NCBI RefSeq assembly: GCF_053078305.1 | Contig: NZ_CP166879.1 | Length of the DNA stretch: 64,000 nt | Reading direction: 5' to 3' (one strand) | Part shown: positions 1-64,000 of the stretch, piece by piece | Layout: every line of letters starts with the position of its first letter | How positions within the stretch are numbered: position 1 is the stretch's first letter | Notes under the pieces: generated by a model | Seen by the model: only the letters and a program-made list of their open reading frames with translations | Databases searched by the model: none | What the model was told of the DNA's origin: nothing | Program-made: the position numbers and the translations under genes

Positions 1-2325
1 CTGATTGGCGGTGTGCCCGCGATCTTTCAGCCATGCGTTCAGGCAGACGCGGGTTGCCCGCAGTGCTTCACCCTCAGGCCAGCCGGTGATACCCAGACGG
101 GTTGCCAGTTCACCCGCCATCGCCACCAGTGCAAAGCGATTCACAGCCCGGCCCACCTGGTTGCCTGCATCTTTCGGAGTCAGGGCGGCAGCATATTCCT
201 TCATCAGCGATTTTGCCTGTGCCGTTAGTCCGTTAAGATCAGCGGTCAGTGCTTTCAGCCACTCCCGGAACGGCGAACCGTAGTAGCAGGACGTGGCCCA
301 TTCAAGATGCTCTGCCAGAGCCTTGCCGCTGTCGAAGCCGTGCAGCTCCTCAAAAACGCCAAACTTCCCGGAATCGCTGGGGATCTGGATCATCCTGACT
401 TCCATCCCGGCAAAAGTACGCTCACCGGCCTTTGCCGCATGTTCGGTCAGAGATAACTCGCCAGTTGAAAAGAACAACAGGCGCCACTGCTTACGGGTAC
501 GCAGCTCACCGTCCGTACCGGCACGACCCTTGCCCTGACCGTTTGCCAGCATGTAGGCGATACTGCCTGCCTCGCGTCCGTCAACTTCCCGGATCTCATC
601 AAGCATCATGGCGGCATCGTTGCGGCGGCTGGCGCATCCCTCCAGCGCGTTGCCGGTGGCCCGCCATGTCTGCCAGTAGTCAGGCCCGCCGCAGACGGAG
701 GTTGCCGCTTTCATGGTGGTGGTCTTACCGTCTGTCGATTCCCCTTTGAGGTGGTAGCCGCCGCCGTCCATACCAACCAGCCGTAACAGTGGTGCAGCAA
801 AGGCCAGGCTGACAGCAAATGCCACGCGGGAGTTGCCGGTACAGTAGCGGGATACGTTCTCCCGCCATTCCTCTGTTGTACCCGACACGCGGAAATCACG
901 CCCCTGCACGGAAGTGGTCTGGAGAATGACACCCTCTGCACCTTCACCGCTGACCTCATCCTGCAGGACGTAAACCTGACCATGCCAGCCAGTACGGCTG
1001 ACGCAGGTCACGCGGCGTTCCGGTTTACACAGTGAGATATATTCCATCAGGCGTGCGCGTGCCTCACCGGTGGTGCTGATATAAGACAGCCCGTTAACCA
1101 GCAGTACCCGGCGCAGTTCCTCACCACTGCCGCTCAGCATTTCCATCGGCATCGCCCAGCGGCGACGCTCACCCCATGTATCTTCCCATTCCAGCAGTCG
1201 TCCGAAGTTACCGCCATCGGCATCGCAGGTGATTGCCGTAACGCGCAGCGGGCTGCATATTTTGACGTTCTGGATCTCCGTCTCACCGTTGCGCTGTACC
1301 TGCTTTTCATACCAGAGATATTCCTGGGTAAGACGGAACCCGTGCGGCAGTTGCGTGCGGCCTTCCCCGCACAGTACCAGACCGTTGCGAAAGACTTCAC
1401 GGGCACGGGTAATACCGTGCTCCCGATGAAAGTCATTCCAGTCAGCCTTAATCTCTCCTGGTGGCAGCGTCATCCAGCCGCCAACAGCTTTTGCCGCCCG
1501 TTCAGCAAAGGCTCTGCCGGGATTCTCCCCCCCGTCCTGAAAATCGTTATCACCGGCGATGATAATTTTTACCTCAGGCCAGCGTGCCCGCAGCGACTGC
1601 GCCACATTGGGCAGGTTGCCCGCAGATATGGCAGCCACTACGCATCCGGCAGTGAGCTGGCTTACCGTCAGCGCCGTAGCGTAACCTTCGGTAATCACCA
1701 CCTGTACCGGTGGTTCAGACGGTAACGGGCTGAGCGACACAAACGCGCCTTTCATCGTGCTGCCGGGCAGTATGCTTTTTTCACCCGTCGGGGCGATAAG
1801 CTGTGCACCGGTCACGGCTCCGGTGTTGGTCGTGAGTGGTAACAGCAGAGAACCGGCAGGAAAATCCTTACCGCTGATATGCTGCACGCTTCCGGTCAGA
1901 GAGGCTGGGTATCCGGCGAACCCTTTTCCTGTCAGATAGGCGCTTTCTCCCGTGTGGCTCTCTTTCATCAGCGCCGCCACGGTAAGACCCATGTCGCGTT
2001 TAGGGGCTTTTTGTCTGGCAGGCTTAACAGGCAGTTCCTGCACATCCGGCACATTAAGCATCTGCGCCACCTCCTGCGCAGCCTTTCTGACGCTGTAACC
2101 GGTTACGAGCTTAACCAGATCCAGACCGTCACCATTGCCACACTGGCTGCAGATCCACGTCCCGCGCCCGTCAAGGTCATCAAGGCGAAAACGATCCTTG
2201 CCCCCACATTTCGGGCAGGGACCGTGCCTGCCGTTTTCAGGTACATCAATACGCAGCATCTGCAGAATAACGGGCCATTTCCCCCGCGCGGCGGCTGAAA
2301 TCTGCGTAACCGTCTGTATTGTCAT
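1..2325 (-). CDS. P4 alpha-like DNA primase-helicase (zinc-ribbon, Toprim and P-loop NTPase regions); 3' end runs off the window
   Basis: Hand translation of the minus strand from ATG at 2325 stays open to position 1 (about 775 codons). N-terminus has CPKCGG...CSQCG zinc-ribbon spacing, an internal IIAGDNDF Toprim-like acidic motif and a GESTDGKTT P-loop. Absent from the ORF track because it leaves the window. Start overlaps the upstream stop as ATGA. Confidence 0.8.
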   Translation of the reverse strand, partial: MTIQTVTQISAAARGKWPVILQMLRIDVPENGRHGPCPKCGGKDRFRLDDLDGRGTWICSQCGNGDGLDLVKLVTGYSVRKAAQEVAQMLNVPDVQELPVKPARQKAPKRDMGLTVAALMKESHTGESAYLTGKGFAGYPASLTGSVQHISGKDFPAGSLLLPLTTNTGAVTGAQLIAPTGEKSILPGSTMKGAFVSLSPLPSEPPVQVVITEGYATALTVSQLTAGCVVAAISAGNLPNVAQSLRARWPEVKIIIAGDNDFQDGGENPGRAFAERAAKAVGGWMTLPPGEIKADWNDFHREHGITRAREVFRNGLVLCGEGRTQLPHGFRLTQEYLWYEKQVQRNGETEIQNVKICSPLRVTAITCDADGGNFGRLLEWEDTWGERRRWAMPMEMLSGSGEELRRVLLVNGLSYISTTGEARARLMEYISLCKPERRVTCVSRTGWHGQVYVLQDEVSGEGAEGVILQTTSVQGRDFRVSGTTEEWRENVSRYCTGNSRVAFAVSLAFAAPLLRLVGMDGGGYHLKGESTDGKTTTMKAATSVCGGPDYWQTWRATGNALEGCASRRNDAAMMLDEIREVDGREAGSIAYMLANGQGKGRAGTDGELRTRKQWRLLFFSTGELSLTEHAAKAGERTFAGMEVRMIQIPSDSGKFGVFEELHGFDSGKALAEHLEWATSCYYGSPFREWLKALTADLNGLTAQAKSLMKEYAAALTPKDAGNQVGRAVNRFALVAMAGELATRLGITGWPEGEALRATRVCLNAWLKDRGHTANQ

Positions 2326-2705
2326 ACTTCCCCCTGATACAACGTCACACCGGTACTGCAGAAGTCATCAAAGGCCGCCGGAAGCGTGCGGTACATCTCC
2401 GCCATCACTTCACAGCCGCGCGCGGTCAGTACCGGCGGCGCGGTCAGCAGTGACGGCTCCAGCATGTCAGTCAGCAGTGCCAGCGCGGCAGCGGCGCCCT
2501 GTGCTTCGCCGTACTCGTTAATCAGTGCGCACTCGATATGCAGCGCAATGGCCATTTCAATACGCTCCACCGTCAGGCTGTGCGGACCATACTGATCACT
2601 GCCAGTTTCGTTCAGCATTTTCTGCCGCCATGCTGAAGCAATAGCCCGTCGGTAAAGCGCGGTGGTCATTTCTGCCGGGAAAATGGAAACCTGCGGCTGG
2701 TTCAT
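2322..2705 (-). CDS. hypothetical protein (127 aa), island operon member
   Basis: ORF with GGAGGTG Shine-Dalgarno immediately upstream of ATG at 2705; stop overlaps the primase ATG (ATGA coupling). Confidence 0.6.
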   Translation of the reverse strand: MNQPQVSIFPAEMTTALYRRAIASAWRQKMLNETGSDQYGPHSLTVERIEMAIALHIECALINEYGEAQGAAAALALLTDMLEPSLLTAPPVLTARGCEVMAEMYRTLPAAFDDFCSTGVTLYQGEV

Positions 2706-2986
2706 CTGGCACCTCCTTCAATCAGTGCGCAGCTGTGTGCAATATCCGTCAAATCTGCCCGCAGGTACTCCATCAGCGCGGCGACACCAGGCGCACAGCC
2801 TGCGTCCAGTGCTCCGGCCTGAGACGGGTATTCAGAAAAGAGAAGCTGGAGCATGTCGCAGGCATTTCTTGCGCGGATCAGCTTTCCGAAACCGTCCTCT
2901 GACAACCCATAGGCAAAAGCACCGGTATTGTGTTTTTCAGGCAAAGTGTGGCCCTGAGCACCGTTGTGCCCGTTTGAAATATTCAT
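2702..2986 (-). CDS. hypothetical protein (94 aa), island operon member
   Basis: ORF with GGAG Shine-Dalgarno upstream of ATG at 2986; stop overlaps the next gene start (2702-2705). Confidence 0.55.
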   Translation of the reverse strand: MNISNGHNGAQGHTLPEKHNTGAFAYGLSEDGFGKLIRARNACDMLQLLFSEYPSQAGALDAGCAPGVAALMEYLRADLTDIAHSCALIEGGAR

Positions 2987-3017
2987 CGTGAATTACTCCG
3001 TTTTCAGCGGTATTTTG

Positions 3018-3377
3018 TCAGAGAAACTTTGAATAGTGACCGTCGTCAGGCTCAGCAGAACGCCGTATGGTACGCTCCCGCCAGCGGATAAATAGCACAG
3101 ACGGATGCAGTGTCAGCGGGCCGGAACCACTACTGCCTGCAGGAGCTGGTGCAGGCTTAAAGAGCGGTACATCAAACAGGCGCGTATACCGCTGTTCAAA
3201 CCATGCCAGAGGGCAGGAAGAAAGCTGGTTGTCGCTGTCATGACGTATCAGCACTTCACAGCTGAATTCAGGATTAACCAGCGCCACAGAGGGCGAGGCT
3301 TCTATTAATCGGATAATCGTGACCGTCCAGCCACGTTCATGCCGCCAGCGTTCGCCGGGGTGCGGATAATTACGCAT
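3018..3377 (-). CDS. hypothetical protein (about 119 aa), island operon member
   Basis: Track ORF 3018..3407 begins on a non-ATG codon; an in-frame ATG at 3377 is preceded by GGAGGTGA, so the shorter start is preferred. Confidence 0.5.
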   Translation of the reverse strand: MRNYPHPGERWRHERGWTVTIIRLIEASPSVALVNPEFSCEVLIRHDSDNQLSSCPLAWFEQRYTRLFDVPLFKPAPAPAGSSGSGPLTLHPSVLFIRWRERTIRRSAEPDDGHYSKFL

Positions 3378-3546
3378 GTTCACCTCCGCAGGGAATGCGC
3401 CCGGCAAAGCTCAGTACACAGTCCGGGGCAAGTCTGCGCCGCGCTGACCGCTCATTATCTGCGGTGAGCCTTAACATCACAGGACGGGCATTGCGTTGAC
3501 TGCGGTTGATCGCCGCAAATAACCAGGTACACTTCTGTTTAGCCAT
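3370..3546 (-). CDS. small hypothetical protein (58 aa), first gene of the operon leading to the primase
   Basis: ATG at 3546 preceded by GAGG at good spacing; it is the C-terminal part of the track's 244-aa ORF 3370..4104, whose upstream portion looks non-coding. Confidence 0.35.
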   Translation of the reverse strand: MAKQKCTWLFAAINRSQRNARPVMLRLTADNERSARRRLAPDCVLSFAGRIPCGGEHA

Positions 3547-3621
3547 CTTCGTTACCTCATATAGCGGATTGGTCAGAAGCCCGGTTAGTGTTGCTGCACT
3601 GTCGGGCTTCGCACTCACAAG

Positions 3622-3713
3622 GTGAATCGCACCTTTAATTTTAAAGCTACCCTTAAGTGAATCGCACTTCAAGCTTTTTATTATCATTTTTTTTGCGTAT
3701 ACTGAATCGCACC
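3622..3713. promoter_or_regulatory. three direct repeats of TGAATCGCAC(C/T) in a divergent promoter region (candidate operator sites)
   Basis: Copies read directly at 3622-3633, 3657-3668 and 3702-3713, between the minus-strand operon start (3546) and the plus-strand small gene (3734). Confidence 0.5.
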
Positions 3714-3733
3714 TAACGCGAGGAGATCCAGTA

Positions 3734-3919
3734 ATGGCAACGAGTTCAACTAACAACAAGTCGCAGCAACTTAATGCTCGTTTCCCACATGATGTAGTTG
3801 CAGAATTAGAAAGCAACCTTGAAGATGGAGAAACGAAAGCGCAATTCATTGTTACTGCTGTAAAAGGCGAGATTAAACGCCGACAGCGCAGGAAAAATAA
3901 GCCAGAGCAAGGAAGTTGA
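3734..3919 (+). CDS. small basic protein (61 aa), possible ribbon-helix-helix-type DNA-binding regulator
   Basis: ATG at 3734 preceded by AGGAG; lysine/arginine-rich C-terminus; rho-independent terminator downstream. DNA-binding role is inferred. Confidence 0.55.
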   Translation: MATSSTNNKSQQLNARFPHDVVAELESNLEDGETKAQFIVTAVKGEIKRRQRRKNKPEQGS

Positions 3920-3982
3920 ATAGAGAAGCCAACAGACGTTCTCTCTGGTCCCATGTTAATTTCAGTAAGCGACAATATTTTT

Positions 3983-4016
3983 AAGCCCACAAATTCATTA
4001 TGTCGGGCTTTTTTAT
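3983..4016 (+). terminator. rho-independent terminator downstream of the 61-aa gene
   Basis: GC stem (aagccc...gggctt) followed by a T-run at 4009-4015. Confidence 0.5.
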
Positions 4017-4030
4017 TAGTGATTTTCATA

Positions 4031-4246
4031 TCACTCACCACGAGAGGCATATATTTGCTCTTGAATCCAGTGATCAACTTCGCTTTCAACGAATGAAATT
4101 GCACGAGTTCCTATTTTCACCGGACGGGGAAATGTATTGTTTGCAAGCTGTTTGTAAAGCCATGCCTTGCTACGCTGAACGCGTCTTAATACCTCTTTTG
4201 CTGAGATAAGAGTCTGATTATCTGAAAAGCTGTTTGCATATTCCAT
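4031..4246 (-). CDS. alpA: AlpA-family phage transcriptional regulator / excisionase-like protein (71 aa)
   Basis: Size and sequence character match AlpA-type regulators of P4-like islands; ATG at 4246 preceded by GGAG. Track ORF starts earlier at 4291. Confidence 0.7.
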   Translation of the reverse strand: MEYANSFSDNQTLISAKEVLRRVQRSKAWLYKQLANNTFPRPVKIGTRAISFVESEVDHWIQEQIYASRGE

Positions 4247-4530
4247 CTTGTTACTCCGTGTTCTACTTAAGTTCACGGTGACTTTAAACACTGGGAAAAA
4301 GTGATTCTAGTGATAATGGAATCTATTAAGACAAACATTGATTCTATTGAAAAACAATAATCTCCACTGAAAAAAAGAAGTAATATTCATATGAAAGAAC
4401 ACGGAAAGAAGGAAATGCACAAAACAATAAAATTAATAAAATTCATATAGATAGGATGGAAAATCAAAAAATCATACGTCAAAAGGTATTATTACATTTT
4501 AACGATTCATATTACCTAGGAATTAGCACA

Positions 4531-4560
4531 GTATTACACCGTATTACATCGTATTACCCC
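4531..4560. repeat. three perfect tandem 10-bp repeats GTATTACNNC
   Basis: gtattacacc / gtattacatc / gtattacccc read directly in the AT-rich intergenic region between the 212-aa gene and alpA. Confidence 0.6.
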
Positions 4561-4622
4561 CTATAGCCCCTTAGAGCCTCTTGTGGCCCTTCTATTGAGA
4601 GATAGCCAGAAAATTAATAAAT

Positions 4623-5261
4623 TCACTCTCCGTATTTTATAATGTCTTTCCCCAGCTTTATTTTCTTATAAAACGTAGCTTTTTTAATCCCTTTCATTAG
4701 AATCTCATTCTCATTACAAAAAGAAACAATATCATTATATATAACACTATTATCGCTATAACTTACCTTTCCATGTCTCTTAAGCAATTCAATTAGTAAA
4801 TAAATTAATTTACAACTATAATTATCCTCATCATCTTTTCTGTACTGCCCTCTACCATTACTCCTTAATTTTTTACCAACTTCACATAATTCACTTCCTC
4901 CTAACGTCATTAGAATATCGCTCCAATCTTTATTTTTTACCTGTTGTCGTAATGCGTTCTCAATTCTCTCCTTAATCTCCACAGGTACAATACCTTCCCT
5001 CTGAAAGATATAAGCAGCAGTTAATAATAAGTTCGCCTCCACTTTTTGCGTGGCGGATACGTTTTTATATTCATTAATTAATTGTAGATTTCTGGTTATT
5101 GCCTTTCTTAATCTAATAACCTCTTTTAATTGAACCTCAGTCAATTCATCATTTTCGGTATCATAGTCAAAACCATTCATAGCAAGCGCCACTTCGTGTG
5201 GCGTTATGTAAGTTAACCTATTAAAATAAAACAAATTATTATCAAATTGAGTATTGTTCAT
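4623..5261 (-). CDS. hypothetical protein (212 aa), AT-rich orphan cargo gene immediately downstream of the integrase
   Basis: ATG at 5261 preceded by GGAGAG; clean ORF; visibly AT-rich and rich in K/N/I/E codons compared with flanking core genes; no motif I can recognise. Confidence 0.7.
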   Translation of the reverse strand: MNNTQFDNNLFYFNRLTYITPHEVALAMNGFDYDTENDELTEVQLKEVIRLRKAITRNLQLINEYKNVSATQKVEANLLLTAAYIFQREGIVPVEIKERIENALRQQVKNKDWSDILMTLGGSELCEVGKKLRSNGRGQYRKDDEDNYSCKLIYLLIELLKRHGKVSYSDNSVIYNDIVSFCNENEILMKGIKKATFYKKIKLGKDIIKYGE

Positions 5262-5290
5262 TTAAATCTCTCCGCAGCCCCCAATGGTAA

Positions 5291-6574
5291 TTATTTTCCA
5301 TGCATACGCGCAAAATCATATGGTGTGATAGATCCATTCTTATTAGCATCAATATAATCAGCCCACCATTGCAACATTAATCTTCTTTCTTCAAGATATT
5401 CGGAAGTATGCATATATGAACCTTTCACGTTTTTTCGTTCAACGTGGCTTAACTGTCTTTCAATGGCATCATCATTCCATAGTTTCGACTCACTTAGCGC
5501 ACCACGCGCCATAGTTCTAAACCCATGACCACATACTTCAGTTTTCGTATCATATCCCATTACACGTAAGGCGTTATTTACTGTATTTTCACTCATTACT
5601 TTTTTAGGATCATGATCGCTGGGAAATATAACCTCACCTTTACCACTCAAGGCATGTAAACGTTTAAAAATATCAAATGCTTGTTTGCTAAGCGGAACAA
5701 TATGTTCAGTTTTCATCTTCATCCCACGCTCAGAGTGTTTTACGCCGGGAATAGGCTTACGAATTCCGGGTATTGTCCACTCGCTTCGTTCAAAGTTAAC
5801 CTCACTCCAGCGAGCAAAACGCATCTCACTTGAACGTATAAATGTGAGTAGCGTTAATTCAACGGCAAGCCGTGTCATTAGTCGCCCTTTATAGCGTGAT
5901 AGTCTTTCAAGAAGCTCAGGAATTCTTTTTGGGGGTAGTGCTGGGTGGTGGGTTGCTTTAACGCTTAAAAGCGCTCCAGCCATATCGCATGCAGGATTTG
6001 ATTCAAGCAGGTCATTCTGCACACCAAAACGCATAATTGCGGTTACGCGCTGCATCAGTCGCTGCGCGACATCATGTTTACCTGCCGTATCGACAGCTTT
6101 GATTGGATTGAGAAGCTGGCTGGTTCTCAACGTTCTGGCATCGATTTGACCTATCGAGGGGAAAATATACTGCTCAAGTGTCAGCAGAACACGACGGCTA
6201 TGATCTTCGCTCCAAGTAAGGTTACTTGCGTGCCATTGCCTTGCGATAGTTTCAAATAAATATGCCCCCTCAATTTCAGCTTGTGCCCCCTTTTGCTCAG
6301 CTTTGGGGTCAATACCCTGAGACAACAATTTCTTTGCTGCATCGCGCTTACCCCGCGCTTCAGCCAAAGTGACAGTCGGGTATACACCAAAAGCGAGTCG
6401 ATCTTCCTTTTTGTCAGAGGGGCGGCGATATTTCATGCGCCAGTACTTAGAACCTTTAGGGGAGACCTCAAGATACAAGCCGCCTCCATCAGCCATTTTA
6501 TAAGCTTTCTCTTTCGGCTTTGCGGTCTCTATCTGGCGAGCGTTGAGTTTCATTTTGGGGGCACAAATCCTCAT
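5291..6574 (-). CDS. P4-type tyrosine integrase (site-specific recombinase)
   Basis: 427-aa ORF adjacent to the tRNA 3' end; sequence character matches P4-family integrases. True start may be the internal Met at 6553. Confidence 0.85.
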   Translation of the reverse strand: MRICAPKMKLNARQIETAKPKEKAYKMADGGGLYLEVSPKGSKYWRMKYRRPSDKKEDRLAFGVYPTVTLAEARGKRDAAKKLLSQGIDPKAEQKGAQAEIEGAYLFETIARQWHASNLTWSEDHSRRVLLTLEQYIFPSIGQIDARTLRTSQLLNPIKAVDTAGKHDVAQRLMQRVTAIMRFGVQNDLLESNPACDMAGALLSVKATHHPALPPKRIPELLERLSRYKGRLMTRLAVELTLLTFIRSSEMRFARWSEVNFERSEWTIPGIRKPIPGVKHSERGMKMKTEHIVPLSKQAFDIFKRLHALSGKGEVIFPSDHDPKKVMSENTVNNALRVMGYDTKTEVCGHGFRTMARGALSESKLWNDDAIERQLSHVERKNVKGSYMHTSEYLEERRLMLQWWADYIDANKNGSITPYDFARMHGK

Positions 6575-6717
6575 CGAATTGACATGCCCCCGATTATGCC
6601 CCCAAAAGAGGGTAGACTACAAGAGACCAACAAAGACCATTAGATACCATACTTTACTTGTTTTTTAAGGATTTTTTTGTATTTAGAGACTTCAGGAAAC
6701 GTCAAAAGAAGTGTTAA

Positions 6718-6802
6718 TGGTGCCGAAGGCCGGACTCGAACCGGCACGTATTTCTACGGTTGATTTTGAATCAACTGCGTCTACCGATTTCGCCACTTCG
6801 GC
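6718..6802 (-). tRNA. leuX: tRNA-Leu (anticodon CAA)
   Basis: Reverse complement reads GCCGAAGTGGCGAAATCGGTAGACGCAGTTGATTCAAAATCAACCGTAGAAATACGTGCCGGTTCGAGTCCGGCCTTCGGCACCA, with the CCA end facing the integrase. Confidence 0.95.
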
Positions 6803-6997
6803 ACTGAAGAGGTATGCGGAAAACGTTGTGGATTATACCTGTCGCACGCCACCATGCAAGCGCCAGCTTGCTCGCACCTCGCTAAGTGCTGAAATTTTCA
6901 GCATTGCATACAGCGATGTGTAACCTTTGTCACACTCCAGGCACCCCTCCCTGCCATGCTCTACACTTCCCAGACAACACCAGAGAAGGACCAAAAA

Positions 6998-8017
6998 ATG
7001 TCGATGATAAAAAGCTATGCCGCAAAAGAAGCGGGCGGCGAACTGGAACTTTATGAGTACGATCCCGGTGAATTGAAGCCACAAGATGTTGAAGTGCAGG
7101 TGGATTACTGCGGGATCTGCCATTCCGATCTGTCGATGATCGACAACGAATGGGGATTTTCACAATATCCACTGGTTGCCGGGCATGAGGTGATTGGTCG
7201 CGTAGTGGCGCTCGGGAGTGCCGCGCAGGATAAAGGTTTGCAGGTCGGTCAGCGTGTCGGGATTGGCTGGACGGCACGCAGCTGCGGGCATTGCGATGCC
7301 TGTATTAGCGGTAATCAGATCAACTGCGAGCAAGGTGCGGTGCCGACGATTTTGAATCGCGGCGGTTTTGCCGAGAAGTTGCGTGCGGACTGGCAATGGG
7401 TAATCCCACTGCCAGAAAATATCGACATTGAATCTGCTGGGCCGCTGTTGTGCGGCGGTATCACGGTCTTTAAACCACTGTTGATGCACCATATCACTGC
7501 CACCAGCCGCGTCGGCGTGATTGGTATTGGCGGGCTGGGGCATATCGCTATAAAACTTCTGCACGCAATGGGATGCGAGGTGACAGCCTTTAGTTCTAAT
7601 CCGGCGAAAGAGCAGGAAGTACTGGCGATGGGTGCCGATAAAGTGGTGAATAGCCGCGATCCGCAGGCACTGAAAACTCTGGCGGGGCAGTTTGATCTCA
7701 TTATCAATACTGTGAACGTCAGCCTCGACTGGCAGCCTTATTTTGAGGCGCTGACCTATGGCGGTAATTTCCATACGGTCGGTGCGGTTCTCACGCCGCT
7801 GTCTGTTCCGGCCTTTACGTTAATTGCGGGCGACCGCAGCATCTCTGGTTCTGCTACCGGCACGCCTTATGAGCTGCGAAAGCTGATGCGCTTTGCCGCC
7901 CGTAGCAAGGTTGCGCCGACCACCGAACTGTTCCCGATGTCGAAAATTAACGACGCCATCCAGCATGTGCGCGACGGTAAGGCGCGTTACCGCGTGGTGT
8001 TGAAAGCCGATTTTTGA
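6998..8017 (+). CDS. ahr: NADPH-dependent aldehyde reductase (zinc alcohol dehydrogenase family)
   Basis: Protein from [14 protein letters not shown] matches E. coli Ahr/YjgB (339 aa) as recalled; track ORF starts 14 codons earlier. Confidence 0.93.
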
Positions 8018-8020
8018 AAA

Positions 8021-8584
8021 TCATTCGCAGCGCTGATCTGAGGCGCTGCCCTCTTTCGCACATATTCTGTTTTGTCGTATCGCCAGCACAGCCTGCCGAC
8101 ATTGTTCGGTGACATTGGCAATATCATGGTTGATATCAATGCGCACAATATCCTGTTCATCTGCTTGTGGACGCTCCAGCGCCTCAAACTGACTTTTTAG
8201 TAACGCTACCGGCATAAAATGCCCAGCCCGACGCTGCATTCGCGCGAGGATAGTTTCATAGTCGCCATCTAACCAGAGGAAATGAACATGGGGGCTACCC
8301 TTGCGTAAAATATCACGATACTGTTTTTTTAATGATGAACAGACAATAAATCCTGTTTCATTCTTTTTATAAAGACTGTATGAAGCATCATTTAAGCGTT
8401 CCAGCCAGGGAAGTCGATCTTCATCAGATAATGGAATACCCTGCGACATTTTATCTATATTTTTGGCTGGATGAAGATCGTCACCATCAATAAATTTAGC
8501 AGATAATAACGCGGCAACCTTGCTACCAATTAATGTTTTACCACTCCCTGAAACGCCCATCAAAATAAAGCTTTCACCCGCCAT
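8021..8584 (-). CDS. idnK: gluconokinase (thermosensitive, idonate pathway)
   Basis: 187 aa with GVSGSGKT P-loop; position in the idn cluster. Confidence 0.93.
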   Translation of the reverse strand: MAGESFILMGVSGSGKTLIGSKVAALLSAKFIDGDDLHPAKNIDKMSQGIPLSDEDRLPWLERLNDASYSLYKKNETGFIVCSSLKKQYRDILRKGSPHVHFLWLDGDYETILARMQRRAGHFMPVALLKSQFEALERPQADEQDIVRIDINHDIANVTEQCRQAVLAIRQNRICAKEGSASDQRCE

Positions 8585-8687
8585 TTAAAATCTCCTGAAT
8601 CATCTTACCTGCTGCGATACTACGCCTGGTGGCATAATAATTTCACGTTTTTTTATTTCTGCTGATAAGAATTACAAGGCACATCAC

Positions 8688-8699
8688 GTTATGCGTAAC
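8688..8699. promoter_or_regulatory. putative GntR/IdnR-type operator half-palindrome in the idnK-idnD divergent promoter
   Basis: Near-palindrome GTTATGCGTAAC read in the intergenic region; assignment by resemblance only. Confidence 0.3.
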
Positions 8700-8800
8700 A
8701 TAGTAATGTAACAATTTTCTGACGTGATCTTCATCACAAATAATGACAATTAAAACCGCTTAAATGCTTCCGAGGTGTCTACCTGACCAGTGAGGAATTT

Positions 8801-9832
8801 ATGCAAGTGAAAACACAGTCCTGCGTTGTTGCGGGCAAGAAAACTGTTGCCGTTACCGAGCAGACGATAGATTGGAATAATAATGGAACATTAGTACAAA
8901 TAACCCGAGGTGGAATTTGCGGTTCCGATTTACATTATTATCAGGAAGGAAAAGTAGGTAATTTCATGATAAAGGCACCGATGGTGTTAGGTCATGAAGT
9001 TATCGGTAAAGTTATTCATAGCGACTCATCAGAATTACATGAAGGGCAAACGGTAGCCATTAATCCGTCTAAACCGTGCGGTCACTGCAAATACTGCATT
9101 GAACATAACGAGAATCAGTGTACAGAGATGCGTTTTTTTGGCAGTGCCATGTATTTCCCTCATGTTGATGGTGGCTTTACCCGTTATAAAATGGTCGAAA
9201 CGTCGCAATGTGTCCCTTATCCGGCCAAAGCTGAAGAAAAGGTTATGGCTTTTGCCGAACCTTTAGCCGTCGCGATTCATGCCGCACATCAGGCCGGCGA
9301 GTTACAGGGCAAGCGAGTATTTATTTCTGGTGTTGGGCCCATTGGCTGCCTGATTGTCAGTGCTGTGAAAACACTGGGGGCCGCGGAAATTGTCTGTGCC
9401 GATGTGAGTCCCCGTTCCCTTTCGCTGGGCAAAGAGATGGGGGCGGATGTGCTCGTAAACCCACAAAACGACGACATGGATCACTGGAAAGCGGAAAAAG
9501 GCTATTTCGATGTCAGCTTTGAAGTGTCCGGTCATCCTTCATCAGTGAATACCTGTCTGGAGGTCACTCGTGCACGCGGCGTAATGGTGCAGGTAGGTAT
9601 GGGAGGCGCGATGGCAGAATTCCCAATGATGACGTTGATTGGTAAGGAGATTTCACTCAGAGGCTCTTTCCGTTTTACCAGCGAATTTAATACCGCAGTG
9701 TCATGGCTGGCGAATGGCGTTATCAATCCACTGCCTTTACTGAGTGCTGAATATCCCTTCACTGACCTGGAAGAGGCGCTACGTTTCGCCGGTGATAAAA
9801 CCCAGGCAGCAAAAGTCCAGCTTGTTTTCTAA
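8801..9832 (+). CDS. idnD: L-idonate 5-dehydrogenase
   Basis: 343-aa zinc-ADH-family protein in conserved position. Confidence 0.93.
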   Translation: MQVKTQSCVVAGKKTVAVTEQTIDWNNNGTLVQITRGGICGSDLHYYQEGKVGNFMIKAPMVLGHEVIGKVIHSDSSELHEGQTVAINPSKPCGHCKYCIEHNENQCTEMRFFGSAMYFPHVDGGFTRYKMVETSQCVPYPAKAEEKVMAFAEPLAVAIHAAHQAGELQGKRVFISGVGPIGCLIVSAVKTLGAAEIVCADVSPRSLSLGKEMGADVLVNPQNDDMDHWKAEKGYFDVSFEVSGHPSSVNTCLEVTRARGVMVQVGMGGAMAEFPMMTLIGKEISLRGSFRFTSEFNTAVSWLANGVINPLPLLSAEYPFTDLEEALRFAGDKTQAAKVQLVF

Positions 9833-9855
9833 GAGATAAATAAAGGAATAATACA

Positions 9856-10620
9856 ATGAACGATCTATTTTCACTGGCAGGAAAAAATATCTTGATTACC
9901 GGTTCAGCACAGGGCATTGGCTTTTTACTGGCAACCGGCCTGGGTAAATATGGCGCACAAATAATTATTAATGATATTACTGCCGAACGCGCAGAACTTG
10001 CTGTAGAAAAACTCCACCAGGAGGGTATTCAGGCCGTTGCCGCACCTTTTAATGTTACTCATAAACATGAAATTGATGCCGCCGTTGAACATATCGAAAA
10101 GGACATCGGCCCCATTGATGTGCTGGTGAATAACGCCGGTATCCAGCGCCGTCATCCTTTTACTGAGTTCCCTGAACAAGAGTGGAATGATGTGATCGCA
10201 GTAAACCAGACCGCCGTGTTCCTGGTATCGCAAGCGGTAACTCGTCACATGGTTGAACGCAAGGCAGGTAAAGTTATTAATATTTGCTCGATGCAAAGCG
10301 AACTGGGACGTGACACCATCACCCCTTATGCCGCATCGAAAGGGGCGGTAAAAATGCTCACCCGCGGCATGTGCGTCGAGCTGGCGCGCCACAATATTCA
10401 GGTCAACGGTATTGCGCCGGGCTATTTCAAAACAGAAATGACTAAAGCACTGGTTGAGGACGAAGCCTTCACCGCCTGGTTGTGCAAACGGACCCCCGCC
10501 GCACGCTGGGGAGATCCGCAGGAACTGATTGGTGCTGCGGTGTTCCTTTCTTCAAAAGCCTCTGATTTCGTAAACGGCCACCTGTTGTTTGTTGATGGCG
10601 GCATGTTAGTGGCTGTTTAA
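9856..10620 (+). CDS. idnO: 5-keto-D-gluconate 5-reductase (short-chain dehydrogenase)
   Basis: 254-aa SDR with TGSAQGIG Rossmann motif. Confidence 0.93.
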   Translation: MNDLFSLAGKNILITGSAQGIGFLLATGLGKYGAQIIINDITAERAELAVEKLHQEGIQAVAAPFNVTHKHEIDAAVEHIEKDIGPIDVLVNNAGIQRRHPFTEFPEQEWNDVIAVNQTAVFLVSQAVTRHMVERKAGKVINICSMQSELGRDTITPYAASKGAVKMLTRGMCVELARHNIQVNGIAPGYFKTEMTKALVEDEAFTAWLCKRTPAARWGDPQELIGAAVFLSSKASDFVNGHLLFVDGGMLVAV

Positions 10621-10682
10621 CAGCCCCCCCTACGTGCAGCGCGAAAGCGCTGCTTTTCTGGCACTAATAAGAGATAAAGACT

Positions 10683-12002
10683 ATGCCATTAATCATTATT
10701 GCGGCAGGCGTCGCGCTGCTTCTTATCCTGATGATCGGCTTTAAAGTTAACGGCTTTATTGCCCTCGTTCTGGTAGCTGCCGTCGTCGGATTTGCCGAAG
10801 GGATGGATGCACAGGCCGTCCTGCACTCTATACAAAATGGTATCGGCAGCACGCTCGGCGGGCTGGCAATGATCCTCGGTTTCGGGGCCATGTTAGGCAA
10901 GCTGATTTCTGATACGGGTGCGGCACAACGTATCGCCACTACGCTGATTGCTACTTTTGGTAAAAAACGCGTGCAATGGGCGCTAGTGATCACCGGTCTG
11001 GTTGTGGGCCTCGCCATGTTTTTTGAAGTGGGTTTTGTCCTGCTGTTGCCGTTGGTATTTACCATCGTAGCATCATCAGGATTACCCCTGTTGTATGTTG
11101 GTGTACCAATGGTAGCAGCGCTCTCTGTAACCCACTGTTTTCTGCCGCCACATCCAGGGCCTACTGCCATCGCGACTATCTTTGAGGCTAATCTCGGAAC
11201 GACTTTACTGTATGGATTTATCATTACCATTCCGACAGTTATTGTCGCAGGACCGCTGTTTTCTAAACTGCTAACTCGCTTTGAGAAAGCACCACCGGAA
11301 GGCTTATTTAATCCTCATCTGTTTAGCGAAGAGGAGATGCCCTCCTTCTGGAACAGTATTTTCGCTGCCGTGATCCCGGTCATCCTGATGGCTATCGCCG
11401 CCGTTTGTGAAATTACGTTACCGAAAACTAACACCGTGCGCCTCTTCTTTGAATTTGTCGGTAACCCTGCCGTTGCGCTGTTTATTGCCATTGTTATTGC
11501 GATTTTCACACTGGGCCGACGTAATGGACGCACCATCGAGCAAATCATGGATATCATTGGGGATTCTATAGGCGCTATCGCGATGATTGTGTTTATTATC
11601 GCTGGCGGCGGCGCGTTTAAGCAGGTATTAGTAGATAGCGGTGTCGGGCACTATATTTCACACTTAATGACCGGAACTACACTTTCGCCGTTATTGATGT
11701 GCTGGACTGTTGCGGCGCTGTTGCGTATCGCTCTGGGCTCTGCCACCGTCGCGGCCATTACCACCGCGGGTGTGGTGTTGCCGATTATCAACGTTACCCA
11801 TGCCGATCCCGCTTTAATGGTACTGGCAACCGGTGCGGGCAGCGTGATCGCGTCACACGTAAACGACCCTGGCTTCTGGCTATTTAAAGGGTATTTTAAT
11901 CTGACGGTTGGTGAAACGTTGCGTACCTGGACGGTGATGGAAACCCTTATTTCTATTATGGGTTTGCTGGGGGTGTTAGCCATTAACGCCGTATTGCACT
12001 GA
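10683..12002 (+). CDS. idnT: L-idonate/5-ketogluconate/gluconate transporter (GntP family)
   Basis: 439-aa polytopic membrane protein in the idn cluster. Confidence 0.93.
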   Translation: MPLIIIAAGVALLLILMIGFKVNGFIALVLVAAVVGFAEGMDAQAVLHSIQNGIGSTLGGLAMILGFGAMLGKLISDTGAAQRIATTLIATFGKKRVQWALVITGLVVGLAMFFEVGFVLLLPLVFTIVASSGLPLLYVGVPMVAALSVTHCFLPPHPGPTAIATIFEANLGTTLLYGFIITIPTVIVAGPLFSKLLTRFEKAPPEGLFNPHLFSEEEMPSFWNSIFAAVIPVILMAIAAVCEITLPKTNTVRLFFEFVGNPAVALFIAIVIAIFTLGRRNGRTIEQIMDIIGDSIGAIAMIVFIIAGGGAFKQVLVDSGVGHYISHLMTGTTLSPLLMCWTVAALLRIALGSATVAAITTAGVVLPIINVTHADPALMVLATGAGSVIASHVNDPGFWLFKGYFNLTVGETLRTWTVMETLISIMGLLGVLAINAVLH

Positions 12003-12068
12003 AAGAATAAAATATTGTGATGTAGTTTCGGGGGAAGATTGAAGATTCCCCCGACGTTGGGAGAAGTT

Positions 12069-13067
12069 ATGCGCAATCACAGAATTTCTTTACAGGATAT
12101 CGCTACGCTGGCTGGCGTAACAAAAATGACCGTGAGTCGTTATATCCGCTCGCCGAAAAAGGTGGCAAAGGAAACAGGCGAGCGCATCGCCAAAATTATG
12201 GAAGAGATCAATTATATCCCTAATCGCGCTCCCGGCATGTTGTTGAATGCACAAAGTTATACCCTCGGTATCTTGATTCCGTCATTTCAAAATCAACTCT
12301 TCGCTGACATTCTCGCGGGAATAGAATCCGTCACCTCTGAGCATAATTATCAGACCCTTATTGCTAATTACAATTACGATCGCGATTCCGAAGAAGAGTC
12401 GGTGATTAACCTGCTCTCTTATAACATTGACGGGATTATACTTTCGGAAAAATATCACACCATCAGGACGGTGAAATTTCTGCGTTCAGCCACCATTCCG
12501 GTCGTGGAATTGATGGATGTACAGGGAGAACGGCTGGATATGGAGGTCGGTTTTGATAATCGGCAGGCCGCTTTTGACATGGTGTGTACCATGCTGGAGA
12601 AGCGAGTCAGGCACAAAATTCTGTATCTCGGTTCCAAAGATGACACCCGCGATGAACAGCGTTATCAGGGGTATTGCGATGCGATGATGCTGCATAATCT
12701 TTCCCCATTACGCATGAATCCACGCGCCATCTCATCCATTCATTTAGGAATGCAGTTAATGCGTGATGCCCTTAGCGCAAACCCGGATTTAGACGGTGTA
12801 TTTTGCACCAATGACGATATTGCGATGGGTGCGCTTCTGCTGTGCCGCGAGCGAAACCTCGCCGTGCCAGAACAAATTTCCATTGCGGGTTTTCATGGGC
12901 TGGAGATTGGCAGGCAAATGATCCCAAGCCTCGCCAGCGTAATTACTCCCCGTTTTGATATTGGTCGGATGGCCGCCCAAATGTTGCTGAGCAAAATTAA
13001 AAATAACGATCACAACCACAACACTGTTGACCTCGGGTATCAGATTTATCACGGCAACACGCTTTAG
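12069..13067 (+). CDS. idnR: LacI-family transcriptional regulator of the idn operon
   Basis: Helix-turn-helix N-terminus ([20 protein letters not shown]); start set at the internal Met to give 332 aa. Confidence 0.9.
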
Positions 13068-13144
13068 GTTATTTTCTCTTCATTACACGTATTCTCTTTG
13101 CCGGACGTTGCCTATACTCCAGGCAGGAAACTGGAGGAAATCTC

Positions 13145-14647
13145 ATGAGCGACCCCCTGTTAATTGCACGCACGCCGGACACAGAACTGTTTTTACTGCC
13201 GGGAATGGCTAACCGTCACGGGCTGATTACTGGCGCAACGGGGACGGGTAAAACCGTTACGCTGCAAAAACTGGCTGAGTCTCTATCGGAAATCGGCGTG
13301 CCGGTGTTTATGGCTGATGTGAAAGGCGATCTGACCGGTATCGCGCAGGCAGGAACGGCGTCGGAAAAACTGCTCACAAGGCTTAAAAATATCGGCGTCA
13401 ATGACTGGCAACCGCATGCCAATCCGGTGGTGGTGTGGGATATCTTTGGCGAGAAAGGCCATCCGGTGCGGGCGACGGTTTCGGATCTGGGGCCGCTGTT
13501 GCTGGCACGACTGTTGAATCTCAACGATGTGCAATCTGGCGTGCTGAATATCATCTTCCGCATTGCTGATGATCAGGGGCTGTTACTGCTCGACTTTAAA
13601 GATTTGCGGGCGATTACCCAGTACATCGGCGATAACGCCAAATCCTTCCAGAATCAGTACGGAAATATCAGTAGCGCATCGGTTGGTGCCATCCAGCGCG
13701 GGCTGTTATCGCTGGAACAGCAAGGCGCAACACACTTTTTTGGTGAGCCGATGCTGGATATCAAAGACTGGATGCGCACCGATGCCAACGGTAAAGGCGT
13801 TATCAATATCCTCAGCGCCGAGAAGCTTTATCAGATGCCGAAACTGTACGCCGCCAGTCTGCTGTGGATGCTTTCAGAGTTGTATGAACAATTGCCGGAA
13901 GCGGGCGATCTGGAGAAACCAAAACTGGTGTTTTTTTTCGACGAGGCACATCTGCTGTTTAACGATGCCCCGCAGGTACTGCTGGATAAGATTGAGCAGG
14001 TGATAAGGCTTATTCGCTCAAAAGGCGTGGGCGTCTGGTTCGTTTCGCAAAACCCGTCTGATATTCCGGATAATGTGCTCGGCCAGCTCGGTAATCGCGT
14101 TCAACATGCTTTGCGGGCTTTTACGCCCAAAGATCAGAAAGCGGTAAAAGCTGCGGCGCAAACCATGCGGGCCAATCCGGCGTTTGATACCGAAAAGGCG
14201 ATTCAGGAACTGGGCACCGGCGAGGCGTTGATCTCTTTTCTGGATGCGAAAGGAAGCCCTTCTGTGGTGGAGCGTGCGATGGTGATCGCGCCTTGTTCGC
14301 GGATGGGGCCGGTGACGGAAGATGAGCGTAATGGCTTGATTAATCACTCTCCGGTGTATGGCAAGTACGAGGATGACGTGGACCGGGAATCCGCCTATGA
14401 GATGTTGCAAAAAGGCTTTCAGGCCAGTAACGAGCAGCAAAATAACCCCCCCGCGAAAGGGAAAGAGGTAGCGGTGGATGACGGCATTCTTGGTGGATTG
14501 AAGGATATTTTGTTTGGCACTACCGGACCACGCGGCGGGAAGAAAGATGGTGTGGTGCAAACAATGGCCAAAAGCGCCGCTCGCCAGGTAACGAATCAGA
14601 TTGTACGCGGGATGTTGGGGAGTTTGCTGGGGGGGAGAAGAAGGTAA
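13145..14647 (+). CDS. yjgR: HerA/FtsK-like P-loop NTPase (DUF853 family), function uncharacterized
   Basis: 500 aa with GATGTGKT Walker A. Confidence 0.9.
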
Positions 14648-14705
14648 GTCAGGCGAGATTTGTCTTTGCCTGATGCGACGCTGGCGCGTCTTATCATGCC
14701 CACCC
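14648..14705. repeat. REP element
   Basis: gcctgatgcgacgctggcgcgtcttatcatgcc-type palindromic unit after yjgR. Confidence 0.6.
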
Positions 14706-14771
14706 CACAGCAATATATTGAATTTTAATTATTTTTCAGGAATGAACGAAGCACACTTTGCTAACAATAAT

Positions 14772-14797
14772 AAAGGGAGCTTTCGCTCCCTTTATTC
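14772..14797. terminator. hairpin terminator between yjgR and lptG
   Basis: aaagggagc-tttc-gctcccttt stem-loop flanked by T/A runs. Confidence 0.6.
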
Positions 14798-14807
14798 GTT
14801 CATTCGG

Positions 14808-15890
14808 TTACGATTTTCTCATTAACAGCCACAGGCTGATTAAGAAGAAGCTGGCGCTTGGCAACAGTGCGCCAATGATCGGCGGGATGCCGTAAACCAA
14901 CGTCAGCGGACCGAAGATCTGGTCCAGTACGTAGAAGACAAAACCGAAGCTAATACCGGTGACCACACGCACACCCATCGGTACGCTACGCAGTGGGCCA
15001 AAGATGAACGACAGCGCCATCAGCATCATCACCGCCACGGATAGCGGCTGGAAGATTTTGCTCCACATGTTGAGCTGATAACGTCCGGCATCCTGACCGC
15101 TCGACTTCAGATACTTCACATAGTTGTGCAAACCGCTGATAGAGAGTGCATCCGGGTCCAGCGCCACCACGCCCAGTTTGTCAGGCGTGAGGTTGGTTTT
15201 CCAGGTGCCGCTCACCGTCTGCGAACCGGTGATCTGTTTCGGATTGGTCAGATCAGATTCATCAACCTGCGACAGACGCCAGACTTTATGTTCCGGGTCA
15301 AACTTCGCAGTAGCGGCATAGCGTACGGATTGCAGACGACGATTCTCGTTAAAGGCATAAATGCTGATGCCACCTAACTCTTCGTCACCTTTAACCCGCT
15401 CAATGTAGACGAAGTTGTTGCCATCTTTCGCCCATAAGCCTTGCTGGGTAGAGAGCAACGAGCCGCCGTACATCGCCTGCGCACGGTAGTTACGCGCCAT
15501 CTGCTCGCCCTGCGGCGCGACCCATTCACCAATCGCCATCGTCAGTAAGACCAGCGGAATGGCGGTTTTCATCACCGACAGCGCAACCTGCATACGGGTG
15601 AAACCAGAAGCCTGCATCACCACCAGTTCGCTGCGCTGCGCCAGCATCCCAAGACCAAGCAACGCCCCAAGCAGAGCCGCCATCGGGAAGAAGATTTGCA
15701 CATCTTTCGGCACGCTCAGCAAGGTATACATTCCTGCGCCTAACGCGTCGTAACTCCCCTGCCCGGCTTTTTTCAGCTGATCGACAAACTTGATAATGCC
15801 CGACAGCGACACCAGCATGAACAGCGTCATCATGATGGTGGTGAAAATAGTTTTACCGATATAGCGGTCAAGTACGCCAAAAGGTTGCAT
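14808..15890 (-). CDS. lptG: LPS export ABC transporter permease
   Basis: 360 aa starting MQPFGVLDRY; start overlaps lptF stop. Confidence 0.95.
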   Translation of the reverse strand: MQPFGVLDRYIGKTIFTTIMMTLFMLVSLSGIIKFVDQLKKAGQGSYDALGAGMYTLLSVPKDVQIFFPMAALLGALLGLGMLAQRSELVVMQASGFTRMQVALSVMKTAIPLVLLTMAIGEWVAPQGEQMARNYRAQAMYGGSLLSTQQGLWAKDGNNFVYIERVKGDEELGGISIYAFNENRRLQSVRYAATAKFDPEHKVWRLSQVDESDLTNPKQITGSQTVSGTWKTNLTPDKLGVVALDPDALSISGLHNYVKYLKSSGQDAGRYQLNMWSKIFQPLSVAVMMLMALSFIFGPLRSVPMGVRVVTGISFGFVFYVLDQIFGPLTLVYGIPPIIGALLPSASFFLISLWLLMRKS

Positions 15891-16990
15891 CACACCGCTC
15901 CTTTACGCGAAAAACTGGCGCGCAGGCGGCGGACCGGCACGGTGTCCCAAAGGTTGAGAACAATCGCCAAAGCCAGATAAATCAGGTTAACGGTCCACAT
16001 CCACAGCGTCGGGTCCAGCTTACCTTTACCGCCGTTCGATTTCAGGGAGGTCTGGATCAGGAAGAAAAGTAGATACAGCAGCATGGCTGGCAGCATCGAC
16101 AGTACGCGTCCCTGACGTGGGTTAACCACGCTCAGCGGTACGACCATAAGTGCCATCATAAACACGGTGAATACCAACGTGATACGCCAGTTCAGTTCTG
16201 CGCGAGCACGATCGGTGTCAGTGTTCCACAATGTGCGCATGTCCATCTGGTCGGTATCGTTCGGGTCGAGCGCCACCGCCTGGTGACCAATGATCGCCTG
16301 ATAATCCTGGAAATCCGTAATGCGGAAATCACGTAACAGTGCAGTGCCTTCGAAGCGCGTTCCCTGGTTGAGAGTGACGACCTGGGAGCCGTCGCGCAGC
16401 TGGGTTAAATGTCCGGAATCGGCCACCACCACAGAAGGACGTGCATTACCTTTTGGTCGAATTTGCGCGAGGAACACATCTTTGAAATCGCTGCCGTCAA
16501 CGCTTTCGATGAACAGCACCGAACTGCCATTAGTCGCTTGCTGGAATTGCCCTTGCGCCAGCGCCGCCATGCCAGGGTTCGCTTTCGCTTCTGCTAACAC
16601 TTCATCCTGATGACGCGATGACCACGGTCCCGCCCACATCACGTTAACCGCCGCGACGATTGCCGTGAATACCGCAAGGATCATTGCCGCTTTCACCAGA
16701 ACCGCTTTGCTCAGGCCGCAGGCATGCATTACCGTAATTTCACTTTCGGTATACAGTTTGCCCAGCGTCATCAGCAGCCCGAGGAACAGGCTTAATGGCA
16801 GGATAAGCTGCGCCATTTCCGGCACGCCCAACCCGAGAAGGGAGAGCACCAGATTCGCCGGAATATCGCCGTCAACCGCTGCGCCGAGGATCCTCACTAA
16901 CTTTTGACAGAAGAAGATCAAAAGCAAGATGAAGAGTATCGCCAGCTGGCTTTTGAGCGTCTCCCGCACCAGATATCTTATGATTATCAC
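15890..16990 (-). CDS. lptF: LPS export ABC transporter permease
   Basis: 366 aa, divergent from pepA. Confidence 0.95.
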   Translation of the reverse strand: MIIIRYLVRETLKSQLAILFILLLIFFCQKLVRILGAAVDGDIPANLVLSLLGLGVPEMAQLILPLSLFLGLLMTLGKLYTESEITVMHACGLSKAVLVKAAMILAVFTAIVAAVNVMWAGPWSSRHQDEVLAEAKANPGMAALAQGQFQQATNGSSVLFIESVDGSDFKDVFLAQIRPKGNARPSVVVADSGHLTQLRDGSQVVTLNQGTRFEGTALLRDFRITDFQDYQAIIGHQAVALDPNDTDQMDMRTLWNTDTDRARAELNWRITLVFTVFMMALMVVPLSVVNPRQGRVLSMLPAMLLYLLFFLIQTSLKSNGGKGKLDPTLWMWTVNLIYLALAIVLNLWDTVPVRRLRASFSRKGAV

Positions 16991-17253
16991 TTTAAATACG
17001 CCCGTAAAAACTCGTCTTTTGCAGGATTTTAGCTTGTTTCATGGCTTAAACGTCATTTATTCTCTTGAGTCGTCGAAATCGTCGCTAAGATAATTATACT
17101 CAACGGATTCACCTCTCAGATTTTGTTCTGACGTGCCAATGCCGTAATAACGTTAAGATTAACACGAAGTCATCGCAACAGCGGACATGAGTTACGAAAG
17201 CTTGCAATTCTATCTGTAGCCACCGCCGTTGTCTTTAAGATTCAGGAGCGTAG

Positions 17254-18768
<1,515 letters not shown>

Positions 18769-18769
18769 T

Positions 18770-19092
<323 letters not shown>

Positions 19093-19121
19093 ATTTAAAT
19101 CCACCACAAGAAGCCCCATAT

Positions 19122-19565
19122 ATGAAAAACGCGACGTTCTACCTTCTGGACAATGACACCACCGTCGATGGCTTAAGCGCCGTTGAGCAGTTGGTGTGTG
19201 AAATTGCCGCAGAACGTTGGCGCAGCGGTAAGCGCGTGCTCATCGCCTGTGAAGATGAAAAGCAGGCTTACCGGCTGGATGAAGCCCTGTGGGCGCGTCC
19301 GGCAGAAAGCTTTGTTCCGCATAATTTAGCGGGAGAAGGACCGCGCGGCGGTGCGCCGGTGGAGATCGCCTGGCCGCAAAAACGCAGCAGCAGCCCGCGC
19401 GATATATTGATTAGTCTGCGAACAAGCTTTGCAGATTTTGCCACCGCTTTCACAGAAGTGGTAGACTTCGTTCCTTATGAAGATTCTCTGAAACAACTGG
19501 CGCGCGAACGCTATAAAGCCTACCGCGTGGCTGGTTTCAACCTGAATACGGCAACCTGGAAATAA
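19122..19565 (+). CDS. holC: DNA polymerase III chi subunit
   Basis: 147 aa; stop overlaps valS ATG by one base. Confidence 0.95.
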
Positions 19566-22420
19566 TGGAAAAGACATATAACCCACAAGATATCGAACAG
19601 CCGCTTTACGAGCACTGGGAAAAGCAGGGCTACTTTAAGCCTAATGGCGATGAAAGCCAGGAGAGTTTCTGCATCATGATCCCGCCGCCGAACGTCACCG
19701 GCAGTTTGCATATGGGTCACGCCTTCCAGCAAACCATCATGGATACCATGATCCGCTATCAGCGCATGCAGGGCAAAAACACCCTGTGGCAGGTCGGTAC
19801 TGACCACGCCGGGATCGCTACCCAGATGGTCGTTGAGCGCAAGATTGCCGCAGAAGAAGGTAAAACCCGTCACGACTACGGCCGCGAAGCTTTCATCGAC
19901 AAAATCTGGGAATGGAAAGCGGAATCCGGCGGCACGATTACCCGTCAGATGCGCCGTCTCGGCAACTCCGTCGACTGGGAGCGTGAACGCTTCACCATGG
20001 ACGAAGGCCTGTCCAATGCGGTGAAAGAAGTTTTCGTTCGTCTGTATAAAGAAGACCTGATTTACCGTGGCAAACGCCTGGTAAACTGGGACCCGAAACT
20101 GCGCACCGCTATCTCTGACCTGGAAGTGGAAAACCGCGAATCGAAAGGTTCGATGTGGCACATCCGCTATCCGCTGGCTGACGGTGCGAAAACCGCAGAC
20201 GGTAAAGATTATCTGGTGGTCGCGACTACCCGTCCGGAAACCCTGCTGGGCGATACTGGCGTAGCCGTTAACCCGGAAGATCCGCGTTACAAAGATCTGA
20301 TTGGCAAATATGTCATTCTGCCGCTGGTTAACCGTCGTATTCCGATCGTTGGCGACGAACACGCCGACATGGAAAAAGGCACCGGCTGCGTGAAAATCAC
20401 TCCGGCGCACGACTTTAACGACTATGAAGTGGGTAAACGTCACGCGCTGCCGATGATCAACATCCTGACCTTTGACGGCGATATCCGTGAAAGCGCCCAG
20501 GTGTTCGATACCAAAGGTAACGAATCTGACGTTTATTCCAGCGAAATCCCGGCAGAGTTCCAGAAACTCGAGCGTTTTGCTGCACGTAAAGCAGTCGTTG
20601 CTGCGGTTGACGCACTCGGCCTGCTGGAAGAAATTAAACCGCACGACCTGACCGTTCCTTACGGCGACCGTGGCGGCGTAGTTATCGAACCAATGCTGAC
20701 CGACCAGTGGTACGTGCGTGCCGATGTACTGGCGAAACCGGCGGTTGAAGCGGTTGAGAACGGCGACATTCAGTTCGTACCGAAGCAGTACGAAAACATG
20801 TACTTCTCCTGGATGCGCGATATTCAGGACTGGTGTATCTCTCGTCAGCTGTGGTGGGGTCACCGTATCCCGGCATGGTACGACGAAGCAGGTAACGTTT
20901 ATGTTGGCCGCAACGAAGAAGAAGTGCGCAAGGAAAATAACCTCGGTGCCGACGTTGCCCTGCGTCAGGACGAAGACGTTCTCGACACCTGGTTCTCTTC
21001 TGCGCTGTGGACCTTCTCTACCCTAGGCTGGCCGGAAAACACCGACGCACTGCGCCAGTTCCACCCAACCAGCGTGATGGTATCTGGTTTCGACATCATC
21101 TTCTTCTGGATTGCCCGCATGATCATGATGACCATGCACTTCATCAAAGATGAAAATGGCAAACCGCAGGTGCCGTTCCACACCGTTTACATGACCGGCC
21201 TGATTCGTGATGACGAAGGCCAGAAGATGTCCAAATCCAAGGGTAACGTTATCGACCCACTGGATATGGTTGACGGTATTTCGCTGCCAGAACTGCTGGA
21301 AAAACGTACCGGCAATATGATGCAGCCGCAGCTGGCGGACAAAATCCGTAAGCGCACCGAGAAGCAGTTCCCGAACGGTATTGAGCCGCACGGTACTGAC
21401 GCGCTGCGCTTCACCCTGGCGGCACTGGCTTCTACCGGTCGTGACATCAACTGGGATATGAAGCGCCTGGAAGGTTACCGTAACTTCTGTAACAAGCTGT
21501 GGAACGCCAGCCGCTTTGTGCTGATGAACACGGAAGGTCAGGATTGCGGCTTCAACGGTGGTGAAATGACGCTGTCGCTGGCGGACCGCTGGATTCTGGC
21601 AGAGTTCAACCAGACCATCAAAGCGTACCGCGAAGCGCTGGACAGCTTCCGCTTCGATATCGCTGCAGGCATTCTGTATGAGTTCACCTGGAACCAGTTC
21701 TGTGACTGGTATCTCGAGCTGACCAAGCCGGTAATGAACGGTGGCACCGAAGCAGAACTGCGCGGTACTCGCCATACGCTGGTGACTGTACTGGAAGGTC
21801 TGCTGCGCCTCGCGCATCCGATCATTCCGTTCATCACCGAAACCATCTGGCAGCGTGTGAAAGTACTTTGCGGTATCACTGCCGACACCATCATGCTGCA
21901 GCCGTTCCCGCAGTACGATGCATCTCAGGTTGATGAAGCCGCACTGGCCGACACCGAATGGCTGAAACAGGCGATCGTTGCGGTACGTAACATCCGTGCA
22001 GAAATGAACATCGCGCCGGGCAAACCGCTGGAGCTGCTGCTGCGTGGTTGCAGCGCGGATGCAGAACGTCGCGTAAATGAAAACCGTGGCTTCCTGCAAA
22101 CGCTGGCGCGTCTGGAAAGCATCACCGTGCTGCCTGCCGATGACAAAGGTCCGGTTTCCGTTACGAAGATCATCGACGGCGCAGAGCTGCTGATCCCGAT
22201 GGCTGGCCTCATCAACAAAGAAGATGAGCTGGCGCGTCTGGCGAAAGAAGTGGCGAAGATCGAAGGCGAAATCAGCCGTATCGAGAACAAGCTGGCGAAT
22301 GAAGGCTTTGTCGCCCGCGCACCGGAAGCGGTCATCGCGAAAGAGCGTGAGAAGCTGGAAGGCTATGCGGAAGCGAAAGCGAAACTGATTGAACAGCAGG
22401 CTGTTATCGCCGCGCTGTAA
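19565..22420 (+). CDS. valS: valyl-tRNA synthetase
   Basis: 951 aa with HMGH and KMSKS class I motifs. Confidence 0.97.
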
Positions 22421-22444
22421 TCAAAACACAGTGATGAAAACGAA

Positions 22445-22471
22445 GGCCGGAGCATGCTCCGGCCTTTTTTA
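22445..22471. terminator. rho-independent terminator between valS and yjgN
   Basis: ggccggagcatgctccggcc hairpin followed by TTTTTT. Confidence 0.8.
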
Positions 22472-22475
22472 TCTC

Positions 22476-33048: not shown

Positions 33049-35745
33049 TTATTGCCAGCCGTAACGACGGCTATAGAACCCTTTCACCAACTGGGTTAAT
33101 GTCATATACCCTGCCAGAATCGCAACCAGCCACGGGAAATAGCTTAACGGCAGCGCCTGTAATTGCAGATAACTGGCCAGCGGTGAAAACGGCAATGCGA
33201 TCCCGACAATCATCACGATCACGGTCATGATCATTAACGGCCACGATGCACAGCTCTGAATAAACGGCACACGGCGGGTGCGGATCATATGCACAATCAG
33301 CGTTTGCGACAGTAAGCCCACCACAAACCATCCCGACTGGAACAGCGTTTGCGTTTCCGGCGTGTTGGCATGGAATACCCACCACATCAGGCAAAACGTC
33401 AGAATATCGAAGATCGAGCTGATCGGTCCGAAGAAGATCATAAAGCGCCCCAGATCCGCCGGATTCCAACGCTGCGGCTTTTGAATTTGCTCGTCGTCGA
33501 CGTTATCAAACGGGATCGCCACCTGTGACACATCGTACAGCAGGTTCTGAATAAGCAAGTGTAACGGCAACATCGGCAGGAAGGGCAAGAAAGCACTCGC
33601 CACCAGCACGCTGAACACATTACCGAAGTTAGAGCTCGCCGTCATTTTGATGTATTTCAGCATGTTGGCGAAAGTGCGACGTCCCTCAATAACCCCCTCT
33701 TCCAGCACCATCAGGCTTTTTTCCAGCAGGATGATATCAGCCGCTTCACGGGCAATATCTACCGCGCCGTCCACAGAAATGCCGATATCCGCAGCGCGTA
33801 AGGCGGGCGCATCATTAATACCATCGCCCATAAAGCCAACCACATGCCCTTCGCGCTTCAGTAAGGTCACAATGCGTTCTTTATGCATCGGCGTCAGGCG
33901 GGCAAACAGCGTGGTGCGCTGTGCAAGATTTGCCAGTTCGTCGTCAGATAGCGTTTCAATATCACTACCAATGACCACCTCTCCCGCGTCCAGCCCCACT
34001 TCATGGCACACTTTCGCTGCAACTAACTCACTGTCGCCAGTAAGGATTTTTACGGTAATTCCACTCGCTTTTAATGCCTTCAGTGCCGGAGCGGTTGTCT
34101 CTTTTGGCGGATCAAGGAAAGCAATATATCCTTCGAGGATCAGGTCGGATTCATCCGCCCGCTGGTAATCTCCTTCACGCGCTGGCAGGTATTTCGTCGC
34201 CACCGCAACCACGCGCAGCCCCTGACGATTCAGCGTATCAGTAACCCGCTTAATCTTACGCAGCATGATGTCATCGAGCGGCACAATCTCGCCATTGTGA
34301 CGCACCTGCGAACACACATTGAGGATTTCCTGCAATGCACCTTTGCAAACCAGCTGATGGTGCTCGGTATTTTCTGCCACTACCACCGACATCCGGCGAC
34401 GCTCGAAATCAAACGGAATCTCATCGATTTTTTGCCAACGACTGGCCAGCGAGCGCGCTGACTCTTCATCCGTACCTTCGAGCACCGCTGTATCGAGCAG
34501 GTTTTTAAGTCCGGTCTGATAATGACTGTTCAACCACGCGCTATGCAGCACGCGTTCGCTGGTTTTACCGGAGATATCGGTATGATTCTCCAGCACAATT
34601 TTATCCTGCGTCAGGGTGCCGGTTTTATCAGTGCACAGAATATCCATTGCGCCAAAGTTCTGAATAGCATCCAGATGTTTGACGATCACTTTCTGTTTCG
34701 ACAGCTTTACTGCGCCGCGCGCCAGCGTCGAGGTAACAATCATCGGCAACATTTCCGGCGTTAGGCCTACCGCGACCGAAAGCGCAAACAGCGCCGCTTC
34801 CCACCAGTCGCCTTTGGTGTAACCATTGATTAACAGCACCACCGGTGCCATCACCAGCATAAAGCGAATCAGCAGCATACTGACGCGGCTGATCCCTTGC
34901 TGAAAGGCATTCGGCTCGCTTTCCTGCTCACTAACACGCCCCGCCAGTTGACCAAACCAGGTATTGGCACCTGTAGCAATCACCATTGCTTGTGCCGTGC
35001 CGCTCACCACGGTGGTGCCCATAAAACACAGCGTGTCGCACTCCAGCGGATTGCTGTGCTCCGGCTGGCGAGTGGTAGCGGCTTTTTCTACGGGCAGAGA
35101 CTCACCGGTTAACGACGCCTGAGCGACGAACAGATCCCGCGCCTGCAAGATACGTAAATCTGCCGGGATCATATCTCCCGCCGCCAGTTTTATAATATCG
35201 CCGGGCACCAGCTGGTCGATCGGGATCTCCAGCCAGCCATTTTCGCCTTTGTCGTTAATTACGCGCAGCACCGTCGCGGTATTGCTGACCATCGCTTTCA
35301 GGGCATCTGCCGCTTTAGTGGAACGTGCTTCCTGAATAAAGTTCAGCAACGTTGAAATAGCGACCATTAGCGCGATAACGCCCGCAGCAAATAAATCTTC
35401 CGTGGCGTAAGAAATAGCGCCGAGAATGGTGAGTAAAATATTAAAGGGGTTGCGATAGCAGGCCCATAAATGTACCCACCACGGCGACGGTTGTTGTGCG
35501 GGTAATTTATTTTCACCATGTTGTTCGCGGGCAGATTCCACTTCCGCCTGATTTAACCCTTCCGGATGGGTGTCGAACGTTTTCCACAATTCTTCTTCGG
35601 GCATCACCGCCATTTTCAGGCAATGCGCACTTAAGGACGGCGGGACCACCGTATTCACTGTCTGCTGCGCGCCAGGCAATGGATCACGATGAACCAGACG
35701 GGAAGGTAAATGGCGAGTGAGCCGGGTAAAAATTTCTTTAAACAT
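33049..35745 (-). CDS. mgtA: magnesium-transporting P-type ATPase
   Basis: 898 aa with DKTGTLT phosphorylation and GDGINDAPAL motifs. Confidence 0.97.
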   Translation of the reverse strand: MFKEIFTRLTRHLPSRLVHRDPLPGAQQTVNTVVPPSLSAHCLKMAVMPEEELWKTFDTHPEGLNQAEVESAREQHGENKLPAQQPSPWWVHLWACYRNPFNILLTILGAISYATEDLFAAGVIALMVAISTLLNFIQEARSTKAADALKAMVSNTATVLRVINDKGENGWLEIPIDQLVPGDIIKLAAGDMIPADLRILQARDLFVAQASLTGESLPVEKAATTRQPEHSNPLECDTLCFMGTTVVSGTAQAMVIATGANTWFGQLAGRVSEQESEPNAFQQGISRVSMLLIRFMLVMAPVVLLINGYTKGDWWEAALFALSVAVGLTPEMLPMIVTSTLARGAVKLSKQKVIVKHLDAIQNFGAMDILCTDKTGTLTQDKIVLENHTDISGKTSERVLHSAWLNSHYQTGLKNLLDTAVLEGTDEESARSLASRWQKIDEIPFDFERRRMSVVVAENTEHHQLVCKGALQEILNVCSQVRHNGEIVPLDDIMLRKIKRVTDTLNRQGLRVVAVATKYLPAREGDYQRADESDLILEGYIAFLDPPKETTAPALKALKASGITVKILTGDSELVAAKVCHEVGLDAGEVVIGSDIETLSDDELANLAQRTTLFARLTPMHKERIVTLLKREGHVVGFMGDGINDAPALRAADIGISVDGAVDIAREAADIILLEKSLMVLEEGVIEGRRTFANMLKYIKMTASSNFGNVFSVLVASAFLPFLPMLPLHLLIQNLLYDVSQVAIPFDNVDDEQIQKPQRWNPADLGRFMIFFGPISSIFDILTFCLMWWVFHANTPETQTLFQSGWFVVGLLSQTLIVHMIRTRRVPFIQSCASWPLMIMTVIVMIVGIALPFSPLASYLQLQALPLSYFPWLVAILAGYMTLTQLVKGFYSRRYGWQ

Positions 35746-35885
35746 AAGGAGTCCCTCCGCACTGTCTGAAACAGTACAGAAATGTCTTCAGGCGTGGCGA
35801 AGCCTTACCTGAAGGTAATAAAGCTGAGCAGGGACGTTAAAACGTCACGGCCTTACGCATCCGGTAACGCCGTGAAAAGACGGGC
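35746..35885 (-). promoter_or_regulatory. mgtA leader RNA between mgtL and mgtA (Mg2+/proline-responsive)
   Basis: Position between the proline-rich leader ORF and mgtA; role from established knowledge. Confidence 0.6.
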
Positions 35886-35939
35886 TTACCGGAAAAGTTT
35901 TAATCTCCGTCGAGGGAGAGGCGTGGGATCAGGTTCCAT
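35886..35939 (-). CDS. mgtL: mgtA leader peptide
   Basis: Minus-strand translation from ATG at 35939 gives [17 protein letters not shown] followed by a stop. Confidence 0.85.
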
Positions 35940-36123
35940 ATAACCTCCGGTAAGTGAAAAAAGCGCCGCAAATAATAAGGAGAATCCAATAATATTCGTA
36001 GCATCTATGGCGATATAATACCTGCTGGCAACTAAACCAACGATAAACCAGACTTTACCCATTGCTGAATGCATGGGTAAAGTTAGGCTCAAATAATTAA
36101 ACAACACGTTACGGGACAACAGG

Positions 36124-37071
36124 ATGCAAAATCGGCTGACCATCAAAGACATCGCGCGCTTAAGCGGCGTGGGGAAATCTACAGTTTCCCGGGTGCTGAA
36201 TAACGAAAGCGGCGTGAGCCAGCGTACGCGCGAGCGTGTTGAAGCAGTGATGAATCAGCATGGATTTTCCCCTTCCCGCTCTGCGCGCGCTATGCGTGGG
36301 CAAAGCGATAAAGTGGTCGCCATCATTGTTACCCGTCTGGATTCGTTGTCAGAAAATCTCGCCGTTCAAACCATGCTGCCAGCGTTCTATGAACAAGGTT
36401 ACGACCCAATCATGATGGAAAGTCAGTTTTCCCCGCAATTAGTTGCCGAACATTTGGGGGTGCTGAAACGGCGTAATATCGACGGCGTAGTGCTGTTCGG
36501 TTTTACTGGCATAACAGAAGAAATGTTAGCCCACTGGCAGTCATCGCTGGTTCTGCTGGCGCGTGACGCAAAAGGCTTTGCTTCGGTCTGTTATGACGAC
36601 GAAGGGGCAATCAAGATCCTGATGCAACGGCTGTATGACCAGGGGCATCGTAATATCAGTTATCTCGGCGTGCCGCACAGTGACGTGACAACCGGTAAGC
36701 GACGTCACGAAGCCTACCTGGCGTTCTGCAAAGCGCATAAACTGCATCCCGTTGCCGCTCTGCCAGGCCTTGCTATGAAGCAAGGCTATGAGAACGTAGC
36801 AAAAGTGATTACGCCTGAAACTACCGCCTTACTGTGCGCAACCGACACGCTGGCACTTGGCGCAAGTAAATACCTGCAAGAGCAACGCATCGACACCTTG
36901 CAACTGGCAAGCGTCGGTAATACGCCGTTAATGAAATTCCTCCATCCGGAGATCGTCACCGTAGATCCCGGTTACGCCGAAGCTGGACGCCAGGCGGCCT
37001 GCCAGTTGATCGCACAGGTAACCGGACGCAGCGAACCGCAACAAATCATCATCCCCGCCACCCTGTCCTGA
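36124..37071 (+). CDS. treR: trehalose operon repressor (LacI family)
   Basis: 315 aa with N-terminal helix-turn-helix. Confidence 0.95.
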   Translation: MQNRLTIKDIARLSGVGKSTVSRVLNNESGVSQRTRERVEAVMNQHGFSPSRSARAMRGQSDKVVAIIVTRLDSLSENLAVQTMLPAFYEQGYDPIMMESQFSPQLVAEHLGVLKRRNIDGVVLFGFTGITEEMLAHWQSSLVLLARDAKGFASVCYDDEGAIKILMQRLYDQGHRNISYLGVPHSDVTTGKRRHEAYLAFCKAHKLHPVAALPGLAMKQGYENVAKVITPETTALLCATDTLALGASKYLQEQRIDTLQLASVGNTPLMKFLHPEIVTVDPGYAEAGRQAACQLIAQVTGRSEPQQIIIPATLS

Positions 37072-37189
37072 TCGTTTCCTGAACGATAAATTGTGATCTT
37101 CGCTGCGTTTCGGGAACGTTCCCGTTTTTAAATTTTTCCGCGCAATATATTCTGCAGCCAACCAAAAATGTCATCTGCCATGGGGCTTT

Positions 37190-38611
37190 ATGATGAGCAA
37201 AATAAACCAAACGGATATCGATCGGTTGATTGAACTGGTCGGCGGGCGCGGCAATATTGCGACGGTGAGCCACTGTATTACTCGCCTGCGCTTTGTCCTC
37301 AACCAACCGGCCAATGCCAGACCGAAAGAAATTGAGCAACTCCCCATGGTGAAAGGCTGTTTCACCAATGCCGGGCAATTTCAGGTGGTGATTGGCACCA
37401 ACGTGGGTGATTACTATCAAGCACTGATAGCGTCAACCGGACAGGCGCAAGTTGATAAAGAGCAGGTAAAAAAAGCCGCCCGGCAGAATATGAAATGGCA
37501 TGAGCAGTTGATCTCTCATTTCGCGGAGATCTTCTTCCCGTTGCTGCCCGCGTTGATTAGCGGCGGTTTGATCCTCGGTTTTCGCAATGTGATCGGCGAT
37601 TTGCCCATGAGCAACGGTCAAACGCTGGCGCAAATGTACCCTTCCCTGCAAACGATCTACGATTTTCTGTGGTTGATCGGTGAAGCGATCTTCTTCTACC
37701 TGCCGGTCGGGATTTGCTGGTCAGCGGTGAAAAAAATGGGCGGCACGCCGATCCTTGGTATCGTGCTTGGCGTGACACTGGTTTCCCCCCAGCTGATGAA
37801 CGCTTATCTGCTCGGGCAGCAGCTGCCGGAAGTGTGGGACTTTGGCATGTTCAGCATCGCCAAAGTGGGCTATCAGGCGCAGGTGATCCCGGCACTATTA
37901 GCCGGGCTGGCGCTGGGCGTTATTGAAACTCGCCTTAAACGCATCGTGCCGGATTACCTCTATCTGGTGGTGGTGCCCGTCTGTTCGCTGATCCTCGCGG
38001 TGTTCCTCGCCCATGCGCTGATTGGTCCGTTTGGTCGCATGATTGGCGATGGCGTTGCCTTTGCGGTACGTCACCTGATGACCGGCAGCTTTGCTCCGAT
38101 TGGCGCAGCATTGTTTGGCTTCCTGTACGCCCCGCTGGTGATCACCGGCGTACACCAGACCACGCTTGCTATTGATTTGCAGATGATTCAAAGCATGGGT
38201 GGCACGCCAGTGTGGCCGCTGATTGCGCTGTCGAATATCGCTCAGGGCTCCGCCGTGATAGGCATTATCATTTCCAGCCGCAAGCACAATGAACGCGAGA
38301 TCTCCGTGCCTGCGGCGATCTCCGCCTGGCTTGGGGTCACTGAGCCTGCAATGTACGGCATCAACCTGAAATATCGCTTCCCGATGCTGTGCGCGATGAT
38401 TGGTTCTGGTCTGGCAGGATTGCTATGCGGCCTGAACGGCGTTATGGCTAATGGCATCGGCGTAGGCGGCCTGCCGGGAATTCTCTCGATTCAACCGAGC
38501 TACTGGCAGGTGTTTGCGCTGGCAATGGCTATCGCCATCATCATCCCGATTGTACTCACCTCGTTTATCTATCAGCGGAAATACCGCCTGGGCACGCTGG
38601 ACATTGTTTAA
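37190..38611 (+). CDS. treB: PTS trehalose-specific EIIBC component
   Basis: 473 aa; EIIB cysteine motif near N-terminus then membrane domain. Confidence 0.95.
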   Translation: MMSKINQTDIDRLIELVGGRGNIATVSHCITRLRFVLNQPANARPKEIEQLPMVKGCFTNAGQFQVVIGTNVGDYYQALIASTGQAQVDKEQVKKAARQNMKWHEQLISHFAEIFFPLLPALISGGLILGFRNVIGDLPMSNGQTLAQMYPSLQTIYDFLWLIGEAIFFYLPVGICWSAVKKMGGTPILGIVLGVTLVSPQLMNAYLLGQQLPEVWDFGMFSIAKVGYQAQVIPALLAGLALGVIETRLKRIVPDYLYLVVVPVCSLILAVFLAHALIGPFGRMIGDGVAFAVRHLMTGSFAPIGAALFGFLYAPLVITGVHQTTLAIDLQMIQSMGGTPVWPLIALSNIAQGSAVIGIIISSRKHNEREISVPAAISAWLGVTEPAMYGINLKYRFPMLCAMIGSGLAGLLCGLNGVMANGIGVGGLPGILSIQPSYWQVFALAMAIAIIIPIVLTSFIYQRKYRLGTLDIV

Positions 38612-38660
38612 TTTTCTTCGGGGCGCAATTGCGCCCCCTCGCATTTGCAGGAATAACGTA

Positions 38661-40316
38661 ATGACTAATCTTCCCCACTGGTGGCAAAACGGCGTTATCT
38701 ACCAGATTTATCCAAAGAGTTTTCAGGACACCACGGGTAGCGGCACCGGCGATTTACGTGGCGTTATCCAACGCCTGGACTATCTGCATAAACTGGGCGT
38801 TGATGCCATCTGGCTAACCCCCTTTTATGTCTCTCCCCAGGTCGATAACGGTTACGACGTAGCGAACTATACGGCGATTGATCCCACCTACGGCACGCTG
38901 GACGATTTTGACGAACTGGTGACGCAGGCAAAATCGCGCGGGATTCGTATCATTCTCGATATGGTGTTTAACCATACCTCTACCCAACATGCCTGGTTTC
39001 GCGAGGCGCTGAACAAAGAAAGCCCTTACCGCCAGTTTTATATCTGGCGCGATGGCGAACCAGAAACGCCACCGAACAACTGGCGTTCAAAATTTGGCGG
39101 TAGTGCGTGGCGCTGGCATGCGGAAAGCGAACAGTACTATTTGCATCTCTTTGCACCAGAACAGGCGGATCTCAACTGGGAGAATCCAGCGGTACGCGCA
39201 GAGCTGAAAAAAGTCTGTGAGTTCTGGGCCGATCGTGGGGTCGACGGGTTGCGCCTGGATGTGGTGAATCTGATCTCCAAAGACCCGCGTTTCCCTGATG
39301 ACCTGGATGGCGACGGGCGTCGCTTCTACACCGACGGGCCACGAGCACACGAGTTTTTGCACGAGATGAACCGCGATGTGTTTACGCCACGCGGGTTAAT
39401 GACCGTAGGTGAAATGTCCTCCACCAGTCTTGAGCATTGCCAGCGATACGCGGCACTGACAGGCAGTGAATTATCGATGACCTTTAATTTTCATCACCTG
39501 AAGGTCGATTATCCCGGTGGTGAAAAATGGACGCTGGCTAAACCTGACTTTGTGGCGTTGAAAACATTGTTCCGCCACTGGCAACAAGGAATGCACAACG
39601 TAGCATGGAATGCCTTGTTCTGGTGTAACCACGATCAGCCGCGCATTGTTTCTCGCTTTGGTGATGAAGGTGAATACCGCGTGCCTGCGGCAAAAATGCT
39701 GGCGATGGTGCTGCATGGCATGCAGGGAACGCCGTATATCTACCAGGGCGAAGAGATTGGCATGACTAACCCGCATTTCACGCGCATTACTGACTATCGC
39801 GACGTAGAGAGCCTCAATATGTTTGCCGAGCTGCGCAACGATGGGCGTGATGCCGACGAGTTATTGGCAATCCTCGCCAGTAAATCCCGTGACAACAGCC
39901 GCACGCCCATGCAATGGAGCAACGGCGATAATGCCGGGTTTACGGCTGGCGAACCGTGGATTGGCCTGGGCGATAACTATCAACAAATCAACGTAGAAGC
40001 CGCGTTGGCCGATGATTCCTCGGTGTTTTACACCTACCAAAAGTTAATCGCACTGCGTAAGCAGGAAGCCGTTCTGACATGGGGCAATTACCAGGATCTG
40101 CTGCCAAACAGCCCTGTATTGTGGTGCTATCGCCGTGAATGGAAGGGGCAAACCTTGCTGGTCATTGCCAATCTTAGCCGTGAGATTCAACCCTGGCAGC
40201 CAGAGCAAATGCGCGGCAACTGGCAGCTTGTGATGCATAACTACGAAGAAGCCTCACCACAACCCTGTGCCATGACTTTACGGCCTTTTGAGGCTGTCTG
40301 GTGGTTACAGAAGTAA
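38661..40316 (+). CDS. treC: trehalose-6-phosphate hydrolase (GH13)
   Basis: 551 aa from MTNLPHWWQNGVIYQIYPKSF; track ORF has a spurious 49-codon N-terminal extension overlapping treB. Confidence 0.95.
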   Translation: MTNLPHWWQNGVIYQIYPKSFQDTTGSGTGDLRGVIQRLDYLHKLGVDAIWLTPFYVSPQVDNGYDVANYTAIDPTYGTLDDFDELVTQAKSRGIRIILDMVFNHTSTQHAWFREALNKESPYRQFYIWRDGEPETPPNNWRSKFGGSAWRWHAESEQYYLHLFAPEQADLNWENPAVRAELKKVCEFWADRGVDGLRLDVVNLISKDPRFPDDLDGDGRRFYTDGPRAHEFLHEMNRDVFTPRGLMTVGEMSSTSLEHCQRYAALTGSELSMTFNFHHLKVDYPGGEKWTLAKPDFVALKTLFRHWQQGMHNVAWNALFWCNHDQPRIVSRFGDEGEYRVPAAKMLAMVLHGMQGTPYIYQGEEIGMTNPHFTRITDYRDVESLNMFAELRNDGRDADELLAILASKSRDNSRTPMQWSNGDNAGFTAGEPWIGLGDNYQQINVEAALADDSSVFYTYQKLIALRKQEAVLTWGNYQDLLPNSPVLWCYRREWKGQTLLVIANLSREIQPWQPEQMRGNWQLVMHNYEEASPQPCAMTLRPFEAVWWLQK

Positions 40317-40328
40317 ATCTTCCCTAAG

Positions 40329-40358
40329 CCCCGGTAATGCCGGTCATTCCGGGGTTTT
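40329..40358 (+). terminator. rho-independent terminator after treC
   Basis: ccccgg...ccgggg hairpin followed by TTTTG. Confidence 0.75.
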
Positions 40359-40498
40359 GTCTGTCAGCATGTTGTTTTTGTTGATTTTTCAACCAGCAAA
40401 TTCATTAAAAAATTTACATATCGCTGTAGCGCCCGTCATCCGTACGCTCTGCTTTTTACTTTGAGCTACATCAAAAAAAGTTCAAACATCCTTGATGC

Positions 40499-40550
40499 AA
40501 AGCACTATATATAGACTTTAAAATGCGTCCCAACCCAATATGTTGTATTA
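40499..40550. promoter_or_regulatory. putative NrdR boxes in the nrdD promoter
   Basis: gcactatatatag and caatatgttgtatta resemble NrdR-box palindromes; by resemblance only. Confidence 0.4.
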
Positions 40551-40709
40551 ATCGACTATAATTGCTACTACAGCTCCCCACGAAAAAGGTGCGGCGTTGT
40601 GGATAAGCGGATGGCGATTGCGGAAAGCACCGGAAAACGAAACGAAAAAACCGGAAAACGCCTTTCCCAATTTCTGTGGATAACCTGTTCTTAAAAATAT
40701 GGAGCGATC

Positions 40710-42848
40710 ATGACACCGCATGTGATGAAACGAGACGGCTGCAAAGTGCCGTTTAAATCAGAGCGCATCAAAGAAGCGATTCTGCGTGCAGCTAAAGCAG
40801 CGGAAGTCGATGATGCCGATTATTGCGCCACTGTTGCTGCAGTTGTCAGCGAGCAGATGCAGGGCCGCAACCAGGTGGATATCAATGAGATCCAGACCGC
40901 TGTTGAAAACCAGCTGATGTCAGGTCCATACAAACAACTGGCTCGTGCTTACATCGAGTACCGTCACGATCGCGACATTGAACGTGAAAAACGCGGTCGC
41001 CTGAACCAGGAGATCCGTGGTCTGGTCGAGCAGACCAACGCCTCGTTACTCAACGAAAACGCCAACAAAGACAGCAAGGTGATTCCAACCCAGCGCGACC
41101 TGCTGGCCGGGATCGTGGCTAAACACTATGCACGTCAGCACCTGCTGCCGCGTGACGTGGTGCAGGCACATGAGCGTGGCGATATTCACTATCACGATCT
41201 CGATTACTCACCGTTTTTCCCGATGTTCAACTGCATGTTGATCGACCTGAAAGGCATGCTGACCCAGGGCTTTAAAATGGGGAACGCCGAGATTGAACCG
41301 CCGAAGTCGATCTCTACGGCAACCGCGGTAACTGCGCAGATTATTGCTCAGGTCGCCAGCCATATTTATGGCGGCACCACCATTAACCGTATCGATGAAG
41401 TGCTGGCACCGTTTGTCACCGCCAGCTACAACAAACATCGCAAGACCGCAGAAGAGTGGAACATCCCGGACGCCGAAGGCTACGCTAACTCTCGTACCAT
41501 TAAAGAGTGCTACGATGCCTTCCAGTCGCTGGAGTACGAAGTAAACACCCTGCACACCGCCAACGGTCAGACGCCGTTTGTAACCTTTGGTTTTGGTCTG
41601 GGCACCAGCTGGGAGTCGCGCCTGATTCAGGAATCTATCCTGCGTAACCGTATCGCAGGCCTCGGTAAAAACCGTAAAACTGCGGTGTTCCCGAAACTGG
41701 TGTTTGCGATTCGCGATGGCCAGAACCATAAAAAAGGCGATCCGAACTACGACATCAAACAGCTGGCGCTGGAGTGCGCAAGCAAGCGCATGTATCCGGA
41801 TATCCTGAACTACGATCAGGTAGTGAAAGTCACCGGTTCGTTTAAAACTCCGATGGGCTGCCGCAGCTTCCTCGGCGTGTGGGAAAATGAAAACGGCGAG
41901 CAGATCCACGATGGTCGTAACAACCTCGGCGTGATCAGCCTGAACCTGCCGCGTATTGCTCTGGAAGCAAAAGGCGATGAAGCCACCTTCTGGAAGCTGC
42001 TGGATGAACGTCTGGTGCTGGCACGTAAGGCGCTGATGACCCGTATCGCTCGTCTCGAAGGCGTGAAAGCGCGCGTGGCCCCGATCCTCTATATGGAAGG
42101 TGCTTGTGGCGTGCGTCTCAATGCTGACGATGATGTTTCTGAAATCTTCAAAAACGGTCGTGCGTCTATTTCGCTGGGTTACATCGGCATCCACGAAACC
42201 ATTAACGCGCTGTTCGGCGGCGAGCATGTTTACGACAACGAGCAGCTTCGCGCGAAAGGTATCGCCATTGTTGAACGTCTGCGTCAGGCAGTGGATCAGT
42301 GGAAAGAAGAAACGGGTTATGGTTTCAGTCTCTACAGCACGCCGAGTGAAAACCTGTGCGATCGCTTCTGCCGTCTCGATACTGCTGAGTTTGGCGTGGT
42401 GCCGGGCGTGACCGATAAAGGTTACTACACCAACAGTTTCCACCTCGATGTGGAGAAGAAGGTGAACCCGTACGACAAGATCGACTTTGAAGCACCTTAC
42501 CCGCCGCTGGCGAACGGTGGTTTCATTTGCTACGGCGAGTATCCAAACATTCAGCACAACCTGAAGGCGCTGGAAGATGTCTGGGATTACAGCTATCAGC
42601 ATGTACCGTATTACGGCACCAATACACCGATTGATGAGTGCTACGAGTGTGGCTTTACCGGTGAGTTCGAGTGCACCAGCAAAGGCTTCACTTGCCCGAA
42701 ATGTGGTAACCATGACGCCTCCCGTGTGTCGGTAACTCGCCGCGTGTGCGGATATTTAGGTAGCCCGGATGCACGTCCGTTTAACGCTGGTAAGCAGGAA
42801 GAAGTTAAGCGCCGCGTTAAACATTTGGGAAATGGGCAGATAGGTTGA
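40710..42848 (+). CDS. nrdD: anaerobic ribonucleoside-triphosphate reductase
   Basis: 712 aa with C-terminal glycyl-radical region and zinc-ribbon cysteines. Confidence 0.97.
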   Translation: MTPHVMKRDGCKVPFKSERIKEAILRAAKAAEVDDADYCATVAAVVSEQMQGRNQVDINEIQTAVENQLMSGPYKQLARAYIEYRHDRDIEREKRGRLNQEIRGLVEQTNASLLNENANKDSKVIPTQRDLLAGIVAKHYARQHLLPRDVVQAHERGDIHYHDLDYSPFFPMFNCMLIDLKGMLTQGFKMGNAEIEPPKSISTATAVTAQIIAQVASHIYGGTTINRIDEVLAPFVTASYNKHRKTAEEWNIPDAEGYANSRTIKECYDAFQSLEYEVNTLHTANGQTPFVTFGFGLGTSWESRLIQESILRNRIAGLGKNRKTAVFPKLVFAIRDGQNHKKGDPNYDIKQLALECASKRMYPDILNYDQVVKVTGSFKTPMGCRSFLGVWENENGEQIHDGRNNLGVISLNLPRIALEAKGDEATFWKLLDERLVLARKALMTRIARLEGVKARVAPILYMEGACGVRLNADDDVSEIFKNGRASISLGYIGIHETINALFGGEHVYDNEQLRAKGIAIVERLRQAVDQWKEETGYGFSLYSTPSENLCDRFCRLDTAEFGVVPGVTDKGYYTNSFHLDVEKKVNPYDKIDFEAPYPPLANGGFICYGEYPNIQHNLKALEDVWDYSYQHVPYYGTNTPIDECYECGFTGEFECTSKGFTCPKCGNHDASRVSVTRRVCGYLGSPDARPFNAGKQEEVKRRVKHLGNGQIG

Positions 42849-42859
42849 TCTGCACTAAG

Positions 42860-43010
<151 letters not shown>

Positions 43011-43037
43011 ACGCGGACTGATAAGCCAGGCGAAATA

Positions 43038-43502
43038 ATGAATTATCATCAGTACTATCCTGTCGACATCGTCAACGGCCCCGGCACTCGTTGCACCCTG
43101 TTTGTCTCCGGGTGTGTTCATGAATGCCCCGGTTGCTATAACAAAAGCACATGGCGGGTAAATTCCGGTCAGCCATTTACCAAAGCAATGGAAGACCAGA
43201 TCATTAACGATCTGAATGACACTCGTATCAAACGCCAGGGTATTTCCCTCTCCGGCGGCGATCCGCTGCATCCGCAAAACGTGCCGGATATTCTGAAACT
43301 GGTACAACGCATCCGCGCCGAGTGTCCGGGTAAAGACATCTGGGTGTGGACAGGCTATAAACTCGACGAACTCAACGCTGCGCAAATGCAGGTTGTTGAT
43401 TTGATTAACGTGCTGGTCGACGGCAAATTTGTGCAGGATTTAAAAGACCCTTCCCTGATCTGGCGCGGCAGCAGCAATCAGGTGGTGCATCATTTGCGAT
43501 GA
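43038..43502 (+). CDS. nrdG: anaerobic ribonucleotide reductase activating protein (radical SAM)
   Basis: 154 aa from MNYHQYYPVD; radical-SAM cysteine cluster near N-terminus. Confidence 0.95.
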   Translation: MNYHQYYPVDIVNGPGTRCTLFVSGCVHECPGCYNKSTWRVNSGQPFTKAMEDQIINDLNDTRIKRQGISLSGGDPLHPQNVPDILKLVQRIRAECPGKDIWVWTGYKLDELNAAQMQVVDLINVLVDGKFVQDLKDPSLIWRGSSNQVVHHLR

Positions 43503-43546
43503 TAAGTTCCCTGTTACCTGAGTGCAGGCAACAGGGAAATGAGGAA

Positions 43547-43936
<390 letters not shown>

Positions 43937-44116
43937 TCACTTCCTTTTTTATTTACACTTCATCCTTCACACTGCCTCATCGACGACTACGCTCATTCGA
44001 CCGGGTCACGTACTGCGAGTACGCTCCCCGGCCCTCATTCACTTTCCGTCTCGATGCAGTGCGAATGATTTTGTGTAATTTTTTAGTTTATAGCGCGGCA
44101 GGTCGCGCCAGTTTTT

Positions 44117-45469
44117 TTACTGTCCGGCGATTTTCATCTCCGGCAACAGCACAGAACCACACTGTATATTACTGCGTGTTTCAATATCGTTACCGACGGT
44201 GACAATATTGCGCCACATATCTTTTAAATTACCTGCGATGGTGATTTCGCTAACCGGATACTGAATTTCGCCGTTTTCTACCCAGAAGCCCGCCGCACCA
44301 CGGGAATAATCACCGGTAATTGCACTCACGCCCTGGCCCATCAATTCCGTCACCACCAGCCCGGTGCCCATCTCTTTGAGCATCTGCTCGAAGCTTAGAC
44401 CTTGTCCGGCAATCCGCCAGTTGTGAATACCGCCCGCATGTCCGGTGCTTTTCAGCCCCAGTTTTCGCGCCGAATAGCTGGTCAGCAGCCACTGAGTCAG
44501 GATGCCATCTTTAATAATATCGCGACGCTCGGTGCGCACACCTTCGCTGTCGAATGGCGTCGACGCCAGCCCTTTCAGCAGATGCGGATGCTCTTCAATG
44601 GTCAGCCAGTCCGGCAGAATTTGTTTACCCAGCGAATCCAGCAGGAAGGTAGATTTACGGTAAACCGATCCACCCGCTATCGCCCCCACCAGATGGCCAA
44701 AAAGCCCGGTTGCCACTTCATTGGCAAAAATGACCGGCGCTTTCATGGTGGAGAGTTTACGCGGTGACAGGCGCGATAAAGTACGGCGAGCACAGTCGGC
44801 CCCAACCCACTCTGGCGTTTGCAGATCGCTCATCGCACGACCAATGGTGTAGGCGTAATCACGCTCCATATCGCCATTTTCTTCGGCAATTACACAGCTG
44901 GAGAGCGAATGACGCGTAGAGCAGTAACCCTGCAACATGCCGTGGCTGTTGCCAAAAACTTTGACACCGTAGTGGCTGTTAAAGCTGCCGCCTTCGGTAT
45001 TGGTAATACGTTTGTCCGCCTGTAATGCTGCCTGTTCTGCGCGGGCCGCCAGTTCAATGGCTTCATCCGGGGAAACTTCCGCAGGGTGGAACAAGTCGAG
45101 ATCCGGTGCGTCAAAGGCCAGCAGCTCTTTGTCTGCCACGCCGGCACAGGGATCTGGCGAGGTATAACGGGCAATATCCAGCGCCGCCTGTACAGTACGG
45201 GCAATGGCCTGCGGGCTTAAATCGGTGGATGATGCGCTACCTTTGCGGTTCTGGTGATAAACAGTGATCCCCAGCGCGCCATCGCTATTGAATTCAACAT
45301 TCTCCACTTCACCATAACGCGTGCTTACGCTAATGCCGGTGGTCTTGCTGACGGCAACTTCCGCACCGTCCGATTTGCCTGAGGCCAACTCCAGCGCAGT
45401 GGAAACTGCTTCTTCCAGAATCTTGCGCTGCGCTTCAACTTGAGAGATTACTTTCATTGCAAGTGCCAT
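44117..45469 (-). CDS. pmbA: metalloprotease PmbA (TldE)
   Basis: 450 aa, conserved position. Confidence 0.95.
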
Positions 45470-45562
45470 AATGTAGAGAGTTTCTCTGAAGTCTAACAGA
45501 GAACCGTTTTTCAGTGCGCATCTTAACTGGTAACATTAGCCTCTTTTTTTAAGGAGCCTGAG

Positions 45563-46114
45563 ATGACTAAGCAGCCCGAAGACTGGCTCGACGACGTTCC
45601 CGGTGATGACATCGAAGACGAAGACGATGAAATTATCTGGGTCAGTAAAAGTGAAATTAAACGTGATGCCGAGGAGCTAAAACGCCTTGGCGCGGAAATT
45701 GTTGATCTGGGGAAAAACGCGCTGGATAAGATCCCGTTAGATGCGGATCTGCGCGCGGCTATTGAGCTCGCCCAGCGTATTAAGATGGAAGGTCGCCGCC
45801 GCCAGTTGCAGCTCATCGGTAAGATGCTGCGCCAGCGCGATGTAGAGCCTATTCGTCAGGCGCTGGATAAGCTGAAAAACCGTCACAACCAGCAGGTGGT
45901 GCTGTTCCATAAACTGGAAAACCTGCGTGATCGTCTGATCGATCAAGGTGATGACGCCATCGCTGAGGTATTAAATCTGTGGCCCGATGCCGATCGTCAG
46001 CAACTGCGTACTCTGATCCGCAACGCGAAGAAAGAGAAAGAAGGGAATAAGCCGCCGAAATCCGCACGCCAGATTTTCCAGTATCTGCGCGAACTGGCGG
46101 AGAATGAAGGGTAA
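45563..46114 (+). CDS. yjgA: ribosome-associated protein YjgA (DUF615)
   Basis: 183 aa, highly charged. Confidence 0.92.
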
Positions 46115-46136
46115 TTTTCGTTGTTGATGTGAGTAT

Positions 46137-46250
46137 GGTTTGCCGGATGCGGTGCACCTGTAGGCCTGATAAGACGCATCAAGCGTCGCATCAGGCACTA
46201 TGCTCAAATGCCGGATGCGGCGTGAACGCCTTATCCGGCCTACGCACACT
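46137..46250. repeat. REP/BIME elements
   Basis: gccggatgcgg...gcctgataagacgc...gcgtcgcatcaggc units between yjgA and mpl. Confidence 0.8.
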
Positions 46251-46269
46251 ATATCTGGCTAAGGCCGAA

Positions 46270-47643
46270 TTACTGCGCGGCTTCCGCCTTCTTCGCCAGC
46301 CCATCCAGCAGTTTCTGATGGATCCCACCAAAACCGCCGTTGCTCATCACCAGAATATGGTCGCCAGGCTGAGCGGTTTTCACCACCATATCTGCCAGCG
46401 TATCCACATCGCCACTCCAGTGTGCAGGCTGAACGCAGGCTTCTGCCACTTCTGCCACCTGCCACGGAATATGCGCCGGTTGCAGCAGGAAGACTTCATC
46501 GGCACGACCTAATGAAGGTGCCAAATCGTCTTTGCAGATCCCCATTTTCATGGTATTCGAGCGCGGTTCCAGCACAGCAATAATGCGCGCCGTACCACCA
46601 ACTTTGCCACGCAGCGCCGCCAGCGTTGCCAGAATCGCCGTCGGGTGATGGGCAAAATCGTCATATACCGTGACGCCATTCGCTTCACCACGCAACTCCA
46701 GACGGCGACGAGCATTAATAAACGAACCCAGCGCGTTAGTGGCATCTGCCGGCGCTACACCAACATGGCGAGCCGCTGCAATCGCCATCAGGCCATTGTG
46801 CATATTATGTTCGCCTACCAGCGACCATTTCACTTCGCCCACTTTTTCGCCATCCAGCAAAACTTCCCATTCGGAAGCATCGGTGGTCAGCTTTTTCGCC
46901 TGCCAGTGACCCTGCTCACCCACCAGCTCCTGCTCGCTCCAGCAGCCCATCGCCATGGTCTGTTTCAGGTTGATGTCATTTTCCGGCCAGATAATACGGC
47001 CCTGCCCCGGAACGATACGCACCAGATGGTGGAACTGTTTCTGGATCGCTTTCAGGTCGTCAAAGATATCGGCGTGATCGAACTCAAGGTTGTTGAGGAT
47101 CAGCGTACGCGGGCAGTAATGGACAAATTTAGAGCGTTTGTCGAAGAAGGCGCAGTCGTACTCATCCGCTTCGATAACAAAGAAGTCGCTTTCGCCCAGA
47201 CGCGCCGAAACCTCAAAGTTCCCCGGCACACCGCCGATTACAAAGCCCGGTTTGTAACCACACTGTTCCAGAATCCAGGTCGCCATTCCCGCGGTGGTGG
47301 TTTTGCCGTGTGTACCGGCAACGGCCAGCACCCAGCGGTCGCGCAGCACAAAATCGTGCAGCCACTGTGGACCTGACATATAAGGGATGTTTTTTTCCAG
47401 TACCGCTTCCACACACGGATTTCCACGGGTCATGGCGTTGCCAATAATCACCAGATCCGGCTGCGGGTCGAGCTGGCTGGCATCGTACCCCTGAATCAGC
47501 TCAATGCCTTGCTTCTCAAGTAAGGTGCTCATCGGCGGATACACATTGGCGTCCGAACCCGTTACTTCATGGCCTAACTGGCGCGCCAGCATCGCCAGAC
47601 CGCCCATAAACGTGCCACAAATTCCTAAAATATGAATGCGCAT
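46270..47643 (-). CDS. mpl: UDP-N-acetylmuramate:L-alanyl-gamma-D-glutamyl-meso-diaminopimelate ligase
   Basis: 457 aa Mur-ligase family. Confidence 0.95.
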
Positions 47644-47818
47644 ACGTCACTATCCTTTTTTAATCTGCCGCTCATTTTACGCATATGTCGGGCAAGTGAG
47701 AAACGCATTTCAGGATAATCCGCAATTTGCTGGCGCGATTCACCTGAGCGCAACATTGAGATTATTTGTTAAGATTGTTGCGGTCGCTTTACTCCATAAA
47801 CATTGCAGGGAAAGTTTT

Positions 47819-48817
47819 ATGAAAACGTTAGGTGAATTTATTGTCGAAAAGCAGCACGAGTTTTCTCATGCTACCGGTGAGCTCACTGCTTTGCTGTCGG
47901 CAATAAAACTGGGCGCCAAGATTATCCATCGCGATATCAACAAAGCAGGACTGGTTGATATCCTGGGTGCCAGCGGTGCTGAGAACGTGCAGGGCGAGGT
48001 TCAGCAGAAACTCGACTTGTTCGCTAATGAAAAACTGAAAGCCGCACTGAAAGCACGCGATATCGTTGCGGGCATTGCCTCTGAAGAAGAAGATGAGATT
48101 GTCGTCTTTGAAGGCTGTGAACACGCAAAATACGTGGTGCTGATGGACCCACTGGATGGCTCGTCCAACATCGATGTTAACGTCTCTGTCGGTACCATTT
48201 TCTCCATCTACCGCCGCGTTACGCCTGTTGGCACGCCGGTAACGGAAGAAGATTTCCTCCAGCCTGGTAACAAACAGGTTGCGGCAGGTTACGTGGTATA
48301 CGGCTCCTCTACCATGCTGGTTTACACCACCGGATGCGGTGTTCACGCCTTTACTTACGATCCTTCGCTCGGCGTTTTCTGCCTGTGCCAGGAACGGATG
48401 CGCTTCCCGGAGAAAGGCAAAACCTACTCCATCAACGAAGGAAACTACATTAAGTTTCCGAACGGGGTGAAGAAGTACATTAAATTCTGCCAGGAAGAAG
48501 ATAAGTCCACCAACCGCCCTTATACCTCACGTTATATCGGTTCACTGGTCGCGGATTTCCACCGTAACCTACTGAAAGGCGGTATTTATCTCTACCCAAG
48601 CACCGCCAGCCACCCGGACGGCAAACTGCGTTTGCTGTATGAGTGCAACCCGATGGCATTCCTGGCGGAACAAGCGGGCGGTAAAGCGAGCGATGGCAAA
48701 GAGCGTATTCTGGATATTATCCCGGAAACCCTGCACCAGCGCCGTTCGTTCTTTGTCGGCAACGACCATATGGTTGAAGATGTCGAACGCTTTATCCGTG
48801 AGTTCCCGGACGCGTAA
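47819..48817 (+). CDS. fbp: fructose-1,6-bisphosphatase class 1
   Basis: 332 aa from [12 protein letters not shown]; track ORF has a 61-codon upstream extension. Confidence 0.96.
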
Positions 48818-48825
48818 TCTCCTGC

Positions 48826-48852
48826 GCCTCTCCACACGGAGAGGCGTTTTTA
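48826..48852 (+). terminator. rho-independent terminator after fbp
   Basis: gcctctcc-acac-ggagaggc hairpin followed by a T-run. Confidence 0.75.
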
Positions 48853-49845
48853 TCGCTGCGCAATGTTGACTCTTGTCACTGGCGAACTCTGACGATTCTC
48901 CCACAGCACCGTTAATCCACGCTGTAATGCTATAAAAATAAACAACAAAATACCGATGGCGATTTTCGTCCACCATGAGCTCAGCGTGCCATCAAAGTTT
49001 ATGTAAGTCTGAATCAGTCCCTGAATCGCCACGCCAAAAAGCGTCCCTAATACCGTTCCAACGCCACCGCTCAAAAGCGTACCGCCAATCACCACTGAGG
49101 CGATAGCGTCCAGTTCCACACCTACGCCCGCCAGCGCATATCCGGCCTGGGTATAAATCGAGAAGACAATCCCCGCCAGCGTTGCCAGTCCGGTGGAGAG
49201 CATATAAATGCGAATAGTAGTGCTACGGGTAGAAATCCCCATCAGGTTTGCCGACGTCGCATTGCCGCCAATGGCGTATACCTGATTACCAAAACGGGTA
49301 CGATGCGCGAGGAATATGCCGATAACCACCACCGCCAGCATCAGCAGCCCCATCGCACTTAAGCGACCGCCGCCAGGGATTTTCCATGCAAGGCTTGAGA
49401 GCGTGTCATAAACAGGATGGTTTATCGGGATCGACTCTTCCGAAACGAGGTAGCTGACGCCGCGCAAAAAGAACATCCCCGCCAGGGTAATGATAAATGC
49501 CGGGATCTTCAGGGCGTCGATCAAAAGCCCCATAAATGCGCCAAAGGCACAGCCCATTACCAGCACCAGCGGAAACGCCAGCAGCGGTGAGAGACCGAAA
49601 TCTCCAATCACTTTTGCCAGAAACACGCCGGTAAAGGCGATCACCGAACCGACGGAGAGATCGATCCCACCGGAGAGGATCACAAAGGTCATGCCAACGG
49701 CAATGATCCCCAGAAAGGCGTTATCGGTCAGGATATTGCAGATCACTCTTGTGGAAGCAAAACCGGGAAACTGGGTCAGGCAGTAAAGATAACCCAACAC
49801 AAAGACGCCGATGGTGATCATCAGTGGCAAATTACGTTTTATCAC
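48850..49845 (-). CDS. yjfF: ABC transporter permease (galactofuranose system)
   Basis: 331-aa polytopic membrane protein. Confidence 0.92.
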   Translation of the reverse strand: MIKRNLPLMITIGVFVLGYLYCLTQFPGFASTRVICNILTDNAFLGIIAVGMTFVILSGGIDLSVGSVIAFTGVFLAKVIGDFGLSPLLAFPLVLVMGCAFGAFMGLLIDALKIPAFIITLAGMFFLRGVSYLVSEESIPINHPVYDTLSSLAWKIPGGGRLSAMGLLMLAVVVIGIFLAHRTRFGNQVYAIGGNATSANLMGISTRSTTIRIYMLSTGLATLAGIVFSIYTQAGYALAGVGVELDAIASVVIGGTLLSGGVGTVLGTLFGVAIQGLIQTYINFDGTLSSWWTKIAIGILLFIFIALQRGLTVLWENRQSSPVTRVNIAQR

Positions 49846-50878
49846 GGCTACGTACTCCTTTAATCAGACTGATAAAGCGTTGCGACTGGACAATCAGCAC
49901 GCAAAGAACCACCACCGCTTTTACAACCTGGTTCATCTCTGGCGGAAAGCCCGAAAGCAAAATTCCGGTGTTCATCCCCTGAATAATCAGCGCCCCCACC
50001 ACCGAAAGTAGCAGGTTAAAGCGCCCGCCCATCAGCGATCCGCCGCCAATCACCACCGCGAGAATGGCGTCCAGCTCCAGCCATAACCCGGCGTTATTGG
50101 CATCGGCACCGCGAATATCCGCCGCCACGATAATGCCCGCAATCGCCGCACACAGCCCGCTCAACACGTAGGTAAGCATGACGATGATCCGCGTGTTTAC
50201 CCCGGCATTTTTTGCCGCCCGAATGTTGATACCAACGGCTTCGATAAACATCCCCAGCGCCGTTTTGCGGGTCAACAGCCAGAACAGGATAAGCGTCAGC
50301 ACCGCGATAATGACCGGCGTTGGCAGGAACAACAGCGATCCACTGCCGAACCATGAGAGATCCGGCGAGTTAAACGTGACGATCTGCCCGGCGGTGATCA
50401 GTTGCGCCACGCCGCGCCCGGCGACCATCAGGATCAGAGTGGCGACAAACGGCTGAATTTTGAGGATCGCTACCAGTATGCCGTTCCACAATCCCGCCAG
50501 GATGCCGGTGCCCAGGGCGCTTAACAAAACAATCGGCAGGCTGAATCCCGCGACCGTCATCGCAGCCGTTGTGGCTCCGGCGATAGCCATCACCGCCCCT
50601 ACGGAGAGATCAATCCCACCGGTGGCGATCACCAGCGTCATGCCAATCGCCAGTAACGCAACGGGAGCTGCACGGTTAAGAATGTCTATGGGGCTACCGA
50701 ACAAACGCCCATCCTGAAGCACCACCTGCCAGAAATGCGGGGCTACCAGGCTATCGACCAGCAGCACCAGCAATAGTGCTACCAGCTGCGGCATCCCCGT
50801 CGGCCAGCGAAAGCGCCTTTTTGGCGTAGTGGTGTCCGGAAGAGATTGAGGCATCACACTGTTCTCCTTACGCCGCAA
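49832..50878 (-). CDS. ytfT: ABC transporter permease (galactofuranose system)
   Basis: Membrane protein overlapping neighbours; true start probably a few codons inside the 348-aa track ORF. Confidence 0.9.
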   Translation of the reverse strand: MRRKENSVMPQSLPDTTTPKRRFRWPTGMPQLVALLLVLLVDSLVAPHFWQVVLQDGRLFGSPIDILNRAAPVALLAIGMTLVIATGGIDLSVGAVMAIAGATTAAMTVAGFSLPIVLLSALGTGILAGLWNGILVAILKIQPFVATLILMVAGRGVAQLITAGQIVTFNSPDLSWFGSGSLLFLPTPVIIAVLTLILFWLLTRKTALGMFIEAVGINIRAAKNAGVNTRIIVMLTYVLSGLCAAIAGIIVAADIRGADANNAGLWLELDAILAVVIGGGSLMGGRFNLLLSVVGALIIQGMNTGILLSGFPPEMNQVVKAVVVLCVLIVQSQRFISLIKGVRSRDKT

Positions 50879-52370
50879 TGGCGTTCATGATCGCCGGAAC
50901 GGAAAGCTCTGCCAGCGGGATCTCCGCCACCTGTTTGCGATCGCGCATGATAATCACCCGATCGGCATAGCCCACCAGCTCTTCCAGTTCGGAGGAGATC
51001 ACCAGCAGCGCCAGACCATCGGCGCATAGCGTTTCAATCAGGCGGATGATCTCGGCGTGGGCACCAACATCAATGCCGCGGGTTGGCTCATCGAGGATCA
51101 GAAATTGCGGTCGGGTCAGTAGCCAACGTGAAAGCAACACTTTTTGCTGATTGCCGCCGGAGAGAAATTCAATCGGTTGTTCAGTTGAAGGTGTGCGAAT
51201 GCCAAGCTGGCGGATAAAGCGTTCGGCAATCTCTTGCTGTTCTTTGCGGGAAATGGGACGTAGCCAGCCGCGCTGGGCCTGGAGAGCGAGGATGATATTT
51301 TCCCGCACCGAGGCGGCAGCGATGATGCCATCGGTTTTCCTGTCTTCCGGGCAGAAGCCAATGCCCAGTACCGAAGCCTGATGTGGCGATCGCAGGTTTT
51401 GCGGTTTGCCTTTGATCAACGCAGTGCCGCTGTCAGCAGGTTTGATACCGAAGATCACTTCGGCGGTTTCGGTACGTCCTGATCCCAGCAAGCCAGCCAG
51501 ACCGACGATCTCGCCGGGGCGTACTTCGAGATCAAACGGTGCGATCGTTCCTTTTTTGCCGTAATTTTTGAACGCGGCAACGGGTTTGTCGCTCAACAAT
51601 GTTCGCCCGGCACGCTGTAGCGCGTGGGTATCCAGCTCGCGCCCCAGCATCATTTTTACCAGTTCGATCTGCGGTAGCTCGCACGTTTCCCGACAGCCTA
51701 CGAAACTGCCGTTGCGTAAGACGGTGATCCGATCGCTGACCTGATAGACCTGATCGAGAAAGTGAGTGACAAAAATCAGGCTGACGCCGCGATCGCGCAA
51801 CTGACGCATCAGGTCAAACAGTAACTCCACTTCCTGGGTGTCGAGACTGGCGGTGGGTTCATCGAGGATCAGCACTTTGGCAGAGAGATCGATAGCCCGG
51901 CAAATAGCGACTATTTGCTGCATCGCGACTGAAAAGCGGTTGAGCGGTTCGCGCACGTCGAGGGAGAAACCGTAAGATGCCATCAGTTCGGTGGCGCGCT
52001 TTTCCATCTCTTTGCGGCGTAGAAGGCCGAAGCGTTTGGGTTCGCGGCCTATAAATAGATTATCAGCGACCGACATATTGGGTAGCAGGTTGACTTCCTG
52101 ATAGACGGTGCCAATGCCGAGTTGTTGCGCGTGGGCGGTATTTTTCGGTGAGATAGCCTGGCCTTCCAGCCAGATGGTGCCGCGATCGGCATGGTAAACG
52201 CCGGTAAGTGCTTTGATTAGCGTTGATTTTCCCGCTCCGTTTTCACCGAGCAGCGCCATGATTTCGCCACGGCGCAGGCTGAAATCAACGTTGTCTAACG
52301 CTTTAACGCCGGGGAAAAATTTACTTAATCCTTCGGTGCGGAGGATTTCCTGGTGTTGGTCGTTCGTCAT
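50868..52370 (-). CDS. ytfR: ABC transporter ATP-binding protein, duplicated ATPase domains
   Basis: 500 aa with two Walker A motifs (GENGAGKST and GLLGSGRTE). Confidence 0.94.
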   Translation of the reverse strand: MTNDQHQEILRTEGLSKFFPGVKALDNVDFSLRRGEIMALLGENGAGKSTLIKALTGVYHADRGTIWLEGQAISPKNTAHAQQLGIGTVYQEVNLLPNMSVADNLFIGREPKRFGLLRRKEMEKRATELMASYGFSLDVREPLNRFSVAMQQIVAICRAIDLSAKVLILDEPTASLDTQEVELLFDLMRQLRDRGVSLIFVTHFLDQVYQVSDRITVLRNGSFVGCRETCELPQIELVKMMLGRELDTHALQRAGRTLLSDKPVAAFKNYGKKGTIAPFDLEVRPGEIVGLAGLLGSGRTETAEVIFGIKPADSGTALIKGKPQNLRSPHQASVLGIGFCPEDRKTDGIIAAASVRENIILALQAQRGWLRPISRKEQQEIAERFIRQLGIRTPSTEQPIEFLSGGNQQKVLLSRWLLTRPQFLILDEPTRGIDVGAHAEIIRLIETLCADGLALLVISSELEELVGYADRVIIMRDRKQVAEIPLAELSVPAIMNAIAA

Positions 52371-52389
52371 GGTTTCCCCCGGTGTAAAG

Positions 52390-52505
52390 CGTGCTCCCAG
52401 TAGGCATGATAAGACGCGGTAAGCGTCGCATCAGGCTTCAGTGCACCATCGCCGGATGCGGCGCGAGCGCCTTATCCGGCCTACGAATCGGCATCAGGCA
52501 TAGCA
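52390..52505. repeat. REP/BIME elements
   Basis: gcatgataagacgcggtaagcgtcgcatcaggc and gccggatgcggcgcgagcgccttatccggcctac units. Confidence 0.8.
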
Positions 52506-52509
52506 ACCC

Positions 52510-53466
52510 TCAATACCCCATATTTTTCTTCTTCTCTAACTCTTCTTTTGCGGTATCAGGCAGGTAAAGGGTGGATTTGGTTAACGTCAGCTTTTCAGGC
52601 ATGGTGCCGTCTTTTTTGTATTTCTCCAGCGCGTCGAAGGCGGGACCTGCCATATTCGGCGTCAGTTCAACACTGGCGTTCGCTTCGCCATCCATCATCG
52701 CTTTGTAGATGTCCGGTACACCGTCAATGGAACCCGTGAGGATATCTTTGCCCGGTTTCAGGCCCGCTTCTTTAATTGCCTGAATTGCACCAATCACCAT
52801 GTCGTCGTTATGGGCGTAAACCATGCAGATGTTTTTGCCGTTGTTTTCCGCTTTGATAAAGCTCTCCATGACTTCTTTGCCTTTACTGCGGGTGAAGTCA
52901 CCTGACTGCGAGCGGATGATTTTGATATTTGGCGCATTCTTAATGGCTTCGGCAAAGCCTTTCTTACGGTCAATGGCGACGCTGGCCCCAACGGTGCCCT
53001 GCAGCTCCACCACGTTGCATGGTTTGCCATTCACTTCTTTTACCAGCCAGTCACCGATCAACTTGCCTTCGAGGATGTTGTCGGCAGTAACGGTGGTCAT
53101 ATAGAGAGATTTGTCTTTCACATCGATGGAACGGTCGAGCAAGAAGACCGGGATTTCGGCATCTTTCGCCTCTTTTAATACCGGTTCCCAACCTGTCGCG
53201 ACCACCGGAGCGATAAAGATCGCATCCACCCCTTGTGCAACGAAGGAACGTACCGCTTTAATCTGGTTTTCCTGCTTTTGCTGACCATCGGCAATTTTCA
53301 GCGTAATTCCGCGTTTTTCGGCCTCACTTTTCGCCACATTGGTTTCTGCGGCGCGCCAGCCGGATTCCGATCCGACCTGCGAAAATCCTACGGTTAATGG
53401 AGCGGCCAACGCCATAGACGACATGGCTGCCGAGACTGCAGAGACTACAAGTAAGCGTTTCCACAT
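52510..53466 (-). CDS. ytfQ: periplasmic galactofuranose-binding protein
   Basis: 318 aa with signal peptide. Confidence 0.94.
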   Translation of the reverse strand: MWKRLLVVSAVSAAMSSMALAAPLTVGFSQVGSESGWRAAETNVAKSEAEKRGITLKIADGQQKQENQIKAVRSFVAQGVDAIFIAPVVATGWEPVLKEAKDAEIPVFLLDRSIDVKDKSLYMTTVTADNILEGKLIGDWLVKEVNGKPCNVVELQGTVGASVAIDRKKGFAEAIKNAPNIKIIRSQSGDFTRSKGKEVMESFIKAENNGKNICMVYAHNDDMVIGAIQAIKEAGLKPGKDILTGSIDGVPDIYKAMMDGEANASVELTPNMAGPAFDALEKYKKDGTMPEKLTLTKSTLYLPDTAKEELEKKKNMGY

Positions 53467-53775
53467 AGGGTTGTCCTCGTCGGAGTAATTATTATTGGTG
53501 AAAAGATGTTCGCGAAAAAACTATAGACAATTCGTTATGTAACGGATTGCGTTACATCACACTTCAAAAAAGTAAATAAAACGTTAATCACAAGTTTGTA
53601 ATCGCTTTCATCTCACTATGAAAAATGCGGCTACGGTTATGGATTTTCCTGCTCTGCATACCGTCTTAAAACTGGCGAAAAAGGAAAATGAAGACGAAAA
53701 CAAGCGAAGACATTCGGCGCGAGTTGGCTATAATACTCGGCACTTGTTTGCCACATATTTTTAAAGGAAACAGAC

Positions 53776-54306
53776 ATGAGCTTACTCAACGTCCCTGCGG
53801 GTAAAGATCTGCCGGAAGACATCTACGTTGTTATTGAGATCCCGGCTAACGCAGATCCGATCAAATACGAAATCGACAAAGAGAGCGGCGCACTGTTCGT
53901 TGACCGCTTCATGTCCACCGCGATGTTCTATCCGTGCAACTACGGTTACATCAACCACACCCTGTCTCTGGACGGTGACCCGGTTGACGTACTGGTCCCG
54001 ACTCCGTACCCGCTGCAGCCGGGTTCTGTGATCCGTTGCCGTCCGGTTGGCGTTCTGAAAATGACCGACGAAGCCGGTGAAGATGCGAAACTGATTGCTG
54101 TTCCGCACAGCAAGCTGAGCAAAGAATACGATCACATTAAAGACGTTAACGATCTGCCAGAGCTGCTGAAAGCGCAGATCGCTCACTTCTTCGAGCACTA
54201 CAAAGACCTCGAAAAAGGCAAGTGGGTGAAAGTTGAAGGTTGGGAAAACGCAGAAGCCGCTAAAGCTGAAATCGTTGCCTCCTTCGAGCGCGCCAAGAAT
54301 AAATAA
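53776..54306 (+). CDS. ppa: inorganic pyrophosphatase
   Basis: 176 aa. Confidence 0.97.
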
Positions 54307-54322
54307 GTTCTTCTGGCGCAAT

Positions 54323-54362
54323 AACCCTGAACGCCGGGCTTCGGTTAGTAAGGGTTTTTTTA
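54323..54362 (+). terminator. rho-independent terminator after ppa
   Basis: aaccct...agggtt stem followed by a 7-T run. Confidence 0.75.
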
Positions 54363-54385
54363 TGCCCGCGATAAATAAACACACC

Positions 54386-54736
54386 TTATTCCACCACCGC
54401 CTGCAAGCGTAATAACGCCTCTTCCACCACCTCATCCGCAGCCAGACCAATACGCTTTGCCAGCCGGGCGCGTAGATCCATCATCCGCACCTGATTAACC
54501 AGCACCACGCCGTGCACATCGCCTTCTTCGCAATGTAAAGGAACGCTAAATCCGGCATAACGGGCAAAATTTCCACCCTGCGTAATGGGGGCCACCAGCG
54601 TCATTCCCAGTTGATTAAAGGCTTGAACGGAGAGCACAAGCGCAGGTCGACCAGCACCTTGCTGTTCATGGCTGCTTGCTGGATCAAAGCCAACCAGCAC
54701 AATGTCTCCCCGTTCAAATTCACTTTTCTTTACCAT
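54386..54736 (-). CDS. chpB: MazF-family endoribonuclease toxin
   Basis: 116 aa; start overlaps chpS stop. Confidence 0.93.
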   Translation of the reverse strand: MVKKSEFERGDIVLVGFDPASSHEQQGAGRPALVLSVQAFNQLGMTLVAPITQGGNFARYAGFSVPLHCEEGDVHGVVLVNQVRMMDLRARLAKRIGLAADEVVEEALLRLQAVVE

Positions 54737-54981
54737 ATTTCGTCACCCGCAGGGGTGGATTTACCCCAGACATCCTGCTCGCTAAGTTCCGCGGCGTTCA
54801 TGTCACACTGTGCCAGCAGTTCATCAAGCGAGTAGCGCCTGGAGATGGGTGTCAGAATCAGTTGGTTGTTGCTCACCTGCGCTTCCACGCTCTGCCCCGG
54901 CTGTAAGTTAAGTTCTTTCATTACGATATTGGGAATGACCATACCTGCACTGTTCCCCCATCTTTTTATGGTAATACGCAT
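54730..54981 (-). CDS. chpS: antitoxin ChpS (MazE family)
   Basis: 83 aa from MRITIKRWGNSAGMVIP; ATG at 54981 with GGAGGTG upstream. Confidence 0.92.
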   Translation of the reverse strand: MRITIKRWGNSAGMVIPNIVMKELNLQPGQSVEAQVSNNQLILTPISRRYSLDELLAQCDMNAAELSEQDVWGKSTPAGDEIW

Positions 54982-54994
54982 CTGCACCTCCTTA

Positions 54995-55013
54995 AGTTAT
55001 ACAAAGTATAACT
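54995..55013. promoter_or_regulatory. perfect 8-bp inverted repeat (AGTTATAC-aaa-GTATAACT) upstream of chpS; candidate autoregulatory operator
   Basis: Palindrome read directly about 14 bp upstream of the chpS start codon. Confidence 0.5.
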
Positions 55014-55192
55014 CACGGTGCTACAGGAAACGTTTTACCCCTGCGCATTTGTGAATGCCAGCAGAGTTTTTTATGCGTTAATAGATATGGAAAGCGGCTC
55101 GGAGAGAAAAGCAAAAGGTGAGGGAATTACAAAACAGAATGCGAGTCGTCTCGCAAAAAACAACGCCACCCGAAGGTGGCGTATGCATAGGG

Positions 55193-55534
55193 TTACTTAT
55201 CCCTGTCTAACCAGTCGCCGCTTTCAATTAGCTTTAATCCATCGACGGGTCGTTGATAAACGTACATCCATGCACTCCCGTACGGCGTCTGAATCAACTG
55301 GCGCGCGTATTCACCGCCCCTGGTGCGCAAGGCATCAAGTTCGGCCAGCGTGGCGTTGTCAATACGATAAACTTCACCGTGTACCGTTCCGTTCCCCGGA
55401 ACTGCGCCTGGATAGTGGCCCAGGCTATACAACTGGTAGTTATCGATACTGAAATCGCCCAGTAACTGGGCATTGGTCATCCAGTGACTGTTGCCTTGTT
55501 TGTGGCGTAAACTGCCGTAGACAAATATTCGCAT
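55193..55534 (-). CDS. ytfP: gamma-glutamylcyclotransferase-family protein
   Basis: 113 aa with YGSL motif. Confidence 0.9.
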   Translation of the reverse strand: MRIFVYGSLRHKQGNSHWMTNAQLLGDFSIDNYQLYSLGHYPGAVPGNGTVHGEVYRIDNATLAELDALRTRGGEYARQLIQTPYGSAWMYVYQRPVDGLKLIESGDWLDRDK

Positions 55535-55536
55535 TG

Positions 55537-61088
<5,552 letters not shown>

Positions 61089-61251
61089 TTAAACGGCTTA
61101 ACAAAAATCCAGTAATATGGATTAAAAAGCAGACTAAACCCCAAATATTTCTTATGTTTTACTTTAGACCTATTCACGGTGGTTATTGTGTGCAAATACG
61201 CCTCTTGTTACAACCTTAACCCCAATGACCGATTTTCGGGAGAGCGACACC

Positions 61252-64000: not shown

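Follow-up and report, generated by a model that had tools for sequence, protein, structure and literature searches.

A probable P4-family phage satellite in the 3' end of leuX and its possible control by a YlcI-type protein and an antisense RNA

Genes and features at leuX

The window analysed here is a stretch of 64,000 nucleotides from contig NZ_CP166879.1 (NCBI RefSeq assembly GCF_053078305.1). From its edge up to the tRNA gene, the first 6,802 positions hold the following features:

1-2325, minus strand: primase-helicase "alpha", 775 of 890 codons as an open frame cut by the window edge
2322-2705, minus strand: DUF5375 protein, homologue of P4 orf106 (PF17345, E=1.7e-13)
2702-2986, minus strand: orf94 (phrog_14861; P4 epsilon is phrog_10016)
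3018-3377, minus strand: orf119 (phrog_30862)
3370-3546, minus strand: Icd/Kil-like small protein of 58 aa, first gene of the operon (NF033153, 81 bits)
3540-3623, plus strand: candidate cis-antisense RNA facing the ribosome-binding site and start codon of icd (two hairpins, covariation)
3623-3634, 3658-3669 and 3703-3714, no strand: three copies of TGAATCGCAC(C/T)T, proposed to act as operators near the divergent promoters (repeat family D2)
3734-3919, plus strand: YlcI/YnfO-family protein of 61 aa (NF041551), divergent from the icd-alpha operon
4031-4246, minus strand: AlpA/Vis-type HTH regulator, putative excisionase and activator (PF05930, E=9e-12)
4531-4560, minus strand: three tandem 10-bp repeats with a GTAATAC core, candidate protein-binding sites between the 212-aa gene and alpA
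4623-5261, minus strand: orphan gene of 212 aa in the int-proximal variable slot (GC 30-34%, all-helical product)
5291-6553, minus strand: P4-type tyrosine integrase of 420 aa starting with MKLNARQ (P4 Int similarity, Pfam)
6553-6607, minus strand: Int arm-type sites resembling TTGGGGGCAT, two in tandem and one inverted over the int start codon, identified side by side with the annotated P4 arm repeats
6718-6802, minus strand: tRNA-Leu(CAA) leuX, the single tRNA call of both ARAGORN and Rfam

The leuX gene is identical to that of K-12, and since its last 20 nt (6718-6737) equal the core of P4 attP, GAGTCCGGCCTTCGGCACCA, these positions represent attL. An exact 18-bp repeat at 6724-6741 is found again at attR of L001, a 99.9%-identical relative, where attR lies 12,724 bp away and is adjoined by P' arm sites; attR is also present in the relative L027. 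In the source genome, TGTGCCCCC arm sites would be expected beside attR. Element length in the 99.9%-identical E. coli relatives is 12.7 kb. The arm-site layout is that of P4 attP, with more copies within int at 6263-6269 and 6284-6290, and a tyrosine integrase beside a tRNA attachment site with core repeat and arm sites, as typical of the P4 family, is hence given. As can be read from the sequence, the tRNA is rebuilt by the element's own copy of the core. The original prediction of a P4-family integrase faced by the 3' end of leuX is thereby borne out by both core and arm sites, and the attR-like repeat of the tRNA 3' end which it called for exists in L001. It had also placed most of the island outside the window, which has to be revised to about half (6.0 of 12.7 kb) according to the nearest relatives.

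The integrase shares 71.6% identity with P4 Int over 415 aa and 55.6% with K-12 IntB, and carries the Pfam domains Arm-DNA-bind_3, Phage_int_M and Phage_integrase. Its mechanical open reading frame spans 5291-6574, with the real start being placed at 6553 by alignment with P4. The AlpA/Vis-type regulator expected of a P4-family element is likewise present, as judged from PF05930 and from a weak but significant similarity to P4 Vis/orf88 (24.5% identity, E=7e-6); its PHROG matches are phrog_66 and phrog_2790 (excisionase). From family knowledge, AlpA/Vis would direct excision. The GTAATAC-core repeat occurs in 2 to 6 tandem copies among the relatives scoring for it, all of which have the same int/212-aa/alpA module. 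These repeats were considered as replication origin and dismissed, as they travel with the int/alpA module and not with alpha. This module is itself swapped among relatives.

The four overlapping small genes on the minus strand (3370-3546, 3018-3377, 2702-2986 and 2322-2705) show gene overlaps of the translational-coupling type. The Icd/Kil-like product of the first one shares 52% identity with the C-terminal portion of the eta/kil frame of P4, Kil being a truncated form of Eta (PMC10111431). The DUF5375 protein shares 39.6% identity as well as PHROG 5991 with P4 orf106. Relationships of the two genes in between are less clear. Orf119 is possibly a distant relative of P4 orf151/cnr, judged by sequence comparison (BLAST E=0.005, hhalign probability 21%). 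Orf94 sits in the small-gene stretch upstream of alpha just as P4 epsilon does, with relatedness not being demonstrable (hhalign probability 5%). A recognisable epsilon was not obtained by BLAST, the PHROGs of orf94 and orf119 differ from that of P4 epsilon, and the best hhalign probability was 5%; homologues of epsilon and cnr were therefore not assigned, as BLAST, PHROG and hhalign yielded nothing convincing.

The alpha frame starts with an ATG at 2325 and stays open for 775 codons through base 1, encoding the domains Zn_Ribbon_Prim, Toprim_3 and DUF927. The Zn-ribbon and TOPRIM domains expected of a P4-family alpha primase are thus there, and homology to P4 alpha extends over aa 5-321 only (37.7% identity, 321 aligned residues, hhalign probability 100%). 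Past residue 321 no similarity to P4 alpha was detected, and a P4-type helicase/ori-binding C-terminal part was not found; the best PHROG is 1139 versus 2249 for P4 alpha. Every island gene in the window is intact and has the same length as in relatives. As to gene content, the predicted succession of integrase, cargo and AlpA-like regulator is found on the minus strand as listed, and so are the small-gene operon and the primase-helicase running off the window from its ATG at 2325. Calling the latter "alpha-type" is appropriate for the N-terminal primase third and not for the remainder, where homology to P4 alpha ends.

The control region between icd and ylcI

The gene at 3734-3919, which the original prediction does not mention, belongs to the YlcI/YnfO family with 65.7 bits for NF041551 versus a cut-off of 30. 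At least six YlcI allele groups exist, each with its own repeated and mostly palindromic motif at matching promoter positions, another type being ATGGTAATTACCAT. From this co-variation of alleles and motifs, we propose that the YlcI-type protein is a repressor, putatively of the ribbon-helix-helix type. Evidence on the fold is weak (PDB profile E=0.078; AF2 pLDDT 65), and the monomer model was too poor for a meaningful Foldseek search, in which the top matches were ribbon-helix-helix proteins at E of about 5. Nothing functional was found in the literature for YlcI/YnfO and Icd-like genes. If the proposal is right, the protein would bind the three operators overlapping the divergent promoters and thereby repress the icd-alpha operon.

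A P4-type CI RNA would have been expected upstream of icd. Covariance models of C4/CI and isrK (RF01695, RF01394, RF03163), however, gave no match at E<=1 in positions 1-7200, while the controls scored strongly with 74.9, 60.8 and 44.1 bits in P4 and 79.9 and 74.5 bits in the distant relative L020, and such an RNA was rejected here. What is found opposite the start of icd is a candidate RNA whose 5' stem holds the anti-start codon and whose loop 1 holds the anti-Shine-Dalgarno sequence; its two hairpins are followed by a third one at 3619-3635 and then by a T-rich tail. Compensatory changes affect 11 of 14 hairpin pairs (99.5% of cells paired), and the corresponding RNA model also finds relatives it had not seen. 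When IMG/VR was scanned again with Icd, a single further contig came to light. In Rfam, the RNA resembles SymR (RF01809; 26.3 bits, E=0.1, 3541-3613, plus strand), which lies below the gathering threshold of 61, and SymR homology was dismissed on this score and kept as an architectural resemblance. Lying antisense to the ribosome-binding site of icd, this short RNA probably keeps synthesis of the Kil-like product switched off, so that the prophage would be regulated by the YlcI-type protein and the antisense RNA in place of the P4 CI RNA.

The hairpin upstream of icd might also be read differently, namely not as a separate sRNA and instead as terminator or attenuator in a leader into ylcI from a promoter inside icd, as insulator against antisense read-through, or as protein-bound DNA palindrome. 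Such a reading is consistent with the location of ylcI some 110 nt further downstream in the same orientation, with an antisense promoter that is weak by consensus (8/12) and does not appear in the promoter listing, and with helix 1 being mostly invariant (6 of 11 pairs never vary); moreover, palindromes bound by dimeric proteins show paired changes as well. In contrast, many positions form G-U pairs on the plus strand only, which correspond to A-C mismatches on the other strand and make imperfect DNA palindromes, all of the 11 sequences favour the plus strand, and the variants of the hairpin do not follow those of YlcI. Most relatives also have a U-run after the hairpin, although the copy in the window lacks one directly after hairpin 2. 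On balance, we consider these non-sRNA functions less likely than not. Returning to the antisense RNA, we tentatively suggest, at somewhat below an even chance, that the element represents a distinct P4-like lineage in which RNA immunity (CI/C4 acting on seqA/isrK) has been replaced by a YlcI/YnfO ribbon-helix-helix repressor whose palindromic operators overlie divergent promoters and are specific to each allele, together with a new, non-Rfam cis-antisense RNA silencing the Kil/Icd-like first gene. The three-part cassette of YlcI, antisense RNA and Icd also travels with an unrelated primase island (L047).

Downstream functions in relatives

The window ends within alpha, and sid, psu, delta, cos, cargo and attR are known from relatives only. 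There, alpha is followed by iterons, sid, psu, delta, a cos-like site, a variable defence slot and attR. Both sid and delta come directly after alpha in every relative whose alpha is at least 97% identical and whose DNA extends beyond the gene, and psu was detected in the closest relatives too (L001, L004-L006). In L001, L004 and L027 (98-100% identity across the part in common), the sid, psu and delta set expected of a P4-like satellite is present. Sid of the relatives matches phrog_6165 (E=7e-93), a PHROG common with P4 Sid, Psu matches PF07455 (E=8e-44), and the Ogr_Delta Pfam match has E=7e-16.

Where alpha is at least 97% identical, nearly every relative has a cluster of five to seven TGTTCCACC iterons after the gene (L011 has four, and in L010 they are doubled), and among the relatives compared the cluster is absent where alpha is at most 90% identical. 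These iterons thus travel with alpha and resemble the P4 type I iteron TGTTCACC. By analogy with the family, the excised circle would be replicated by the Zn-ribbon/TOPRIM/DUF927 protein from the iterons just downstream. A cos-like sequence, GCGAGGCGGG, lies at the edge of the conserved block and adjoins the variable slot. In L001 (17466-17484; cf. AGCGAGGCGGGCAGGCGTG) it has an exact run of 10 nt and only 11 of the 19 cohesive-end bases; searching P2-like phages gave no convincing match, the search being uninformative. The position of the slot agrees with the published cos-adjacent hotspot (PMC9122126).

Judging from these 98-100%-identical relatives, delta would switch on the late genes of a P2-like helper, Sid and Psu would remodel its capsid, the cos-like site would allow packaging, and exchangeable anti-phage cargo would be carried in the cos-adjacent slot. 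This cargo varies, with PDC-M38 in 34 genomes and retron St85 in others; in strain EC20 the candidate defence system PDC-M38 (PADLOC) was recognised with 1109 bits for A and E=1e-138 for B, outside the window. Only 34 of 201 carrier genomes share the left half of EC20 in full, and differences in this half so far lie in the cargo slot and not in the sid-psu-delta block.

Identity and spread of the element

Of 5426 complete E. coli genomes, no more than 201 contain at least 80% of the region, and the lineage is present in about 6-8% of complete E. coli genomes. Compared with EC20, the island differs in 9 of 6802 bases and the adjoining core in ~1.5%; between lineages, the island has diverged roughly ten times less than the flank, which points to recent transfer. 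The best core match to the host among the 5426 genomes is only 99.1%, so that no sequenced strain stands in for it. Taken together, positions 1-6802 very probably constitute the attL-proximal half of a P4-family phage satellite which is intact, was recently transferred and sits in the 3' end of leuX, an explanation which includes the regulatory and helper-dependent steps proposed above. The int-alpA-primase half by itself would not tell a PICI from a P4-like satellite. Gram-negative PICIs are defined by int, alpA and a primase along with genes that redirect the capsid or packaging of a lambdoid helper, and by the absence of sid, psu and delta, whereas in the relatives these three genes and a cos-like site are present instead. 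The original prediction of a P4-like integrative island that is not syntenic core in all E. coli is consequently upheld by the distribution; the island is better described as P4-like phage satellite than as generic island because sid, psu, delta and the cos-like site come after alpha in relatives. Instead of the further cargo anticipated outside the window, a helper-hijacking module and one small defence cassette are to be expected.

The same data were weighed against an unlikely reading as a decaying, immobile P4-type remnant, comparable to intB/KpLE2 of K-12, that neither excises nor is packaged and is kept for its cargo only. Degenerate islands are common at leuX, as illustrated by the intB pseudogene and IS elements of K-12, a second integrase beyond attR of L027 is frameshifted, epsilon is not recognisable and the cos-like site is divergent. 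All island genes in the window are nevertheless intact with lengths as in relatives, arm sites, core and attR are preserved, the operon retains its translational-coupling overlaps, and the low divergence of the island relative to its flank speaks for recent transfer. Even less probable, and in our judgement highly improbable, is a non-satellite integrative island in the source genome which shares the int-to-primase half and continues leftward with something other than sid, psu and delta. Modules do recombine freely, as seen from the sid-psu-delta block in the P4-order element Sakai Sp2, the swapped int/alpA module, the YlcI/antisense/Icd cassette beside a different primase in L047, and the left half of EC20 being complete in only 34 of 201 genomes. 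Against this, every relative whose alpha is at least 97% identical and whose DNA continues past that gene has the iterons and sid directly after it, and the left-half differences have so far spared sid-psu-delta. The P4-family satellite is an ordinary and well-known kind of mobile element, of a lineage that appears to regulate itself unlike P4.

P4-like satellites rank among the most common mobile elements in Enterobacterales, with a major role in carrying exchangeable anti-phage systems, and leuX is a classic hotspot for insertions. Membership in this family explains the strain-specific content at the locus, and predicts helper-hijacking genes plus one defence cassette beyond the window as well as movement of the island with P2-like helpers. 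The lineage further shows that P4-like conserved organisation and RNA immunity are not universal, and offers a testable role for uncharacterised YlcI/YnfO proteins along with a candidate new antisense RNA; if true, the protein switch would give this family a function.

Comparison with known systems

Like P4 (NC_001609), the element integrates at leuX with the same 20-bp core and arm-site layout and a 72% identical Int, and it has a Vis/AlpA-type regulator, a Kil/Icd-like frame, an orf106/DUF5375 gene, the N-terminal primase of alpha and TGTTC(C)ACC iterons; Sid, Psu, Delta and a cos-adjacent accessory slot are shared through its relatives. In place of the P4 gene order (int, psu, delta, sid, alpA, epsilon, alpha), however, int, alpA, alpha, sid, psu and delta follow each other on one strand. 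The sid-psu-delta block comes after alpha in the same orientation, whereas that of P4 diverges from vis. Further differences are that attP lies between cargo slot and int (between int and crr in P4), that one iteron cluster replaces the separate ori and crr, that the C-terminal two-thirds of alpha are DUF927-type and that Delta is half-size (90 aa). In addition, the element has no clear epsilon or cnr and no C4/CI, isrK or seqA RNA, and has a divergent YlcI-type gene and an antisense hairpin instead.

The surveyed P4-like family has a median size of about 10 kb (Moura de Sousa and Rocha, PMC8628076; Rousset et al., PMC9122126), compared to 12.7 kb here, and shares with the element the core of int, alpA and alpha and, in relatives, sid, psu and delta, the variable defence slot adjoining cos and the exchange of the integrase module. 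These surveys describe the P4 order (77%), exchanged positions of psu and delta (20%), alpA placed after alpha (1.2%) and int beside alpha with everything else reversed (under 1%), but not the order int-alpA-alpha-sid-psu-delta. In prophage Sp2 of O157:H7 Sakai, a "P4-like phage", the sid-psu-delta block occurs in the same order with 92% DNA identity. Its layout is nevertheless that of P4, with int, cargo, delta-psu-sid on the opposite strand, a regulator and a 777-aa P4-type primase, and it gave no match to the antisense RNA model R1.

The leuX island of K-12 (intB/PR-Y plus KpLE2) occupies the same tRNA and side; a P4-family integrase again comes immediately after the tRNA, and nanS and fim lie past the far end of the island. 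As predicted, the content next to the integrase differs: K-12 has the intB pseudogene, only 56% identical, followed by IS elements including IS2 and about 40 kb of KpLE2 with metabolic genes (fec, sgc, yjh) and no satellite genes. Finally, SymR/SymE and the C4/CI RNAs of P1 and P4 in icd/kil control likewise place a short structured RNA opposite or just upstream of a gene for a small toxic protein. With 26 bits for SymR versus a gathering threshold of 61 and no match for C4, homology to these systems is not demonstrated, and the likeness is one of architecture.

Locus and gene content

The region 1-6802 is a P4-family satellite prophage located in the site used by P4 itself, which supports and sharpens the original prediction of a P4-like integrative island. 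It belongs to a very well-known kind of element, and the annotation of about 200 RefSeq genomes already includes copies of it, without a name. Integrase, cargo, AlpA-like gene, small-gene operon and a primase starting with ATG at 2325, all anticipated from the sequence, were found as follows, together with one ORF absent from that earlier gene list (3734-3919).

6718-6802 (-), tRNA-Leu(CAA) leuX, the sole tRNA gene in the window
5291-6574 (-), integrase ORF (Pfam Arm-DNA-bind_3, Phage_int_M, Phage_integrase)
4623-5261 (-), ORF of 212 aa
4031-4246 (-), AlpA-family gene (Pfam Phage_AlpA)
3734-3919 (+), YlcI/YnfO-family ORF
3370-3546, 3018-3377, 2702-2986 and 2322-2705 (-), four overlapping small genes, the last one with Pfam DUF5375
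2325 (ATG) to 1 (-), large ORF, open for 775 codons down to base 1 (Pfam Zn_Ribbon_Prim, Toprim_3, DUF927)

The window leuX is identical to that of K-12, and ahr, idnK and idnDOTR to its right correspond to the K-12 leuX surroundings in reverse reading. The content beside the integrase is indeed unlike K-12, where an intB pseudogene (56% protein identity), IS2 and the KpLE2 region of about 40 kb are found. The 212-aa gene is accessory cargo: it is AT-rich (GC 30-34% versus 55-62% in the replication genes), and its slot is filled by unrelated proteins in relatives. Pfam, NCBIfam and PADLOC returned zero matches and a structure search no usable one, the sole PHROG match being 30524, a family without known function; homologues fall into 23 clusters, from Enterobacterales wherever a source is named. 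Between this gene and alpA, 10-bp repeats built on a GTAATAC core are arrayed in tandem at 4531-4560, and relatives scoring for the repeat carry 2-6 tandem copies, all sharing the same module as the window.

Integration module and boundaries

Over 415 residues, the integrase shares 71.6% identity with P4 Int, and the final 20 nt of the tRNA equal the attP core as annotated in P4. Upstream of int lie a tandem pair of arm sites and, across the start codon, an inverted one; this arrangement agrees with that of P4 at almost every base and places the true int start at 6553. Hence, the element relies on P4-type machinery and on the archetypal P4 site. While leuX occurs in nearly all of 5426 complete E. 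coli genomes, only 201 contain 80% or more of the 6.8 kb (megablast), and the region is accordingly not syntenic core. The attR-like repeat of the tRNA 3' end expected leftward is present in E. coli EC20, which differs from the window by 9 mismatches over 6802 bases: 18 bp of the leuX 3' end recur exactly at a distance of 12,724 bp from the tRNA copy, adjoined by two arm-type sites in the layout of the P4 P' arm. Therefore, neither a missing repeat nor a core location speaks against an island. Leftward, the EC20 element completes the primase gene (890 aa in all) and goes on with a Sid-like gene, psu, an ogr/delta gene and an AAA-ATPase with its partner, followed past the element by nanS, nanM, nanC and fim. 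The expectation that most of the island lies outside the window has to be corrected to roughly half (about 6.0 of 12.7 kb). On the attR side of EC20, outside the window (L001 13978-14017), GGTGCGAA occurs three times in tandem ahead of the core repeat, which may be a scar left by slippage or recombination; one relative (L027) has one copy there.

Mobility and host lineage

Island and EC20 differ in 0.13% of bases, the adjoining core in about 1.5%, and the best match of the chromosomal backbone (6803-26000) among complete E. coli genomes reaches 99.1%. Taken together, these sequence comparisons point to a recent horizontal transfer into a lineage outside the genome collection. Right beside the insertion site, 7001-8000 (ahr) is locally hyper-divergent, with 46 mismatches/kb versus EC20 and about 5/kb in the next 2 kb. 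Further along, a yjgL-like ORF of 626 aa (26054-27934, -) includes an extended series of LQKLNN-type repeats and shares only about 81% identity with the EC20 allele, in surrounding core of about 98.5%. The pepA-holC intergenic region (18771-19069) holds approximately three tandem repeats of about 98 bp, 91-94% mutually identical, which are probably BIME/REP-type elements.

Satellite genes, cargo and replication

In relatives, the Sid-like protein encoded after alpha shares a PHROG with P4 Sid (E=7e-93), and Psu and Ogr_Delta give clear Pfam matches. Identity to the P4 proteins is low (24%, 29% and 45%). The backbone icd-orf119-orf94-DUF5375-alpha-sid-(psu)-delta is common to 22 IMG/VR loci, which were retrieved with alpha and whose integrases are 39% to 100% identical to that of the window. 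Between delta and the cargo, a cos-like sequence (an exact 10-nt run, 11 of 19 cohesive-end bases) marks the exact point where homology among the E. coli elements ends and cargo starts, fitting the published cos-adjacent hotspot of P4-like satellites (PMC9122126). The cargo of EC20, outside the window, is PDC-M38, and the left half is common to only 34 genomes; in others that match in the right half, a retron St85 is found. Cargo varies between carriers. Directly downstream of alpha in EC20, six TGTTCCACC iterons (L001 19430-19609, about 350-570 bp beyond the left edge of the window) form the likely origin. Five to seven copies occur in nearly all relatives with an alpha at least 97% identical, and these iterons accompany closely related alpha proteins only.

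A proposed protein and antisense regulatory cassette

On the strand opposite to the 5' leader and the beginning of icd, the Icd/Kil-like first gene of the small-gene operon (3370-3546, -), two hairpins are predicted at 3540-3623 (+; z=-3.9), which we infer to be a candidate antisense RNA to icd. In hairpin 2, 99.5% of pairing is kept across 14 distinct sequences, with compensatory changes in 11 of 14 pairs, and every shuffled or slid control scores lower. Folding favours the plus strand in 11 of 11 cases, many pairs are G-U on that strand only, and a U-run lies 3' of the hairpin in most relatives. The covariance model (R1) picks up relatives outside its training set, with no match in P4, Sakai Sp2 or C4-bearing loci. 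On the weaker side, the antisense candidate reaches only 26 bits with the SymR model, its promoter is poor by consensus, and the window copy has no U-run straight after hairpin 2. A competing reading that stays in play takes the hairpins as a terminator or as a leader for ylcI. Viewed over 3540-3645 (+), the conserved two-hairpin structure is antisense to the ribosome-binding site and the start codon of icd and is outside Rfam.

The module is found in 433 of 5426 genomes. In L047 (NZ_CP019944.1 2493154-2496224), the YlcI / antisense hairpin / Icd-like cassette (R1, 77 bits) adjoins an unrelated primase and a DUF4222 gene; therefore, the cassette is a mobile regulatory module not confined to this satellite.

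A gene of 43-64 aa is divergent from the icd operon in every relative. Its alleles pair with distinct repeated intergenic motifs, mostly palindromes, in at least six groups, or seven counting L047 (window motif 3623-3714, protein 3734-3919; compared loci L005, L011, L014, L018, L045 and L047).

Small-gene alleles and their intergenic motifs
Window-type allele: 3 x GTGCGATTCA
L011 allele: 3 x GTGGGCCACA
L014 allele: 3 x GTGTCGGACA
MSTP...PPFQMRL-type allele: ATGGTAATTACCAT, 1-2 copies
L045/L046 allele: GTGTAATGTGTCATTACAC
L018 allele: GGTGGCCACC
L047 allele: own distinct motif

Alleles of the three-site (YlcI-type) kind have one copy placed between the -35, TTGA(A/C)G, and the -10, another just past the -10 and the third at the small gene's own -10. 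This co-variation of allele and motif suggests a repressor-operator pair for the YlcI family, which is without published function. The protein is a putative ribbon-helix-helix repressor with cognate predicted operators, and may stand in for RNA immunity. Variable residues map to a predicted N-terminal strand, the profile weakly matches the ribbon-helix-helix protein HP0222 (E=0.078), and the AF2 monomer has a low-confidence, strand-less helix-helix pattern.

Comparison with P4

Novelty is limited to lineage-level differences from P4, above all this computationally derived protein and antisense cassette. Rfam models C4, isrK and c4-a1b1 give zero matches at E<=1 in 1-7200, but score 75, 61 and 44 bits on P4; a more distant relative with P4-like gene order (L020) yields 80 and 75 bits. 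In the P4 eta/kil frame, the similarity of the 58-aa Icd-like product is confined to the C-terminal part, which is the Kil portion (PMC10111431). Alpha is homologous to P4 alpha over residues 5-321 only, and homologues of epsilon and cnr are not demonstrable. The iterons of EC20 are TGTTCCACC, and P4 type I is TGTTCACC. Finally, the lineage has the order int, alpA, alpha, sid, psu, delta on one strand, which is missing from the arrangements that a survey of the family gives (PMC8628076). The EC20 iterons lie between alpha and sid and so correspond in position to P4 crr ('downstream of alpha') as well as to P4 ori ('upstream of sid'), which hints that the rearranged order arose via recombination between iteron clusters.

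Follow-up and report, generated by a model that had tools for sequence, protein, structure and literature searches.

A small repressor and a predicted antisense RNA, not a CI RNA, appear to switch four conserved small genes upstream of the primase gene in a P4-like satellite prophage at leuX

Introduction

The left operon of satellite phage P4 comprises eta/kil, epsilon, orf151, cnr (ORF106) and alpha and is under CI RNA immunity. In the immI region of P1 and P7 (c4-icd-ant1/2), translation of icd is the control point for the later genes, one of which encodes an anti-repressor (PMC8198154). C4 RNA arises by processing of the very transcript that it recognizes through short a/b target boxes. 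Both P1 c4-icd-ant and P4 CI RNA act via icd/kil translation and termination (PMC8198154; PMC4825925), and P1 Icd binds FtsZ, inhibits cell division and is toxic when overproduced (PMC11897509). The family most commonly found between epsilon and alpha is cnr, present in 90% of P4-like elements; its negative control of copy number via the initiator protein is a function known for P4 only (PMC8628076). In Gram-negative PICIs and capsid-forming PICIs (cf-PICIs), arranged int-alpA-...-pri/rep, induction needs alpA (bioRxiv 10.1101/2022.09.08.507074).

Here we analyzed 64,000 nt of NCBI RefSeq assembly GCF_053078305.1, contig NZ_CP166879.1 (one strand, 5′ to 3′; hereafter the window). Four small genes lie 5′ of a primase gene in a P4-like satellite prophage at the tRNA-Leu gene leuX; they are genuine and conserved. 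They probably constitute the early (replication-control) operon of this P4-family satellite, with the roles and the control proposed below. Its switch appears to consist of a small repressor and a predicted antisense RNA, not of P4's CI RNA.

Results

The element is a P4-like satellite

The element carries int, alpA, genes for Sid/Psu-like proteins, delta and defence cargo. In the scheme of Moura de Sousa and Rocha (PMC8628076), int, alpA, Psu, delta and Sid mark P4-like satellites, and here they are co-localized: int and alpA lie inside the window, and the same island of NZ_CP100544 encodes an Ogr/Delta protein and two members of the Psu family. That island is 99.9% identical, is full length with a complete satellite gene set, and NCBI PGAP annotates in it the same four CDS with the same starts. 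The island is present in 332 of 5426 complete E. coli genomes. Two further markers of the same scheme gave no match: the 'epsilon' marker PF10554 (Phage_ASH) is absent from the four ORFs, and the 890-aa primase lacks the alpha marker PF03288 (Pox_D5) and carries DUF927 in its place. In P4 itself, PF10554 sits in eta/'cI ORF'.

As in P4, the Sid/Psu-like proteins and delta belong to the same element, downstream of the operon; unlike in P4, where these genes diverge from the immunity region, sid-psu-delta here follow the primase gene on the same strand. E. coli cf-PICIs, which have capsid, protease and portal genes, carry the same cassette as this element, namely alpA, a YlcI/YnfO gene, three TGAATCGCAC-type repeats, a leader, an antisense element and an Icd-like gene, but the small genes after icd and the replicase differ. 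Because Sid/Psu-like proteins and delta are present and capsid genes are absent, we classify the element as P4-like and not as a cf-PICI.

Four closely spaced genes are maintained by selection

All four genes are on the minus strand. ORF1 (3370–3546, 58 aa, ATG at 3546) is followed by ORF2 (3018–3377, 119 aa, ATG at 3377), ORF3 (2702–2986, 94 aa) and ORF4 (2322–2705, 127 aa), and then by the primase-helicase gene (1–2325, ATG at 2325), of which the window holds the first 775 of 890 aa before its edge cuts the rest. An earlier, sequence-only reading had described minus-strand ORFs of 58, about 119, 94 and 127 aa, each with a Shine-Dalgarno (SD) sequence, and ATGA stop/start overlaps at 2702–2705 (orf94/DUF5375) and 2322–2325 (DUF5375/primase). 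We find all of these in place, but the overlapping junctions number three instead of two, as the 8-nt icd/orf119 overlap (ATGCGTAA, 3370–3377) had been missed. Only orf119 and orf94 are separated, by a 31-nt gap. The 8-nt overlap and the first 4-nt overlap are kept in related loci.

Pairing energies of the five SD sequences with the 16S 3′ end are −6.9 (ORF1), −10.8, −6.1, −13.0 and −9.4 kcal/mol. Over 6200 same-strand positions the mean is −2.5, and since 13% of this background reaches −6 or lower, the chance of five starts out of five at that energy is ∼4e-5. The six-frame track had been suspected of misrepresenting two of the ORFs, and rightly so: the SD energies of its alternative starts, TTG 3407 (−3.2) and GTG 4104 of a 244-aa fused ORF (−4.2), are poor, and the fused ORF crosses, in antisense, a real plus-strand gene at 3734–3919 (dN/dS 0.046). 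The overlaps of 8, 4 and 4 nt, the single 31-nt gap and the SD sites are the geometry of a translationally coupled operon, and from this geometry we infer that translation of the genes is coupled.

A lack of conservation of the reading frames in related islands would, according to the sequence-only reading, have refuted it; the frames are conserved across genera. The same gene sizes and order occur in Erwinia, Pantoea, Citrobacter, Enterobacter and Raoultella, and dN/dS is 0.07–0.5 across all four ORFs, a sign of purifying selection between E. coli and relatives as far as Erwinia and Pantoea. Degradation is common among leuX islands and some database homologues are frameshifted, as they would be were the ORFs decaying remnants of a defective island that have lost expression. 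Such decay is very improbable: dN/dS values well below 1 contradict it, many genera keep the frames, SD sites and overlaps intact, and the full island has a complete satellite gene set.

The first and last genes belong to known families

Profile searches bore out the proposal of an operon of small accessory genes 5′ of a P4-alpha-like primase gene. The four ORFs had been described as unknown; ORF1 and ORF4 fall into known families, and ORF2 and ORF3 have remote matches.

ORF1 matches NF033153 (Icd-like) with 81 bits (cutoff 25, E 4.7e-23), its residues 6–52 aligning with profile positions 1–47 of 48; on the same model the P4 kil region reaches 73.9 bits. ORF1 shares 52% identity with residues 86–131 of the P4 'cI ORF' (8168–8584), which is the position of kil; the last 65 codons of that P4 ORF begin MATT... 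and have a GGAGG site ahead. In both elements the Icd-like gene (in P4 the 65-codon kil) comes first, there is an 8-nt overlap between its stop and the start of the following gene, and the junctions are nearly identical (GTGCGTAAT in P4, ATGCGTAAT here). ORF1 has a dN/dS of 0.07–0.19. By its profile match ORF1 is an Icd-like protein and, from identity and position, the equivalent of P4 Kil. P4 kil is reportedly toxic, and ORF1 would probably block cell division when made.

P4 ORF106 (cnr) is a copy-number regulator, and ORF4 is its homologue. ORF4 matches PF17345 (DUF5375) with 50.9 bits (gathering score 30) and is 40% identical to P4 ORF106/cnr (BLASTP, E 8e-17), which itself matches PF17345 over its full length (210.9 bits). 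ORF4 has a dN/dS of 0.08–0.20 and is flanked by ATGA overlaps on both sides, that at 2322–2325 including the primase start. A DUF5375 gene lies directly 5′ of the primase-helicase gene in five of six related loci and is missing altogether from one Citrobacter relative. The primase has Zn_Ribbon_Prim, Toprim_3 and DUF927 domains. The domains of its N-terminal half are those of P4 alpha, and, as in P4, cnr/DUF5375 directly precedes a Zn-ribbon/Toprim primase, but the helicase half has DUF927 where P4 alpha has D5_N/DUF5906/Pox_D5. Because of this difference, an interaction of the Cnr-alpha type would be an extrapolation.

The middle genes are probably remote relatives of orf151 and epsilon

In a shallow alignment, an ORF2 profile matches P4 orf151 with an hhalign probability of 81% (E 1.2e-5; residues 1–78 against 1–86). 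A Tudor/SH3-like barrel is predicted for the N-terminal part of ORF2, followed by a disordered tail. Its match to DUF4222 (PF13973) is confined to residues 5–25 and, at 17.9 bits, is below the 27-bit gathering score; against a cf-PICI DUF4222 protein hhalign gave E 0.35.

ORF3 corresponds to phrog_14861 and has 73 homologues, but a set of 1.8 billion representatives yielded no more than 24 clusters (50% identity). Its wide profile matches PF25738 (the epsilon family, associated with helper derepression) at 77% hhalign probability (E 2.1e-5), over 56 of ∼95 columns of a shallow alignment. Two colinear motifs, LS.E.[FY].KL.RA and YL..D[IL]..V, are shared. The ORF3 of the window gave no match to PF25738 at E up to 10 (gathering score 27 bits); three of the 24 family members match it weakly on their own (best E 0.0076), and PF25738 is the top Pfam family among the members. 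The AF2 model of ORF3, with helices at 30–52 and 62–92, is a generic helical hairpin that gave no fold match. ORF3 has a dN/dS of 0.11–0.51. The two pairs run in BLASTP, ORF2 with epsilon and ORF3 with P4 orf151, gave no alignment.

At about 80% hhalign probability, ORF2 and ORF3 are thus candidate remote relatives of P4 orf151 and epsilon, respectively, in swapped order, and in both respects they differ from P4. It is possible, though we doubt it, that they have no kinship with orf151 and epsilon and are lineage-specific accessory genes instead, such as genes of helper interference or anti-defence, that merely sit where gene content varies, after the gate gene and before cnr. For ORF3 two independent lines oppose this, the profile–profile match (E 2.1e-5) with its two motifs and the rank of PF25738 among single members; for ORF2 it is opposed by an alignment that spans 77 columns from orf151 residue 1. 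Nor is either ORF in PADLOC, a further point against this reading.

The upstream region carries operator-like repeats and a divergent gene, and no CI RNA

A putative operon promoter at 3644–3672 (minus strand; −35 TTGAAG at 3667–3672, 17-nt spacer, −10 TAGCTT at 3644–3649) is a weak match to the consensus. Related loci with other repressor types have TTGACA-17-TATGAT, TTGACA-18-TAATGT or TTGACA-17-TTTAAT at the same position. A sequence scan revealed three exact copies of TGAATCGCAC within 92 nt (3623–3632, 3658–3667 and 3703–3712; span 3623–3714) and no further exact copy in the 64 kb. One of these operator-like copies lies between the operon −35 and −10, one just downstream, and one at the start of a divergent gene.

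That gene (3734–3919, plus strand, 61 aa) belongs to the YlcI/YnfO family (NF041551, 65.7 bits, cutoff 30); its dN/dS given above is relative to the Citrobacter copy. Other loci have unrelated 57–62-aa proteins in its place, one of which matches HicB at 20.8 bits. Where the small divergent protein is different, different repeats are found at the same places, and repeat type and protein type change together. The YlcI-plus-leader block moves between islands as a unit, with a breakpoint at ∼3580–3620. We propose that the YlcI-like protein represses the operon. The repeats could be bound instead by AlpA, whose gene (4031–4246, minus strand; PF05930, 45.1 bits; annotated as AlpA family regulator) lies upstream of the operon, as does alpA/vis in P4, and is co-oriented with it. 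Behind the YlcI-like gene lies an apparent intrinsic terminator (3983–4015, plus strand), a hairpin followed by TTTTTT; this terminator and the antisense hairpin described below share the 10-mer TGTCGGGCTT.

Models for C4, isrK and c4-a1b1 RNAs match P4, but neither this region of the window nor 10 related loci. The Rfam C4 model (RF01695), which gives 74.9 bits on P4 as a control, has no hit upstream of icd in window positions 3300–4350 (E up to 10) or in the 10 related loci (E up to 5). The locus thus differs from P4 in having no C4/CI RNA, isrK or a1b1 element and no Phage_ASH (eta) part.

A conserved structure opposite the icd start predicts an antisense RNA

A predicted cis-antisense RNA (3539–3645, plus strand) covers the start codon and SD sequence of ORF1. 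Stem-loop 1 presents an anti-SD CCTC (3555–3558), and there are hairpins at 3576–3610 and 3619–3635, with a T-run (3636–3645) behind the second. A covariance model matches 3539–3618 with 101 bits and found its non-training loci in the antisense orientation only. In the alignment, which was fitted to the model and is of related sequences, 92.3% of cells are paired (85.7% in shuffles), covariation is 0.257 (0.150 in shuffles, 0 of 500 reaching the observed value) and 10 pairs are changed on both sides. A promoter-like site at 3506–3533 (plus strand; −35 TTGATC at 3506–3511, 16-nt spacer, −10 TACACT at 3528–3533) would start this RNA near 3541. TTGATY-16-TAnACT is present in all 23 distinct leaders, inside conserved ORF1 codons; synonymous sites under it (codons 5, 6, 13 and 14) are invariant, whereas codons 10, 11, 12, 15, 17 and 21–23 vary.

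The location of that site within conserved codons is also consistent with there being no antisense sRNA, and with the hairpin being either a one-way terminator or insulator that keeps stray plus-strand transcription from reaching the repressor promoter, or a 5′-UTR element of the operon mRNA. Two further observations fit this account: the window's own type has no T-run directly 3′ of the conserved hairpin (the T-run follows a second, weaker hairpin), and the sense strand can form the hairpin as well (−15.3 kcal/mol, against −20.9 on the plus strand). The strand bias of the structure opposes it, with 68 G-U against 10 A-C pairs and hairpin energies that are better for the plus-strand RNA in all 23 leaders. 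So does a second conserved helix in which the anti-start is paired with a conserved UUGGU and the anti-SD lies in a loop. In cf-PICI loci, an extended −10 (TGGTATGAT) lies at the equivalent place, five bases upstream, despite an unrelated Icd N-terminus, and this too counts against it. We rate the account without an sRNA as a minority possibility. Among the leaders there are 16 distinct hairpins of 14–16 bp, and a plus-strand T-run is present in 17 of 23. We read the structured opposite-strand element over the icd start and ribosome-binding site as a predicted cis-antisense RNA.

Its arrangement resembles that of SymE/SymR: the 5′ end of a short antisense RNA (here predicted) lies slightly within the ORF, by a few bases, so that the RNA spans both start codon and SD sequence, and, as in SymR, there are two stem-loops, the second terminator-like. 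The likeness, the toxicity of Icd/Kil-type proteins (PMC11897509) and an antisense element that is intact in one related locus (L024) despite a broken icd frame would suit a type I toxin-antitoxin pair that stabilizes the island and does not gate the operon. A weak match to Rfam symR (RF01809; 26.3 bits at 3541–3613) points the same way, but it falls well short of the gathering score (61) and was seen for one hairpin type only (24.9 bits in a single related locus, no match in the remaining ones). Moreover, ORF1 is always the first cistron, joined to replication-control genes by the 8-nt overlap, Icd-like proteins are unrelated to SymE, and the gene targeted here heads an operon of five genes. 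A toxin-antitoxin pair in place of gating is unlikely, although the two roles are compatible.

Discussion

We favour a gating role for the predicted antisense RNA. The operon would be transcribed from a promoter overlapped by three operator repeats and held off by the divergent YlcI/YnfO-type protein. A short opposite-strand RNA would pair with the ribosome-binding site and start codon of ORF1, the Kil/Icd-like small protein whose translation may open the operon. With ORF1 untranslated, ribosomes would miss the overlapping downstream starts, and the naked mRNA would be exposed to termination by Rho, as happens in P4 and P1. Of the other products, the orf151-like ORF2 would contribute a protein with a Tudor/SH3-like barrel, the epsilon-like ORF3 would likely be an anti-repressor that wakes the helper prophage, and the Cnr-like ORF4 would tune the primase-helicase encoded next.

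The proposed control resembles immI of P1 and P7 in its Icd-family first cistron, in a predicted RNA over the ribosome-binding region (PMC8198154) and in placing the control of later genes, including a candidate anti-repressor, at icd translation. It differs in the RNA: the one predicted here is encoded on the opposite strand and fully complementary, whereas C4 comes from the transcript itself. As a whole the operon is an ordinary one, and its regulatory variant is moderately interesting.

A Putatively Coupled Early Operon in a P4-Like Satellite Prophage

The ORF listing placed four small ORFs on the minus strand before the primase-helicase ORF, which starts at ATG 2325 and runs beyond the window start: ORF1 (58 aa, ATG 3546, 3370–3546), ORF2 (119 aa, ATG 3377, 3018–3377), ORF3 (94 aa, 2702–2986) and ORF4 (127 aa, 2322–2705). 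A Shine-Dalgarno (SD) match was found at all five starts (−6.1 to −13.0 kcal/mol vs. a same-strand background mean of −2.5, with values of −6 or lower at 13% of positions), and PGAP annotates exactly these four genes in a 99.9% identical island. The ORF listing, the SD energies and the identical PGAP calls confirm what the sequence-only reading had proposed, namely four minus-strand ORFs within 2322–3546, each with an SD sequence. The two ATGA stop/start overlaps that it reported (2702–2705 and 2322–2325) are both present; a third overlap, of 8 nt (ATGCGTAA) at the ORF1/ORF2 junction, had been missed. A 31-nt gap separates ORF2 from ORF3.

The reading frames, whose lack of conservation had been raised as a possible argument against the operon, proved to be conserved across genera, with pairwise dN/dS values of 0.07–0.51 (ORF1, 0.07–0.19; ORF2, 0.14–0.34; ORF3, 0.11–0.51; ORF4, 0.08–0.20). 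Protein searches returned 36 homologues of ORF2 and 73 of ORF3, from Escherichia, Salmonella, Klebsiella, Enterobacter, Citrobacter, Raoultella, Serratia, Pantoea and Erwinia. In Erwinia, Pantoea, Enterobacter and Raoultella loci the 8-nt overlap and the first 4-nt overlap are kept, and so is the gene order: int, an unknown gene, an alpA-like gene, a small opposite-strand ORF, ORFs of 58/59, 118/119, 93/94 and 125/127 aa, primase, Sid/Psu, delta and variable cargo. In a Citrobacter relative (L007, 8001–8306) the DUF5375 gene is absent, and the ORF3 homologue, of 101 aa, directly overlaps the primase start.

The operon is part of a P4-like satellite prophage. A P4-type integrase ORF (5291–6574) adjoins tRNA-Leu (6721–6802), alpA lies at 4031–4246, and a 61-aa YlcI/YnfO-family gene on the other strand (3734–3919) is followed by the operon. 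The rest of the island is beyond the window. In NZ_CP100544, two Psu-family (Sid/Psu-like) proteins, an Ogr/Delta protein and cargo of defence type come after the 890-aa primase. That cargo (L001, the same island in NZ_CP100544, 5439–11068) occupies the usual P4-like defence hotspot after delta, and includes the candidate defence systems PDC-M38 (A+B) and PDC-S11 as well as a phosphorothioated-DNA-binding HNH nuclease. Of the 5426 complete E. coli genomes searched, 332 (∼6%) carry a near-identical copy of the island. The element is without the ‘epsilon’ (PF10554) and alpha (PF03288) markers of PMC8628076, and therefore falls in the divergent fringe of P4-like elements.

A 212-aa AT-rich gene (4623–5261, minus; phrog_30524) separates int from alpA. 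Proteins of other sizes (237–313 aa) occupy this position in related islands, and it may be a second variable slot. The AT-rich spacer between this gene and alpA contains three exact GTATTAC repeats in 10-nt phase (4531–4557, plus), none being expected by chance; these are candidate binding sites for AlpA or, as arm-type sites, for the integrase. PADLOC detected no known defence protein among the four ORFs, the YlcI-like protein and the 212-aa protein.

Protein Identities and P4 Counterparts

Annotation exists for all four genes, two of which are in named families. ORF1 is an Icd-like protein (NF033153, 81 bits) with 52% identity to residues 86–131 of the old P4 ‘cI ORF’. The last 65 codons of that ORF, starting MATT... 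after a GGAGG site, correspond to kil, which in P4 is translated first downstream of PLE. The upstream part of the P4 ‘cI ORF’ is a Phage_ASH domain, whereas none is found at ORF1 of the window. ORF4 is a DUF5375 protein with 40% identity to P4 ORF106. According to PMC8628076, cnr controls P4 plasmid copy number and belongs to the family most often encoded between epsilon and alpha, which occurs in 90% of P4-like elements. The earlier reading had left the proteins unassigned to known families; ORF1 and ORF4 do belong to such families, and ORF2 and ORF3 have remote relatives.

For this middle pair, BLASTP with partners paired by position (ORF2 vs. epsilon, ORF3 vs. orf151) gave no alignment, and the links to P4 were seen only by profiles, with the partners swapped. 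A widened ORF3 profile matched that of the P4 epsilon ‘Derepression’ family (hhalign 77%, E = 2.1e-5) through two colinear motifs, LS.E.[FY].KL.RA and YL..D[IL]..V. The ORF3 family is tiny, with 24 clusters at 50% identity among 1.8 billion representative proteins; the Pfam family matched by most of its members, PF25738, accounts for 3 of the 24. Its predicted structure is a helical hairpin, for which a fold search of BFVD gave no match below E = 1. A tblastn search with ORF3 against 50,697 phage records gave no match, and PDB sequence searches with the epsilon family, the ORF3 family and ORF4 found no solved relatives. Membership of ORF2 in DUF4222 was considered and rejected.

The kil/next-gene junction is near-identical in P4 (GTGCGTAAT; L002, 8168–8175) and in the window (ATGCGTAAT; 3370–3377), which is why ORF2 and P4 epsilon both begin MRN though they are not homologous. 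This suggests an exchange of modules or genes at precisely this junction, the presumed coupling point behind the Icd/Kil gene. As judged from the sequence comparisons, all four ORFs have P4 counterparts, two secure and two remote, with the middle pair in swapped order. The operon is of the P4 early-operon kind, as its position, likened from the outset to the accessory genes upstream of alpha, had indicated.

The frame of ORF1 is open for 244 codons to the end of alpA, which recalls the eta/kil nesting of P4. The resulting 244-aa fused ORF (3370–4104, minus) was considered as an eta-like nested gene, since it is in frame with icd and an ATG lies one base past the stop codon of alpA. The plus-strand gene that it crosses in antisense is under strong purifying selection, and the fused frame evolves almost neutrally (hand count, window vs. 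the Citrobacter relative); the frame is open (247–248 codons) in two leader types and closed in six others. We therefore treat it as an artefact that is probably not a gene. The warning that the six-frame track misrepresents two ORFs was well founded: TTG 3407 is likewise an artefact, and both TTG 3407 and GTG 4104 have poor SD sites.

A Small Putative Repressor with Matched Repeats

In P4, Rfam models detected the C4/CI RNA (74.9 bits), isrK and c4-a1b1 as a positive control; none of the three was found in window 3300–4350 or in ten related loci. The 187-nt stretch that separates ORF1 from the YlcI-like gene contains three exact copies of TGAATCGCAC. One copy lies between the −35 (TTGAAG, 3667–3672) and −10 (TAGCTT, 3644–3649) elements of a putative minus-strand operon promoter read from the sequence, one just downstream, and one at the start of the divergent gene. 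All promoter sites discussed here are below the threshold of a simple scan with a 9-of-12 rule, which picked up none of them.

In related islands the same slot is occupied by unrelated proteins of 57–62 aa with ribbon-helix-helix-like sequence patterns, one of which scores 20.8 bits vs. HicB. Each small-protein type has its own repeats (GGTAATTACC, GGTACGTACC, GTGTAATTACAC, GTGTCGGACAC, GTGGGCCACAC), placed alike around near-consensus promoters, e.g., TTGACA-17-TATGAT. The YlcI gene and the leader recombine as one unit, with a breakpoint at ∼3580–3620. A recombining block with matched repeats is the signature of exchangeable repressor/operator immunity modules, and the small protein is the putative repressor.

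A strong one-way intrinsic terminator (3983–4015, plus) follows the YlcI-like gene. There is no T-run on the minus strand at this site, and transcription of alpA could therefore continue into the operon. The terminator has a 10-mer, TGTCGGGCTT, in common with the hairpin of the predicted antisense element (3600–3609).

A Predicted Antisense RNA over the ORF1 Start

A 14–16-bp hairpin just upstream of the ORF1 SD (3576–3610) is present in all 23 distinct leaders, with 16 different sequences. Its average energy is −20.9 kcal/mol as plus-strand RNA vs. −15.3 on the other strand, and for the segment as a whole the plus-strand fold is the more stable one in all 23 leaders. The hairpin is followed by a plus-strand T-run in 17 leaders; the leader type of the window has, in place of the T-run, a second hairpin (3619–3635) and then TAATTTT. 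In a further helix of the element the start-codon complement AGCCAU pairs with a conserved UUGGU, and the anti-SD is in the loop.

MAFFT alone misaligned two hairpin types, and a covariance model built from 10 sequences was used. It matched in the antisense orientation only, including loci outside the training set at 53–72 bits; with filters off it also matched the most divergent leader type and two capsid-forming PICIs (cf-PICIs), and a search of P4 gave no match. In the model alignment 92.3% of cells paired vs. 85.7% in shuffles, and the covariation score (0.257 vs. 0.150) was reached by none of 500 shuffles, in an alignment fitted to the model and made of related sequences. Ten pairs are changed on both sides, and slid controls paired at ≤46%. 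G-U pairs outnumber A-C pairs by 68 to 10, the strongest sign that selection has acted on the structure of a plus-strand RNA.

A promoter-like TTGATY-16-TAnACT, ending 7 nt before position 3541, is present in 23 of 23 leaders; synonymous positions under its key bases are invariant, and neighboring ones vary. In the cf-PICIs the N-terminus of the Icd-like protein is unrelated, an extended −10 (TGGTATGAT) occupies the corresponding position, and folding again favors the antisense strand (−45.6/−43.7 vs. −33.1/−30.6 kcal/mol). These features point to a likely cis-antisense RNA of ∼70–105 nt. It resembles SymR in layout, not in family: the Rfam symR match is weak (26.3 bits vs. a gathering score of 61) and confined to one hairpin type, and membership was rejected. 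In a viral contig (L024, 3825–3905) the Icd-like frame is disrupted and the antisense-type element is intact at 64.5 bits.

A Candidate Immunity Cassette and Its Proposed Action

In two E. coli cf-PICIs (L050, 6700–7320; L051, 6768–7344) the same YlcI/YnfO gene, repeats of the TGAATCGCAC type, leader and antisense-type element precede a different Icd-like gene, behind which come small ORFs, a DUF4222 protein and a replicase of RepA or primase type. We give an even chance to the reading that a portable immunity cassette is common to this P4-like branch and the cf-PICIs. Its two parts would be a very small repressor of ribbon-helix-helix-like type (YlcI/YnfO, or an unrelated analogue that has operators of its own) and an antisense RNA of ∼70–105 nt, encoded in cis, by which the ribosome-binding site of a gate gene of the Icd/Kil-like kind is masked. 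Such a cassette would replace the C4/CI processed RNA of P1/P4, and would give the YlcI/YnfO family its first proposed function. No mention of a repressor-plus-antisense cassette was found in the satellite papers searched, including PMC8628076, and it is not in Rfam 15.

The analysis shows the gene structure, the conservation, the family links, the repeats and the strand-biased conserved structure; every functional step of the mechanism is inferred. In the prophage state the small repressor would occupy its operators, and the antisense RNA would mask the ORF1 ribosome-binding site. The untranslated leader mRNA would then be a Rho substrate, by analogy with P4 and P1 (PMC4825925, PMC8198154). 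Gram-negative PICIs are induced via helper-activated alpA (bioRxiv 10.1101/2022.09.08.507074). Here alpA lies upstream of the operon and is co-oriented with it, and the terminator in between acts only on the other strand. Upon induction, operon mRNA would outrun the antisense RNA and ORF1 would be translated; ribosomes would be passed on via the overlaps to ORF2 (orf151-like), ORF3 (epsilon-like anti-repressor), ORF4 (Cnr-like regulator) and then the primase-helicase gene. P1 Icd delays division by binding FtsZ (PMC11897509), and ORF1 may have a delaying effect too.

A large share of enterobacterial genomes has P4-like satellites and PICIs carrying anti-phage defence cargo, and how such satellites are silenced and switched on is poorly known outside P4 itself. 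The gain for the field is incremental and brings no new principle. The analysis gives names to four genes routinely called ‘hypothetical’, and indicates that (i) the P4 early-operon plan (gate gene, anti-repressor, copy-number regulator and primase) is kept even in the absence of the marker domains used to detect P4-like elements; and (ii) a different silencing device, a small repressor with an antisense RNA, would be common to cf-PICIs. If confirmed, this device would explain immunity types among satellites and would provide a handle for inducing or locking the islands.

Follow-up and report, generated by a model that had tools for sequence, protein, structure and literature searches.

P4 is the textbook case of immunity that is based on RNA only. 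Joint control of a replication gene by a protein and an RNA is known from plasmid pMV158/pLS1, in which the ribbon-helix-helix (RHH) repressor CopG and antisense RNA II, which lies over the translation start, act on repB. In E. coli K-12, SymR represses translation of symE from a promoter that is embedded in the symE ORF, and the symE promoter is additionally held by LexA (PMC1891008). Fillol-Salom et al. describe the global repressor of Gram-negative PICIs as "unclear" and attribute induction to AlpA activation (PMC6092414), and satellite censuses consider only AlpA, MerR, and Stl as regulators (PMC10085698). In the open-access literature that we searched, we found no report of a function for the YlcI/YnfO family, of the sequence motif considered here, or of a protein repressor of a P4-like satellite. 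Here, we describe a region of a P4-like satellite in which an Arc-like RHH repressor of 61 residues and a SymR-like antisense RNA appear to replace the C4/CI RNA of P4. We put the probability that this region is such an immunity switch at about 0.65.

The window, by which we mean the whole stretch of 64,000 nucleotides analyzed (contig NZ_CP166879.1 of assembly GCF_053078305.1), contains the tRNA-Leu(CAA) gene leuX (6718–6802, minus strand) as the attachment end of the satellite. On one side, leuX is flanked by ahr/idnK/idnD and on the other by a P4-type integrase gene (5291 to 6553/6574, minus strand, from the ORF and annotation). A 212-aa ORF lies between the integrase gene and that of an AlpA/Vis-like regulator (4031–4246, minus strand; Pfam Phage_AlpA, 1e-11, and annotation), which is co-directional with the leftward operon and convergent with the 61-aa gene (3734–3919, plus strand), an ORF of the YlcI/YnfO family. 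The 61-aa gene is the only gene on its strand and is divergent from the replication operon. The first gene of this minus-strand operon encodes a 58-aa Icd-like protein (3370–3546; NF033153, 81 bits), which starts at ATG 3546 (CAT at 3544–3546) behind a Shine–Dalgarno (SD) sequence GAGGT, and it is followed by a 119-aa ORF (3018–3377), a 94-aa ORF (2702–2986), the gene of a DUF5375 protein (2322–2705), and that of a TOPRIM/DUF927 primase, which starts at 2325 and continues past the left end of the window. The 94-aa ORF was considered as a counterpart of P4 epsilon and was set aside, as the two have no similarity. Identities of the operon genes come from ORFs, PHROG matches, and the PGAP annotation of an identical island in E. 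coli strain 98202 (L001). Of the satellite, the window holds the integrase gene through the 5′ part of the primase gene, and the remaining content is taken from L001, which continues beyond the primase with a gene at the sid position of P4 ("septation initiation protein"), psu, an ogr/delta-like gene, and an AAA-ATPase cargo gene. Because of this continuation, and with an integrase gene beside a tRNA gene, AlpA, and a TOPRIM/DUF927 primase, the element is a P4-like satellite integrated at leuX.

The region between the AlpA/Vis-like gene and the Icd-like gene is where P4 carries its immunity RNA. In P4, the Rfam models C4 (RF01695), isrK (RF01394), and c4-a1b1 (RF03163) match between orf88/vis and epsilon with 74.9, 60.8, and 44.1 bits, respectively; the same search of positions 1–7000 of the window gave no match to any of the three at E ≤ 1. 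In P4, the ORF formerly called "cI ORF" follows immediately downstream of the C4 RNA, and the Icd-like protein is 52% identical to its residues 86–131. This identity indicates that the two regions are positionally homologous and that the RNA module has been replaced. Of 5426 complete E. coli genomes, 2466 have a C4 region of the P4/P1 type, and 609 have the present cassette (312 if coverage of ≥80% is required), or about 6–11%. The initial annotation had suggested that a protein with direct repeats would be a different regulatory solution from the RNA of P4. The absence of C4, a1b1, and isrK bears out the difference, but the solution does not look purely protein-based, as a SymR-like RNA is conserved as well.

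The three near-identical motifs that were first noticed at 3622, 3657, and 3702 are indeed flanked by the start codon of the minus-strand operon (ATG 3546) and that of the plus-strand 61-aa gene (ATG 3734). They contain exact copies of TGAATCGCAC at 3623–3632, 3658–3667, and 3703–3712, all on the plus strand, and if the base before each copy is included, the sites are GTGAATCGCAC, GTGAATCGCAC, and CTGAATCGCAC. A repeat search recovers this motif family independently, with spacings of 35 and 45 bp. There are no further exact copies on either strand of the 64-kb window, and six matches with one mismatch elsewhere in it represent chance level (nine matches in total versus 6.1 expected). Because a random 10-mer is expected, by simple arithmetic, about 0.12 times per 128 kb, three copies within 90 bp are far above chance. 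Across the complete island L001, the motif is restricted to the same intergenic region. The concern that the motif might occur at random frequency is thus answered for both the window and the island.

The three sites fall on the elements of two predicted back-to-back promoters, which were derived from consensus and from invariant positions in an alignment of 17 spacer sequences. The predicted leftward promoter of the Icd-like/primase operon (3644–3672, minus strand) has a −35 element TTGAAG (3672–3667), a 17-nt spacer, and a −10 element TAGCTT (3649–3644), with a predicted +1 at ∼3636–3638; the TTG of its −35 and the TAnnnT of its −10 are invariant in the 17 divergent sequences. The predicted promoter of the 61-aa gene (3675–3703, plus strand) has a −35 element TTTTTA (3675–3680), a 17-nt spacer, and a −10 element TATACT (3698–3703), with a predicted +1 at ∼3710. 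Its −10 is conserved as TATACT, CATAAT, or TATAAT, and the −35 of clade 2 is better (TTTACA). The two −35 elements stand back to back, 3 bp apart. As the initial annotation stated, the 61-aa gene also has a ribosome-binding site (SD GAGGAG, 3720–3725) and its own intrinsic terminator (3983–4015, plus strand), with the stem AAGCCCAC.../...GTCGGGCTT followed by a T-run. Neither promoter was called in a generic promoter scan, and both are weak by consensus (−10 TAGCTT in one, −35 TTTTTA in the other), which suggests that an activator may be needed.

Site O1 (GTGAATCGCAC, 3622–3632) would span positions +5 to +15, approximately, of the leftward transcript, O2 (GTGAATCGCAC, 3657–3667) fills the 17-nt spacer of the predicted leftward promoter, and O3 (CTGAATCGCAC, 3702–3712) covers the last two bases of the −10 element and the predicted +1 of the 61-aa gene promoter. 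These positions on promoter elements argue for repression of the operon combined with autoregulation. The earlier suggestion that the repeats control divergent promoters gains support from this overlap with the core elements of two conserved promoters, as far as these can be predicted.

To compare this arrangement among related elements, 30 loci were gathered by means of the 61-aa protein, of which 24 non-redundant loci from at least 12 genera have the cassette. In all 24, the three sites recur at fixed offsets from the ATG of the gene that corresponds to the 61-aa ORF: −32 for O3, −77 for O2, and −112 or −99/−102 for O1, within surrounding sequence that diverges. The spacing of 35/45 bp in the window becomes 22–25/45 bp in other lineages, and both exceed the spacing of classical cooperative RHH arrays, which is a counterpoint to an operator model. 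The distant homologue P0122, at locus L031, does not have the three-site layout beside its gene, and the RNA described below is present ∼470 nt upstream of it.

The sequence of the sites follows the sequence of the protein. The loci fall into six classes by their β-strand, each with its own motif and with no exception: QQLNARF (KSQQLNARFPH) occurs with GTGAATCGCAC, in all 14 such non-redundant loci; QKTARV/I (QKTARV(I)PL) with GTGACT[TC][GC]CAC; FMTARV with GTGATACACAC; KMQARV with GTGTGCTCCAC; KLEARV with GTGTCAGCCAC; and QVSVRL with GTGAACACCAC. What remains constant is a GTG-N5-CAC frame together with Arg16, and what covaries is the center of the motif with residues 12 and 14, a correlation that is confounded by linkage and explained in part by descent alone, because the operators lie <200 bp from the gene. 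Sites within one locus change in concert, the exception being some clade-2 loci in which O3 is unlike O1 and O2 (CTGAACGCCAC versus GTGACTTGCAC). Concerted change of three sites requires a common reader, although it does not name that reader.

It is possible to think of readers other than the 61-aa protein, such as AlpA/Vis, the primase (with the repeats serving as iterons, like the type I repeats of P4), the integrase by arm binding, or a host protein. In P4, the short repeats of ori and crr are bound by the alpha protein, repeats are annotated in the arms of attP, and GGTGAA presumably is similar to a portion of the P4 iteron. However, the motif stays the same in Morganella, Proteus, Dickeya, and Xenorhabdus, in which AlpA has ≤57% identity or is undetectable, the primase has ∼40% identity, and the Icd-like protein is undetectable by tblastn. 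Furthermore, a single clade-2 motif occurs with primases of two families (TOPRIM/DUF927 and D5_N/Pox_D5), the motif class tracks only the β-strand of the 61-aa protein, and the sites coincide with promoter core elements. A different reader is therefore very unlikely. Our comparative inference is that the three sites are operators of the 61-aa protein, a reading in which the earlier term "operator repeats" finds support from conserved positions and from covariation with the β-strand.

The description of the sites as direct repeats holds for the window, in which all three have the same orientation, but not for several related lineages. Loci of Xenorhabdus, Cedecea, Salmonella, Cronobacter, and one E. 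coli lineage have site 1 in the inverted orientation, and close relatives of these have it in the direct one (as in the comparison of L015 with L017). Such flips argue for recognition of the site as DNA, as they would be expected of an element bound by a symmetric dimer and not of an RNA element. This observation bears on the question of whether the repeats could function within RNA, by forming hairpins or complementary boxes in the leftward leader or in a plus-strand RNA, comparable to seqA, seqB, and seqC of P4. P4 immunity does employ repeated RNA boxes, and C4 and a1b1 are matched there. In addition, a short hairpin (AAGGUG-loop-CACCUU) is possible at O1 as well as at O2; O1 has an extended palindrome (AAGGTG-AATCG-CACCTT, 3619–3635), and its hairpin is the sole terminator-like hairpin on the plus strand in a generic scan. 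The flanks of O3, on the other hand, form no hairpin, and an inversion of site 1 would alter RNA complementarity while being neutral for a symmetric DNA-binding dimer. The predicted leftward transcript starts downstream of O2 and O3, and that of the 61-aa gene starts downstream of O1 and O2, so that no single predicted transcript contains all three sites. Action of the repeats as RNA thus appears very unlikely, and we continue with the sites as DNA operators.

The predicted reader of these operators belongs to the YlcI/YnfO family. Residues 9–50 of the 61-aa protein match model NF041551 over its full length (positions 1–42 of 42) with 65.7 bits, compared with a cutoff of 30, and PGAP gives the name YlcI/YnfO family protein in all matching E. 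coli genomes. The protein also matches PHROG 949, to which no function is assigned, and one UniRef entry names it "CopG family." Sequence profiles did not yield a significant RHH match: there is no Pfam domain at E ≤ 0.001, a PDB sequence search with the family profile returned only a spurious match at E = 1.9, and hhalign against Arc gave a probability of 27%, yet the residues of the β-strand align. This strand (residues 10–18) includes Q12-L-N14-A-R16-F-P18, which is the Q-x-N-x-R-x-P strand of Arc. A model of the dimer, computed as a single chain joined by an artificial linker of 30 residues and from an alignment of 13 rows (two of five models were poor), shows the β-α-α topology, the intertwined dimer, and the antiparallel two-stranded sheet of an RHH fold. 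It supersedes an AF2 model of the monomer, which had a pLDDT of 68 and no strand. The structure prediction that the initial annotation called for thus agrees with its proposal of a small DNA-binding protein, and we predict that the 61-aa protein is an Arc-like RHH DNA binder. It has a basic tail and no extra domain that could bind a toxin.

Homologues with 60–97% identity are found in Escherichia, Klebsiella, Salmonella, Citrobacter, Enterobacter, Hafnia, Morganella, Proteus, Pectobacterium, Dickeya, Yersinia, Xenorhabdus, Cronobacter, and other genera. An exhaustive profile search of 1.84 billion representatives returned only 89 clusters, and tblastn against 50,697 INPHARED phage genomes returned none.

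A second component of the region escaped the initial annotation, namely a conserved structured RNA on the plus strand that is predicted to be antisense to the ribosome site of the Icd-like gene. The putative SymR-like cis-antisense RNA (∼3541–3613, plus strand) would cover the SD sequence and start codon of the Icd-like gene, the 90-nt leader of which contains two conserved hairpins. In the predicted RNA, the 5′ stem-loop presents an anti-SD CCUC in its loop and the 3′ hairpin spans 3576–3610. The aligned sequences fold on the plus strand into 25 pairs, with 95.7% of cells paired and 14 pairs compensatory. None of 500 shuffles matched this pairing, and slid controls reached ∼40%. The segment 3541–3622 of the window alone folds at −31 kcal/mol (z = −3.3). 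Of 25 non-Watson–Crick cells in 16 sequences, 18 are G·U on the plus strand (A·C on the minus strand) and one is G·U on the minus strand, an asymmetry which indicates that selection maintains the structure in the plus strand, the one antisense to the mRNA. A structure of the leader on the minus strand, i.e. in the mRNA, was considered and rejected; it is far weaker, with a consensus energy of −11.6 kcal/mol as compared with −30.7 kcal/mol for the plus strand, and has many A·C mismatches.

A predicted promoter for this RNA (3506–3533, plus strand), which the generic scan did not call either, lies within codons 5–14 of the Icd-like gene and consists of a −35 element TTGATC (3506–3511), a 16-nt spacer, and a −10 element TACACT (3528–3533). 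The TAnnnT of the latter precedes AGCCAU by 7–8 nt and is invariant in 16 sequences, whereas the overlapped codons encode Cys, Phe, Ser, Arg, His, or Asp in different loci. Invariance despite differing residues points to a constraint at the nucleotide level, as expected of a −10 element. The RNA is predicted to start at 3541, in the complement of the second codon of the Icd-like gene. In K-12, symR has the same geometry (TAGAAT-N7-AGUCAU). A U-tract follows the second hairpin in most loci and is missing in this window, so the 3′ end may fall after the O1 hairpin (3619–3645), at ∼3642, or transcription may continue into the 61-aa gene.

The Rfam symR model (RF01809) matches over its full length with 26.3 bits in the window and with 24.2–38.3 bits at the same place and strand in seven other loci; these scores of 24–38 bits are all under the gathering threshold of 61, which leaves the RNA outside the Rfam family as defined. 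R1, a covariance model derived from the RNAs of the satellites, scores 72.8 bits in the window and 68–77 bits in held-out loci and has no match in P4. With filters turned off, R1 finds SymR of K-12 exactly at its annotated 5′ end with 33 bits, a match that is missed with default filters. Taken together, the start position, the TAnnnT element, the covariation, the strand asymmetry, and the match of R1 to K-12 symR are those of a SymR-like architecture. Inverted repeats between 3532–3605 and the coding region of the 61-aa gene were also inspected; they are not nested, are 79–81% complementary, and were taken as chance. In nearly all related loci, an Icd-like gene comes first, and the conserved cassette is made up of the putative repressor gene, its three candidate operators, the predicted antisense RNA, and the Icd-like gene.

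The initial annotation had proposed that protein and repeats gate expression of the replication module, a proposal now supported computationally by the predicted fold, the covariation, the promoter overlap, and the absence of C4. From the motif and its covariation, the conservation of promoter-like elements and RNA structure, and the fold as predicted, we infer binding, repression, transcript ends, and what lifts repression, as follows. A single repressor dimer would bind each 11-bp pseudo-palindrome GTG-N5-CAC, with the invariant Arg16 reading the outer GTG/CAC and the variable residues 12 and 14 reading the central bases. Occupancy of O2, in the spacer, and of O1, at +5 to +15, would block the leftward promoter and with it expression of the Icd-like protein, the DUF5375 protein, the primase, and then sid/psu/delta. 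Occupancy of O3, at the −10/+1 of its own promoter, would limit synthesis of the repressor and thereby set its level, and O2, at approximately −48 relative to the repressor promoter, could stimulate that promoter, as λ OR2 does at PRM. Leftward transcripts that escape would be met by the ∼73-nt plus-strand RNA, which would block translation of the Icd-like gene, and polarity from this block could lower downstream expression, comparable to the action of SymR on symE and of c4 on icd-ant in P1. Repressor, operators, and antisense RNA together probably keep the replication genes of the satellite silent. A terminator scan found no minus-strand terminator-like site between alpA and the operon, so transcripts started at the AlpA promoter could cross the repressor gene in antisense direction and extend into the operon. 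Such read-through could override repression, much as transcription from PLL of P4 does over PLE immunity.

The protein could also bind these sites without being a maintenance repressor. Its role might be a transient shut-off or autoregulation, like that of Arc or Cro, or it might be the DNA-binding half of a module that controls the Icd-like division inhibitor as a toxin, and quiescence would then be set elsewhere, for example by the antisense RNA alone or because activation by AlpA is lacking. A type I toxin–antitoxin pair of the Icd-like protein and the RNA would be consistent with the name of model NF033153, "host cell division inhibitor Icd-like," and with the antisense geometry. P22 Arc, which is the closest structural and sequence analogue, works early in infection and not in lysogeny. 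The cassette is always accompanied by an Icd-like gene, the −10 element of the leftward promoter is weak, and the PICIs of E. coli are induced by AlpA activation and are not known to have a repressor (PMC6092414). Several features of the locus speak for maintenance instead. A sole gene on its strand, divergent from the operon and with its own promoter and terminator, is in the classical position of a maintenance repressor; the operators lie over the spacer and the +1 of the operon promoter; and a protein of 61 residues with a basic tail has no toxin-binding domain. On balance, we regard a role apart from maintenance as unlikely and favor an immunity switch.

A more general proposal can be made tentatively, at somewhat less than even odds. 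The YlcI/YnfO RHH protein, the three operators, and the SymR-like RNA could form the master immunity module of many Gram-negative satellites, both P4-like and PICI-like, with at least six specificities acting as "immunity types," with helpers inducing at this point through an anti-repressor or AlpA read-through, and with chromosomal symER as a relative of the RNA arm. The module is found across Enterobacterales, exactly at the position of the C4 RNA of P4, under no annotation other than "YlcI/YnfO family protein." If correct, the immunity switch would provide a function for an uncharacterized protein family and, for Gram-negative satellites, a testable candidate for their missing repressor. 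It would also offer a natural series of six RHH β-strand/operator pairs for studies of recognition and for orthogonal repressor parts, and it would link an orphan chromosomal RNA, SymR, to mobile elements.

Among the known systems that come closest in function, the immI region of P22, in which Mnt/Arc and sar control ant, has a similar set of parts: a small RHH repressor with the Arc-type Q-x-N-x-R-x-P strand, a divergent repressor gene, operators over back-to-back promoters, and a cis-antisense RNA on a downstream ribosome site. The similarity to Arc is weak here, however (27% with hhalign), and there are three separate 11-bp sites, whereas in P22 a tetramer binds one 21-bp operator. The controlled unit is the Icd-like/primase operon of a satellite and not an antirepressor, and the RNA resembles SymR, which probably sets it apart from sar. 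The C4/CI region of P4 and immI of P1 (c4-icd-ant) share with the present region the position at the start of the alpha operon, between vis/alpA and an Icd-like ORF, a homologous Icd-like gene (52% identity), and, by analogy, control of icd translation by an RNA. Their RNA is processed from the same strand, whereas the RNA predicted here is cis-antisense, and a protein repressor with operators is added in a setting from which C4, a1b1, and isrK are absent. P4 in turn has neither the 61-aa protein nor the antisense RNA.

With SymR/SymE of K-12 (RF01809), the region shares an RNA of ∼75 nt, a promoter inside the target ORF, a 5′ end that is the complement of codons 1–2 (AG[C/U]CAU), two stem-loops, the common blocks UUGUG[A/G]UUAG and GUGUUGG..GCAC, and covariance models that match each other reciprocally. 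It differs in its sub-threshold scores, in a target that is Icd-like and not the AbrB-fold SymE, in its location on a mobile satellite, and in the transcriptional repressor, which here would be an element-encoded RHH protein instead of LexA. The pairing of an RHH repressor with a countertranscript in what may be double control of a replication gene is analogous to that in pMV158/pLS1, but copG is cotranscribed with repB and has one pseudo-symmetric site, whereas the gene here is divergent and there are three sites. Stl of SaPIs and Rpr of Gram-positive PICIs likewise are encoded divergently from the operon for excision and replication of their satellite, and three operators between two back-to-back promoters, with one overlapping the promoter of the repressor itself, recall λ OR. 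Unlike the 61-aa protein, Stl, Rpr, and CI are helix-turn-helix proteins that are several times larger. Overall, the arrangement is real and widespread, and the probable switch that it forms is built from known kinds of parts, a repressor with its operators and antisense control.

The cassette of repressor, operators, antisense RNA, and Icd-like gene is found not only in P4-like satellites. Three E. coli loci (L020–L022, positions 2600–4310) carry it inside a PICI-like backbone whose primase is of the D5_N/Pox_D5 type and which also encodes a small-terminase-like protein of 120 aa, weakly matching DUF3950. The presence of the cassette in this backbone indicates that the module moves between satellite families.

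In Yersinia and Enterobacter, the repressor variants P0080 and P0081 (L023 and L024, 3001–3312) are 103 aa in length, with a C-terminal extension of ~45 residues, and sites 1 and 3 of the operator array at their loci are degenerate (GTGAATCGCAA and CTGAATACCAC). A distant homologue, P0122, whose beta-strand reads KLHARV, is encoded on the metagenomic contig L031 (regions 1016–1093 and 1562–1756). Here, the antisense-RNA model finds a match of 36 bits ~470 nt upstream of the P0122 gene, with an additional 53-aa ORF lying between the two, and the three-site array is not recognizable in this contig.

The interval between int and alpA holds a 212-aa ORF (window 4623–5261, minus strand) whose sole match is PHROG 30524 (E = 3e-108), a family of unknown function; no NCBIfam family matches this ORF. 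Between the ORF and alpA, upstream of the latter, GTAATAC occurs three times with a 10-nt period (window 4500–4575, minus strand; GGTAATACGAT GTAATACGGT GTAATACTGT), and more GTAATA-like copies lie nearby. These copies could be binding sites for AlpA/Vis or arm-type sites for the integrase. The Rfam int-alpA RNA (RF02996) is located between int and alpA in three related loci, scoring above the gathering threshold in L004 (6057–6125) and L023 (5844–5914) and below it in L015 (6113–6168, 23.7 bits), where the end of the locus cuts the match off. A search of window 1–7000 for this RNA gave no match.

Beyond the left end of the window, the identical island of E. coli strain 98202 (L001) continues after the delta-like gene with a 745-aa AAA-family ATPase and a 280-aa hypothetical protein (4984–8068), a pair that lies where P4 has its hotspot for anti-phage cargo.

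As a separate observation, the same 10 nt, TGTCGGGCTT, are found in the 3′ arm of the satellite antisense-RNA hairpin (window 3600–3609) and in the 3′ arm of the terminator of the 61-aa gene (window 4001–4010).

Chromosomal SymR (E. coli K-12 symR, L033 7836–7912) and the satellite antisense RNA (window 3541–3613) each match the covariance model of the other. Both RNAs contain the blocks AG[C/U]CAUA, UUGUG[A/G]UUAG, and GUGUUGG..GCAC, and their promoter geometry is the same. These similarities suggest that symER is related to the mobile-element module described here.

Follow-up and report, generated by a model that had tools for sequence, protein, structure and literature searches.

A helically phased repeat array upstream of alpA in a P4-like satellite prophage is a candidate response element for helper-phage Cox/Apl proteins

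The recognition of an active helper phage by its satellite is central to satellite-helper specificity. In the P4 family, helper sensing is known only for P4 and P2, in which Cox acts on cox boxes at the PLL promoter. P2 Cox binds upstream of P4 PLL, activates PLL and derepresses the P4 prophage (PMC3936717), and the note on cox in the P2 GenBank record agrees that Cox derepresses P4. The cox boxes have a spacing of 10-11 bp, with at least six boxes per target and a footprint of at least 70 bp (PMC3936717). In the GenBank record of P4, three tandem 10-bp units (TTAAAGTCA, TTAAAGCCA, and TTAAAGCAA) are labelled 'ori type 2 repeat' at 9176-9205, inside the annotated rep_origin. These units lie 146-175 bp upstream of ORF88 (vis), a gene of the AlpA family, and they agree with the published cox-box consensus TTAAA(G/C)NC(A/C). 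The Cox protein of WPhi uses a different repeat, and it neither recognises the boxes of P2 nor activates P4 (PMC5009727). Recombination directionality factors bind cooperatively to phased direct repeats placed one helical turn apart, and the same motif occurs at att and at the promoters that they regulate (PMC7498355). For instance, three adjacent operators are the minimum for cooperative binding of Apl, and binding to the micro-filament sites of excisionases is cooperative and accompanied by DNA bending (PMC7498355). In the annotated Apl operators of phage 186 the repeated hexamer is TGGCAA, with seven sites at pR-pL and five sites at attP, and their spacing is also 10-11 bp.

The window analysed here is a stretch of 64,000 nucleotides (contig NZ_CP166879.1 of assembly GCF_053078305.1), and positions refer to it unless another record is named. 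The integrase end of a P4-like satellite prophage occupies its first 6.8 kb, and tRNA-Leu(CAA) (6718-6802, minus strand) is the target at which this prophage is integrated. Homologues of int, alpA, an alpha-type primase gene, sid, psu, and delta were found together, according to the RefSeq annotation of an identical element and Pfam searches. The order on the minus strand is int (5291-6553), encoding a P4-family tyrosine integrase with an arm-DNA-binding domain (Pfam PF13356, PF22022, and PF00589), then orf212 (4623-5261), a long gap, and alpA (4031-4246). Beyond alpA there is a convergent YlcI/YnfO gene, the only one of the genes listed here that is not on the minus strand. It is followed by an Icd-like gene, two genes of unknown function, DUF5375, and a TOPRIM-DUF927 alpha-type primase gene that runs off the start of the window. 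In an essentially identical copy (L001), the element goes on with sid, psu, delta, and a PDC-M38 candidate defence pair. The resulting order, int-orf212-alpA...alpha-sid-psu-delta, differs from the canonical P4 order; it is non-canonical relative to the order described previously (PMC8628076).

Several other features of this element and its relatives were also observed. The defence pair of L001 (2284-5368) occupies a cargo hotspot, and PADLOC assigned its two genes to the candidate defence system PDC-M38, as A (745 aa, an AAA ATPase) and B. In another element (L143), the int-orf212-alpA module is followed by a P2-type capsid gene. In addition, three direct copies of TGAATCGCAC are present at 3623-3632, 3658-3667, and 3703-3712, between the Icd-like gene and the divergent YlcI/YnfO gene, and the first two copies lie inside small hairpins (AAGGTG-AATCG-CACCTT). 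This region is possibly a control region for satellite immunity or for an early promoter. A sub-threshold Rfam match to symR (3541-3613), outside the orf212-alpA gap, adjoins it; the tRNA gave the only other Rfam match.

The gap between alpA and orf212 had been described by the first-pass annotation as an AT-rich region of 330 bp. It is indeed AT-rich, with a G+C content of 31% overall and a minimum of 25% in 200-bp windows, compared with 55-60% in the rest of the satellite. However, the start of alpA is at 4246 and not at 4291, judging by RefSeq and by the N-termini of the homologues, so that the gap measures 376 bp (4247-4622). The alpA gene encodes a winged-helix regulator and excisionase of the AlpA/Vis family (Pfam PF05930, E = 1.4e-11; RefSeq), and the protein has 71 aa in the window versus 76 aa in the relatives, with a shorter C-terminus. 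The gap sequence was found in 202 of the 5,426 complete E. coli genomes, and alpA and orf212 accompany it in all of them.

About 150 bp adjoining alpA are conserved in all relatives, and this part includes three promoter-proximal repeats on the minus strand, GATTCTAGTG (4302-4311), GAATCTATTA (4319-4328), and GATTCTATTG (4339-4348). These repeats, which are about 20 bp apart and contain TAGAAT or TAGATT on the alpA strand, are kept in every diverged relative. A conserved regulator, perhaps AlpA itself, may use them as an operator, or they may overlap with the -10 element of alpA. A candidate for this -10 element is TAGAAT at 4303-4308 (minus strand); a consensus sigma-70 promoter was not found on this strand. 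Two further observations concern the gap. A single perfect P2-type cox box, TTAAAGTCA, lies at 4279-4287 on the minus strand, about 35 nt upstream of the alpA start codon. It is identical to the first P4 box and reads TTACAGTCA or TTACAGTGA in the relatives, and about 0.05 perfect matches would be expected in the gap by chance. In strain 873.10 (L003, NZ_CP061754, 5288-6140), IS1 cuts the gap at about window position 4483, and only int, orf212, and the array described below are left.

Three tandem 10-bp units are located in this gap at 4531-4560, namely GTATTACACC (4531-4540), GTATTACATC (4541-4550), and GTATTACCCC (4551-4560), summarised as GTATTACNNC, or GTAATAC on the alpA strand. They had been called perfect repeats, but positions 8-9 differ between the units, and invariance is confined to the 7-bp core GTATTAC and to a C as the tenth base. 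Tandem Repeats Finder reported a period of 10, 3.5 copies, 88% matches, and a score of 49. Only five copies of GTATTAC occur in 25 kb of the element, three of which are these units. The array is also longer than the three units noted at first, since the 10-bp register runs past 4560 with CTATAGCCCC (4561), TTAGAGCCTC (4571), TTGTGGCCCT (4581), and a final TCTAT on the plus strand. These are four more units in the same register, ending at 4595. On the alpA strand this continuation (4558-4595) reads ATAGAAGGG, CACAAGAGG, CTCTAAGGG, and CTATAGGGG, and its units are Cox-box-like. The lag-10 self-similarity of the gap was higher than that of all 500 shuffles. Furthermore, two extra TATTAC hexamers at 4490-4495 and 4510-4515, with spacings of 20 and 22 bp to each other and to the array, may be weak outlying boxes. 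The hexamer at 4490 reads TATTGC in the 96% variants and is thus weakly conserved. The whole array of helically phased boxes upstream of alpA measures roughly 65-100 bp, and it contains at least three short direct-repeat boxes about one helical turn apart (10-11 bp), as do Cox/Apl operators. A binding array for a regulator or excisionase had been suggested here, and the helical phasing indeed speaks for one; the architecture is of the Cox/Apl/Xis type (PMC7498355, PMC3936717).

All contigs with orf212 homologues that we examined have the same arrangement of int, orf212, a long gap (342-510 bp), and alpA, and a 10-bp phased array was present in every orf212-alpA gap examined. The lag-10 periodicity beat the shuffles in 11 of 13 gaps (p <= 0.002, a value inflated by the non-independence of tandem units). 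In the eight gaps in which the periodic region could be delimited, the distance from the promoter-proximal array end to the alpA ATG was 243-285 nt, whereas the distance to the orf212 stop codon ranged from 4 to 207 nt. Thus, the array is positioned relative to alpA. Conservation in related islands, which had been proposed as a check, is found for the phased array at its alpA-fixed site but not for box sequence or copy number. For example, GTAATAC has three copies in the window, two in N9 and in three viral contigs, and six perfect copies in L134. Compared with the window, N9 has one GTATTAC unit fewer and one unit of the continuation (part of 4558-4595) more. The unit GGCTCTAAGG occurs in one or two copies in the family arrays. 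Meanwhile, Erwinia-type elements carry CTATAAGG units (three or four copies in L141), and L140, also of the int-orf212-alpA family, carries three perfect AGATTGCCAC units.

These variants also bear on the proposal that the region encodes a small peptide or a small RNA, which we regard as extremely unlikely. An ATG-initiated plus-strand ORF of 36 codons does exist, at 4456-4566 instead of the 4459-4569 given at first. It is lost in close variants, since strain 5270 has an 8-bp deletion that leaves only 12 codons, N9 has ATT in place of ATG, and every 10-bp change of copy number shifts the frame. It has no Pfam match. For a small RNA, neither an Rfam match nor a terminator-like site was found in the gap, promoter-like matches over 3500-5400 equalled the shuffle expectation (7 found, 7.0 expected), and the RNA folding z-scores were between -0.2 and +1.0 on both strands. 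In short, the region shows neither a conserved frame or structure nor the promoter and terminator of a small RNA or micro-protein gene.

The array also differs from the att sites of the element. It was said to lie about 2.2 kb from the tRNA core and to be an unlikely integrase arm site, and both points agree with our results; the array was measured to be about 2.16 kb from the 3' end of the tRNA (6718), and arm-type pairs sit beside the att core. The attL arm (6557-6650, minus strand) contains four GGTCT-type repeats in 10-bp phase at 6611-6650 (ATGGTATCTA, ATGGTCTTTG, TTGGTCTCTT, and GTAGTCTACC), two tandem copies of GGGGGCAT at 6584-6603, and an inverted TGCCCCC at 6557-6563. Tandem pairs of GGGGGCAT, that is GGGGGCA(T/C), are present on both arms (the attR copy is at about 2075-2100 of L001), and their layout is like that of the P4 arm repeats. 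The att-proximal repeats are conserved in nine relatives despite differing alpA-upstream arrays, and they are likely sites for AlpA and Int, distinct from the array. Thus, the integrase arm-site reading was rejected, because the array is 2.2 kb off the core, the arms hold the GGGGGCA(T/C) pairs, and Int is 97-99% identical between elements with unrelated arrays.

Another candidate binder is the satellite's own AlpA, which is Vis-like and could bind the array for autoregulation of alpA or for control of excision, as P4 Vis does at PLL and attP. AlpA belongs to a winged-helix family of directionality factors, such proteins bind phased direct repeats, and the array is directly upstream of alpA. 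In addition, P4 Vis regulates promoters away from att (PMC7498355; PMC2603039). Nevertheless, residues 13-60 of AlpA are almost invariant where the boxes change completely, between unrelated types such as GTAATAC, TGGCAA, and CTATAAGG. Moreover, these factors use similar sequences at att and at promoters, yet the array motif is absent from both attL and attR, where the repeats are of the GGTCT type. A TGGCAA box also precedes an unrelated Vis-type gene in L266. We therefore consider AlpA an improbable binder. The near invariance of Int and of the DNA-binding part of AlpA, against the changing boxes, makes both proteins, which had been named for binding assays, unlikely to bind here; the boxes of relatives match operators of helper phages instead.

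A replication role was suggested by the P4 record, in which the equivalent repeats bear the label 'ori type 2 repeat' and lie within rep_origin, and the DNA around the array is AT-rich. On this reading the array would consist of origin iterons bound by the alpha primase-helicase of the satellite. In P4, the alpha protein binds the type 1 iterons. The element has its own repeats of that class, at least nine copies of GGTGGAACA/TGTTCCACC in both orientations between alpha and sid (L001 7430-7625), which resemble the P4 type 1 iteron TGTTCACC. The origin or crr is probably marked by these repeats, and none of them is near the array. Thus, the array was rejected as a member of the type 1 iteron class. 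Two Ogr/Delta sites (TGT-N12-ACA) lie upstream of sid, beside this cluster; sites and repeats together take up L001 7287-7342 and 7430-7625. The two repeat classes found side by side in the 'ori' region of P4 are physically separated in the int-orf212-alpA family, where the 10-bp array stays with alpA. Furthermore, L011 and L006 have alpha proteins that are 95% identical, yet their arrays differ. Origin iterons are thus a very unlikely explanation.

The product of orf212, or another satellite protein, might also bind the array, as a centromere-like or regulatory site of an orf212 module. The gene encodes an all-helical orphan protein (PHROG 30524, unknown function), and its homologues fall into 23 clusters, every one enterobacterial. 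It precedes the array in all family members, and it diverges between elements as the arrays do. Its C-terminus (GIKKATFYKKIK) resembles a helix-turn-helix with a recognition helix and is the confidently modelled part of the protein. However, this putative DNA-binding C-terminus is conserved while the boxes change, and the array lies anywhere between 4 and 207 nt from orf212 but at a constant distance from alpA. Equivalent arrays are also present in P4 and in canonical P4-like elements, which lack orf212. In addition, DNA binding is supported by no fold or family: Pfam, NCBIfam, and PADLOC searches gave no match, and neither a Foldseek search of the PDB with the low-confidence AlphaFold model (pLDDT 65) nor a PDB profile search gave a fold match. 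We consider this possibility quite improbable.

The relatives point to binders of another origin. In canonical E. coli P4-like elements, a box segment of about 45 bp is replaced while the flanks are almost identical to P4, and in the three elements described next this segment lies about 140-190 bp upstream of vis. In L269 (NZ_CP038355, an O157:H7 strain), the position of the P4 cox boxes is occupied by ACTGGAAGGG TCTCAAAGGG TTCTGAAGGA. These boxes resemble the WPhi Pe-Pc repeats CCTAGAA(A/G)GGAC, and CTGGAAGGG is common to L269 and WPhi attP. In L267 (NZ_CP024232), boxes of the P2 type (TTTAAAGGCA and TTATAAGGCA) are interleaved with a box of the WPhi type (CTGGAAGGA). Meanwhile, L266 (NZ_CP080070) contains TGGCAAAC boxes like those of 186 Apl, and its array reads AATGGCAAAC GCTGGCAAAC AGATGCAAAT. 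In the int-orf212-alpA family, AGATTGCCA of L140 is a 9-mer that recurs without mismatch in the attP sites of 186. The box types of relatives therefore match switch or att sites of helper phages, namely 186 for L140 and L266, WPhi for L269, and P2 for P4. Two satellite lineages (L140 and L266) have a TGGCAA box in front of AlpA/Vis genes that are unrelated to each other, and this recurrence of a helper-type box points to a trans factor encoded outside the satellite module.

These matches at the same site also argue against a slippage-prone minisatellite without sequence-specific function, which would be at most an intrinsically curved spacer in an AT-rich acquired segment. The copy number does vary (2, 3 or 6) among near-identical elements, with six perfect copies in L134, and neutral slippage also yields such variation. 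Tandem 10-bp repeats with the same core occur by chance in many unrelated genomes and viruses, and no cognate binder of GTATTAC boxes was found in the Cox/Apl-type phages inspected. Against this, the distance between the phased array and alpA is maintained even where orf212 identity is as low as 45-66%, the TATTAC and TAGAGCC cores are spared by the substitutions seen in the 96% variants, and the boxes that relatives carry at this position match known helper operators. A minisatellite of this kind is unlikely in our view.

Instead, we propose that the array is a helper-phage Cox/Apl response element that controls alpA, a variant of the P4 cox boxes. We estimate the chance of this reading, which is drawn from sequence, as slightly better than even. 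The array (4531-4595, with weak outliers to 4490) would be a cooperative site for a small recombination directionality factor of the Cox/Apl class, with one monomer per helical turn on the direct repeats, which would wrap or bend the DNA. The binder would most likely be the product of a P2-like helper phage rather than of the satellite. Once this helper turns to lytic growth, its Cox/Apl protein would bind along the array and switch on alpA; AlpA would then promote excision and downstream functions of the satellite. Satellites would swap or remodel the boxes to fit the helper types that they meet. We infer the binding of a protein, its helper origin, and the activation of alpA from the anatomy of the array, its fixed place relative to alpA, the turnover of the boxes, and the matches of relatives to helper operators.

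We compared the window's own boxes with the known operators. Against the P2 consensus, with the neighbouring units read on the plus strand, CTATAGCCC and TTAGAGCCT score 6/8 and TTGTGGCCC scores 5/8, and the GTATTAC units score 2-4/8. Identity of the units with P2 cox boxes was rejected, since 6/8 matches are frequent across the AT-rich gap and there is no phased chain of at least 7/8. The neighbouring units ATAGAAGGG, CACAAGAGG, CTCTAAGGG, and CTATAGGGG on the alpA strand are WPhi-type-like, and such a phased chain was not reached in 300 shuffles, a count that flatters tandem units for the reason given above. The WPhi-type consensus used here was derived by ourselves from six sites, of which two, the Pe-Pc sites, were located from sequence in the present analysis; the literature gives only the 12-nt Pe-Pc direct repeat (two sites).

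Phased GTATTAC/GTAATAC boxes were not found in the nine Cox/Apl-type switch and att regions inspected (P2, a Cox type with 84% identity, WPhi, Chuche, SEN5, phiT5282H, SW3, ev239, and 186), nor in those of P88 and PSP3. Thus, in the regions inspected, these boxes do not recur at the att site or lysis-lysogeny switch of a phage that might encode the binder. A scan for triple GTAATAC in 100,044 species-representative genomes gave 29 matches, none of them enterobacterial. Scans of viral contigs for GTATTAC-N3-GTATTAC and for triple TATTAC gave only unrelated tandem repeats and the satellite itself. One matched contig (L071) was an unrelated phage on inspection, and tblastn of P2, Cox, and satellite proteins against the matched contigs gave nothing relevant beyond the satellite itself. 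BLAST of the array against 50,697 phage records gave nothing relevant, and a search of viral contigs with a Cox alignment gave only the P2 type and the 84% type, both without GTAATAC boxes. The GTAATAC units may be boxes for an uncharacterised helper factor, low-specificity extension sites of a filament nucleated on the neighbouring units, or recent slippage products. In addition, no Ogr/Delta site (TGT-N12-ACA) occurs in the gap of the window or of any relative. A P4-style late promoter in the gap was rejected for this reason, and the promoter logic therefore differs from that of P4 PLL.

A broader proposal is more tentative, and we consider it possible but rather doubtful. P4-like satellites might carry, in a fixed position upstream of alpA/vis, a swappable 'helper-sensor' cassette that mimics the Cox/Apl operators of the helper. 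The box type (P2-Cox, WPhi-Cox, 186-Apl, or GTAATAC) would set which helper wakes the satellite, composite arrays would hear two helpers, and GTAATAC would represent an uncharacterised specificity class of directionality factors in E. coli. Composite arrays do occur, as the window combines four Cox-like units with three GTAATAC units and those of L267 are interleaved. Our literature search found no description of box swapping in P4-like satellites. If the arrays are exchanged mimics of helper operators, the range of helpers that induce a satellite could be read from sequence in relatives in other Enterobacterales and in those E. coli genomes that match the P4 vis region. Of the 5,426 complete genomes of this species, 1,415 gave such a match, and in 975 it covered at least 80% of the query. 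The proposal, if true, would also explain why WPhi fails to activate P4, and it would provide a simple means of engineering delivery systems based on P4. In the window, what was an orphan intergenic repeat becomes a candidate cis-regulatory element.

Compared with the P4 cox boxes, the window array likewise consists of tandem 10-bp direct repeats upstream of a gene of the AlpA/Vis family. Its Cox-like units, in the plus-strand reading, have the same orientation relative to alpA/vis, and with at least six units it is long enough for filament-type binding. However, the GTATTAC units agree with the consensus at 2-4 of eight positions and their neighbours at 5-6 of eight, and the array lies about 235-300 bp from the presumed alpA start, compared with about 100-130 bp in P4. 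Unlike P4 PLL, it has no adjacent Ogr/Delta site. Furthermore, alpA is followed by a convergent gene and does not head a long left operon as in P4, and the type 1 iterons now lie between alpha and sid.

With the operators of 186 Apl and WPhi Cox, the array shares short direct-repeat boxes at each helical turn, of which at least three adjacent ones are needed. These operators are matched at the homologous site by L140, L266, L269, and L267, whereas the GTATTAC boxes of the window match neither type. Only the neighbouring units CTCTAAGGG and CTATAGGGG resemble WPhi-type boxes (CTAGAAGGG and CTATAAGGG), judged by the self-derived consensus. Finally, the lambda Xis sites X1-X1.5-X2 and other excisionase micro-filament sites at att lie within att beside the core, whereas the window array is 2.2 kb away and a separate phased array is present in the att arm; like those sites, the array is built of phased head-to-tail direct repeats (PMC7498355).

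Follow-up and report, generated by a model that had tools for sequence, protein, structure and literature searches.

The mgtL-mgtA leader in a 64-kb segment of an Escherichia coli chromosome: reading frame, alternative hairpins and relatives

Results

A 17-codon reading frame precedes mgtA

The stretch of DNA analysed here (64 kb; hereafter, the window) carries on its minus strand an mgtA gene preceded by a small proline-rich reading frame, and this arrangement raises the question of whether the sequence upstream of mgtA is the regulatory leader known from Escherichia coli, a riboswitch, the end of a longer gene or a chance reading frame. A first-pass annotation, made from the letters alone, had proposed a 17-codon ORF on the minus strand upstream of mgtA and had identified it as mgtL. 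The two coding sequences are as follows.

33049..35745, minus strand: mgtA, Mg2+-importing P-type ATPase, 898 aa, intact, with the private substitution I10T at 35717
35886..35939, minus strand: mgtL coding sequence, 17 sense codons plus TAA

Direct translation of 35939..35886 bore out the proposed ORF. The codons, read 5' to 3' on the minus strand, are ATG GAA CCT GAT CCC ACG CCT CTC CCT CGA CGG AGA TTA AAA CTT TTC CGG TAA, with Pro codons at positions 3, 5, 7 and 9, and neither the read nor the translation of this interval revealed a frameshift or an internal stop, the defects that the first-pass annotation had named as fatal to its own reading. The predicted peptide fits what is expected of mgtL in the Enterobacteriaceae, an ORF of 15-18 codons that begins with M-(D/E)-P-(D/E)-P-T-P-L-P. 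A Shine-Dalgarno (SD) sequence, GGAGG, is found at 35948..35944, 4 nt 5' of the ATG, and 140 nt separate the mgtL stop codon from the start of mgtA, both on the minus strand.

It had also been observed that mgtL does not appear as a separate entry in the ORF track, and this is indeed the case. Because its frame is open upstream to an ATG at 36152, the mechanical ORF finder does not list mgtL, which is absorbed as the last 17 codons of an 88-codon ORF (35886..36152). Reading the letters alone recovered a regulatory ORF of 17 codons that mechanical ORF callers bury in a spurious one of 88.

The leader is identical to that of E. coli K-12

The whole window was scanned with cmscan at the gathering thresholds of Rfam, and the model RF01056 (Magnesium-II, the enterobacterial Mg sensor) matched at 35954..35839 (-) with 125.8 bits (gathering score, 40). 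The match covers the full length of the model (positions 1-115 of 115) with E = 5.5e-25, far beyond chance. RF01056 is the only family found at the locus; the same scan of the window produced no match there to the M-box (ykoK-type) riboswitch model.

A 501-nt query around the site matched 5,425 of 5,426 complete E. coli genomes. RefSeq labels among the matches listed were treR, mgtL ('mgtA regulatory leader peptide MgtL', WP_001387276.1) and mgtA, and the counterpart in K-12 MG1655 is b4702 ('leader peptide MgtL'). The comparison with annotated mgtL that the first-pass annotation had proposed as a check returned the same peptide, in the same position and with the same downstream gene as in the annotated E. 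coli mgtL/mgtA. The surroundings are likewise conserved: mgtA lies directly downstream of mgtL, is co-oriented with it and is annotated as mgtA in the matching genomes; treR starts divergently at 36124; and the gene order pyrBI, ridA, mgtA, mgtL, treRBC, nrdDG is the standard arrangement of the E. coli chromosome.

In the alignment with K-12 MG1655, every base matched between the -10 region and the mgtA ATG, both included (100% DNA identity). The element shares with the K-12 mgtL (b4702)/mgtA leader the peptide, the stems A, B and C described below, the PhoP box and the flanking treR and mgtA genes, with zero differences inside it. Four substitutions fall in the treR-mgtL spacer (36113, 36081, 36074 and 36028) and one in mgtA (35717, MgtA I10T). 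Since the window diverges by about 0.6% from the closest complete E. coli genomes (about 99.4% identity over 12 kb), the spacer substitutions and I10T are consistent with background divergence. Over the 501-nt query, the best identity in any complete E. coli genome was at most 99.6%. Given the divergence over 12 kb, the DNA would come from a lineage that is somewhat divergent, or from a Shigella.

Two of these changes, 36074 (G to A, in the treR-mgtL spacer) and 35717 (T to C, MgtA I10T), were absent from both genomes aligned, K-12 MG1655 and strain 88-3493. The A at 36074 creates an ATG in frame with mgtL, upstream of the putative transcription start.

In all, we are nearly certain that this is the known mgtL-mgtA leader of E. 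coli, a transcription attenuator that acts in cis and is coupled to translation, and we found nothing that speaks against this identification. This leader is already known and counts among the best-studied in bacteria; because it is so well studied, and because the copy in the window is identical to that of the reference strain, no new biology follows from its presence here.

Promoter and extent of the leader

The sequence between treR and mgtL contains candidate promoter elements, which define the probable extent of the leader transcript.

36033..36049, minus strand: PhoP box, direct repeat GGTTTA-N5-GGTTTA (GGTTTATCGTTGGTTTA), exact, starting 110 nt 5' of the mgtL ATG
36015..36020, minus strand: candidate -10 hexamer TATTAT of the PhoP-activated promoter, read from the sequence, without a -35 consensus
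35746..36009, minus strand: mgtA mRNA leader, a putative 264 nt that hold mgtL and the alternative stem-loops

The PhoP box is a predicted site of the kind that precedes mgtL/mgtA leaders, and even with one mismatch allowed its sequence occurs nowhere else in the 64 kb; PhoP binding and a PhoP-dependent promoter at mgtA are known from the literature (PMC11552253). A generic scan of 35600-36250 found no sigma-70 -35/-10 pair, as expected for an activator-dependent promoter. Because the promoter scan gave no positive evidence, we placed the transcription start by homology with the 264-nt leader of Salmonella, probably at about 36008-36009. A start at 36009 would produce a leader of 264 nt with mgtL at nt 71-124, the same numbers as described for Salmonella (PMC6460261).

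These limits modify the interval 35746..35939 originally assigned to mgtL and the mgtA leader. Both are there, but the interval begins at the mgtL ATG, whereas the functional leader begins about 70 nt farther upstream, putatively at about 36009. The stretch left out includes the 5' arm of stem-loop A, with the mgtL SD (35944..35954).

The leader folds into mutually exclusive stem-loops

The 264-nt leader had a minimum free energy (MFE) fold of -87.3 kcal/mol, with z = -4.27 against shuffled sequences. The following elements were located in it.

35944..35954, minus strand: stem-loop A, 5' arm CUUACCGGAGG, containing the mgtL SD GGAGG (35944-35948); from the Rfam alignment, MFE fold and pair counts
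35885..35895, minus strand: stem-loop A, 3' arm UUUCCGGUAAG, holding the last codon CGG and the stop UAA, and doubling as 5' arm of stem-loop C
35847..35873, minus strand: stem-loop B, attenuator conformation, ACGGCGUUAC-CGGAUGC-GUAAGGCCGU; from the Rfam model and MFE fold
35861..35892, minus strand: stem-loop C, anti-attenuator, CCGGUAAGCCCG ... CGGCGUUACCGG; -15.9 kcal/mol alone

Stem-loop A surrounds the mgtL gene, whose SD lies in the 5' arm of the stem and whose stop codon lies in the 3' arm. Because stem C pairs this 3' arm with the 5' arm of B, it is mutually exclusive with both A and B. Structure prediction of the alternative hairpins, the second check proposed in the first-pass annotation, returned stems A and B together as the MFE structure (-36.3 kcal/mol) and stem C, at -15.9 kcal/mol, as the exclusive alternative; C became the MFE structure once the 5' part of stem A was blocked. 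Computationally, then, the leader contains an attenuator (B) and an anti-attenuator (C) that cannot coexist.

We also folded the leader with part of it masked by a ribosome footprint. With the footprint placed on codon 17 or on the stop codon (17/18), the CCGGUAAG arm was covered, stem A was lost and stem B was retained; this predicted survival of stem B is what the published model needs. Footprints at the Pro codons 3-9 did not yield stem C in these static folds, because the program used for folding allows stem A to form around the masked region; we treat this outcome as a limitation of the method and not as evidence against the model. A terminator scan of 35600-36250 detected no intrinsic terminator (G+C-rich hairpin followed by a U-run) on either strand, which fits non-intrinsic termination.

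Conservation and covariation among relatives

To look at relatives, one genome per species was scanned with the pattern ATGGANCCNGANCCNACNCCNNTNCC, which retrieved 65 loci. The majority (52 of 65) belong to Enterobacteriaceae or to closely related metagenome assemblies, with genera such as Escherichia, Salmonella, Citrobacter, Kosakonia, Leclercia, Atlantibacter and Pseudocitrobacter, among others. Two of the 52 are E. coli; the set of 51 loci used to represent organisms other than the species of the window keeps one of them, L025 (E. coli E69), as a distinct representative. This locus encodes a partial MgtA of 858 aa with a different N-terminal sequence. The other 13 pattern matches (Oscillospiraceae, Sphingomonas, Actinobacteria and others) were discarded as chance matches, with no SD, ORFs of at least 23 codons and no mgtA; their number is approximately that expected by chance.

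Every one of the 51 Enterobacteriaceae loci has an ORF of 15-17 codons preceded by TTACCGGAGG, and the start of an MgtA or MgtA-like protein was found in 49 of them, 148-291 nt 3' of the mgtL ATG and mostly at 189-200 nt. A PhoP box with 0-2 mismatches is present in most of the 51, 74-124 nt 5' of mgtL (mostly 100-118 nt). Three loci from Kosakonia and a related MAG (L015, L043 and L057) have an mgtL-mgtA distance of about 290 nt, compared with about 195 nt, that is, an insertion of about 95 nt in the distal leader. The Kosakonia-type loci also have their best PhoP-box match nearer to mgtL (about 79-84 nt), and another GGTTTA half-site lies farther upstream.

The scan pattern fixes the first nine codons, and conservation of the N-terminus in the 51 loci is consequently circular. 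Independently of our search, the Rfam consensus has conserved first and second codon positions and a variable third position throughout the ORF. Residues 10 to 16 of MgtL, unconstrained by the search, vary freely in sequence and length among the 51 loci, and CCGGTAA, including the terminal CGG-UAA, is invariant across 53 aligned leaders. Because residues 10-16 vary while CGG-UAA is fixed as part of the CCGGTAA arm, it is the RNA, and not the peptide, that constrains the C-terminus of MgtL.

The alternative helices are also conserved. In the 53-sequence alignment, 96.8% of cells in the A+B structure were paired, compared with 36-49% when partner columns were slid; stem A alone was 96.3% paired and stem B 97.9%, each with 52 distinct sequences. 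Both partners are changed in seven A+B pairs; six of the seven belong to stem B, where compensatory changes affect six of ten pairs. For stem C, 89.3% of cells were paired among the relatives, compared with 14-47% when partner columns were slid. In three Atlantibacter sequences, the outermost C-G pair of stem A is replaced by U-A and the matching G-C pair of stem C by A-U, by means of a single shared nucleotide. Covariation support for stems A and C is thin, because their cores are nearly invariant.

Predicted structures in the distal leader

The part of the leader from stem B to the mgtA ATG was examined in an alignment of 43 leaders, from which a consensus structure was derived with RNAalifold.

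35830..35835, minus strand: GUCCCU, nearly invariant, predicted pairing partner of AGGGAC (35751-35756) in the mgtA SD region
35786..35814, minus strand: conserved hairpin CUUCAGG...CCUGAAG, in the MFE fold and, with compensatory changes, in RNAalifold
35757..35779, minus strand: conserved hairpin CUGYRC...GYRCAG, just 5' of the mgtA SD, several pairs changed on both sides
35751..35758, minus strand: mgtA Shine-Dalgarno region GGAGGGAC, read from the sequence

The hairpin at 35786..35814 may correspond to the pause-stabilising hairpin of Salmonella, whose leader has, besides this hairpin, a single Rho termination site at U218 (PMC5314796). Unlike Salmonella with its U218, the putative E. coli leader has a C at nt 218, located within a hairpin, and the pause site does not map reliably. 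Pairing between GUCCCU and AGGGAC was predicted in the window and 42 further leaders of Enterobacteriaceae with almost no covariation, and because of this the helix is an unproven prediction.

It is conceivable, if rather improbable, that the distal half (35746-35846) carries a layer of control beyond stems A, B and C. The helix between GUCCCU and the SD region would enclose the two conserved hairpins and could gate mgtA translation; together with the report on a Rho mutant cited below, E. coli could then attenuate mgtA by a route other than the Rho-dependent one of Salmonella.

Other features of the window

Several features elsewhere in the window are also recorded here. A second classical leader peptide gene, pyrL (MVQCVRHFVLPRLKKDAGLPFFFPLITHSQPLNRGAFFCPGVRR), occupies 30837-30971 (+), just 5' of pyrB (30975-31910), and, as with mgtL, is concealed in a longer mechanical ORF (30771-30971). 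A tRNA-Leu(CAA) gene, leuX by synteny, is found at 6718-6802 (-), next to a gene for a P4-type tyrosine integrase of 427 aa (5291-6574, minus strand; domains Arm-DNA-bind_3, Phage_int_M and Phage_integrase). Past the integrase there are ORFs without a Pfam match and one DUF5375 protein, and positions 1-6802 resemble the border of a genomic island integrated at leuX.

The Rfam scan also retrieved Ysr276 (174.7 bits) at 17815-18009 (-), antisense to pepA and within its coding sequence (gene assigned by synteny with strain 33F4), which probably reflects conserved coding sequence and not an independent sRNA gene. Five matches to naRNA4, a family of REP-type intergenic repeats, lie on the minus strand at 18843-19014 (two adjacent), 42864-42934, 46163-46240 and 52403-52481. 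Near the end of the window, ES036 matched at 61972-62014 (+) with 39.3 bits, barely over its gathering score, and STnc450 at 62094-62151 (+) with 77.2 bits, within 180 nt of the former.

Discussion

A model for the leader

The first-pass annotation had stated that the leader couples proline and Mg2+ sensing to mgtA expression, and the literature agrees (PMC11552253, PMC6460261, PMC11282234). Our sequence work shows that the element matches the Rfam family, is identical to that of K-12 and can form two exclusive helices, for which conservation and covariation were recorded among relatives; the response to Mg2+ and proline, the destabilisation of the ribosome and the participation of Rho are taken from published work, some of it on the identical K-12 sequence.

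Combining both, PhoP would activate the promoter about 70 nt upstream of mgtL, and the nascent leader would adopt one of two folds, either stem-loops A and B or stem-loop C. With sufficient Mg2+ and Pro-tRNA/EF-P, the ribosome would translate all 17 codons up to the UAA inside the CCGGUAAG arm; this arm would then be unavailable for stem C, stem B would form and transcription would stop before mgtA. When Mg2+, proline charging or EF-P activity are low, the ribosome would stall or dissociate on the N-terminal M-E-P-D-P-T-P-L-P, leaving the arm free to form stem C, and RNA polymerase would read into mgtA.

Published experiments are the basis for most of these steps. Repression of mgtA by high Mg2+ operates via the leader and depends mainly on mgtL translation; at low Mg2+ this translation is inefficient owing to the prolines and acidic residues (PMC11552253). 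Ribosomes that translate the EPDP motif in E. coli are destabilised by it and abort within MEPDPT, more strongly at low Mg2+ or without bL31 (10.1101/2021.02.02.429294). EttA represses mgtA by stabilising the ribosome on EPDP (PMC11282234); the acidic residues of EPDP are now held to be as important as the prolines (10.1101/2021.02.02.429294, PMC11282234). In Salmonella, loss of EF-P raises mgtA mRNA about 12-fold, in dependence on the Pro codons of mgtL (PMC6460261), and termination in the mgtA leader is Rho-dependent (PMC12360218, PMC5314796). Rho dependence is not established in E. coli, because the Rho termination score of mgtA was 1.0 in an R66S mutant of Rho (PMC5499598), and reviews consider that the Salmonella mechanism is possibly not conserved in this species (PMC12360218).

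Alternative explanations

The field has yet to agree on whether the RNA itself senses Mg2+ or whether sensing goes through the translation of mgtL (PMC11552253). If the leader were purely a Mg2+-binding riboswitch, the RNA would sense cytoplasmic Mg2+ and choose between A+B and C, with mgtL translation being incidental. The Rfam entry for the element is named 'Magnesium riboswitch aptamer', and structural probing has been reported to reveal two Mg2+-dependent conformations, while Mg2+ raises Rho termination in vitro on the Salmonella template without ribosomes (PMC11552253). We nevertheless find this explanation unlikely, as reviews and recent E. coli work place regulation primarily on mgtL translation, and changing EPDP to QPNP, substituting the prolines, or losing bL31, EF-P or EttA all shift mgtA expression (PMC11552253, 10.1101/2021.02.02.429294, PMC11282234, PMC6460261); the variable third position of otherwise conserved codons in the Rfam consensus also points to coding constraint. 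A second alternative is that MgtL is a functional small protein acting in trans, for instance on MgtA or PhoQ, instead of a sensor in cis. Other small proteins do regulate this pathway and the length of the ORF is conserved (15-17 codons), but the freedom of residues 10 to 16 to vary among the 51 loci, the fixation of CGG-UAA by the CCGGTAA stem arm and the reported abortion of translation within the first six residues under inducing conditions (10.1101/2021.02.02.429294) make such a role highly improbable.

We give practically no credence to the idea that the true gene is the 88-codon ORF, with mgtL as its mere C-terminal tail, or that the short ORF arose by chance, and both were rejected. 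The frame is certainly open for 88 codons, and the G to A change private to the window at 36074 adds an in-frame ATG to it. The extension, however, has no SD, crosses the PhoP box and the -10 hexamer upstream of the putative transcription start, overlaps the start of treR on the opposite strand and is not conserved as coding sequence in relatives; RefSeq, in turn, annotates only the 17-codon mgtL. A chance ORF is excluded by the Rfam E value given above.

Comparison with known systems

Among the closest known systems is the mgtL/mgtA leader of Salmonella enterica, which has the same geometry, Pro codons 3, 5, 7 and 9 and alternative stem-loops. The mgtL-to-mgtA spacing in the window, 194 nt, equals that of S. 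enterica subsp. arizonae and diarizonae. The peptide of the Salmonella subspecies sampled, MDPEPTPLPRWR(V/I)FLFR, differs from that of the window, and Rho dependence, demonstrated in Salmonella, is questioned in E. coli (PMC5499598). A further difference is a G-G mismatch in stems B and C of E. coli, where most relatives have a C-G pair.

The leaders of corL/corA and mgtP/mgtCBR likewise contain a short ORF in stem A, fold into A+B or C(+D) and show Mg2+-dependent premature termination (PMC11552253, PMC5314796). They belong, however, to other loci and encode other peptides, corL having a single proline and a UUG start, and neither is found at this position.

As in the trpL, hisL and pyrL attenuators, translation of a leader ORF selects between RNA hairpins at mgtL. 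Unlike these, the mgtA leader has no intrinsic terminator, and its signal is not a run of codons for the end-product amino acid but elongation dependent on Mg2+, proline and EF-P, together with the stability of the ribosome itself.

Follow-up and report, generated by a model that had tools for sequence, protein, structure and literature searches.

The closest described relative of the operon analysed here is parD of plasmid R1, whose antitoxin Kis was studied by Monti et al. 2007 (PMC1865072) with hydroxyl-radical footprints, gel shifts and native mass spectrometry. Two 18-bp elements of parD are bound and protected by Kis, both as a dimer and in complex with Kid (PMC1865072). Region I, the stronger of the two, is an 18-bp perfect palindrome, GTTATATTTAAATATAAC, the left half of which overlaps the −10 hexamer, and region II (GTTATATTTTTATTAAAC) is imperfect, lies 33 bp upstream of region I and acts cooperatively (PMC1865072). 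The chpS-chpB pair is likewise an already known, indeed long-known, toxin-antitoxin system of E. coli, and cleavage at ACY by the K-12 toxin ChpBK is reported in reviews (PMC5408214). In the accessible full-text literature we found no published experimental chpSB operator, promoter, transcription start or ChpS footprint, and no chpS entry in the text of the supplementary transcription-start tables (Cappable-seq, SMRT-Cappable-seq, Kim 2012).

In the stretch of 64,000 nucleotides analysed in this study (the window), positions 53776-55534 carry, in this order, ppa (plus strand), chpB, chpS and ytfP (all minus strand), and tamB (minus strand) follows. The features of this region to which we refer are as follows.

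54386-54736, minus strand: chpB, 116-aa PemK/MazF-fold endoribonuclease toxin (ORF list, PF02452, NCBIfam ChpB equivalog, RefSeq-annotated locus 99.9% identical)

54730-54981, minus strand: chpS, 83-aa AbrB/MazE-type antitoxin (PF04014, NCBIfam ChpS equivalog, RefSeq annotation)

54986-54991, minus strand: Shine-Dalgarno sequence GGAGGT of chpS (GGAGG at 54987-54991), 4-5 nt from the ATG (sequence read)

54995-55013, no strand: perfect 8-3-8 palindrome, putative operator for ChpS (ChpS-ChpB) (sequence read, parD half-sites, conservation)

55005-55010, minus strand: TATACT, candidate sigma-70 −10 hexamer, in the promoter-distal (left) arm of the palindrome

54982-55026, no strand: extended quasi-palindrome around the core (inverted-repeat search; 21-nt arms, 16/21 complementary)

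55182-55163 and 55155-55140, minus strand: two tandem terminator-like hairpins after ytfP (terminator scan)

The names chpS and chpB, assigned in an earlier sequence-only reading of this DNA, proved correct. ChpS scored 44.7 bits against PF04014 (cutoff 24.7) and 196.5 bits against the NCBIfam ChpS equivalog (cutoff 101; profile positions 1-83 of 83). For ChpB the scores were 87.8 bits with PF02452 (cutoff 23.1) and 225.8 bits with the NCBIfam ChpB equivalog (cutoff 129). Over 951 bp (54300-55250) the DNA shares 99.9% identity with E. coli chromosomes whose RefSeq annotation names ppa, chpB, chpS and ytfP. The ChpB proteins of K-12 and the window share 98% identity and differ at two residues (G22S, H89R). 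The program-made list of open reading frames starts chpS at a GTG located two codons before the ATG (54981-54979); we adopted the ATG, since both RefSeq and the NCBIfam model of 83 aa agree with this codon. The two genes lie on the same strand, antitoxin gene first, and overlap by 7 nt, an arrangement which suggests that translation of chpB is coupled to that of chpS.

Judged by gene order, toxin fold and antitoxin domain, all as predicted from sequence, chpSB is a type II toxin-antitoxin module of the MazEF/PemIK family, and the N-terminal part of ChpS is assigned to the AbrB/MazE swapped-hairpin DNA-binding domains. The two proteins had also been described as paralogues of MazE and MazF; their place in the MazEF superfamily was upheld, with the refinement that ChpB is closer to Kid/PemK than to MazF. 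Among solved chains, those nearest to ChpB were Kid (1m1f; E=1.3e-20) and MazF (E=6e-9), and those nearest to ChpS were of MazE (1mvf/1ub4; E about 1e-6); no solved structure of ChpS or ChpB itself was present among the matches to known structures. The identity between ChpB and PemK is 43%, and that between ChpS and PemI 37%.

A perfect palindrome directly upstream of chpS had been claimed from the letters alone, and it is indeed present there. On the window strand it consists of AGTTATAC (54995-55002), aaa (55003-55005) and GTATAACT (55006-55013), which in the orientation of the gene reads AGTTATAC-TTT-GTATAACT; the next outer pair (A54994/C55014) is a mismatch. Positions 54996-55012 match exactly the 17-bp core GTTATA-N5-TATAAC. 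The leader of chpS, in gene orientation, is ...CACCGTG AGTTATAC TTT GTATAACT TAA GGAGGT GCAG ATG, so that the palindrome is located upstream of the ribosome-binding site, its end lying 3 nt from GGAGG (GGAGGT 4 nt) and 13 nt from the chpS ATG. GGAGG is kept at the same position in most relatives.

The palindrome alone is not statistically exceptional. The 64-kb window contains 22 perfect inverted repeats (arms of at least 8, loop of 0-6) versus 8.8 ± 3.2 in first-order Markov shuffles, i.e. about nine matches are expected per 64 kb, and the chance of finding one such palindrome in a given 60-nt leader is approx. 0.8%. Because the palindrome is not rare by itself, any argument for its function must rest on its position and conservation.

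Two other inverted repeats were observed in the vicinity. The spacer upstream of ppa contains, at 53537-53557, a perfect 8-5-8 palindrome, ATGTAACG-GATTG-CGTTACAT, which we take to resemble an operator of the LacI/GalR family; by synteny with the record NZ_AP023207.1 this should be the divergent ytfQ-ppa spacer, ytfQ not being annotated in the window. In the interval 54323-54362, between the convergent genes ppa and chpB, a hairpin (AACCCT...AGGGTT) has a run of T behind it on the plus strand and, in the minus-strand reading, a run of A in front of it. It resembles a bidirectional terminator used by both genes, although the simple scan gave no call for it.

In an alignment of the pemI and chpS leaders anchored on the Shine-Dalgarno sequence, GTTATA, TATAAC(T)T, the GGAGGTG block and the ATG are all in register, and because of this we regard the palindrome of chpS as the counterpart of parD region I. 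Regions I and II of parD were both recovered upstream of pemI on an IncF plasmid. Several traits are common to chpS and parD/pem (R1/R100): (i) inverted GTTATA/TATAAC half-sites placed directly upstream of the Shine-Dalgarno sequence, (ii) a left half-site which overlaps a −10-like hexamer (TATATT, the −10, in parD; TATACT, a candidate −10, in chpS), and (iii) an AbrB/MazE-type antitoxin combined with a toxin of the Kid/PemK fold.

The two operators are nevertheless not the same. The core of the chpS site is 17 bp long (N5), as opposed to 18 bp (N6) in parD, and its dyad axis passes through a base pair; the N6 pattern gave no match at the chpS site, and the centre measures 5 bp in chpS and in all of its orthologues. 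In contrast to parD, chpS lacks the TG of an extended −10 (AGT versus TGT), its −35 hexamer in Escherichia is very poor (2/6), and a search of the ytfP-chpS spacer at up to two mismatches revealed no second site similar to region II. Finally, binding has been demonstrated for Kis, whereas the ChpS site is known from sequence comparison. Given the spacing shorter by 1 bp and the lack of region II, the binding geometry and cooperativity of parD are not simply transferable to chpS.

The chromosomal PemI-like modules of the MYTTRLKKVGGS... clade of Enterobacterales (for example in Salmonella arizonae, Citrobacter and Pantoea) carry a comparable site, GATGTTATATTAAAATATAATATC, which ends 15 nt before the ATG; they differ from chpS in having the N6 spacing, a right half-site TATAAT instead of TATAAC, and the TG of an extended −10. 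The other described relative, mazEF (chpA), shares with chpSB the protein superfamily, the operon layout, the logic of autorepression via an AbrB-type antitoxin domain and, in ChpS and MazE, the KRWGNS loop, but its leader is different. The K-12 mazE leader has TATCTACA-type repeats (GTATCTACAATGTAGAT ... GTATCTACATATGATAG), and GTTATA-N5-TATAAC was not matched there even at three mismatches; TATCTACA-type repeats are in turn absent from the chpS leader. A MazE-type operator for chpS was rejected on these grounds, and by its sequence the putative chpS operator is of the Kis/PemI type, not of the MazE type. MazE-like relatives with the motif WGNSAAVRLP (loci L014, L016 and L028) have TCTACA motifs instead.

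A relaxed scan for −10 hexamers (at least 4/6 matches to TATAAT, with A2 and T6 required) revealed that TATACT is the only such hexamer on the chpS strand between 55165 and 54979. At a distance of 16-17 nt it is preceded by ATGACA in Trabulsiella, ATGACT in Kluyvera and TTGAAA in Leminorella (4-5/6 matches to the −35 consensus), and by TAGACA at the same distance in two more distant relatives. The simple promoter scan called no sigma-70 promoter on the chpS strand. With a predicted transcription start near A54998, the operator would span from about −15 to +4, a layout as in parD. The two terminator-like hairpins after ytfP would shield chpS from upstream transcription, and given their presence chpS needs a promoter of its own.

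The conservation of the site was surveyed in the loci returned by a genome scan with the ChpS/PemI alignment (75 loci, one genome per species). The start codon was located and the 90 nt upstream were taken for 68 of these, which together with the window gave 69 antitoxin loci. With no more than one mismatch, GTTATA-N5/6-TATAAC occurs in 58 of the 69, its end lying 12-20 nt ahead of the start codon; among shuffled upstream regions the frequency was 0.2% at one mismatch, and none carried the motif at zero mismatches. The carriers are genomes or metagenome bins of Enterobacterales, Rhizobium, Aquaspirillum, Comamonadaceae and Legionellales. This family-wide footprint rules out that the palindrome arose purely by chance.

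The ChpS clade proper comprises Escherichia spp., Trabulsiella, Kluyvera and Leminorella (ChpS identity 54-98%). In the chpS orthologues of these four genera AGTTATACTTTGT[A/C]TAA is kept and the 17-bp core is invariant, and the sequence upstream of this block is unalignable outside Escherichia. The spacing is N5 in all motif-bearing loci of the WGNS/FGNS type (the ChpS clade and locus L019) and N6 in all those of the VGGS type (the PemI/Kis clade); since each group is essentially one clade, this split is a clade-level character and not a statistical association. A different arrangement of a similar half-site was observed in Paraglaciecola sp., in which two direct copies of AGTTATAACAWTGT, rather than one inverted repeat, precede a ChpS-like gene.

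Of 5426 complete E. coli genomes, 3097 possess chpSB. In 2819 of the 3097 the 49-bp segment 54982-55030 shows 100% identity, K-12 MG1655 being identical to the window over the operator segment, and another 277 fall into the 95-99% identity band (one or two base differences in the segment). In both variants sampled from this band (KOL-1 and ES4) CGTTTCC is changed to CGTTGCC at window position 55028 (T on the minus strand). This T-to-G substitution lies 15 nt upstream of the palindrome and creates TTGCCT, which is only 14 nt from the −10 hexamer.

The ppa-ytfP locus of about 2100 of the 5426 complete genomes is without chpSB. In E. coli Z503 (L001, 608-986, compared with window 54379-55030) this locus is not empty: a decayed remnant of approx. 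130 bp, matching the middle of chpB at 72% identity (E=2e-13), lies there between the conserved terminator side of ppa and the spacer next to ytfP. From about 55031, the −35 position of the predicted chpS promoter, onwards the sequence is again homologous to the window. Because Z503 holds a decayed chpB remnant and not an empty site, the chpSB locus appears to exist as two old haplotypes, intact and decayed, the decayed one being exemplified by Z503. We also noted that the 'plasmid' pMTY18781-2 (NZ_AP023207.1; 94 kb, non-mobilizable) carries tamB-ytfP-chpS-chpB-ppa-ytfQ in chromosomal order; this record is probably a chromosomal segment, either episomal or mis-assigned in the assembly.

The palindrome is the centre of a longer, imperfect repeat, the arms of which (54982-55002 and 55006-55026) are 76% complementary; the right arm takes in the Shine-Dalgarno sequence and the left arm CACC. 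The probability of at least 8 of 13 outer matches is 0.006. One genome of the 3097, that of E. coli O111:H2 08-3342, is the only one in the 80-90% identity band for the 49-bp segment. Here, through five clustered substitutions, the left flank has become an exact reverse complement of the right one, giving CTGCACCTCCTTAAGTTATAC-TTT-GTATAACTTAAGGAGGTGCAG with perfect 21-bp arms. A change of this kind is characteristic of the correction of quasi-palindromes by template switching, and because such a conversion is seen in this strain, the symmetry of the flanks has a mutational explanation.

The comparisons with parD and across relatives lead us to conclude that the 19-bp palindrome upstream of the chpS ribosome-binding site is very probably the operator of chpSB. 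The earlier proposal of a 'likely autoregulatory operator' thus gains weight, as the half-sites are identical to those of the Kis-footprinted region I of parD, the motif leaves a cross-genus footprint, and it overlaps the sole −10-like hexamer; homology supports this reading well, and binding is what it predicts. In the mechanism that we consider most likely, a ChpS dimer would recognise the inverted GTTATA and TATAAC half-sites via its AbrB/MazE-fold N-terminal domain. As the left half-site would at once serve as −10 hexamer (TATACT) and the right half would cover the predicted start, ChpS bound there would keep RNA polymerase out and thereby repress the operon. Alternatively, the repressor may be the ChpS-ChpB complex, with ChpB as a co-repressor that tunes binding as Kid does for Kis. 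Degradation of the labile antitoxin would then lift the repression. We infer the binding of ChpS, the co-repressor role of ChpB and any dependence on the toxin:antitoxin ratio by analogy with Kis-Kid.

Three other explanations of the palindrome were weighed against its use as a ChpS operator. It may function as RNA, in that a hairpin formed by the extended repeat pairs GGAGG with the upstream CACC and either curbs translation of chpS or stabilises the 5′ end of the transcript, which requires a transcription start upstream of 55026. The 61-nt leader folds with −19.8 kcal/mol (z = −3.6; 1 of 200 shuffles was as good) and places the Shine-Dalgarno sequence within the stem, the extended arms are complementary at 16 of 21 positions, three outer pairs are changed on both sides across seven orthologues, and Trabulsiella and Kluyvera each have an anti-Shine-Dalgarno-like left flank of their own. 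However, any palindrome folds well, symmetric protein binding and template-switch mutation also mimic covariation, and the sample in which the covariation was seen consists of seven sequences, four of them nearly identical. Furthermore, the only −10-like hexamer is located inside the left arm, so that a transcript is expected to begin in the right arm and would be unable to fold into the stem, and two terminators separate ytfP from chpS. The core half-sites do not co-vary and are invariant across very distant taxa, which fits recognition by a protein, the anti-Shine-Dalgarno pairing is absent from the leaders of the PemI clade, and an Rfam search of 54250-55250 gave no match. We therefore consider a role of the palindrome as an RNA hairpin to be unlikely.

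If the site is read by a protein, its main binder might not be ChpS but, for example, a plasmid-borne PemI/Kis, or a global protein, AbrB-like or nucleoid-associated, that is drawn to the AT-rich dyad. The identity of the half-sites to those that Kis recognises, and the occurrence of PemI-type genes on thousands of enterobacterial plasmids, speak for such a binder; the spacing, which is 1 bp off the Kis site in every member of the ChpS clade, speaks against it. Moreover, the motif accompanies chpS in differing genomic surroundings and occurs also in plasmid-free strains (K-12), which makes the cognate antitoxin the simplest reader and another main binder very unlikely. Least probable of all, and hardly to be entertained, is that the palindrome has no function and is a chance or template-switch inverted repeat that merely happens to be located in the chpS leader. 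Such palindromes are indeed frequent (about nine per 64 kb, as calculated above), and template switching has been active at this very site in the one E. coli genome with perfect 21-bp arms. Neither would account for the fact that 58 of 69 relatives, versus 0.2% of shuffles, have the half-sites equally far from the start codon, or for the retention of these half-sites where the flanks are unalignable, and the homologous site of parD has been footprinted (PMC1865072).

An operator bound by ChpS, the reading that we prefer, belongs to a type already known from parD; the chpS site was in this sense predictable, and it constitutes a well-supported prediction rather than a discovery. What is mildly new is the N5 spacing of the ChpS clade, the single-site architecture, and a predicted specificity of the Kis type rather than the MazE type. 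The importance of the finding beyond annotation is small. For annotation, it provides a precise predicted operator and −10 hexamer for chpSB of E. coli, including K-12, in which the sequence is identical, and a family-wide motif (GTTATA-N5/6-TATAAC, shortly before the ribosome-binding site) by which relatives can be annotated. It is conceivable, although we put it forward only tentatively, that the half-sites standing 1 bp closer together in the ChpS clade either insulate chpSB from the PemI/Kis proteins of IncF plasmids, which are very common, or are tolerated by these proteins and thereby permit transcriptional cross-regulation between plasmid and chromosome. Either outcome, if true, would provide a concrete and testable example of the divergence of operators between paralogous toxin-antitoxin systems.
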